A stretch of DNA of 64,000 nucleotides, taken from contig OZ024740.1 of the NCBI GenBank assembly GCA_964016885.1, forward strand, positions 210,738,001 to 210,802,000. Reading direction: 5' to 3'. Every line of letters starts with the position of its first letter. The first letter of the stretch is position 1. Below, one piece after another: positions 1 to 64,000 of the stretch. Origin of the DNA: Eledone cirrhosa. Lineage: Eukaryota. A program made the position numbers and the translations under genes. A model generated the notes under the pieces. It saw only the letters and a program-made list of their open reading frames with translations, was not told where the DNA came from and ran no database searches.

Positions 1-14546: not shown

Positions 14547-14639
14547 TTATATATATATATATAACGAAAGAAATGTGGTAAGGAACCAGGTGGACCATAA
14601 CGCACCAAAGTACTCAATACTTAGGGTAGTAGAGTGGGT

Positions 14640-14949
<310 letters not shown>

Positions 14950-15005
14950 TATTAATGTATAAAGGAACAAAGAATCAGTGTTGCATCATATACATAATTA
15001 ATTAA

Positions 15006-15093
15006 ATATTACATAGGTTTCACTGTCGATCAGCTCGAGGAACTATCTATTAATGATCGAACCTGACTCAGGAATTAGAAGCTCCTCAGATAT
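15006..15093 (-). ncRNA. Type I hammerhead ribozyme motif
   Basis: atat-CTGAGGA-gc...gt-GAAAC-ctat-GTA-atat. Confidence 0.55.
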
Positions 15094-15328
15094 GTTTTGA
15101 TATGCAGTTTCGGTCAGTTTCCGAGCTCGCAATATAATATTACCACATAACTATTTCATATCAACTGCTTCGGCTCTTTTTAATATCATATCATAACACA
15201 TTCCTCCAAGAGATTCCAGATAAACCCCGGACACACGGGTCTCATATGTCCACCCACCACAATACTTTACTTTGATGACCAAAGTATGACTGAGGTGTGT
15301 GTGGGGTGGGGGTGTACGTTTATATACA

Positions 15329-15474
15329 TAATTGTTTCTACTTTTGGCACAAGGCCAGCAATTACCCAGTGCATTACTGGTACTTTATTTTATCGACCCT
15401 GTAAGGATGAAAGGCAAAACTAACCTCGGCGGAATTTGAGCTCAGAACGTAAAGGGCCATGATTCTATGCTGCA
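15329..15474 (-). mobile_element. SINE copy lacking its 5' head
   Basis: Matches the SINE consensus. Confidence 0.85.
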
Positions 15475-15682
15475 ATAATAATAATAATAATAGTGAGTAT
15501 AACCGAAGTTGCAGTTGAGAGTAGCAGTTTCGGAATCGAGAGAGAAAACACCTAATATATTATGTCAGATAATAGGGGATAAAATTCTACCCTGGTAAAG
15601 CATATAAATATTAACAAAATAATCAAAGTGTACATACCTCCACTATAACGATATACACCTGGACATAAGTTATACCCTATAT

Positions 15683-15873
15683 AATTGTTTCTACTTTTGG
15701 CACAAGGCCAGCAAATTACCCAGTACATTACTGGTACTTTATTTTATCGACCCCGTAAGGATGAAAGGCAAAGTTAACCTCGGCGGGATTTGAACTCAGA
15801 ATGGCAAGGGCCGTAACTCCATGCATCAAAGCATGGCGTCCGAAGCTCTACCGATACTGCCAATCCACCGCCC
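15683..15873 (-). mobile_element. Full-length tRNA-derived SINE
   Basis: A box tggcagtatcgg and B box gagttcaaatcc on the minus strand; 15-bp TSD tataccctatataat (15671-15685 / 15877-15891). Confidence 0.9.
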
Positions 15874-15962
15874 TTATATACCCTATATAATGATTTATAT
15901 TGGCATAGGGGATTTATGTGAGTTTCTATCTCTATATTATAATTTTATATATATATATATAT

Positions 15963-16460
15963 ATGTAAGTCCAAAGAACCATTAGTCCAGTCTGAGGTAT
16001 CTCCTGAAGAGTTCCAGGCCTCTTGGATGTATCCAAGACCGGGTATATCCAAAAAATGGAAACTATTTTGGTAAAATTTATGTGTATTTTTTCTTCAAAC
16101 TTCTATTTTGTTCCTAATTCCGTGTAGTTAACTATTTGTCTAGTCAATTTCTACAGGCTAAAAGAAATAATTAGATAGGTGTCATATGGATGTACATCGC
16201 GGAAAAGAATCTGTATCATTTGTCTATTATTTCTTCATAAGTACATTTTAAACTTATAGCCTCGTTTAAATGATTTTTTATATGGTTAATTTATACTGAT
16301 TGGGAGAGGAAATATTGTATATATTTTATCTAATGGTTCTTTGGACTTACATTTTTATATATAGCTCTGATTAATAATTATTTGCTTAATTAATTCTTCA
16401 TTGCGCTACACCGTGAAAGGTTGCCAAACTCATATATGTATCTGTGACTATGTCTAATTA
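15963..16460 (+). mobile_element. Penelope-type pLTR fragment with a 23-bp 5' inverted remnant
   Basis: atgtaagtccaaagaaccattag is inverted at 16330-16352. A related inverted copy lies at ~22381-22775; degenerate CTGAAGA..GAAAC. Confidence 0.55.
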
Positions 16461-16780
16461 TATATATATACCATTTGAATTTATATATATATATATATAT
16501 ATATTGTTATACTTTGGGAAGTTCATGTTGCCAATAAAAACAATTTCTCTAAGTATAGTTTTTTAAAAGAATCCCCTTTCTTTAAATCCATCAGCCAATA
16601 ACCTCCACCCATCCCAATCACCACCATCCCCTACAACCAGAAAATGTATAAATACCACCATAAGACATTGACAGTCGGCTTTCGTGATGATTTCCTTCGA
16701 ATGAAACAGTTCTAGTCCTGTAGAAGCCATTTGTATATTAAATATTTATACTCTACTGTGGTTATCCCCGATTGAACCCA

Positions 16781-16844
<64 letters not shown>

Positions 16845-16895
16845 ACACACACACACGCACACGCACACACGCACACACGCACACACGCACACACG

Positions 16896-16942
<47 letters not shown>

Positions 16943-17206
16943 ACATACATACCTAGCTTCAGAGTTTAAAGAGCTCATAAACATAATTGGTATTCTATAA
17001 GAATTCAGCTTCTACAGCTCACAGCAAAAACGGAGTTGGATCTATAACCTTGATAAGCGCTAAACAGCAAGAAACGATCGTCGGTTATTTCCCTTTGTTT
17101 TTGCTGGAGCTAGGTATGTGACTATAGTCACTACCTTAAATTCATAGCGAAATGTTTTCAAAATGTTTTTAAATAAACATACAATATATTATTAAACATA
17201 CAACGC

Positions 17207-17294
<88 letters not shown>

Positions 17295-17300
<6 letters not shown>

Positions 17301-20002
17301 TTAAGTTCTCAATAATGTAGTGATAATATATCGTCACATTAGAGATGAACAGCGTACGTGTAGGTTTGCTCAACGAGTATAAATTATATTCCGGAGAAAA
17401 TGTAGAAAAGATGAATATAAAATGAAAGTGCTTTTTTAAAAGGAATTTATTAGGTATTGACATATATTTCTGTAACAGACGGAATACCTATGTATCGCTG
17501 CTTGCGCAATCATATAATATTAGCACGTAATCGATAGCAAATGTATAATCAGTTGTCACTTCTTCAGTGATATTAGATAAATTGGAAAAAATTAGAAAAA
17601 TCAAAGTATTTATATTAGTCGTAAGAAAGGAAGAGGAGAGGGGAAAGTATATGACAGATGGCAATTGAATTTGCTGGTAAACAAGTGTATAGAAGGTTTT
17701 TAATGAGAATGCAATGTGTATATGGCTTATTTTATCTAAATAAGAATTTTTGGGAGTGTCGATTTTAATTTATATTTGACCAGTTGAACAATGGACATGG
17801 CTGGTGGCTTGGTGTGGTAGTATTAATACAGATATAACGTGTCAAGTAAGGAAGAGAGATTTTCACTGCTACTGTATAACAACAATGCTGGTAGCCCGTT
17901 GGTATATGCTTATTGTTAGATGTATATTGTTAGATTTGATGATAGCTACTGGGTTCGCAGAGATAGACCTTCAAATTTTGATATAACTATGGGTTCCAAT
18001 GATTCGGCGGAAGTAACTGATCTTGTGGGAATTTATATCGCCCACAGACTACAAGGAAAATTTAAGGATCTCAACGGTGGACTCTACCGTGATGATGCGC
18101 TCCTATTAGTTAAGCATAGAATAACCAGAATTTAGAAAGGATGAGTAAAAATATTAGGAAGCTTTTTAAGGAACTAGGATTAAGTATTACGTTTGAATAT
18201 AACCTCAAAGAGGTTAATTTCCTCGATGTTACTTTGAATCTCAATACAGAAAGGATTAAACCGTTCCATAAACTAAATGAGAACCTTAAATATGTAAATA
18301 AAGGTTCTAACCATCCACCCTCTATAATTAAATCCATCCCTAGAACTATTGCCCTTAGAATCTCCCGCCTGTCGTCCAACCAGCAAACCTTCAAAGAACA
18401 TGCCGAATATTATGATGATGCACTTAGGAAGGCTGGACACCTAGATAATATAGAGTATATAGTCGACGATCACCAAAACACCCAAAATAAATCTCATAGA
18501 GGTAGAAATAGCATAGAATCACCACCATACATACACTACCGCAATAGACACACTAATAGTCGCACACCACCAAACAGAAGGCGATGTAAAGAATATATAT
18601 GGTACAACCCGGTCTATAACAACTCTATTAAAACCAATCTACCCTCACAATTCTTTCGATTAGTTAAAAAATATTTTCCAGCATCACATAAATATAATAA
18701 AATCTTAAACCCTAACACTATTCGACTTTCATATTCAACCGCCCCTAATATAGAACAACATATAAAAAAGTTTAACGCAAAACGGTTGTATAAATGCCTT
18801 CCAGCACATAACAATACATAAAACACCGGCTATAACATCACAAAACAACAAACAACATCCCGACCTGCCTAAGCAACCTCATCAACCCATCCATGGTATT
18901 ACAACTGCGCATAATTATAACTGTAAGTGTGTCCAACCAGGAATGTGTCCGTTGAATAATCAGTGTCTTGAACGCAACATCATATACAAATGTACTATCG
19001 AATCGGGTAGCCAGAAGTGGTTCTATGTGGGGTCTACTGCTGCCTCCTTCAAATCTCGCCTTTATAGACATCGCTACTCGATAAAACATGAAGACCAGCG
19101 TTATGTAGCAACACTCGCAGACAAGGCTTGGCAGCTGCGCGAAAATAACCAACAATTTTACCTAAAATGGGATAAAATAGCAGCCGCCCCTGCATATCCC
19201 AAGGACAGAAATTTTGTAGATTGTGTAATATGGAAATGTTTTGTATTATGAAATCCAAAAATATCTTATTAAATAACAGAATAGAGCGATCGTTATACTG
19301 TAAAACCATCGCTTGAAATCTACATTTTCATATTACAAACGCTACCAGGATTGAACGCCTGGCTCCATCCCCGTTTGATTGTCAAAATGCATATTAACAT
19401 TATCTCTATTAGTTTTAATTCTATCAACACTTCTATTCTTTATCATTTAATATAAAATGCTATAGATAAAATAAGATTTCTCAATTCAATTCCCTAAAGC
19501 ATATACCAACGGGCTACCAGCATTGTTGTTATACAGTAGCAGTGAAAATCTCTCTTCTTTACTTGACACGTTATATCTGTATTAATACTACCACACCAAG
19601 CCACCAGCCATGTCCATTGTTCAACTGGTCAAATATAAATTAAAATCGGCACTCCCAAAAATTCTTATTTAGATAAAATAAGCCATATACACATTGTATT
19701 CTCATTAAAAACCTTTTATACACTTGTTTACCAGCAAATTGAATTGCCATCTGTCATATACTTTCCCCTCCCCTCTTCCTTTCTTACGACTAATATAAAT
19801 ACTTTGATTTTTCTGATTTTTTCCAATTTATCCAATATCTCTGCAGAAGTGACAACTGGTTATACATTTGCTATCGATTACGTGCTAATATTATATGCTT
19901 ACGCAAGCAGCGATACATAGGTATTCCGTCTGTTACAGAAACATATGTCAATACCTAATAAATTCCTTTTAAAAAAGCACTTTCATTTTATATTCATCTT
20001 TT
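17295..20002 (+). mobile_element. Penelope-like retroelement (Naiad-type), 5'-truncated, with inverted ~506-bp pLTRs (17406-17911 / 19497-20002)
   Basis: Long high-identity inverted repeats enclose RT + GIY-YIG; flanked by (TA)n. Confidence 0.92.
17920..19333 (+). pseudogene. Penelope-like RT (C-terminal half) + GIY-YIG endonuclease, frameshifted
   Basis: FDITMGSNDSAEVTDLVG, GLYRDD, VNFLDVTL, YVNKGSNHPPSIIKSIP, IWYNP, CKCVQPGMCPLNNQC, IIYKC...FYVGST, CRLC...LLN...CKNH; frameshifts near 18130, 18820-18900 and 19205. Confidence 0.92.
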
Positions 20003-20042
20003 ATATATATATATGCCAATTCACCGCCAAATAATAATAATA

Positions 20043-20154
<112 letters not shown>

Positions 20155-20351
20155 TGGCGGTGAATTGGCAGTATGGGTAGAGGGTCGGACGCCATGCTTT
20201 CTAGCATAGTTACGTCCCTTTACAGTCTGAGTTCAAATCCCGCCGAGGTTAACTTTGCCTTTCATCCTTACGGGGTCGATAAAATAAAGTACCAGTAATG
20301 TACTGGGTAATTGCTGGCCTTGTGCCTAAAGTAGAAACAATTATTATTATT
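20155..20351 (+). mobile_element. Full-length tRNA-derived SINE within (TTA)n
   Basis: ggcggtgaattggcagt...gagttcaaatccc...tagaaacaattattatt. Confidence 0.9.
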
Positions 20352-20513
20352 ATTTGAAAATGAGGGTTTTTTTCCAAAATGAAAAAAAACGAGATGTCTT
20401 ACACGAGTGAAAGTATAAGGAAAAAAAAGCATAAGAACTGCGAAACCGGTAAAGGAACCAAATAAATATTCTTAAAAAGACTCCAGTTACATTTTCGATT
20501 TCATCTTTTTACC

Positions 20514-20628
<115 letters not shown>

Positions 20629-21760
20629 CATAATAGGAGGCTGGACTGGTGTAATTCCTTAAAGGTTTATTATACTATGAACATTTCAATGACCGAGTTC
20701 ATATATATATATATATATTTGAAGGTACCTATTTACGTGCGTTGTATTGAAGCGAAAAAATATGTCTATTCTGGAATTTAACATTACCTATTGAGTACGC
20801 TGAGATTCAACCGGTACTAGCAGTGAAACCTATGCTAGTCCCGTCAACCTATTATATATATATATATATATATATATACATAGACCATGACCCTTCCAAA
20901 GTATAACAATATGTTTCAACACATGATTTCATATCAAGAATAATGTAAAACAAATACAAAAACGAAGTACACACTCACAAACAGACACACACACACACAC
21001 ACACACACAGAGACACACGCAAAGAGATACACGCACACACATACACACACATATATATATATATGTATATACACCTATCTAGCGTAATAATCAACAAGTT
21101 GTAAGAGATATCTTTCTCTCTATTTCACTCCTTCTCTCTCTCTTTCTCTCTTCCTCTCTCCCCCCTTCTCCCTCCCCCCCTCTCTGGATATATATATGTG
21201 TGTGTGTGTGTATGTGTGTGTGCCAAAACAAATATACATAAATTAATCTTATACTAAATGTTAGATCAAATCTTTCTCTCTATATACCCCGATAAATATG
21301 TATACTGGTGGTGGTGGTAGGGAATTGGTGGTGGTGGTGGTAGGGAAGGGGTGGTGGTAGGGACGTGGTGTGGTAGGGGAAGGGGTGGTGTCTAGATTAC
21401 TTCCTGATTAAATACCCTGCTACCCCTTGACTTCATGTATCACCCCTTAAAATTTCTACATTTCCCCGAACACGGCATGTAGATGCATGTGGAGAGGTAG
21501 GTGTAGTTGTGGGGGTAAATCATTTGAGGGTAGTAGTGGGAGATGAAAAAGGGTGTCAAAACAGGAAACCAAGAAAGAGCAATGGCGGATATTCATATAT
21601 ATATAATATAGATAGAGAGATAGAGAGAGATAGGGCGGACAAAGAGATAGATAGATAGAGCGAGGGAGGTTGAGAGAGGGAGTGAGAGAAAGAAGGGGAC
21701 AGGAACGTTAGTAGGGAAATGGGTACAATATCAGAAAAGGGACATACACTGGTGTTAGTA

Positions 21761-21970
21761 ATAGGATAAGAGGGGTGTTGTAGAATGGTGGTGGGTAGTT
21801 ATGGGATAAGAGGGGTGGGGTAGAATGGTGGTGGGTGGTTATGGGATAAGAGGGGTGGGGTAGAATGGTCGTGGGTGGTTATGGGATAAGAGGGGTGGGG
21901 TAGAATGGTGGTGGGTGGTTATGGGATAAGAGGGGTGGGGTAGAATGGTGGTGGATGGTTATGGGATAAG
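21761..21970. repeat. 40-bp G-rich minisatellite, ~5 copies
   Basis: atgggataagaggggtggggtagaatggtggtgggtggtt at 21801, 21841, 21881 and 21921. Confidence 0.95.
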
Positions 21971-22210
21971 TTTCAATAAATGTCAACATATGTAGATTAA
22001 ACAATAAATGTCTGTTGATTATTTCAACATACAATACATTGTATACACATCCGCACATATTTAAATGTGGCCATATACACATATTATCACAAATTCACAC
22101 TCATATATCCACATGTATAAATTTATATACACTCATCTATTCATCTATTCATGTATACATATATTATTACAGGAACACCCAAACAAAAAACATATTTACC
22201 AATCTTTATA

Positions 22211-22338
<128 letters not shown>

Positions 22339-22800
22339 ATATATATGTATAAAATTCAAAGGAATATATGTATATAATTAGACATAGTCACAGATACATA
22401 TATGAGTTTGGCTACCTTTCACGGTGTGGCTCAATGAGGAATCAATTAAGTAAATAATCATTAATCAGAGCTATATATAAAATTGCAAGTTTGAAGAACT
22501 ATTCGATAAAATATATACAGTATTTCCTCTCTGCCTAGTTCGTATAAATCAACCACATAAATAATCATTTAAACGAGGCTATAAGTTTAAAATGTAACTA
22601 TGAAGAAGTAATAGACAAATGATACAGACTATCTTCCTCGAGGGACAGCCAGACAAAATTTACCTGGTTATTTCTTTTAGCCCGTAGAAATTGACTAGAC
22701 AAATAATTAATTACACGGAGTTAGGTATAAAATAGAAGTTTGAAGAAAAAATGCATATAAACTTTACCAAAATTCCTCTAGCCTATATATATAGGTATAC

Positions 22801-22845
<45 letters not shown>

Positions 22846-22890
22846 TATATACATATATATATATACACATATATATACATATATATATAC

Positions 22891-22921
<31 letters not shown>

Positions 22922-22952
22922 CATATATATAGACATATATATATATATATAC

Positions 22953-23031
<79 letters not shown>

Positions 23032-23050
23032 TATAGACATATATATAGAC

Positions 23051-23123
<73 letters not shown>

Positions 23124-23146
23124 TATAGACATATATATATATATAC

Positions 23147-23202
<56 letters not shown>

Positions 23203-23597
23203 GCCCGGCCGCTTCCTCTTTGCACGGTCGCCGTCGAGACCCCAGGTGTACTTGGACCCTGTACTGCCGAGCTCCTCCGCAAAATCGTAACGTCGGTGGC
23301 CCGTCTGAAAAAGGAGCCCCGCGATGTGGTGTGGCTGTTACAGCGGGTGTCACTGGCCATGGTCCGCGGCAATGTTTTTGCAGTCTTGTCTGCAGAGCGC
23401 AGCCCCATTACCCGCGGGCCCTAGTACGTCAATACTCATCTCTTTCCATTTCTTAGAGGGTTCTAAACCCCAATATCAGGCTAAATTTTCTTTAGTAAAA
23501 AAATACAGCGAAATCTTCTATTTCTAATATCAAAAATATTTTTCTGTTTCTATTAAAAATGTTTTTTACTATCGTAAATATGAATTCACTACTGTTA

Positions 23598-23600
<3 letters not shown>
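23203..23600 (+). mobile_element. 3' fragment of a CRE-like RLE non-LTR retrotransposon
   Basis: GC-rich frame 23203-23424: [20 protein letters not shown]...[20 protein letters not shown], matching the CRE C-terminal pattern P.AVET.G..G...QR.S.A..RGN. AT-rich 3' UTR, then (TA)n. Confidence 0.7.
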
Positions 23601-23669
<69 letters not shown>

Positions 23670-23672
<3 letters not shown>

Positions 23673-25352
23673 CACAGAGGTATCCACAGTAAGTTGTGGT
23701 GTCTATTCTGCATGAAGAACTCGATGTAATCCATATGTGTTGAAAATGTTGTAGGTTAAGATAAATCCAGGAAAACAATAAAACATTAAAAGGAAAACTG
23801 AGTCATGATATAAGTTAAAACAATGAAATAAAAAATCAAGTCATTAGAGATATACTTCACTGCTTTACGATCGTTTCTAGGTGATGATAATACATTGTAG
23901 CTATACTCTGTTATTGATCACAGCTCACAGCTGCGGTTTGAATGAGCTTGCAGACAGCATAACTATAGTCTGACCGCAGCTGTGAGCAGGTGTGCAGGCA
24001 TGTCTGGTAATTGAGACGTTAACCGGCAATTGAGATCCTAAAAATGGAAAAACCCACAGTCAACTGGGTCAAAGACACTTTGAGCGCAGCCAGTTAGAAT
24101 CTTATCTTTCCTTCACCGATAACAATGTATTTCATGTCTGAAATTATTGACTCAACCGTAACGAGTTAACACTATGTAGATCTATTTTATTCTCTATTGT
24201 ATAAATAATATTACAAATAAAAAAAAAGAAAAGAAAAAAACAGAAGCGAGTAGAACACACATCTAGGACCACATACAACACATAATCAGATAATACACAC
24301 ATGTTTGGAATATTGTTAATCAATTTTTTAGTAATCTACTGATATAAAAATCAGTAGTATATTGAAAAAGTGAAAAAATAGGGTGGCAGCGGGGGGGGGG
24401 GGGGGGGTTTCGTGATTTCGAGGGACAAAAGCGTTTGGCCTAAATGGGTTGAGAACCTGTGATGTAGAGTATGAGAATTTAACAGTATATTTGCTAAATA
24501 TTTGGTGGTATCTGTGGTTTGGTGGAAAATGTTTATGTAGAATTTCAAAGAATTTTGGGGGATTTATTTTTGGTTGGATATCAATATAACTGTATCTCTC
24601 TATATATAGTGTGGATATATGCACTTTGTAATCTATGAAATGTATGTGTTTTAACTATGCCAACATGTATTTATCTGAGTTTGATTGTTTATACATAAAC
24701 ATACTTGATAGTATTTTAGAGCGTATCATATGCTGTATTATACTAAGTGCAATTTACCACACCATACTATATTGTGTTGGTTATGTTGTATATTATCGCA
24801 TTACTGTATTTCATTATCTTATTATAATTTTCATCTTTTAATATACTATCTTTCCTAGCCCATAACCTTAATTTATATTCACCTAAAAACTCAATATAAC
24901 ACTAATCACCATTTATTTTGACATTCCTTTTAAACTCCACTATACCAGATACATTCAACTATCAATTTGACAATCCCTTTCCTCCTAATAGATTTTTATG
25001 CCAATTCTATTATTAACACCATTCAACCATTCCTTTCAAAGGGTCATGACCTCAACTAAAGTTATTTCTTTTCATCTTAACACCATATGAAAAACAACAA
25101 TTTGATTGGTTAGTTCTTTAACTACCTCCAAATAAGGACATGATACTAACATACTACTAATTCTGAATAAAATTATTATTGCTTTTGGAAACAGCTGGTG
25201 ATATTCTCTTTATCTGATATTTTGTAACTAACCTTACATAGATCAATAACAGAGTATAGCTACAATGTATTATCATCACCTAGAAACGATCGTAAAGCAG
25301 TGAAGTATATCTCTAATGACTTGATTTTTTATTTCATTGTTTTAACTTATAT
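23670..25352. mobile_element. Rearranged Penelope-like element with 110-bp inverted repeats (23810-23919 / 25241-25351)
   Basis: Exact inverted match including gaaacgatcgta. Internal minus-strand remnant FFEILHKHFPPNHRYHQIFSKYTVKFSYST (24455-24570) is homologous to the linker of the 18-kb element. Confidence 0.75.
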
Positions 25353-25366
25353 ATACATATATATAT

Positions 25367-26020
25367 AATTATAATAAAATAACAGGAGGCTGGACTTGTG
25401 TTAATCCTTGAAAGGTTTATTATACTATGATCATCTCAATGACCGGGTTCCGTATGAATCCGGTGATATCATCAGGTATTCGAAATATAATAAATGAATG
25501 TAACATAAAACATATCAGGTATTCGAAATATAATAAATGAATGTAACAGATAAAATCCATGGGGCTGAAAATAATAGACCCGAGGACGACCGACCATCTA
25601 GCATCTTCCACTTTAGTCGGTCGCCCTCAGATAGCTTTAAGTAGACCGAATGGCCAGCATTTGAGGGCGACCGGCTAAAGTGGAAGATGCTAGATGGTCG
25701 GTCGTCCTCGGGTCTATGATTTTCAGCCCCATGGATTTTATCTGTTACATTCATTTATTATATTTCGAATACCTGATGATATCACCGGATTCATACGGAA
25801 CCCGGTCATTGAAATGATCATAGTATAATAAACCTTTCAAGGATTTACACAAGTCCAGCCTCCTGTTATTTTATTATAATAATTAACTCCGTACTCGCAC
25901 CACCAACTACACAAACGAAGACGGTTGAGCTGCTTTACGTTGAGTACTCTCCATATTATTACATCAAGATTGACCATACGGAATGACCAGCTCTATTCAG
26001 TGGTGAACCTTCAAACCTAA

Positions 26021-26026
<6 letters not shown>
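25367..26026 (+). mobile_element. Fold-back Penelope-derived element (arms 25367-25629 / 25661-25882, plus tail)
   Basis: ~220-bp inverted repeat with about 4 substitutions and a 43-bp insertion/duplication in the left arm; fragment copy at 20622-20700. Confidence 0.85.
25769..25826 (+). ncRNA. Type I hammerhead ribozyme motif
   Basis: atac-CTGATGA-tatcaccgg...ccggtcatt-GAAA-tgatca-TA-gtat; palindromic stem III. Confidence 0.75.
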
Positions 26027-26061
<35 letters not shown>

Positions 26062-26064
<3 letters not shown>

Positions 26065-27589
26065 ATTGAGAAAGGCGAGGCTGTGTGGTTACTGATAACG
26101 AGTGTTACAAGGTAAGGCGTCACAAATAAGAGATGAAAGTTTCCCTTCGTCAGCTATTTACTACGGGTTATGGATGTTTCGGCACGTTATAAACAGAACA
26201 TCGATCCATAGCGCACCCATAGTCTTTTATCTATCAAAAAGCCATGAGGGAAAGAAGTGATATATAGGCGACTATGACATAGGATGAAAAACGTATAATT
26301 GTTGGATTAAGATTGGATGTATGAGATGTTAAATGTAGTTTACAATGAAGACTTGATGATGTGTTACTGACTGTGGGATACGTTGAAAAAGTCATTAGCA
26401 AAATACTTCTTATATTTATGTTTTACCGAAAACTTGACCAAGAAATCGAAAGCTGCTGTTGTGTAAAATAGAGTTATTTACTTGCTAGACATCGGATTTG
26501 AGACAATATTCAAATCTTCAGATAATTTGTTTGAGATTCCGAGATTAGCAGAAGAAAAATCCTAACAAACTGAATAAAGCAAATATTGCAAACTATATTT
26601 GTGTGTAAATGAAGTGTATGTAAGATTCTTAATAAATACTGGCATTAAATGTGTTGTGAGAAATGCCAAAATGAAAGGCAGAGAGATAGGCTAACGATAT
26701 GAGCGAAGAATTTAGAGAGAGAGAGAGAGAGAGAGAGATTGTCATGGCACGCTGTCGTAATCAACTGACCTGCAGTGGCGTCACATTTTGTATATGAGTG
26801 TGTATGTGTATGTGAGTGTGTGTGAGTTGCGTTAGGCCTCAGAGAACACACATCTACACATACATATAGCCTTAGTAAGTTGCATACACATTATCTTCAC
26901 ACACAGACATCTACACATCTACACATACAGATACATATGTGATGACAGACAGGTGTGCGTGACTGTATGTCTATATGTGTCTGTCTTAGAATACGTATGT
27001 GAGTGTATGTGAGAGTGTATGTGTGTGTGAGTGTATATGAGAGTGTGTGTGAGTGTATGTGTGAGTGTATGTGTGTGTGAGTGTATGTGAGATAATTTTT
27101 ATTTTCATTTTTATTAAAACAATAGAAAACAACAGAACGACGTAACATTTTATATATGAATATGTATGTGTCTGTGAGTGTGTGTGTGTGCGTTTTTTAC
27201 GTACGTTATTAAATACACACACACATCTACACATACATATACATATGTAGCGACTGTCAAAAAATGAGTTGAAAGCTATGCGTGTGTCTGCGTGAATGTA
27301 TGTCTGTGTGTGTCTTAGTATATGTATCTAAGAGTGTATGTGTGTGATTGTATACCAACAATTTATTCATTTAGATACCAACAAAATATTACACAATGAA
27401 TATTTTTTGCCCTAGGGTGCTTCAAGATTGACAGATTTTCATTTCTAAATTCTGTTATCATTACAATTTTGATTTAAAAAAAAAAATATTGAAATAATAT
27501 GAGAAAAAATAACTTATCTTCATATTTATTGTTTACTAATTTGAATAAGAACAGCAGTAACCCGAGCAACGCCGGGTAATTCAGTTAGT
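26062..27589 (+). mobile_element. Possible non-autonomous Helitron-like element
   Basis: 3' end cccgagcaacgccggg hairpin (27561-27576) followed by cagTTAGt, a variant of CTAG; the 5' boundary is a guess at the TA junction. Confidence 0.45.
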
Positions 27590-27772
27590 AGGTATATATA
27601 TAGAACATGTGAAGTGTTGTCGTCCTAGAGGCCAGACATGCCTTCCTTGCAGGCGCCACTGTCCACTTTTCTCATTTGTTATCTATAGTATTTTATTAAT
27701 ATTATCACCATTGTAATTGAGGAACAACTGCATCTCAAATTTCAAATGTTCCCACTGACCCTCACCCCACCC

Positions 27773-27910
<138 letters not shown>

Positions 27911-28340
27911 AAATGAAAATCCGAAGGCAAGGTAAAATTTCCAATCATTTTAATCACAACACATGTTTCAATAAGACAGAGATCGATCGTGAAGCCATGA
28001 TCAATTATCACTGATCTCATCAGGTGAAAATGAATTGTCTTCAAATTCTTGATATGAGGGAGAAAATTAGCAATGTTCACTCACAGAGTTTATTCCCTCA
28101 TATGAAGATCAAGCAGTCAAAATGCGGCGACTGCTATCAGCTTCAGTTAAGGTCATAAAACTAGCAAATTTCTATATCCCGATAGCTGCAAAAGACGCTG
28201 GACATCAATCAAATCTGTAGAAATACAGTCGGTCACAGTCAATGTGAGTGGGTACACACACCCCCAACACCCACACGCATATATATAGTTAAAGAATGAA
28301 GAGTAACATGGTTTGCTGTACAATAAGGGATTTATTTAAA

Positions 28341-28443
28341 GTGCTGACAATTGTTTCATTGATCAGGTGAGTCGCTAATCGCTTGAGGTTGCGTCATTCG
28401 ATCTCCAATACATTATTTACCTCTGGTCAACACATCAGAGTAC
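28341..28443 (-). ncRNA. Degenerate hammerhead motif
   Basis: gtact-CTGATGT(A9 lost)-gttga...tcaat-GAAAC-aatt-GTC-agcac. Confidence 0.45.
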
Positions 28444-28444
28444 G

Positions 28445-28476
<32 letters not shown>

Positions 28477-29032
28477 TTTCGTATTTCGAAAGAAATACGA
28501 TTTTAGGAAGCGGTAGCTATGCGAACACCGGGGGGGGGGGGGTTTAAACGCCCTCTGGTGTTGTCCAGCAGAAGCAAGGGGGATAACCGTCTATGCATTT
28601 CAGGCTTGACTAGCCATCGTCAGGACGATCCCTCCCACTGCTCTGCGACTGCTGGACTTATATATATATATATTAGAAAATGAGGTTTTTTTTCCAAAAT
28701 GAAAAAAAAAAAATAGATGTCCTACACAAGTGAAAGAATAAGGAAAAAAGATGAAATCGAAAATGCAACTGGAGTCTTTTTAAGAATATTTTTTGGTTCC
28801 TTTACCGGTTTCGTAGTTCTTATGCTTTTCAAAAGTAGAATTGAGATGGAGGGTTTGTGGTTTTTCTCGCATCTGGTTCGAATGTTACTTCTGTTTTATG
28901 TGGGAAAAGGTGGCTCGTAATGGTAGGTTTTTAGAAAAGTAATTTGGTTGGTTGATGACTGTCACGTGAATAAGTATAATAAATTTCGCACCAGTTCGCG
29001 TTACAAAGTTCTAAAAAAAAAAAAGTAGAAAC

Positions 29033-29066
<34 letters not shown>

Positions 29067-30216
29067 GAAACGAAATGAATGAAACGAAATTTCATTTCTC
29101 ACTCTTAGTACGGCACTTACTTAAATGTAAGTATGTAAGTATGTATACGTACATACATATATGTATACAGACGTACAGTAGTATGTATATATATATACAT
29201 ACATGCACACATATATATATGCACGTATCGGTTTACCGAACATTTATTATAATGCTCGGTTTTTTGTTTGTAAACAAACAAACAGCCCGAATTACGCCGT
29301 ACAGTGTTTAGGCAACCACGTCACCTTTTTGTTCAACATTGACACAGGAACGATGTACTAGTTTCAAGCTTATATACACACAAACACACATACACACAAA
29401 CACAAGACAGCGTCGGTTGAAGCAAGCAGAATTTTGGGTGCTTACTAAATAGTAGACACATAAAAAGATAACACACACACACACTAGATAACACTACATG
29501 CAGCTTTGACCGGGAGGGTCATTTAGAGGGAATGAGGGGGGGGGGGGGGTAAGGCTGCACAGCCTCACTTTCCGCCATGGCGATTGGACTGCATGCCCTG
29601 CTTTCCAGGTTACCCTTCGCCACTGATATATATATATATATATATATATATGTTTACAAAGTTCGCCATTGTGATACAGCTTGTTGCATGACCGAACATA
29701 AAAGATATGTTGATAAGTCGTGATATTTTCAACTACTACGAATGACTTTCTAACCTTTTCTGCAGTGACGTTGTGTATAACGAACACGTTTATAGGTTAT
29801 AAAACTATGACTAAGCCTAAGGTAAATAGGCCATAAGTGTCATTTGAAGTCACACCCTCTCAGTGCATGAGAGGAAAGGATTTATAAATAGATGAGGTGG
29901 AAGCTGTTGTACACTGCAAGATATCACGCCTATTAAGAAGAAATATCACGGGAATCTCGTACTTTACAGTCTAAACTTCTTCTTCTTCTTCTTCTTCTTC
30001 TCCTAAAAACAAATACGTGACGGTCCAGTTCATTTTAGTTTTTGTGAAGTAATTAATATTCAGTAAAGAAGATAAGAGGTAATTTACTGCCCACTCTTAT
30101 GTAGGTTTAGGTCCAGGGATCGAACCTATACTTTATGAACGTAAGTTTAATATCCTCACCACTAGGCCACACACCTCCTCACATAATATTCAGTAAACTT
30201 TGGTTGATTGTCATTA

Positions 30217-30425
30217 TCGGTAGAGCGTCGGAGAACATACTTCGCAGCATAGAGTTATGGCCCTTTACGTTCTCAGTTCAAATCCCGCCGAAGTTAGCCT
30301 TGTTTTTCCTCCTTACGGAATCGATAAAATAAGCACCAGCAATGCACTGGAGGCGATTTGATCGACTTTCCCTTTCCCTTCAAATTGCTGGCCTTGTGCT
30401 TAAAAAAGTAGAAACAATTATATTA
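30217..30425 (+). mobile_element. Diverged SINE copy
   Basis: B-box-like gttcaaatccc and 3' end tgctggccttgtg...gtagaaacaatta. Confidence 0.75.
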
Positions 30426-31059
30426 TTGATTAAGTTTTCAGGTTCGAGTTAGGGTTTGTGTTATTCAGTTGTTCTATGATTTCAGTTTTTAGTTAGAGTA
30501 ATGTTCCTTTCTTATTTCCAATATGAACATGTGACCACATATTAGGGTCCTTAGCACCGGACATATTTTTACAAAAATCAGGTTGATCCGTTTGGAACAT
30601 TTTTCCTGATACAGGCTGGTAATGTTTTGAAATTTATAGTTGTGTTTAAAATGACTTTCAGTATGAACATGATCCACGTTTTGAACGTACGTGCAAAAAC
30701 CAAAACGAATTGATGGCTCTTCCAGCGCGTCTCCCTCACCATCATCCGGGGACGCGCCTTCTCTATTCTGTCCGTCGGGGCATCACGTGGGCCCCCATTT
30801 GCTCATAATAGTGAGAGATGGGGAGAGCGGGAGATACGGAAACAGTGACAGTTTGTTTCTTTTGTGTTCGGACCTGACATATATATATATATGTGTGTGT
30901 ATAAGAGAGAATGAGCCTCAAAGTTGTTTCCTGTTACTAGTGTATGTAACTCTTCTACCACTTCGGTCAATATATTTAATCCCATTTCTAAGGAAATACA
31001 CTGACTATTACTACATTGAACCACAAAGTATTTGATTTGAAAAATATCTCTTTCGGTCC

Positions 31060-31745
31060 GTAACGTATGGTGTACCCATATGTAACATAAGTTGTGAACA
31101 TGTATGGTATACCCACATGTCATATATGTTGTGGACATGTATGGTATAACCACATGTATGGGGTACCAATATGTAACATAAGTTGTGAACATGTATGGGG
31201 TACCTACATGTCATATATGTTGTGGACATGTATGGTATACCCACATGTATGAGATACCCATATGTAATATAAGTTGTGAACATGTATGGTATATCTACAT
31301 CTAATATAAGTTGTGAGCATGTATGGTATAGCCACATGTAATATATGTTGAGATCATGTATGGTATACCCACACGTATGGGGTACCAATATATAATATAA
31401 GTTGTGAACATGTATGGTATACCCACTTGTAATATAAGTTGTGAACATGTATGGTATACCCACTTGTAATATAAGTTGTGGGCATATATGGTATAGCCAT
31501 ATGTAATATGTGTTGTGAACATGTATGGTATATCCACATGTAATATATGTTGTGAACATGTATGGTATACCCACATGCAATATATGCTGAGAACATGTAT
31601 GGTATACCCACATGTAATATATGTTGTGAACATGTACGGTATACCCACATGTCATATATGTCGTGAACATGTATGGTATACCCACATATCATATATGTTG
31701 TGAACATGTATGGTATACCCACATGTAATATATGTTGTGGACATG
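31060..31745. repeat. 37-bp minisatellite (ttgtgaacatgtatggtatacccacatgtaatatatg) with longer variant units
   Basis: gaacatg anchors 37 bp apart (e.g. 31517, 31554). Confidence 0.93.
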
Positions 31746-31809
31746 TAAAATGATAATTATTTATCGGTTTTCTTTATTTTTTCCCTTTTGTTTTTAGAAA
31801 CAGTTAATA

Positions 31810-32048
31810 TTGTTTTCTGATTTAAGCACAAGGCCAACAATTCTTTATTTTTTGGGGGTTGGGGTGGGGGTTGGGAGACGATTAAATCGACCCCAGTGTA
31901 TTACTGGTACTTTATTTTATCGACCCGTAAGATTGAAAGGCAAAGCTAATCTCGACAGGATTTGAACTCAGATCATAAAGGGTCGTAACTCTATGCCATG
32001 AAGCATGTTGTCCGATGCTCCACCGATTCTATTGCCAATCCACCACCC
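31810..32048 (-). mobile_element. SINE copy (longer subfamily)
   Basis: Shared core and tRNA-like head. Confidence 0.8.
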
Positions 32049-32739
32049 CAGAAACAGTTAACATTAACTTTTATTTCATCAATGAATATTGGTTGGTTTC
32101 AGATATATGGCGGGGTGGTGGTTTGTGTTTTATCAGTAGCACTCTGGGGTAGGGGCACAATTTTTTGCTGTGGCAATCTTCTGTTCTTGTAGTCCTTGCC
32201 GCTTTAGACCGATTAAACCCCAAATAAAAAGATACGTCTACATTTCCATCTTAACAATGCTTTCCAAGGGAGCTCCTACATAGGCGTTCGACCTTCTATA
32301 AAGAGAAGCCAATTTTTCTATTTACTTAAAACAAAGGTGTGTCTAGCCTTCAAATATATACTTGTTTTCGCATCAGTCACCTTGAAATGGAAAATCGTCT
32401 TACGTGTACAGTCCCATAACGGAAATTAAGAAACCATGCACTTTGTGTACACATGAGGTTTATCACGTTATTCGCTTATAAACAATTCATAAATAAGCAA
32501 TCAGAAAAAAACACACTACATGTTATAAAACATATATTTATCATACAAGAAATAATAAGTTCTATTGTTTATTTATTACTTTCATTTCCTCATTGTTTTT
32601 ATTCCACTTAAACTGCTCTCAGTTATATTTATAAATTCACGAATTTGAACAATACACTGCCCATCACGTGTACTTTCTCTCAAATTCTCACTTCTTCATT
32701 CTCTCTATCTTCCGTCATATTTCATCATAATGAAGACAA

Positions 32740-32936
32740 TAACTCACAACAACCACAGATTGACAAACAGACAAACAAACATATAAACAAATGAATATAG
32801 ATCTAAGTGTGAGGAAAACCTATTCCTGAGTCTAAAGAACTCACATGCCAAGTTTGAACACGATTGGTCCTCTTGTTTTTAAATGCATTGGAGACAAACA
32901 GACAAACAAACGAGCTATTTTATATAGAGAGAGATA
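32740..32936 (-). mobile_element. Possible Helentron/HINE-like terminus
   Basis: (acaa/acag) repeats, tgccaagtttgaacacgattgg and terminal ttttatatagagagat resemble non-autonomous rolling-circle element ends. Confidence 0.35.
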
Positions 32937-32943
32937 TATACAT

Positions 32944-33320
32944 TATGTCAGGTCGCTCTACCTGTGATGGTTGGGTCGTCGGTGACTAAACCGGCAACTA
33001 CACCAAACTTTGTGGTGAGGAAGGTGATTTTGAACACCCTGCGAGATGAAAAACAAAACCCGTCAAAGGGCGAAGGAACTCAGGAGAGTCAACGCCCATC
33101 CAGTAAATTATTTTTTTTATTGATAGAGAGACTCCTAGTCTTCATTAAGACGTCTCTGTATGAGAAGGTCACTCTGATATAAAACCTACGACTTTGTTTG
33201 CAATACAATGACCTTTTGGGGTAAATGCATTCGATGTTCAGAGAGTGGGATTGGCTCCATGCAAAGACTTTCCTCACTTCAACAAGTTTCAAGCACAGAC
33301 ATCGCTTGATATGTGACATC
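32944..33320 (+). mobile_element. RTE-like 5' UTR-derived element
   Basis: Colinear with 9699-10120 (tatgtcaggtc, gactaaac.ggcaac, aaaacaaaacc.gtcaaagg, actctgatataa, gagagtggga.tggct). Confidence 0.6.
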
Positions 33321-33689
33321 TATATATATAGAAACAAAATAATTCACAAGCACGTACACACACACAAACACACAGAGAAGCACGAAAACCTTAATTATTA
33401 TCAATTTTATTTAGTGTTAATAGCTGTCAATGTATAAACAAACTTCCTTTTTATAAGGATATAGATAGATATGTATACATATATAACATAATACATATAT
33501 ATGTATATATATATATACATACACACATTAGGATTGGTTCTCTGAAATAGCGATGTATACATGAATGTATGTATAGTATATTTGGCAATATACCGTATGT
33601 TTAATTAAAAACACTCAGAAGACCATACGATATCAGTTTTAAAGTAGTGACTATGTCACTTACTTCTTTTTGGCGAAAGAAGGGAGAGA

Positions 33690-33731
33690 AGTTGACAGTC
33701 TGTTTCACGCTGGCTGGCGTTCATCAGAGCC
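33690..33731 (-). ncRNA. Hammerhead motif, weak stem I
   Basis: CTGATGA-acgc-cagcca-gcgt-GAAAC-agact-GTC; related degenerate copy at ~17045-17087 (+). Confidence 0.55.
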
Positions 33732-34307
33732 ACGTACTCCCTTGCTTTCACCGAAAATTATAGAAGCTGGATTCTTATAGAATTCCAGTAATAATCAGGA
33801 GCTGATTATACAGAGCGATTCCTGGTCCAGAAAAAATTAGGTATTAGGATTGGTGCTCTGAAATAGCGATGTATACATGAATGTATGTATAGTATATTTG
33901 GCAATATTGACTATTCGATCTCTTGGCGAAGGATTTCGACAGCGCCCGCATACCAGAATATGGCTCTTTCAAGAATTTGTCATCTCTGTATCGAAGACAT
34001 TTTTCATATAACTACCTATCCTAATAATACTATAAACAAAAAGAAAGAAGTATTTAATTCTTGTTTGCATCGATCCTCCAAGACTTTTAAAAGTATCTAT
34101 AATCTATAGAAAATATTATTATATACTGCCTTTATATCTTGCCCAGTTACAATTTATATGTATTCGCTTGATTTTGTGGGTGTTTTTAATGATATGTTTA
34201 AAGGTATTTTTGATGGTTTTTGAACATTTTTCTAAAAGTTTTTATAAATCTTTTAAATGCATACATTCAAATACTTAATATCATCAAATTTATACATAGA
34301 TATAATT

Positions 34308-34489
34308 AATTATTTCTACTTTTGGCACAAGGCCAGCAATCACCCAGTGCATTACTGGTACTTTATTCTATCTACCCCGTAAGGATGAAAGCAAAGTTAA
34401 CCTTGGCGGGATTTGAACTCAGACCGTAAAGGGACGTAACTATGCTGGAAAGCATGGCGTCCGACCTTCTACTGATACTGCCAATCCCC
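34308..34489 (-). mobile_element. SINE nested in a Penelope-like 3' region
   Basis: Matches the consensus. Confidence 0.88.
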
Positions 34490-34890
34490 CATATATTCAA
34501 TGCTATTAAAATCTATACATAAAAAAGTTTTTATCCTTTTACCAATATCTGGAACATATGTAATATATGATGTTCTAAAATCATATATAAAATTTTGCAT
34601 ATACTATAATTAGAATATAATTTGAAATATTAGACTAAACGCTAAATATAACTATATCTTTAAATAACTTAACTCCATAAACTAATAAAAATTAGAGTTA
34701 TCTTTTCCTTTGATAAAAACTTGTTGACATCTAAACTTTACGGGACATTCAAACTTTATATAAATATTAAAAAAATGTTTAACATATCCTGTTTTCATAT
34801 ATAAAGGAATTTATAACTATTTATCTACTAAATAAATAAATTATATATTCACCATAACTATTTATATATACAATTAATCTCTTATAATAT

Positions 34891-35075
34891 AATTGTTTCT
34901 ACTTTTGGCACAAGGCCAGCAATTACTCAGTACATTACTGGTACTTTGTTTTATCGACCCCGTAAGGATGAAAGGTAAAGTTAACCTCGGCGGGATTTGA
35001 ACTCGCATTGTAAAGGGACGTAACTGTGCTGGAAAGCATGGCGTCCGTCTTTCTACCTATACTGCCAATCCACCT
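34891..35075 (-). mobile_element. SINE nested in a Penelope-like 3' region
   Basis: Matches the consensus. Confidence 0.88.
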
Positions 35076-35600
35076 TCCTATACGGAAATATACTTATAAC
35101 TACAATCTTCTTAATATTAAAACACACCCGTAGAATACATCCAATCGTATATATAAAAATAAACTATCTTTCACATATTGAATTAATAGTCTCTCACTTT
35201 AACACATTTATTTATAATTCACACATTATATTATAAATACCTCCAAAATATATAATTAAATAAATAAAAATAAATATAATTATTTCATTCTTTCTACACC
35301 CTTGCAAATATGTGCAGACACTTATATACGTACATTGCTATACATATTATGTAAGTAGCTTTAAATATTTTTTTCTTAAAATCTTTTCTTCCACCTTAAT
35401 AGTAACCTCTCTTTCCTTTTCTTGTTAAGAAATAATTATAATAATTATTTAAATATACCTAGCGTCTAAACAGTTTTTTATTTTTCAGTTTTAATGTTAT
35501 CCTCATTAACATATTCATCTCGAGGTTTGAAGTTTTATTCACTATTTACATAGAACTCATAACATTAAGTTCATATGATATCTGTAAACCAATTTTTGTA

Positions 35601-35656
35601 TTTTATCTGATGAGGGCGTACTAAAATACTGGTGACCTTGAAATATATATAATAAA
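35601..35656 (+). ncRNA. Type I hammerhead ribozyme motif
   Basis: ttttat-CTGATGA-ggg...cctt-GAAA-tatata-TA-ataaaa; perfect 6-bp stem I. Confidence 0.7.
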
Positions 35657-35810
35657 ATAAATATGGTTTTATAAAGATAGTTTCCATTTGTTAATATTAT
35701 TGATATTATACTCCAGAAAAATTCTGTGGAGTGCTTCTAATCTGTTATAAATTAACTTTGTTGAATAATCAACAAATTAAATAACTCATTGTTTATAATA
35801 TATATATAGA

Positions 35811-35851
35811 CTGAGCTGAGGATCCGAATAAGGTGAAACATTTGTTCTCGG
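35811..35851 (+). ncRNA. Minimal type I hammerhead motif filling half of an ~80-bp insert in (TA)n
   Basis: ctgag-CTGAGGA-tccgaataaggt-GAAAC-attt-GTT-ctcgg. Confidence 0.7.
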
Positions 35852-35885
35852 TATGGTGAACTAACTGTTGTGGAACTACTTATAA

Positions 35886-35937
<52 letters not shown>

Positions 35938-36164
35938 GTGGGAAAGTAAGAAATCGGAAAATAGACCGTTAAAACATGTTTATTTAAAACAACACCTACG
36001 TACGTTTCGCCCAGTTGCCGGCACTAGTATCGAGCACCTTTGGCATACGCTACCTGGCAAATAACTATATGTATCACCTATCCTCCCCTTTTTTTCTCTC
36101 TCTCGATACGTAAATACTGTATATATAATATAGATTAACAATGAATCTAATCGATCTTGACTGA

Positions 36165-36360
36165 TATTTCTTAACTCTTGATATGTGTTAACTATGATTT
36201 GTATTAACTCTTGGTATGTGTTAACTATGATTTGTATTAACTATGATACGTATTAACTATGATTTGTGTTAACTATGATACGTCTTTACTTAAATATGTA
36301 TTAACTAGGATTTGACTTAACTATGATTTGTCTTAACTATGACTTGTCTCAACTTTGATG
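36165..36360. repeat. Degenerate ~16-bp tandem repeat (ttaactatgatttgtg)
   Basis: Repeated ttaactatgat units. Confidence 0.8.
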
Positions 36361-36442
36361 CTTTTAAAAAATTGTTTGTTTTATCTTAGCGTTAACAGGT
36401 TTTGAATGTATTAATGGTGGTATGTCTTATATTTACTTGCAG

Positions 36443-36660
36443 ACTATGTTGATGTGACGTACATGGGTAGTGATAAAGACGTGAACAACGGCAGTAGCAG
36501 TCGTGGTGGAAACATCAGTGAAAGTTTGGCGTTCAATGTGACCACTACAACGACATCAATCAGCCTCAATCTTAGCAGGAGCCAAATCTCACTGAAAGAC
36601 CATGAGATCTTCGTAGCACGTGAGGGGCAACTGTTTAAAGAGAAAATCAACAGTATTCAG
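36443..36660 (+). CDS. Candidate internal exon of a host gene; extracellular, possibly FN3-like
   Basis: Acceptor tttacttgcAG, donor cag|GTaggg; 218-bp open frame [72 protein letters not shown] with four N-glycosylation sequons; no TE motif recognised. Confidence 0.5.
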
Positions 36661-36833
36661 GTAGGGACCCATGTTAAACTTAGAGAGAGAGAGAAAGAGA
36701 GAGGGAGAGAGAGAGTGGGAGAGAGAGAAATAGAAAAGAGAAAAGGCAAATGGATGCGCGCGCATTCTATTACTCTACTACATTGTTCCAGCCGACAGAC
36801 TGAAGCCATGCTCGGGCACATATATGTTTATAT

Positions 36834-37220
<387 letters not shown>

Positions 37221-37221
37221 A

Positions 37222-37309
37222 AAAGTCACACTCGTTCAGCGCATCGGTAGGAGTTCTCCTACATGGATATAAAGTAGTGGCCGTACTCGAAAACGAGTTG
37301 GCAGCCACC
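37222..37309 (+). mobile_element. 88-bp RTE-like 3' tail inserted in (TA)n
   Basis: Near-identical to 10221-10308. Confidence 0.8.
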
Positions 37310-37332
37310 ATATATATATATGTGTGTGTATG

Positions 37333-37383
<51 letters not shown>

Positions 37384-37397
37384 TATATGTATTATAT

Positions 37398-37461
<64 letters not shown>

Positions 37462-37771
37462 ATATCTTTATATTCATATGTATGTATATATCTTTATATA
37501 TGTGTATGTATATATACATATATATCATAAGGACTTTTTGCCTGACGGTTAAGCTTTTAAACTTCTACCATTTATACACCCCCCACGCGCACACACACAC
37601 ACAAACGCACACACACACACACATACACACATATATATATATCATGTGATTGCATGTATATGCGTGCGTGTGTGTATGTGTGTGTAAGTATATATTCATA
37701 TATGCGTGTATTAACATAGATGTTCATACTCTGTTAAATACAAAGAAACAATAGGGCAACAAACACTATAT

Positions 37772-38045
37772 AATGGCTTCTGACTGAGGCACAAGGACAA
37801 CAATTCCGGAGGAGGGGAAAGTCGATTAAATCGACCCCAGTTTGTGACTGGTACTTTATTTTATCAACCCGATAAGGATGAAAGTAACTGAGTTCAAATC
37901 CTGTTGATGTTAGCTTTGCCTTTCATCACTACAGGATCGATGAAATAAAGTACCAGTGATGAACTTGGGTCGATTTAATTGACTTTCCTTGCTCCCAGAA
38001 ATGTTGACATTGGCTTTATTTTGTGCCCGAATCAGAATCAATTAT
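37772..38045. mobile_element. Two head-truncated SINE halves in opposite orientation
   Basis: Minus copy ggcacaagg...aaggatgaaag followed by plus copy gagttcaaatcc...tgtgcccg. Confidence 0.7.
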
Positions 38046-38056
38046 TATTATTAGTT

Positions 38057-38098
<42 letters not shown>

Positions 38099-38101
<3 letters not shown>

Positions 38102-38285
38102 TGTTTCTACTTTAGGCACAAGGCCAGCAATACCCAGTGCATTACTGGTACTTTATTTTATCGACCCCGTAAGGATGAAAGGCAAAGTCAACCTCGGCGG
38201 GATTTGAACTCAGATCGTAAAGGGACGTAACTATGCTGGAAAGCATGGCGTCCGACCCTCAACCGATACTGCCAATCCACCGCCC
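38099..38285 (-). mobile_element. Full-length SINE within (AAT)n
   Basis: Matches the consensus; (AAT)n on both sides. Confidence 0.9.
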
Positions 38286-38458
38286 TTATAATAATAATAA
38301 TAATAATAATAATGTTTTCTTTATTAACCACAAGGGTTTACATAAAGTAGACATTAAGGACAGTACAGGACAATACAGGACGGTACAAATGGGCATTTCT
38401 GCGGAAAATAATAATAATAATAATAATAATAATGATGATGATGATGATGATGATGATG

Positions 38459-38550
<92 letters not shown>

Positions 38551-38563
38551 AATAATAATAATA

Positions 38564-38972
38564 AACTGGAACACAATAGACCTGACCTGGTGGTTGTGGA
38601 CAAAGAAAAAAGATCGTGCCTGATTGTGGATGTGGCCTGCCCATTCGACACGAGAGTGCAAGAGAAGGAGAGGGAGAAAATTAACCGATACCAAGACTTA
38701 AAGTGGGAGGTAAAAAGGATTTGGAACTGCCATGAAGTCAAAGTGATCCCGATTGTCATAGGCGCACTAGGGACTATCTCCAAAAGTTTCCAGGGATGGT
38801 TAAAGAAAATCGGCCCCTTCACGCTTTTTGGAACGCTTCAAAAGGCATGCTTGCTGGTAACAGCAAGAACCCTCCGATACGTCCTGAATATCTGAGGCTG
38901 CAGGTAGTGGCTTGATATTCATTCCAACAAACTTTCCAGTTAACTAACATCAATGACTGAGACTCAAGGAGT
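38564..38972 (+). mobile_element. R4/Dong-like RLE retrotransposon 3' fragment
   Basis: HNRPDLVVVDK...IVDVACP...EKINRYQDL...VIPIVIGALG...LQKACLL.TARTLR; begins and ends in (AAT)n. Confidence 0.9.
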
Positions 38973-39034
38973 AATAACAATAATAATAATAATAATAATA
39001 ATTATAATAATAATAATAATAAAACAAAAAAAAA

Positions 39035-41420
39035 AACCCGTAACCAAGAAATACCAGGATCGCGGCCGGCGAGGAATAGCCGTGTCTCTAGGGGAGGACG
39101 ACCCCTCTAGTCTTGGTTGACACTCGTCCTAGGAGCGGTAACACGAAATGATTACCCCTTGGCGGATAAAACGCAACAAAATAAAGCCAATGTCAAATGA
39201 TAAAATCTCATACCGGATCGGCCGTCACTCGGGTCAAAAAGGGCCGCGTTCCTCAGAGAGGAACCAGACTGGGGTCGAAAATCAGCTAATGGTTCAAACC
39301 TTCCCATCAATTCGGAGCTGGAGACCTCCCATAACTGGAATACTCCTACTGTTGGCCCTCCATGCCCACCACCAATAAATCCAAAGAAAAAAGAGAAAAT
39401 GGTCAAGGGAAGACAATAAAGAAGTCCTTGAGGCTTTCTACACTGCCATGTACTACTCATCAAATAGATCGAATACAGAAAAGACGTATATCAACTGGAA
39501 AAAGAAACACCCCGAAAACAGAGGCTATATTGACAGTAACAAACTAGCTAATATACGAAGAAATATTGTTAAGAAAAAGTTACTAACTGATATAGAAATT
39601 GATCAGATCAAGCAATTAGCGCAAAATCAGCGACGGGAAAATGAAACATGTGTTAATGAAAAGAAAGTAAATTGTAACACTTTAAATCCCAGGGTCAGGG
39701 CGGAATCACTGACAGCAGAGCAAATTAAAGAAAGGATCGAAAAAGTGGAAGGAGTGCATGCTCAAGATGAAACTCAAAATGAAAACAATGAGATCATCAA
39801 TGATAAAGAAATGAATGTGAATGAACTGGCCAACTTGAAGAATGAAATTATGATCGAATGGATGAAAATGAAAGAATCTGACATGGGGGAACGAGACACT
39901 CTCCCTAAGATCCAGAACTCCAAACAAAACCAAAGGATAATACACAAGACTAACATAGCTCTCAAAAACATTATCATCACAAATAAACTAAACATTACTG
40001 ATCTAAATCATCTCTATTATGTATCGGCTAAAGTCACCGCTCACTTATGTGGAGTGAAAATGAAAAAACAAAGGAATTCCCACAAAAACCCTACTTGGCA
40101 AGAGAACATCAATCGCCAAATAAACCTTCTCCGATCAGACAGAAATTTTAGCAAAAAGTAGGTGAACATGTTAAACAAACTAAACTCAGAAAATTGAAAA
40201 AAAAATACCATATAAAATCAACAATTGACATAGACATGCTGATAGAAACAATCAAGCAAAAATTGTCGGTCAAAGCTGCTCGTATAAGACGCTTTGAAAT
40301 ACGCTCTAGATTCTATAAGGACAATAATATGTTCAAAAACAAAAATTGGCAAGTCAACAATAACTGCTACCCAAGGAGGAAGTGCAAGAATTCTGGGAAA
40401 AGATCTGGGCCGAAGAAAAAGTTCATAATATACATGCCCCATGGATAGACAGACAAATGAAAGAAACAGCTCACCTTGAGGAACAAACATGGGAAAATAT
40501 AACAGTTGAACATCTGCGTTTAGCTCTTAGAAAATCCAGCAAATGGAAATCCCCAGGGAAAGACAAAATACCAAATTTTTGGATAAATGCTGTTAGCCCA
40601 ACTTTACAATGAAATGATTAAGGACCCAGAAAAGATACCACCATGGCTAGTTAACGGCATTACATTCCTACTTCCGAAGAATGATGAGACAAATAATAGA
40701 TGCAACCCATTATGCCGTGTATGTAAAAAAACAACCAGAGACCATTGATCATATAATTTCAATGTTCAGCCCTATAGCTCCAACTGAATAGCTAAACAGG
40801 CACGACAGAGCTGCACAATACATACATTGGATAATGTGTAAGCATTTTGACCTGCCCCATCAAAAGAATTGGTGGGAGCTTCAACCACTTCCCGTACTTG
40901 AAAAAGATCACATCTCAATCTTGTGGAACTTTAACATCCAAACAGACCGAAAAATAGATGCAAATAGATCTGATATAATACTGAAGGACTTTAAAAAGAG
41001 GGTATGCCTGCTAATTGATATGTCCGTTCCAATAGACAAGAATGTATCTATAAAAACAATTGAAAAATTGAGCAAGTATAAAGACCTTGAAATAGAAATT
41101 GGAAAAATGTGGAAGTTGAGAATTAAAACAATACCAGTGGTTGTAGGCGCTCTAGGAATGATACCTAAGGGGTCTAATGATTACTTATCGCAAATCCCAG
41201 GAAACCCGTGTATAGAAGAAATACAAAAGATAGTACTAATGGGAACTGCCCATATACTAAGGAAGATTCTGTCAATATAAATACATCATAGATCTAATCA
41301 CCTAAAGATACATGTATGTGTGTATGTGTTCTTTCTTGAACATGGCGGACCTTGTTGTCTCTTTAGGTCACTGGTTGTGACTTGGAGATAACTTGTATGA
41401 ACATAAAGCAGGATAAATGA
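39035..41420 (+). mobile_element. R4/Dong-like element with intact ends and internal RT deletion
   Basis: N-terminal REKWSREDN..., FWEKIW, WKSPGKDKIPNFWI, WLVNGITFLLPK, then directly CRVC..DHII..RHD and RLE ANRSDIILKD...IDMSVP...KYKDL...GALG; ends in (AAT)n. Confidence 0.9.
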
Positions 41421-41437
41421 AATAATAATAATAATAA

Positions 41438-41958
41438 CAGAAAAAGAAAATGGTACAAACACACACCAGAAAAAGTGTCAAAGAATGACAAAGCAACCAT
41501 TCTCTGAGATATGCCAATAGATACAGACAGAGAGATCAAGGCCAATCGACCACATATTATAGTCAAAGACCACAAAGAAAAAAAATGCCTTCTAATAGAT
41601 GTATCTATCCCCATAGACTACAATATATCTTCCAAGGAAATAGAGAAACTCTCTAAGTATAAAGATCTAGAGATAGAAATAACTCGAATGTGGAAAATGA
41701 AAACAGAAACAATACCTATAGGTGCTCTAGGAATGATTAAAAAAACACACACTTACAAATATATAGCCCAAACCCCAGGACTTACAAATATATACAACAT
41801 ACAAAAGATAGCGCTACTAGGCACTGCACACATATTACGTAAAGTACTATCACTACAAAAGAAACAACATCAGCAAAAACTACACTACACATACCCAAGG
41901 CGTACAGAACTGTGTTCCGTAAAGTAGTAATGATGCGCCAAAAAAAAAAAATAATGGA
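41438..41958 (+). mobile_element. Third R4/Dong-like 3' fragment
   Basis: WYKHTPEKV...TDREIKANRPHIIVKD...IDVSIP...KYKDLEIEI...GALG...LGTAHILRKVL. Confidence 0.9.
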
Positions 41959-42789
41959 AATAATAATAATAATATACATATTTGATGGACTGTTTTCTTT
42001 TGTAGGGTGTAGAGAGGTGTTACCAAGACAAGGAAAATGGTGCTGTGGTTATTGCACTTCCTGCGGAGCCTTCTGGCACCACATTTGAACTGGTATGTGC
42101 AAGTTACTTTTGATCTTTATATATACATATATACATTCAAAATAGAGAGCGAACAGGACAAAGACAATGGAAAAACAACGGAAAGGCGGATAATCCTATA
42201 TCCTCAGTCAAACTCTGGAAATCACAACGGTTTCGGTATATTAATGTTGATACCCTTCATTTCCAGTGCTCATTATATGTATGTGTATATGTATACCCGA
42301 GGGTAGGCTGACAGGTTCATAGACTGACTATGATGGGGTGATGCTAGAGCTGTGAAATGTAGCAGGCATTAATTTCAACTCTTCTTATTAATAACAGCAT
42401 TGCTTCTTCTCTGGGATTATGTTGAAAAATAAACCTCATTTGGTCATTCCATGAGAGTATCTTGGTCAGCCTGTGCATATATATATTGTATTAATCGTTA
42501 TTTTATTATATGTATAATTTGTGCCTTCGGTCGGTTCTCTTGGTGTCAAATTTTATAACTATAGTGTTTAACTCTGGATTTAATATTTGTTTTTAACTTT
42601 CGATCCATTGAGTGCTCTGTGATTGCCTCAAAACAAGTCGAATAGTACTTTCTGTACTTCAGCTAAAGTTCGATTTACCAAACCACAAACCCTCCATCTC
42701 AATTATACATTTGAAAAGAACTGTGAAACCGGTAAAGGAAATAAATAAATATTCTTAAAAATACTCCAGTTGCATTTTCGACTTTTTCT

Positions 42790-42825
<36 letters not shown>

Positions 42826-42830
<5 letters not shown>

Positions 42831-43341
42831 GATAAATCTACCAAAATATACGGTAGTGTCCAATCCGTATGAAGAACTCAATGTAATCCAAATATCATGA
42901 AAAGAGAAGATGTATTCAAAATTTTGTCGATGAAAAACACAGGAAAACAGAGTCAAGATAAATTAATAAAAACAATGAATAAAAACTAAGAAACAGTTCC
43001 TTATATTAAAAAATTCATCATTTTACGATCGTTTCTAGGATATATATGTGTGTGTTGGTATGTATATCATATAAATCTATGTAAAAGTTTTACAAACTAT
43101 CAGAAGGAATATACATACCTACACATATATATGCTGTCTTCAGAAATAATTATTTCTGAATACAGCATATATATGTGTAGGTATGTATATTCCTTCTGAT
43201 AGTTTGTAAAACTTTTACATAGATTTATATGATATACATACCAACACACACATATATATCCTAGAAACGATCGTAAAATGATGAATTTTTTAATATAAGG
43301 AACTGTTTCTTAGTTTTTATTCATTGTTTTTATTAATTTAT
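42826..43341 (-). mobile_element. Loop-less fold-back of the 7.2-kb pLTR family (192-bp arms, 42958-43149 / 43150-43341)
   Basis: Perfect palindrome centred on aataa|ttatt with one mismatch (43161); hammerhead motif at 43020-43147 (-). Confidence 0.9.
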
Positions 43342-43349
43342 ATATATAT

Positions 43350-43578
43350 ATATAAAGAAAAAAGATGAAATCGAAAATGCAACTGGAGTCTTATTTTTTT
43401 TTAAAATATATATATTTATTTGGTTCCTTTACCGGTTTCGCAGTTCTTCTGCTTTTCAAAAGTAGAGTTGAGATGGAGGGTCTGTGGTTTTTCAGACCCT
43501 CCATCTCAACTCTACTTTTGAAAAGCAGAATGACTCTTATCAACAAATTTTATTCCTTAATTTACGATATATTACTTC

Positions 43579-43580
<2 letters not shown>
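43350..43580. mobile_element. Penelope-type pLTR fragment with a 39-bp-arm hairpin (43447-43530)
   Basis: Family also at 20352-20515, 28672-28870 and 42672-42795 (gaaaccggtaaagg motif). Confidence 0.65.
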
Positions 43581-43643
<63 letters not shown>

Positions 43644-44103
43644 AAAAAAGGAAAGAATAACTTCGTCTGTAGTTTTAAACAATTTAATTTTATAATATTA
43701 TAATTTTACCATTTGGTTTTGTAGATCTAGTAAGTTCTTTGTTAACTTCGGTGGGGAGATTTTTTTAAAAGATTCCTGGTTAACTTTCTTGGAGAACTTT
43801 CTCGCATTCGTGGTGGCGATTATCAAACTGAGATCGGATTGTGTTGTGATGTGTGTCTCTATATATAAGAGATTTGGGTGTCTCTGCATGGGGGGGGGGG
43901 GTGTTAATGAGGGAGGGAGTGAAAGAGTGTTGATGAAGATTTAAGGAATTAAAGCATATATATATACACAAGAAGTGAAAGAAAAAAGGGAATGGTAAAA
44001 GCAAAGTAATTGATTGAGAGTGGATTTGGGGGGTGTTGGGATGTTTAAAGAGTGTTTTAGAAAGGGCTTGTGAAAGTGCCCTCCTGCTGGTTCTATTTTA
44101 ATT

Positions 44104-44138
<35 letters not shown>

Positions 44139-44221
44139 TTAAATGTAAGTATGCATGTATAAGTGCCATACTAAGAGTGAGAAATGAAATTTCGTTTTCA
44201 TTTTGTTTCAATTTATATATA

Positions 44222-44452
44222 TATTGGTAAACGGAAAAGAAAATGCTGACAAATTGTTCACAGTGAAAAATAGTTTAATTAGGAATAAGTGAGAATTAGT
44301 AATAGTATTGGTTAAAAACTGAATACTAACCAATACTATTACTAATTCTCACTTATTCTTAATTAAACTATTTTTCACTGTGAACAATTTGTCAGCATTT
44401 TCTTTTCCGTTTACCAATATACCATAACTTGTGTGTTACACCTCTATTCTTT

Positions 44453-44456
<4 letters not shown>
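44222..44456 (+). mobile_element. Fold-back element in (TA)n (arms 44222-44313 / 44326-44419)
   Basis: ~92-bp near-perfect inverted repeat plus a short tail. Confidence 0.8.
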
Positions 44457-44493
<37 letters not shown>

Positions 44494-44498
<5 letters not shown>

Positions 44499-44772
44499 TT
44501 AAATATCTTGGTTCCAGAATCGGGTCTTCGTTTGATGATTTCAAACAACGGCGTGTAATGGCTTTTAACAAATTCTAGCAACTTTAAAACATACTGAAGA
44601 CAGCCAGTATTACTGTAAATTTAAAACTACAACGCTATGGTTCTCTCATCCAGTTTGTATTGTTTTATGGGCCAGAGTCATGGACAGTCTCCAAATGCAT
44701 GGGAAAGATGCTGATCTCATTTGGTACCACCTGCTACAGGCACATTTTCGGTCTCAAACGAACTGACCAACT
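44494..44772 (+). mobile_element. RTE-clade RT C-terminal fragment
   Basis: NFKYLGSRI...LFYGPESWTV...FGTTCYRHIFG with stops. Confidence 0.75.
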
Positions 44773-44901
44773 TTAGGGGAAAAAAAACGAAATAGTTTAC
44801 GTTTTCCTTTCTTATACGATTAAATAGATGAGTCAGCGATTAAATTGTATATATTTCTGATTAATTATAGATGTAATATGTCTGATGTAATTTTGTTATT
44901 A

Positions 44902-45085
44902 AATCATCATCATCATCGTTTTGGACGTCCTTTTTTCCATGCTTGTATGGGTTGACCAGGACCTTTTCAACACAGCATCTCTCCCATCGCTACCTTCCTT
45001 CATCATATCCTCTGTGAGTCTCAGCGATTTGAGATCAACTCGCAACACCCCTTCTGCACACGTCTTCCTTTGTCTACCTTTACTG
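44902..45085 (-). mobile_element. RTE-like 3' end with (GAT)n tail
   Basis: GRQRKT..E....DL...L...M....W-type C-terminus on the minus strand ending in gatgatgat. Confidence 0.65.
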
Positions 45086-45649
45086 CGGGAGTTGGTGGAG
45101 TTTAAGCAGATAAAGTGGTTGATGTTGTCAACCTGACTGTTCGAAGTGTGATAACATTCTGTTTGACAGCGCAAACTTTACTGTCGAACCTGCGTAAAGA
45201 ATTCAATATGTAGTTAAATATTTACAGGCATATAGCGTCTCTGAGTAATTTCCCTAGTGTTTTTTTAATATACTAATTTCCAAATGTCATTGTACGTAAA
45301 TGATTTTCTTATTACTACTTCAGCAACAACGCTGAAGTTTATTCTTCGCTGAGGAGGCCTAAGAAGACTGGAAAATTTCCAGAGTTCTCTTTGTCCGTAG
45401 TTAATATTGGTCATTAAACTAATGTTTGCATTTCTTCATAGTATAATTATTTCAGTTAGCTTTGCCACAGCGAGAGAAATAATTTAACGTTTTGGACTCT
45501 TGTATTTTTCTGAAAATAGGAAAGAATATAAGGAAGAGTTATCCTCTGGATCAAAAATAAGTGGGGATAAGGCAGAGAGGTGACATGAAGGAAACCAAGT
45601 GTGAAAAGCGAGCAAGCTAAACGGTGGGGGAGGAAATTAAGTGTATGTG

Positions 45650-48600
45650 AGGGGTGGATGAGGTTTTAACAAGTTTAAGGTCAGTTGAAATGGGAGGGAG
45701 GAGTGGATGAGGTTCTAACAAGTTCTAAGTCAGTTGAAATGGGAGGGAGGGGTGAATGAAGTTCTAACAAGTTCTAAGTCAGTTGAAATGGGTGGGAGGG
45801 GTGGATGATGTTCTAACAAGTTCTAGGTCAGTTGAAATGGGAGGGAGGGGTGGTTGAGGTTCTAACAAGTTCAAGGTCAGTTGAAATGAGAGGGAGGAGT
45901 GAATGAGGTTCTAACAAGTTCAAGGTCAGTTGAAATGGGAGGGAGGGGTGAATGAGGTTCTAACAAGCTCTAGGTCAGTTGAAATGGGAGGGAGGGGTGA
46001 ATGAGGTTCTAACAAGTTCAAGGTCAGTTGAAATGGGAGGGAGGGGTGGATGAGGTTCTAACAAGTTCTAGGTCAGTTGAAATGGGAGGGAGGGGTGGAT
46101 GGGGTTCTAACAAGTTCAAGGTCAGTTGAAATGGGAGGGAGGGGTGGATGAGGTTCTAACAAGTTCTAAGTCAGTTGAAATGGGAGGGAGGGGTGAATGA
46201 GGTTCTAACAAGTTCCAGGTCAGTTGAAATGGGAGGGAGGGGTGGATGAGGTTCTAACAAATTCTAGGTCAGTTGAAATGGGAGGGAGGGGTGGATGAGG
46301 TTCTAACAAGTTCTAGGTCAGTTGAAATGGGAGGGAGGGGTGAATGAGGTTCTAACAAGTTCTAGGTCAGTTGAAATGGGAGGGAGGGGTGGATGAGGTT
46401 CTAACAAGTTCAAGGTCAGTTGAATTGGGAGGGAGGGGTGGATGAGGTTCTAAGAAGTTCAAGGGCAGTTGAAATGGGAGGGAGGGGTGGATGTGGTTCT
46501 AACAAGTTCAAGGTCAGTTGAAATGGGAGGGTGGAGTGGATGAGGTTCTAACAAGTTCTAAGTCAGTTGAAATGGGGGGAGGGGTGGATGAGGTACTAAC
46601 AAGTTCTAAGTCAGTTGAAATGGGAGCGAGGGGTGGATGATGTTCTAACAAGTTCTAGGTCAGTTGAAATGGGAGGGAGGGGTGGATGAGGTTCTAACAA
46701 GTTCTAAGTCAGTTGAAATGGAAGGGAGGGGTAGATGAGGTTCTAACAAGTTCTAGGTCAGTTGAAATGGGAGCGAGGGGTGGATGAGGTTCTAACAAAT
46801 TTTAAGTCAGTTGAAATGGAAGGGAGGGGTGGATGAGGTTCTAAGAAGTTCAAGGTCAGTTGAAATGAGAGGGAGGGGTGGATGAGGTTCTAACAAGTTC
46901 TAGGTCAGTTGAAATGGGTGGGAGGAGTGAATGAGGTTCTAACAAGTTCAAGATCAGTTGAAATGGGAGGGAGTGGTGGATGAGGTTCTAACAAGTTCAA
47001 GGTCAGTTGAAATGGGAGGGAGGGGTGGATGAGGTTCTAACAAGTTCAAGGTAAGTTGAAATCGGAGGGAGGGGTGGATGAGGTTCTAACAAGTTCTAAG
47101 TCAGTTGAAATGGGAGGGAGGGGTGGATGAGGTTCTAACAAGTTCAAGGTCAGTTGAAATGGGAGGGAGGGGTGGATGGGGTTCTAAGAAGTTCTAAGTC
47201 AGATGAAATGGGAGGGAGGGGTGGATGAGGTTCTAACAAGTTCAAGGTCAGTTGAAATGGGAAGGAGGGGTGGATGAGGTTCTAACAAGTTCTAGGTCAG
47301 TTGAAATGGGAGGGAGGGGTGGATGAGGTTCTAACAAGTTCTAGGTCAGTTGAAATCGGAGCGAGGGGTGGTTGAGGTTCTAACAAATTCTAAGTCAGTT
47401 GAAATGGGAGCGAGGTGTGGATGATGTTCTAACAAGTTCTAGGTCAGTTGAAATGGGAGGGAGGGGTGGATGAGGTTCTAACAAATTCTAAGTCAGTTGA
47501 AATGGGTGGGAGGGGTGGATGAGGTTCTAACAAGTTCTAAGTCAGTTGAAATGGGAGGGAGGGGTGGATGAGGTTCTAACAAGTTCAAGGTCAGTTGAAA
47601 TGGGAGGGAGGGGTGGATGGGGTTCTAACAAGTTCTAAGTCAGATAAAATGGGAGGGAGGTGTGGATGAGGTACTAACAAGTTCAAGGTCAGTTGAAATG
47701 GGAGGGAGGGGTGGATGAGGTTCTAACAAGTTCAAGGTCAGTTGAATTGGGAGGGAGGGGTGGATGAGGTTCTAAGAAGTTCAAGGGCAGTTGAAATGGG
47801 AGGGAGGGGTGGATGTGGTTCTAACAAGTTCAAGGTCAGTTGAAATGGGAGGGTGGGGTGGATGAGGTTCTAACAAGTTCTAAGTCAGTTGAAATGGGAG
47901 GTAGGGGTGGATGAGGTTCTAACAAGTTCTAGGTCAGATGAAATGGGAGGGAGGGGTGGACGAGGTTCTAACAAGTTCAAGGTCAGTTGAATTGGGAGGG
48001 AGGGGTGGATGAGGTTCTAAGAAGTTCAAGGGCAGTTGAAATGGGAGGGAGGGGTGGATGTGGTTCTAACAAGTTCAAGGTCAGTTGAAATGGGAGGGTG
48101 GGGTGGATGAGGTTCTAACAAGTTCTAAGTCAGTTGAAATGGGAGGGATGGGTGGATGAGGTTCTAACAAGTTCTAGGTCAGTTGAAATGGGAGGGAGGG
48201 GTGGATGAGGTTCTAACAAGTTCAAGGTCAGTTGAAATGGGAGGGAGGGGTGGATGAGGTTCGAACAAGTTCTAGGTCAGTTGAAATGGGAGGGAGGGGT
48301 GGATGAGGTTCTAACAAGTTCTAAGTCAGTTGAAATGGGTGGGAGGGGTGGATGAGGTTCTTAGAAGTTCTAGGTCAGTTGAAATTGGAGGGAGGGGTGG
48401 ATGAGGTTCTAAAAAGTTCTAGGTCAGTTGAAATGGGTGGGAGGGGTGGATGAGGTTCTTAGAAGTTCTAGGTCAGTTGAAATGGGAGGGAGGGGTGGAT
48501 CAGGTTCTAACAAGTTCTAGGTCAGTTGAAATGGTAGCGAGGGGTGGATGAGGTTCTAACAAATTCTAAGTCAGTTGAAATGGGAGCGAGGGGTGGATGA

Positions 48601-51600
48601 GGTTCTAACAAGTTCAAGGTCAGTTGAAATGGGAGGGAGGGGTGGATGAGGTTGTGACAAGTTCTAGGTCAGTTGAAATGGGAGGGAGTGGTGGATGAGG
48701 TTCTAACAAGTTCAAGGTCAGTTGAAATGGGAGGGAGGGGTGGATGAGGTTGTGACAAGTTCTAGGTCAGTTGAAATGGGAGGGAGTGGTGGATGAGGTT
48801 CTAACAAGTTCTAGGTCAGTTGAAATGGGTGGGAGGAGTGAATGAGGTTCTAACAAGTTCAAGGTCAGTTGAAATGGGAGGGAGGGGTGGATGAGGTTCT
48901 AACAAGTTCTAGGTCAGTTGAAATGGGAGCGAGGGGTGGTTGAGGTTCTAACAAATTCTAAGTCAGTTGAAATGGGAGCGAGGGGTGCATGATGTTCTAA
49001 CAAGTTCTAGGTCAGTTGAAATGGGAGGGAGGGGTGGATGAGGTTCTAACAAATTCTAAGTCAGTTGAAATGGGAGGGAGGGGTGGATGAGGTTCTAACA
49101 AGTTCTAAGTCAGTTGAAATGGGAGGGAGGGGTGGATGGGGTTCTAACAAGTTATAAGTCAGATGAAATGGGAGGGAGGTGTGGATGAGGTACTAACAAG
49201 TTCAAGGTCAGTTGAAAGGGAGGGAGGGGTGGATGAGGTTCTAACAAGTTCTAGGTCAGTTGAAATGGGAGGGAGGGGTGGATGAGGTTCTAACAAGTTC
49301 TAGGTCAGTTGAAATCGGAGGGAGGGGTGGATGAGGTTCTAACAAATTCTAAGTCAGTTGAAATGGGAGCGAGGGGTGGATGATGTTCTATCGAGTTCTA
49401 GGTCAGTTGAAATGGGAGGGAGGGGTGGATGAGGTTCTAACAAGTTCAAGGTCAGTTGAAATTTGTGGGAGGGGTGGATGAGGTTCTTAGAAGTTCTAGG
49501 TCAGTTGAAATGGGAGGGAGGGGTGGATGAGGTTCTAAAAGATCTAGGTCAGTTAAAATTGGAGCGAGGGGTGGATGAGGTTCTAACAAATTCTAAGTCA
49601 GTTGAAATGGGTGTGAGGGACGGATGAGATTCTTATAAGTTCTAGGTCAGTTGAAATGGGAGGTAGGGGTGGATGAGGTTCTAACAAGATCTAGGTCAGT
49701 TGAAATGGGATGGAGGGGTGGATGTGGTTCTAACAAGTTCTAGGTCAGTTGAAATGAGAGGGAGGGGTGGATGAGGTTCAAACAAGTTCTAGGTCAGTTG
49801 AAATGAGAGGGAGGGGTGGATGAGGTTCTAACAAGTTCTAAGTCAGTTGAAATGTGAGGGAGGGGTGGATGAGGTTCTAACAAGTTCTAGGTCAGTTGAA
49901 ATGGGTGGGAGGGGTGGATGATGTTCTAACAAGTTCTAAGTCAGTTGAAATGGGAGGGAGGGGTTGATGAGGTTCTAACAAGTTCTAGGTCAGTTGAAAT
50001 GGGAGGAAGGGGTGGATGAGGTTCTAACAAGATCTAGGTCAGTTGAAATGGGAGGGAGGTGTGTATGAGGTTCTAACAAGTTCAAGGTCAGTTGAAATGG
50101 GAAGGAGGGGTGGATGAGGTTCTAACAAGTTCTAAGTCAGTTGAAATGGGAGGGAGGGGTGGATGAGGTTCTAACAAGATCTAGGACAGTTGAAAGGAAG
50201 GGAGGAGTGGATGAGGTTCTTACAAGTTCTAGGTCAGTTGAAATGGGAGGGGTGGATGAGGTTTCTACATGTTCAAGGTCAGTTGAAATGGTAGGGAGGA
50301 GTGGATGAGGTTCTAACAAGTTCTAGGTGAGTTGAAATGGGTGGGAGGGGTGGATGAGGTTCTAACAAGTTCAAGGTCAGTTGAAATGGGAGGGAGGGGT
50401 GGATGAGGTTCTAACAAGTTCAAGGTCAGTTTAAATGGGAGGGAGGGGTGGATGAGGTTCTAACAAGTTCAAGGTCAGTTGAAATGTGAGGGAGGGGTGG
50501 ATGAGGTTCTAACAAGTTCAAGGTCAGTTGAAATGGGAGGGAGGGGTGGATGAGGTTCTAACAAGTTCTAGGTCAGTTGAAATGGGAGGGAGGGGTGGAT
50601 GAGGTTCTAACAAGTTCTAAGTCAGTTGAAATGGGGGGGAGGGGTGGATGAGGTTCTAACAAGTTCTAAGTCAGTTGAAATGGGGGGGGGGGATGAGGTT
50701 CTAACAAGTTCTAAGTCAGTTGAAATGGGGGGGAGGGGTGGATGAGGTTCTAACAAGTTCTAAGTCAGTTGAAATGGGAGGGAGGGGTGGATGAGGTTCT
50801 AACAAGTTCAAGGTCAGTTGAAATGGGAGGGAGGGGTGGATGAGATTCTAACAAGTTCTAGGTCAGTTGAAATGGGAGGGAGGGGTGGATGAGATTCTAA
50901 CAAGTTCTAGGTCAGTTGAAATGGGGGGGAGGGGTGGATGAGGTTCTAACATGTTCTAAGTCAGTTGAAATGGGAGGGAGGGGTGGATGAGATTCTAACA
51001 AGTTCTAGGTCAGTTGAAATGGGAGGGAGGGTGGATGAGATTCTAACAAGTTCTAGGTCAGTTGAAATGGGAGGGAGGGGTGGATGAGATTCTAACAAGT
51101 TCTAGGTCAGTTGAAATGGGAGGGAGGGGTGGATGAGGTTCTAACAAGTTCTAAGTCAGTTGAAATGGGGGGGAGGGGTGGATGAGGTTCTAACAAGTTC
51201 TAAGTCAGTTGAAATGGGGGGGAGGGGTGGATGAGGTTCTAACAAGTTCTAAGTCAGTTGAAATGGGGGGGAGGGGTGGATGAGTTTCTAACAATTTCTA
51301 AGTCAGTTGAAATGGGAGGCAGGGGTGGATGAGATTCTAACAAATTCTAGGTCAGTTGAAATGGGAGGGAGGGGTGGATGAGGTTCTAACAAGTTCTAAG
51401 TCAGTTGAAATGGGGGGGAGGGGTGGATGAGGTTCTAACAAGTTCTAAGTCAGTTGAAATGGGAGGGAGGGGTGGATGAGGTTCTAACAAGTTCTAGGTC
51501 AGTTGAAATGGGAGGGAGGGGTGGATGAGATTCTAACAAGTTCTAGGTCAGTTGAAATGGGAGGGAGGGGTGGATGAGATTCTAACAAGTTCTAGGTCAG

Positions 51601-54600
51601 TTGAAATGGGGGGGGAGGGGTGGATGAGGTTCTAACATGTTCTAAGTCAGTTGAAATGGGAGGGAGGGGTGGATGAGATTCTAACAAGTTCTAGGTCAGT
51701 TGAAATGGGAGGGAGGGGTGGATGAGATTCTAACAAGTTCTAGGTCAGTTGAAATGGGAGGGAGGGGTGGATGAGATTCTAACAAGTTCTAGGTCAGTTG
51801 AAATGGGAGGGAGGGTGGATGAGGTTGTAACAAGTTCTAAGTCAGTTGAAATGGGAGGAAGGGGTGGATGATGTTCTAACAAGTTCTAAGTCAGTTGAAA
51901 TGGGAGGGAGGGGTGGATGAGATTCTAACAAGTTCTAGGTCAGTTGAAATGGGAGGGAGGGGTGGATGAGATTCTAACAAGTTCTAGGTCAGTTGAAATG
52001 GGAGGGAGGGGTGGATGAGGTTCTAACAAGTTCTAAGTCAGTTGAAATGGGGGGGAGGGGTGGATGAGGTTCTAACAAATTCTAAGTCAGTTGAAATGGG
52101 AGCGAGGGGTGGATGATGTTCTATCGAGTTCTAGGTCAGTTGAAATGGGAGGGAGGGGTGGATGAGGTTCTAACAAGTTCAAGGTCAGTTGAAATTTGTG
52201 GGAGGGGTGGATGAGGTTCTTAGAAGTTCTAGGTCAGTTGAAATGGGAGGGAGGGGTGGATGAGGTTCTAAAAGATCTAGGTCAGTTAAAATTGGAGCGA
52301 GGGGTGGATGAGGTTCTAACAAATTCTAAGTCAGTTGAAATGGGTGTGAGGGACGGATGAGATTCTTATAAGTTCTAGGTCAGTTGAAATGGGAGGTAGG
52401 GGTGGATGAGGTTCTAACAAGATCTAGGTCAGTTGAAATGGGATGGAGGGGTGGATGTGGTTCTAACAAGTTCTAGGTCAGTTGAAATGAGAGGGAGGGG
52501 TGGATGAGGTTCAAACAAGTTCTAGGTCAGTTGAAATGAGAGGGAGGGGTGGATGAGGTTCTAACAAGTTCTAAGTCAGTTGAAATGTGAGGGAGGGGTG
52601 GATGAGGTTCTAACAAGTTCTAGGTCAGTTGAAATGGGTGGGAGGGGTGGATGATGTTCTAACAAGTTCTAAGTCAGTTGAAATGGGAGGGAGGGGTTGA
52701 TGAGGTTCTAACAAGTTCTAGGTCAGTTGAAATGGGAGGAAGGGGTGGATGAGGTTCTAACAAGATCTAGGTCAGTTGAAATGGGAGGGAGGTGTGTATG
52801 AGGTTCTAACAAGTTCAAGGTCAGTTGAAATGGGAAGGAGGGGTGGATGAGGTTCTAACAAGTTCTAAGTCAGTTGAAATGGGAGGGAGGGGTGGATGAG
52901 GTTCTAACAAGATCTAGGACAGTTGAAAGGAAGGGAGGAGTGGATGAGGTTCTTACAAGTTCTAGGTCAGTTGAAATGGGAGGGGTGGATGAGGTTTCTA
53001 CATGTTCAAGGTCAGTTGAAATGGTAGGGAGGAGTGGATGAGGTTCTAACAAGTTCTAGGTCAGTTGAAATGGGTGGGAGGGGTGGATGAGGTTCTAACA
53101 AGTTCAAGGTCAGTTGAAATGGGAGGGAGGGGTGGATGAGGTTCTAACAAGTTCAAGGTCAGTTTAAATGGGAGGGAGGGGTGGATGAGGTTCTAACAAG
53201 TTCAAGGTCAGTTGAAATGGGAGGGAGGGGTGGATGAGGTTCTAACAAGTTCAAGGTCAGTTGAAATGGGAGGGAGGGGTGGATGAGGTTCTAACAAGTT
53301 CTAGGTCAGTTGAAATGGGAGGGAGGGGTGGATGAGGTTCTAACAAGTTCTAAGTCAGTTGAAATGGGGGGGAGGGGTGGATGAGGTTCTAACAAGTTCT
53401 AAGTCAGTTGAAATGGGGGGGGGGTGGATGAGGTTCTAACAAGTTCTAAGTCAGTTGAAATGGGGGGGAGGGGTGGATGAGGTTCTAACAAGTTCTAAGT
53501 CAGTTGAAATGGGAGGGAGGGGTGGATGAGGTTCTAACAAGTTCAAGGTCAGTTGAAATGGGAGGGAGGGGTGGATGAGATTCTAACAAGTTCTAGGTCA
53601 GTTGAAATGGGAGGGAGGGGTGGATGAGATTCTAACAAGTTCTAGGTCAGTTGAAATGGGGGGGAGGGGTGGATGAGGTTCTAACATGTTCTAAGTCAGT
53701 TGAAATGGGAGGGAGGGGTGGATGAGATTCTAACAAGTTCTAGGTCAGTTGAAATGGGAGGGAGGGTGGATGAGATTCTAACAAGTTCTAGGTCAGTTGA
53801 AATGGGAGGGAGGGGTGGATGAGATTCTAACAAGTTCTAGGTCAGTTGAAATGGGAGGGAGGGGTGGATGAGATTCTAACAAGTTCTAGGTCAGTTGAAA
53901 TGGGAGGGAGGGGTGGATGAGGTTCTAACAAGTTCTAAGTCAGTTGAAATGGGGGGGAGGGGTGGATGAGGTTCTAACAAGTTCTAAGTCAGTTGAAATG
54001 GGGGGGAGGGTTGGATGAGGTTCTAACAAGTTCTAAGTCAGTTGAAATGGGGGGGAGGGGTGGATGAGTTTCTAACAATTTCTAAGTCAGTTGAAATGGG
54101 AGGCAGGGGTGGATGAGATTCTAACAAATTCTAGGTCAGTTGAAATGGGAGGGAGGGGTGGATGAGGTTCTAACAAGTTCTAAGTCAGTTGAAATGGGGG
54201 GGAGGGATGGATGAGGTTCTAACAAGTTCTAAGTCAGTTGAAATGGGAGGGAGGGGTGGATGAGGTTCCAACAAGTTCTAGGTCAGTTGAAATGGGAGGG
54301 AGGGGTGGATGAGATTCTAACAAGTTCTAGGTCAGTTGAAATGGGAGGGAGGGGTGGATGAGATTCTAACAAGTTCTAGGTCAGTTGAAATGGGGGGGAG
54401 GGGTGGATGAGGTTCTAACATGTTCTAAGTCAGTTGAAATGGGAGGGAGGGGTGGATGAGATTCTAACAAGTTCTAGGTCAGTTGAAATGGGAGGGAGGG
54501 GTGGATGAGATTCTAACAAGTTCTAGGTCAGTTGAAATGGGAGGGAGGGGTGGATGAGATTCTAACAAGTTCTAGGTCAGTTGAAATGGGAGGGAGGGTG

Positions 54601-56010
54601 GATGAGGTTGTAACAAGTTCTAAGTCAGTTGAAATGGGAGGAAGGGGTGGATGATGTTCTAACAAGTTCTAAGTCAGTTGAAATGGGAGGGAGGGGTGGA
54701 TGAGATTCTAACAAGTTCTAGGTCAGTTGAAATGGGAGGGAGGGGTGGATGAGATTCTAACAAGTTCTAGGTCAGTTGAAATGGGAGGGAGGGGTGGATG
54801 AGGTTCTAACAAGTTCTAAGTCAGTTGAAATGGTGGGGAGGGGTGGATGAGGTTCTAACAAGTTCTAAGTCAGTTGAAATGGGGGGGAGGGGTGGATGAG
54901 GTTCTAACAAGTTCTAAGTCAGTTGAAATGGGGGGGAGGGGTGGATGAGTTTCTAACAAGTTCTAAGTCAGTTGAAATGGGAGGCAGGGGTGGATGAGAT
55001 TCTAACAAGTTCTGGGTCAGTTGAAATGGGAGGGAGGGGTGGATGAGATTCTAACAAGTTCTAGGTCAGTTGAAATGGGAGGGAGGGGTGGATGAGATTC
55101 TAACAAGTTCTAGGTCAGTTGAAATGGGAGGGAGGGGTGGATGAGGTTCTAACAAGTTCTAAGTCAGTTGAAATGGGAGGGAGGGGTGGATGAGGTTCTA
55201 ACAAGTTCTAGGTCAGTTGAAATGGGAGGGAGGGGTGGATGAGATTCTAACAAGTTCTAGGTCAGTTGAAATGGGAGGGAGGGGTGGATGAGGTTCTAAC
55301 AAGTTCTAAGTCAGTTGAAATGGGGGGGAGGGGTGGATGAGGTTCTAACAAGTTCTAAGTCAGTTGAAATGGGGGGGAGGGGTGGATGAGGTTCTAACAA
55401 GTTCTAAGTCAGTTGAAATGGGGGGGAGGGGTGGATGAGGTTCTAACAAGTTCTAAGTCAGTTGAAATGGGGGGGAGGGGTGGATGAGGTTCTAACAAGT
55501 TCTAAGTCAGTTGAAATGGGAGGGAGGGGTGGATGAGATTCTAACAAGTTCTAGGTCAGTTGAAATGGGAGGGAGGGGTGGATGAGGTTCTAACAAGTTC
55601 TAGGTCAGTTGAAATGGGAGGGAGGGGTGGATGAGGTTCTAACAAGTTCTAGGTCAGTTGAAATGGGAGGGAGGGGTGGATGAGGTTCTAACAAGTTCTA
55701 GGTCAGTTGAAATGGGAGGGAGGGGTGGATGAGGTTGTAACAAGTTCTAAGTCAGTTGAAATGGGAGGGAGGGGTGGATGAGGTTCTAACAAGTTCTAAG
55801 TCAGTTGAAATGGGAGGGAGGGGTGGATGAGATTCTAACAAGTTCTAGGTCAGTTGAAATGGGAGTGAGGGGTGGATGAGGTTGTAACAAGTTCTAAGTC
55901 AGTTGAAATGGGAGAGAGGGGTGGATGAGGTTCTAACAAGTTCTAAGTCAGTTGAAATGGGAGAGAGGGGTGGATGAGGTTCTAACAAGTTCTAGGTCAG
56001 TTGAAATGGC
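45650..56010. repeat. 49-bp G-rich satellite, ~210 copies
   Basis: Unit gttctaacaagttctaggtcagttgaaatgggagggaggggtggatgag; 49-bp spacing of anchors. Confidence 0.98.
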
Positions 56011-56052
56011 AGGCAGACGTTAGGACGTCGGGGAGAATGCTTATATTATTTA

Positions 56053-56241
56053 TGGTGGATTGGCAGTATCGGTAGAGGGTCTGACGCCATGCTTTGAAGC
56101 ATAGAGTTACCTCCCTGTACGATCTGAGTTCAAATCCCGCCAAGGTTCACTTTACCTTTCATCCTTACGGGGTCGATAAAATAAAGTGCCAGTAATGCAC
56201 TGGGTAATTGCTGGCCTTGTGCCAAAAGTAGAAACAATTAT
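56053..56241 (+). mobile_element. Full-length SINE followed by an older SINE fragment (to ~56340)
   Basis: A box, B box and core present. Confidence 0.9.
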
Positions 56242-56564
56242 TTATGGTATTCGTTCCGGCTCTCTGCTCTCTGAGGTCAACCTCGCCTTTCACCCTTTCG
56301 AGGTCAATAAAAAAGTACCAGTGAAACTACTGAGGTCAATTCTACCTCCATATTTCTTTTTGACTCTGTATCCTTCTCAGGAAGACATCTGCTGTGTTCA
56401 GACCTGGAGAAGAGATAGGCTACACCAGGTTTTAAAATGACCAAGAAGCACCGTATGTCAATACGGCGCACTTACCATTCCACTGGGAGTTACGAGATCA
56501 CACACACACATACATACACCCCCTCTTATATATATATATATAGAGAGAGAGAGGACGATCGACT

Positions 56565-56770
56565 TTCGTCAAATCGGACCGAGGGAACAATGTTTCCGTT
56601 GGTCTTTCCAATTGCTAATACTATCTATCGGTCGCAACTCCAGGTAGAAGGAGCAACGTGAAATAAAGTGTCTTGCTCAAGGACATAACGCATCGCCTGG
56701 TCCAGGAATCGAACTCACAACCTTACGATTGCGAATCCAATTCTCTAACCACTCAGCCACACGCCTTCAC
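56565..56770 (-). mobile_element. Second tRNA-derived SINE family (CORE/V-like domain)
   Basis: Minus strand tggctgagtggtt (A box), gagttcgattcc (B box), then tgtccttgagcaagacact. Confidence 0.7.
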
Positions 56771-56805
56771 ATATATATATATTGGTCATCAGACTAACTT
56801 AACTG

Positions 56806-56967
<162 letters not shown>

Positions 56968-57121
56968 TAATAAAAATAATGAATAAACAAAGAAACAGTT
57001 CCTTATATTAAAAAATTCATCATTTTACGATCGTTTCTAGGATATATATGTTAGTGTTGGTATGCATATCATATAGATCTATGTAAAATTTTTACAAACT
57101 ATCAATTCATCAATTCATGTA

Positions 57122-57183
57122 TTTTATCTGACGAGGACGTACTGAAAAAACAGCACAGTACCTTCGAAATATATATAATAAAA
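57122..57183 (+). ncRNA. Type I hammerhead ribozyme motif
   Basis: ttttat-CTGACGA-ggacgtactg...cagtaccttc-GAAA-tatata-TA-ataaaa. Confidence 0.7.
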
Positions 57184-57265
57184 CATATATTTTGATTATG
57201 TGAATGTTTTCATTTATTAATATTTTGAATAATATATATAAATATATATATATATATAGTGTGTA

Positions 57266-57370
<105 letters not shown>

Positions 57371-57443
57371 AGGTAATTCCGAAGAAAAAGCAAAGGAAAA
57401 AAGAGTGCTCTATGTATAGAACAGAGCTATTTAATTAGAAAGT

Positions 57444-57596
57444 GAACAACACAAAATTTAACTACTCCATTGCCAAACGTTTCAGGACCCTAGACAATAT
57501 TTTACATCTCTATCTGATGAACGAACTAGACGTATATTAATATTATCTAGGGTCCTGAAACCTTTGGTAATGGAGTAGTTATATTTTGTGTTGTTT
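57444..57596 (+). mobile_element. Fold-back element with a hammerhead motif (57510-57573) spanning loop and right arm
   Basis: Arms ~57444-57500 / 57540-57596; ctat-CTGATGA-...ctaga..tctag...-GAAAC-ctttg-GTA-atgg. Confidence 0.7.
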
Positions 57597-57602
57597 ACTT
57601 AC

Positions 57603-57722
<120 letters not shown>

Positions 57723-57799
57723 GAGCGAGGTAGGTAGGGAAAGAGAGAGAGAGAGAAAAGTAAAATCTATCTATCTGAAATATATCTATCTCTCTATCT

Positions 57800-60700
57800 A
57801 TATGAAAAAACTGTTAAACATTGTGTACAACAACAATTTAGTAAAAACCCAAGGGCCTAACTTTACCCAGGAAGGGGATTTCCCCCACCTCAAAATGAGT
57901 AAGGCCCCCAGAGGACACATATAAAACACTAAAAAACAACTTTAAAGACGACGTGCACCCCCCTCCGCGTCGGGCCCATTAACCGCGTCCTCCTAAAAAA
58001 CTTCCCCACTCCCTCCCCAATCACCCACACAACTCCAAACACCCCAATCACACAACACACTGATGCCCCCACACTTCCACAAACCACCACCCCACCCAAC
58101 AACCCATCCCCTACCCTCATGGAAATTGTGCAGCCCGTTACCCGGGACGCAGAGAGGTAAGTGCCTTTTCTCTTCACCCACAACATGGCTATGCTAAGAG
58201 TAGGCTGTCTAAATGCGCGTGGCCTGAGCTCAACTTGGAAGCAAGCAATGCTTCTAAATGACCTCAGGTCACAACGTATAGATGTGATGGTTATTTGCGA
58301 GGCCCGGATCAGCAAAGTGCGACAGCTGGCCCCCACCTCTGATGACTTTGAGATGCACGCATCTCTCTGTCAGCCCGGAGGTGGGGGTGGGATTGTCGTT
58401 CTGCTGCAAAAACATCTGGGTCTCGCAACACAGACGGTACATTTGGACCCGGAGGGTCGACTAGTGGTTCTGGACCTTGGCAGTGGTGAAGGCGGAGCGT
58501 TTAGGTTGGTAGCCATCTACGGCCCCTTCGGGTCAATGCGGCCGGACTTCTTCCATCGTCTGGAGACTTTTCTAGGGACATCCCGCTCCTTGCTATTAGT
58601 GGGGGACTGGAATGGTATCCTAGATGCACGTTGGGACTACGTAGGGGCCTGTCCCGATAGAGAGAGGTGTAATAGCCTCAAAGGGTTAATCGGTCGATTT
58701 GACCTGGCCGATAGATATCGACTAGATTTTCCGACTGTGCCAACCTGGACTTGGGTAAACCTTAGCGGATCATCTAGGTCGTACCTAGATAGGTTCTTAG
58801 TTAGAAATAAGGATAAGGACTTTTTAAGTTGTCCAAAAATGCGCATGGTTGGCTATTCAGACCACAAGTTAGTGACTTGCATGGTCAACCTTGACAGAAC
58901 GCATAGACAGGGACCCGGTTACTGGAAGCTCAACTTGTTCTTACCGGCAAGTAAGGCTTACAGGGACCGGATTAGCACTTTAGTTAAGGAGCGGTTGACG
59001 GGCGCCATCGTCAACAGCAGGTGGTGGGGATCTCTCAAAAGAGAGAATAGAGTAGTCTCTATAGAATTTAGTAAGGAGTTAGCCTCAAATAGAAATAGGA
59101 AGGAAGTTGGTAGATAGTGTAGAAGAGGCAATTAGAAGCGGCGACGTGGCCAGAGTGCTAGCGTTGAGAACGGCCCTGGGCCAGTTCTTCGACGCGAAAC
59201 ACGAAGGCCGCATCGTCCGAAGCAAAATACGGTCTTTGCGAGACCAGGATGGACGGGTGATCCTTGAACCTAAGCAGATGTGCGAGGCTTTTCAAAAGCA
59301 CTTTGCCAGATTGTTCGGAAGGGGCGGGGAGCCGGTTGGGGAAGTGGAATTCGGTCCATACCTCGACGGCCTGCCGCGTCTCTCGGACGGGGAGGCGAAG
59401 TCCTGAAAGAAGCCGATTTCAGCCGCTGAGATAGGGGACGTGCTGAGCCAATGCGGCAAATGCCAATCCCCGGGTCTCGATGGTCTTCCATACGAACTAT
59501 ATCTAGCTATGCCGGACTTGTTCCCCGATCTCCTCGAGGCGGTCTACTGCGACTGGCAACAGAACGGGAGAATTCCCTGTGCTGTGACCAAGGGCGTAGT
59601 CACGCTAGTGAGGAAGGACGAGAACAAGGGGGACGATATAAATAATTTCAGGCCCATAACTCTGCTAAATACAGAGTTACAGATTTTGGCCAAGGTGCTA
59701 GCAAAGAGGTTGGCGCTTGTCGTGGGAAACCTGGTGGGAGATGCGCAGACATGTGCTATACCGTCCAGGTCCATCCACGACAACCTCCACATCATGCGAT
59801 ACATCATAGAGAGGGTTGGGAACGAACCCGGCTTTGGTGGGGCCCTGATCAACTTGGATCAATCTAGAGCGTTCGATAGGGTCGACCATGGTTTCCTGGA
59901 TGCGGTGCTAGCGGCGGCAAGCTTCGGACCCGTTTTCAGGGGCTGGATCAATGCCATGCACAGCAGCCGCATCTGCTCTAGGGTCAAGGTGAACTGCTAT
60001 CTCTCAGAGCCGTTCGAAATCGCGCGGTCCATCCGACAAGGGTACCCTCTCTCCTCCCTTCTGTATGTAGTTACTCTAGAGCCACTGCTACGGAAGTTGG
60101 AGTTGTTGCAGGGCATCCCGTTGGAACCGGGATTGCGGAAAGCTGTGTCGGCCTACGCCGATGACGTAACAGTAATGGTGTCGACGGCCTCGGAAATCGG
60201 GGCGATCGGCACCTTACTGAAGGAGTACGAAAGGTTTACAGGGGCTAAGCTGAACCGGGACAAGTCGATCTGTCTGCAACTCGGCACGTGGAGGGGCAGA
60301 TCGATGCCCTCCGATGGCGTCGTCGGGCGCTGGACGGAGGGCCCGGTGAAGTTGCTCGGGGTCTGGTTCAGACCAGACCGCCAGGTGGAGAAGAACTGGG
60401 GTAAGGTAACGAACAGGGTGTTTGCACTGACCCAGAAGTGGGCCGAGTGCAAACTGTCCCTGAAAGGTCGGGCGGAGGTGGCGAACACTTATATAGCGGC
60501 CGTCATCTACTACCGCATGACCGTCGTGCCTTGCCCAAGGGAAACGCTCGCCAAAATGGAGCGCGCACTCTTCCAATTCCTTTGGAAGAAGCGGGCTCCT
60601 ATGGTGAGGAGATCCATCAGCTGTCAACACCCTTCGAAAGGAGGGCTAGGGATGCCGTGGATGATGATGCGTAAACGCGCATTAAGGCTACGGCACCTAC

Positions 60701-61802
60701 AGGTATTCCTCACCGGTCAACCGGTGTGGGCCCCGTTTGTGAGGCGAGCCTTTCCCAGACTCGTCTCGCTCACCGAGCTGCAATCCTGGGTCAAGCAAAG
60801 ACCGAGAAAACTGGGCGCCTGGCACACCGAGTGTGCCCAGGCGCTCACGGCTCTCTGGCAGGCGGATCCGGCTGTCAGTGGAGAATCCACCTCGTCATTC
60901 TATAGAGGGCAGGTGGTTAGCAGGTGCGACGGCGCTCTCGGAGAAGCCCTAGGCATGGAGGAAGACGAACTGGCCAACCTGATCGGTAGGACATTCAGCA
61001 CGGGACCCATGGATAACTTCCAGACGTCCCTGGCCTGGCAGTGCTACCGAGGGGCTCTGCCCGTTCGAGAAAGGCTCTACAGACACGGGCGCCCGGGTAG
61101 GGACCCTTCGAAAAAATCTGTCCCAGATGCGTGTGCGACGAGGAAACCGTTGCACACGCATTGGTACACTGCTCGGGCATTGCCGATTTGTGTGGCTATG
61201 TCGAACAACTACTGTATAGGGTGGGACCAGTCCGGTTGACCACCGAGTCTATTGTAATGATCAAGCCGCCTCCCCTCTTCAAAAACGAAGAAGAGGCGGT
61301 GTTTCTGTGCGTAATAGCCATGGCGAAAGAGGTTGTATGGTGGACGTGTCTGAAAGGACTGAGGTCAGACACCTTTCTCTCTGGCCAACAACTAGTCCGT
61401 TTCTTCCGATATCATTTCGGAAGAAGGATCAGGATGGAGAGAGAGGTGCTGCACCCCAGCCGTTTTTATGAAAGATGGGTGAAAGTGGCGAGAATGGCCC
61501 GTGTGAATGGGCCTTCACTCTACATCAGACTATAGGTGAGGAAGATGAAAGATCAAGGGAGCACCCCCCCCTCTGTGCTCCTGAGGAGAAGGGTTGCACA
61601 CTTTTTTCGGGGGTGTGTGCGACCCCCCAAGGCGCCTCCTCCCTATTGAGGATTTTGTTATTAAATTTATTTTTGTTATATTTTATATATTATTTTTATA
61701 TTTTGTTATTGCCTCCTCCTTATTGAGGACGCCTTTTTATGTAAACTCCCCCCATTGTACTTGTACCACTTTTTGATGCCCTGGTGGCAAATAAAAAGAA
61801 AG
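57800..61802 (+). mobile_element. Tx1/L1-clade LINE, 5'-truncated in ORF1
   Basis: ORF1 tail, then ORF2 from ATG 58185; 3' UTR ending ggtggcaaataaaaagaaa; TATC-like flanks. Confidence 0.9.
58185..61535 (+). pseudogene. LINE ORF2 (APE endonuclease + RT + C-terminal Cys/His motif), frameshifted
   Basis: LNARGL, GDWN, SYLDRF, SDH, GYWKLN; SPGLDGLP, FRPITLLN, DQSRAFDRVDH, RQGYPLS, AYADD, GGLG; CPRC..EETVAHALVHC; breaks near 59110, 59405 and 61110. Confidence 0.92.
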
Positions 61803-61811
61803 TTATATATC

Positions 61812-62342
61812 TGACCACCGAGTCCATTGTCATGATGAAACCGCCCTCCTTCAAAAACGAAGGGGAGCCGGTTTTCTTTTGTGTGATAGCTATGGCGAAA
61901 CAGGTTGTATGGTGGACAAGGTTGAAAGGGCTGAGGTCAGACACCTTTCTCTCCGGCCAACAACTGATTCTTTTTTTCAAATACCACTTTTGGAAGAAGA
62001 GTCAGGATGGAGAGAGGTGCTGTACCCCAGCAAATTTTATGAAAGGTGGGTGAAAGTGGCGAGAATGGCCCGAGTGAATGGACCTTCTCTCTATATCAGC
62101 CTGTAGGTTGAGGAAAAAGAGGAAGAGGGGAAAGGGGTACAAACTCTTCGTACTCCTGGAGATGAGGGTTGCCCATTTTTTCGGGGGTATGTGTTACCCA
62201 TATGTAATGTCTCCCCCTATTGGGGATATCGACTAATTTTTAAATTGCATTTGTGATAGTATTTTACACGTTTTTATTGTATGTAAACTTCCCCCTTTGT
62301 ATTTGTTCCCTTCTTTTGTGCCCCTGTGGCTAATAAAGAAAC
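61812..62342 (+). mobile_element. Second, diverged 3' fragment of the same Tx1-like family
   Basis: LTTESIVMMKPP...VVWWTRLKGLRSDTFLSGQQL parallels 61238-61535; ends gtggctaataaagaaa then (TATC)n. Confidence 0.9.
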
Positions 62343-62487
62343 ATATCTATCTATCTACCTATCTATCTATTTATCTATCTATAGTGTTGCATTAATTCTT
62401 TAGCCAATAATATTAATATCGTACTTTCAAACCAGAAACACCATATCTGTATCATCGCAGTGCTGTCCATTCGACTGATGGGTCAAA

Positions 62488-62542
<55 letters not shown>

Positions 62543-63188
62543 CATGTGTGTATGTATGTGTGAGTGTGAGTGTATGTACGTGTGTGTATGTGTGTGTGTG
62601 TATGTATATGTATATATGTGTATGTATGTGCGTATGTGTGTGTGAGTGTGTGTGTATGTATGTATGTGTGTATGTATGTGTGTGTGTATGTATGTATGTG
62701 TGTGTGTATGTGTGTCGGATTGTCTGACAGATCCTCATCCAATCAGGTTTCAGTGTGGCAGTAAAATAACACAGTCTAGTTTCCTATGTATTGACAGTGT
62801 CAGGTGGTTTCTGGTGGCGAGTTAATAGATGTTGGTGTCTAAAATAACAAAAGACAACATGGAGACGAAGGACAGAGGAGTGGGAAGAAGACACGAAAGA
62901 AGGAAGTCAGTAAAAAGAAAAGATCTCATCTTACTACTCTCAGTGTGCTCTTCCTTTTTCTAAGATGGTAGGGTCAGATATGTGAGAGATTTGGTTGCTA
63001 TTTCTAGCAGGTCATACAACCACACTTGCTCCTTCTTTCACTCTTCTCATTGGCTGTAATAATTGACATTTATAGCTGTTAACTTTGTTTTCATATGCAG
63101 TATGAAGTACTAAGTCAACCCTCACCCACCAAACACTTCATAGATAATGGCGTTCCAGCCATGGTCATCCAGTCATTTATTAAAACTA

Positions 63189-63492
63189 TAGTTGAACCTC
63201 GGTTCATGAACGCCTATCATTACGAACACATCGGTTCACGAACATAAATGATCTCGGCTCACGAATGGCATCTCGTGCAACGAACGTGCAAGCCGGCATT
63301 AACGGTTGGCAACAAACTGGGAGTATCGGCGGGAAAGGGTCACTTGCTGTCACTATGGTAACATCTATCTGTCTTTCATACACAGTCTCTCTCTCTCTGT
63401 ATTTCTCTCTTAACATTTCGTATGGGAAAATTAGTTTTGGCTTACGGACGGCCCTCAGGAATGAATTAAGTTCGTGAACCTAGGTTGCACTG
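63189..63492. mobile_element. pogo/Tigger-like MITE
   Basis: 23-bp imperfect TIRs (tagttgaacctcggttcatgaac vs cagtgcaacctaggttcacgaac, 18/23 identical) flanked by TA. Confidence 0.75.
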
Positions 63493-63629
63493 TACATTTT
63501 GTAATGTTCTTTCATTGGCTTATTGTATTCATTCGTTCTTGTTTAATTGTAAGTCAGCCCTAAGTGACTTACATCACATTGACTGCCATTACATCACTAG
63601 AATAATCGAAAATCACAGCCTCCAAACAG

Positions 63630-64000
63630 CATGATGTCCATCATAAACAATCAAAGAGCAGCTGAAGAGGCCTGGGCCATTGAGAAAATCAAACTCAACC
63701 CCAAAGTGTTCTTTTCATTTGAGAAAAAACACAAGATCACTGGCTCCACTGTTGGCCCTCTAATTGATGAAAATGGCATTCTCCAAAGTAATTCTAAAAC
63801 CATGGGTGAGATACTGCAGAAACAATACTGCTCTGTTTTCAGCAATCCTGATATTGCTCATCTGGGCTGTATCAGTGATGTTACTCCCCAACACACTATA
63901 TCGGACATAATGTTTGGCGCTCCTGATGTCTTAGCGGCAATAAACGAAACTAAACACAATTCAGCAGTAGGCCCCGATAGGTTCCCTGCTTGTGTCCTGA
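63630..64000 (+). mobile_element. CR1-like LINE ORF2 fragment running off the window end
   Basis: IKLNPKVFFSF...VGPLIDENG...MGEILQKQYCSVFS...SAVGPDRFPACVL. Confidence 0.75.

Follow-up and report, generated by a model that had tools for sequence, protein, structure and literature searches.

Why should the only base that separates the two arms of a long palindrome fall on a catalytic residue of a ribozyme? We address this question for a locus in a 64-kb stretch of Eledone cirrhosa DNA (hereafter the window), in which two hammerhead motifs on opposite strands face each other head to head and one of them has lost the guanosine at core position G8, a state that the initial annotation attributed to selective or mechanistic inactivation of one ribozyme copy.

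A loop-less palindrome with a single mismatch

Alignment of the arms delimits a palindrome of 384 bases at 42958-43341, with arms of 192 nt each, a loop of 0 nt and an axis between 43149 and 43150. Pairing ends at 42957/43342, and the sole mismatch sets C at 43138 opposite T at 43161. The 192-bp palindrome with no loop and one mismatch described initially is thereby reproduced to the base, as are both core readings, CTGAAGA on the minus arm and CTGAATA on the plus arm with the alteration of G8 at 43161. At the RNA level these correspond to CUGAAGA on the minus arm (C3 at 43143) and CUGAAUA on the plus arm (C3 at 43156, G8>U at 43161). The axis had also been placed on the hexamer taatta, said to recur in an unfolded copy of the element near 7505; a short palindrome is indeed found there, but it measures 8 bp (7504-7511) rather than 6. 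The features of the palindrome and its surroundings are as follows.

42958..43341, unstranded: loop-less palindrome, arms of 192 nt, mismatch 43138/43161 (arm comparison)
43146..43153, unstranded: 8-bp self-complementary microhomology on the axis (same octamer at 7504-7511 in the unfolded copy)
42793..42827, unstranded: (TA)n target, left side
43342..43354, unstranded: (TA)n target, right side

Among the long palindromes found, this is the only one without a loop. The chance that one mismatch strikes any of the 11 core bases is 5.7% of the arm, in line with the 6% estimated at the outset, and the chance that it falls within 12 nt of the axis is 6.25%, about as improbable. The core strike is one of two comparable coincidences at 43138/43161, the other being closeness to the axis.

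A credible PLE-type hammerhead in each arm

Both arms carry a motif that is credible as a type I hammerhead of Penelope-like elements (PLEs), its cleavage being a prediction:

43015..43152, minus: type I hammerhead with intact core (C3 43143, G8 43138), 101-nt helix II region and palindromic helix III (motif scan; helix II predicted, z -3.2; read variation)
43147..43284, plus: the same hammerhead with G8>U at 43161 (arm comparison, motif scan, read variation, folding)
43147-43155 with 43276-43284, plus: helix I
43156-43162, plus: core
43163-43263, plus: helix II
43264-43267, plus: GAAA
43267-43274, plus: helix III, with the predicted cut after 43275

In either arm the core is followed by 101 nt, then by GAAA, an 8-nt self-complementary helix III, UA and the partner strand of helix I. 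The CUGANGA...GAAA...UH core is intact on the minus arm and at 7501 in the unfolded copy, and altered by G8>U on the plus arm. The self-complementary helix III segment (43267-43274, 8 nt) is of the dimer type, like that of related loci. Helix I pairs at 7 of 8 positions, with a pairing probability in the monomer of about 0.05, and helix II is predicted to form a long hairpin (pairing probability 0.63-0.98, z -3.1 to -3.9) whose first position is a C-A mismatch. CUGANGA, GAAA and UH, a short helix I, a palindromic helix III and a helix II with an unpaired nucleotide at its foot are all shared with PLE type I hammerheads (PMC4209133; PMC11167929; these and the other papers cited are drawn on in excerpt), from which the palindrome differs in its very long helix II and C-A first position; its activity is a prediction. 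In those papers' accessible sections, PLE hammerheads have little or no activity as monomers (PMC4209133), and the Penelope hammerhead has little or no activity without the protein of the element (PMC11167929).

Sequence variation within the family was assessed by comparing contigs and reads of four runs (at most 3 samples, two studies) with 43118-43400 at 85% likeness; runs X5-X14, with small word shares, were left out, and the individuals may differ from the source of the assembly. Core positions other than 43161 vary at 4% or more in 0 of 10 cases, against 30 of 172 positions overall (P=0.14), an invariance that is suggestive only. The cleavage-site base H17 varies between A and U only, and the helix I variants 43151 T>C and 43280 G>A retain pairing. 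In helix II, the paired positions 43164 and 43262 show A>G and T>C, respectively, in similar shares, and the two variants may sit on one molecule. A diverged relative at 25.2k (25172-25305, plus) has a U3-A8 core with an additional A6>G and two double-sided changes in helix I; U3-A8 is a natural covariation in hammerheads (PMC4209133, in part). The 3' 112 nt of this copy are 100% identical to an inverted tailed copy at 23808-23919. A U3-A8 core variant was also seen in the hammerhead motif of a related metagenome PLE (L032:2103, plus).

Rfam hammerhead models gave 0 hits in the window at the gathering threshold, and none figured among the 71 matches that 42700-43600 yields at E<=10. The length of helix II may account for this: the A9-G12 spacing is 10-25 nt in 36 of 40 motif matches from 80 related loci, and 101 nt in the palindrome family. 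Four Hydra hammerheads in the portion of the PMC8557442 supplement that we could draw on have a helix II of 4-7 bp with loops of 4-9 nt, against the 101-nt helix II region of the palindrome, and no PLE helix II of such length was found in the open-licence literature, whose supplements were partly covered. Rfam miRNA hits were rejected as generic hairpin matches below the gathering score.

Head-to-head ends of a probable Hydra-clade element

The palindrome is likely to consist of two 5'-truncated 3' ends of a high-copy, Hydra-clade Penelope-like retrotransposon, joined head to head in a (TA)n tract. The features that bear on this assignment are:

42828..43149, minus: tail-bearing arm, a Penelope-like 3' end 5'-truncated at the outer edge of the hammerhead, into (TA)n (322-nt end-to-end alignment with 7196-7507)
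42828..42957, minus: 130-nt tail, on the tail-bearing arm only (same long end in 7196-7511 and 23660-23919)
43150..43341, plus: tail-less arm (end site the same as in copies at 56962 and 25352)
7196..7511, minus: unfolded copy of the same family, core intact at 7501 (96% identical to the arm)
8233..8598, minus: putative C-terminus of a GIY-YIG-type endonuclease, CxxC..E..N..CxH (tblastn matches in 54 of 80 Hydra-like loci)

The minus arm thus extends 130 nt beyond the plus arm, and (TA)n is found at both arm ends. About 720 nt upstream of the unfolded copy at 7196-7511, on the same strand, lies the endonuclease ORF piece, in which CxxC and CxH flank E and N when compared by eye with the description of the Hydra clade; the (TA)n target fits as well. 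Pfam gave no match for this piece, and a search for the endonuclease among longer proteins returned 0 of 391 candidates. The 80 related metagenome loci were fetched with a reverse transcriptase (RT) alignment from a neighbouring element of the window, at 17.9-19.3k, which has a PLE-type RT; none belonging to the palindrome's own family was found in the 64-kb window. RT3-RT4 of P0006 and of the related loci resemble Hydra-2_Amil in a by-eye match, and the neighbouring 19k element has the CxCX5C linker of the Hydra clade (PMC8557442, in part), whereas ORF 8233-8598 ends at (TA)n before the position of that motif. Likeness to Hydra-clade PLEs in the same source extends to the CxxC/CxH endonuclease around E and N, to (TA)n and to a hammerhead near the 3' end, and the placement in this clade, by motifs compared by eye, is likely.

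The summed contig depth of the family at palindrome positions is 1e5-8e5, which is not a copy number and points to a very large family; a search of metagenome contigs for the exact family pattern gave 0 matches. Of the 12 inverted pairs of the window that were compared, 11 combine a tailed with a tail-less arm, the 43.5k pair being ambiguous, and in the 17-20k and 23.8/25.3k pairs the tail-less copy is the longer arm. The same layout is described for EN+ PLE insertions, which typically have an inverted 5'-truncated copy at the 5' end, carry a tail on one side only and target (TA)n (passages of PMC8557442), and for rotifer Penelopes, whose inverted junctions, most of them head to head, carry palindromes that were interpreted as self-priming (passages of PMC3846280). 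The palindrome resembles these insertions in its head-to-head arms, junction palindrome, one-arm tail and microsatellite target, and differs from them in that both arms are cut back to the hammerhead end (192 and 322 nt) with no loop, and in a tail of 130 nt against 30-40 nt. In Schistosoma, opposite-strand pairs of PLE hammerheads 100-700 bp apart have already been noted (PMC4209133; PMC11167929, both in part). The non-LTR retrozymes described in the available part of 10.64898/2026.07.22.740005 are likewise non-coding, carry a type I hammerhead and have a proposed PLE origin, but they are direct tandem repeats, whereas the palindrome is an inverted pair with its motifs on opposite strands; no tandem array was found at the palindrome locus. 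The architecture of the palindrome is already known and locally common, and the element is a further family member with an unusually long helix II. Identity as a MITE or an miRNA was ruled out by the linked endonuclease and the one-sided tail, and DNA-level fold-back of an aged copy by the coincidence of the short end with the ends of two independent copies.

G8>U is private to the palindrome

In the accessible text of PMC11167929, G8C abolishes cleavage of the Penelope hammerhead and the double mutant C3G/G8C partly rescues it, so G8 matters through its pair with C3; the G8C mutant still inserts in vitro, unaffected, so G8 is dispensable for insertion in that system. The initial statement that G8 is essential and that its damage disables the ribozyme is therefore what the G8C result leads one to expect, that result itself not being G8U, for which no report in hammerheads was found in the open-licence literature.

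Within the family, G occupies 43161 in 99.92% (X1) and 99.62% (X2) of the summed contig depth and in all of the X4 depth; the non-G depth in X1 is 79 of 101,671. The raw reads of run X15 have G in 736 of 802 and C in 56, the latter from 2 start sites. The residual at 43161 is comparable to those at 43194, 43225 and 43312, private sites outside the core, and the T of the plus arm is private to the palindrome. These three other sites carry family-rare letters in both arms (family majority 98.8-99.98% in contigs), and because the arms hold them in common, they should derive from one donor or one should be copied from the other; they appear since then to have been separated by one change only.

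We regard it as probable that G8>U is a private, neutral substitution in the tail-less arm of a head-to-head Penelope insertion. Against this stands the 5.7% chance that a single mismatch strikes the core; with thousands of copies, one core strike is expected somewhere in the family. Selective or mechanistic inactivation, as originally proposed, does not sit well with a T that is private, with insertion that is unaffected by loss of G8 in vitro, with a predicted read-through hairpin or with controls that have no significant excess of core hits, the last two being set out below. No report of one-arm ribozyme inactivation was found in the open-licence literature.

Core damage in other head-to-head pairs

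An alternative to chance substitution is that head-to-head Hydra-clade insertions are built asymmetrically, the tail-less hammerhead disabled and the tailed one kept intact. The tail-less arm would then be preferentially damaged, either because it came from a donor 3' pLTR with a ribozyme that is better inactive or through selection for an uncleavable template; cleavage at the 3' pLTR would leave the template without its RT start site. The comparison rests on the following control pairs of the window.

4621-4932, 6476-6825, 13660-13960, 17400-20008, 25365-25883 and 57440-57602: six other head-to-head hammerhead pairs, of other Penelope-like families

Their A9-G12 spacers range from 12 to 90 nt, and they hold 4 core hits in 44 substitutions where 2.24 are expected (P=0.18). 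The weakest controls are 17-20k, whose hammerhead is without folding support (z -0.15), and 57.5k, in which one arm lacks half of the core; P becomes 0.29 without the former, 0.27 without the latter and 0.44 without both. Core hits in the controls are not significantly enriched. Counted by pair, 4 of 6 controls have a core substitution (1.88 expected, P=0.07), and adding the palindrome gives 5 of 7 (P=0.013), but the palindrome was chosen for its hit.

Sorted by tail state, the damage looks less even. Six pairs have two full cores, and in 5 of them one core is damaged, on the tail-less arm each time (sign test P=0.06): G12>U with a 22-nt deletion at 6.6k, an 11-nt deletion of helix I and C3 at 13.8k, A6>C at 20k in the 17-20k pair, A14>G at 25.4k in the 25.6k pair and G8>U at 43k, with no core damage on the tailed arms of those pairs. 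Both cores of the 4.7k pair are intact. Across all classified full cores, with unpaired and half-paired copies added, 6 of 9 tail-less against 0 of 8 tailed ones are damaged (Fisher P=0.009; 5 of 8 against 0 of 7 without the 43k pair, P=0.026), a sorting that is post hoc, of small n and preceded by one on strand, with solo copies found mainly by an intact-core scan and with the copy at 28623 left out for its unclear tail state. A strand bias of core damage was rejected window-wide, 3 plus against 3 minus arms being hit. Lesions distributed over 11 positions would stay under the 4% threshold for listing in reads, so that the core invariance seen there would be compatible with an asymmetry. Yet the damaged, truncated arm of the 57.5k pair is the tailed one, and T is nearly absent from the family, so that no G8U donor lineage has spread. 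Derived changes outside the core fall on the tail-less arm too: in the 13.8k and 25.6k pairs all three polarisable ones do (a 1-nt insertion in the former, a substitution and a 43-nt duplication in the latter), which fits a generally error-prone second arm over ribozyme-specific selection. By stem logic, changes are also present in both 17-20k arms and in the 6.6k tailed arm. Among the 80 related PLE loci, hammerheads are present with no inverted pair that has the motif on both arms; 4 direct pLTR pairs with two motifs are all intact, these being 97-100% identical ends of short assemblies. We consider asymmetric construction unlikely.

A sequencing or consensus error, in which the T or the junction would be an artefact of reading through a perfect hairpin, is if anything slightly less likely. 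No piece spanning the axis is among the 24 of 3533 read and contig pieces listed, leaving the T of 43161 without a spanning read, no strand-change joint is among those listed, and non-G depth in X1 is as low as 79 of 101,671. However, the arms are unequal in extent, the short end is common to two independent copies, (TA)n lies at both ends and ten similar pairs lie nearby; moreover, the runs may come from other individuals, the pieces listed are few and contigs drop rare variants.

Predicted read-through of the palindrome in a likely intron

The plus strand of the window also carries pieces of a putative host gene:

42006..42092, plus: candidate internal exon of an ADAM/ADAMTS-like (reprolysin M12B) gene (93% identical to P0002 residues 109-137)

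A further exon-like stretch at 36436-36660 (plus) matches residues 37-108 of P0002, which has 867 residues and the Pfam domains Reprolysin and ADAMTS_CR_2. P0002 seems, by eye, to be without the canonical HExxH zinc motif. The remainder of the gene falls beyond the window. A search of solved structures with the exon gave chance hits only. The splice donor of exon 42006-42092 lies about 870 nt upstream of the palindrome, and since no later P0002 residue matches the window downstream of that exon, the palindrome is likely to reside in an intron of more than 21 kb, its plus (mutated) arm being the sense arm. This intronic setting, the one-sided tail and the identity as a Hydra-like Penelope end had escaped the initial annotation. 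A G-rich satellite (45649-56013; 49 bp in 212 copies, 93% matches) lies inside the same putative intron.

Host transcription would make the antisense arm first, and the emerging sense arm would pair with it. The full hairpin has a predicted folding energy of -289 kcal/mol, against -30 kcal/mol for a single arm, and in simulated growing transcripts the hairpin probability reaches 0.999 by 43200 with helix I/II probabilities of 0.000. The read-through RNA is accordingly predicted to be one hairpin in which neither ribozyme copy folds, and because the sense arm would zip onto the antisense arm made earlier, no phenotype is predicted for G8>U. Blocking of ribozyme folding in vivo by stable upstream structures has a precedent (PMC2817708, in part).

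It is against this background that host selection has to be judged, under which an active plus-strand ribozyme would cut the ADAM-like pre-mRNA 1 kb into a long intron and G8U would be favoured. The exons at 36436-36660 and 42006-42092 lie on the plus strand and the mutated arm is the sense arm, as this explanation would have it, but the antisense arm lies upstream and is predicted to capture the motif by pairing, in keeping with the precedent just cited, and the putative intron retains two further plus-strand cores that are intact, at 57128 and 57514. The weakness of PLE hammerheads as monomers or without protein (PMC4209133; PMC11167929, as excerpted above) argues in the same direction, and the ADAM-like gene is itself a candidate known here from its sequence. 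We hold host selection to be very unlikely. Least probable of all is an effect of the palindrome centre, whereby near-axis mutations would be commoner, or kept for damping cruciform formation, and G8 struck by adjacency: the mismatch does lie 12 nt (6.25% of the arm) away from the axis of the only loop-less long palindrome found, and palindromes recombine more readily the longer and more perfect they are and when they have no spacer (PMC7999016, in part), but despite this one mismatch a centre of 11 bp and arms of 180 bp remain perfect.

Possible routes to the junction

For the preferred reading, a private and neutral substitution in a head-to-head insertion, the following sequence of events may be envisaged. 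The endonuclease would nick both target strands in (TA)n, and reverse transcription would begin at the two start sites of the element, the pLTR end and the tail end. The two cDNA ends would meet at the outer edge of the hammerhead and anneal through ATAATTAT, a route whose probability we place slightly above even; copying of one arm from the other by fold-back or a template switch at ATAATTAT comes out slightly below even. G8>U would follow as a copying error or a later point mutation. A Penelope protein cleaves each of the two target strands in vitro and extends it, and the tail is delimited by two RT start sites (PMC11167929, in part). No report of twin priming in PLEs was found in the open-licence literature.

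In the two pairs of the window in which the tail-less arm exceeds the tailed one in length, simple copying of either arm from its partner is impossible, and both therefore needed an RNA template. Short palindrome centres occupy 20 of 1405 positions in the unfolded copy, with the ATAATTAT octamer at 7504-7511; its intramolecular fold is predicted at 0 kcal/mol and its two-strand pairing at -4.9 kcal/mol, and because the octamer would pair only between two strands, annealing of cDNAs is favoured over fold-back. The position completing the octamer is occupied by C in the majority of family reads, and these do not have the octamer; only a subfamily like the 7.5k copy would offer it, which weakens either route. 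That the donor had the octamer we infer from the 7504-7511 copy only. Fold-back self-priming at the axis, suggested initially, is left weak by an octamer that has no intramolecular fold and that most family reads do not have. Of the eight joints listed in the read comparison, five break off the minus arm at 43146-43150 and continue on the plus strand at a later position, with a gap of only 3-4 letters in two cases; their sides are short (21-27 letters), and three have an undefined spacer length. To us these joints look like separate head-to-head insertions whose truncation falls, as in the palindrome, at the hammerhead's outer edge.

Neighbouring sequence

Four short-loop palindromes lie by (TA)n elsewhere in the window (12797-12884, 14641-14765, 43447-43530 and 44220-44421), with arms of 36-95 nt, 0-2 mismatches and loops of 8-16 nt; in three of the four only one side carries a tail, and these are probably remnants of PLEs truncated within the ribozyme or below it. 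Two diverged copies (77%) of another repeat, at 42680-42795 and 43352-43493, face each other across the (TA)n of the palindrome, and further copies of this repeat are found at 20425-20516 and 28738-28866. At 57104-57222, a 5'-truncated family copy (56962-57104, minus) abuts the intact hammerhead of another family at 57128 (plus), head to head. The stretch 58161-61535 (plus) holds a non-LTR retrotransposon, its ORFs coding for an endonuclease-like protein and an RT (Pfam RVT_1, E 1.6e-24).

Implications

The 101-nt helix II points to an abundant hammerhead family that escapes both Rfam and the standard descriptors. The role of hammerheads in PLEs is stated to be unclear (PMC8557442, in part). 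Should asymmetric construction, unlikely as it is, prove true, the arms would come from functionally different templates and provide a genomic read-out of when a PLE ribozyme must and must not cut; and if the tail-less bias held genome-wide, paired arms would offer a built-in control for the role of the ribozyme, testable by counting.
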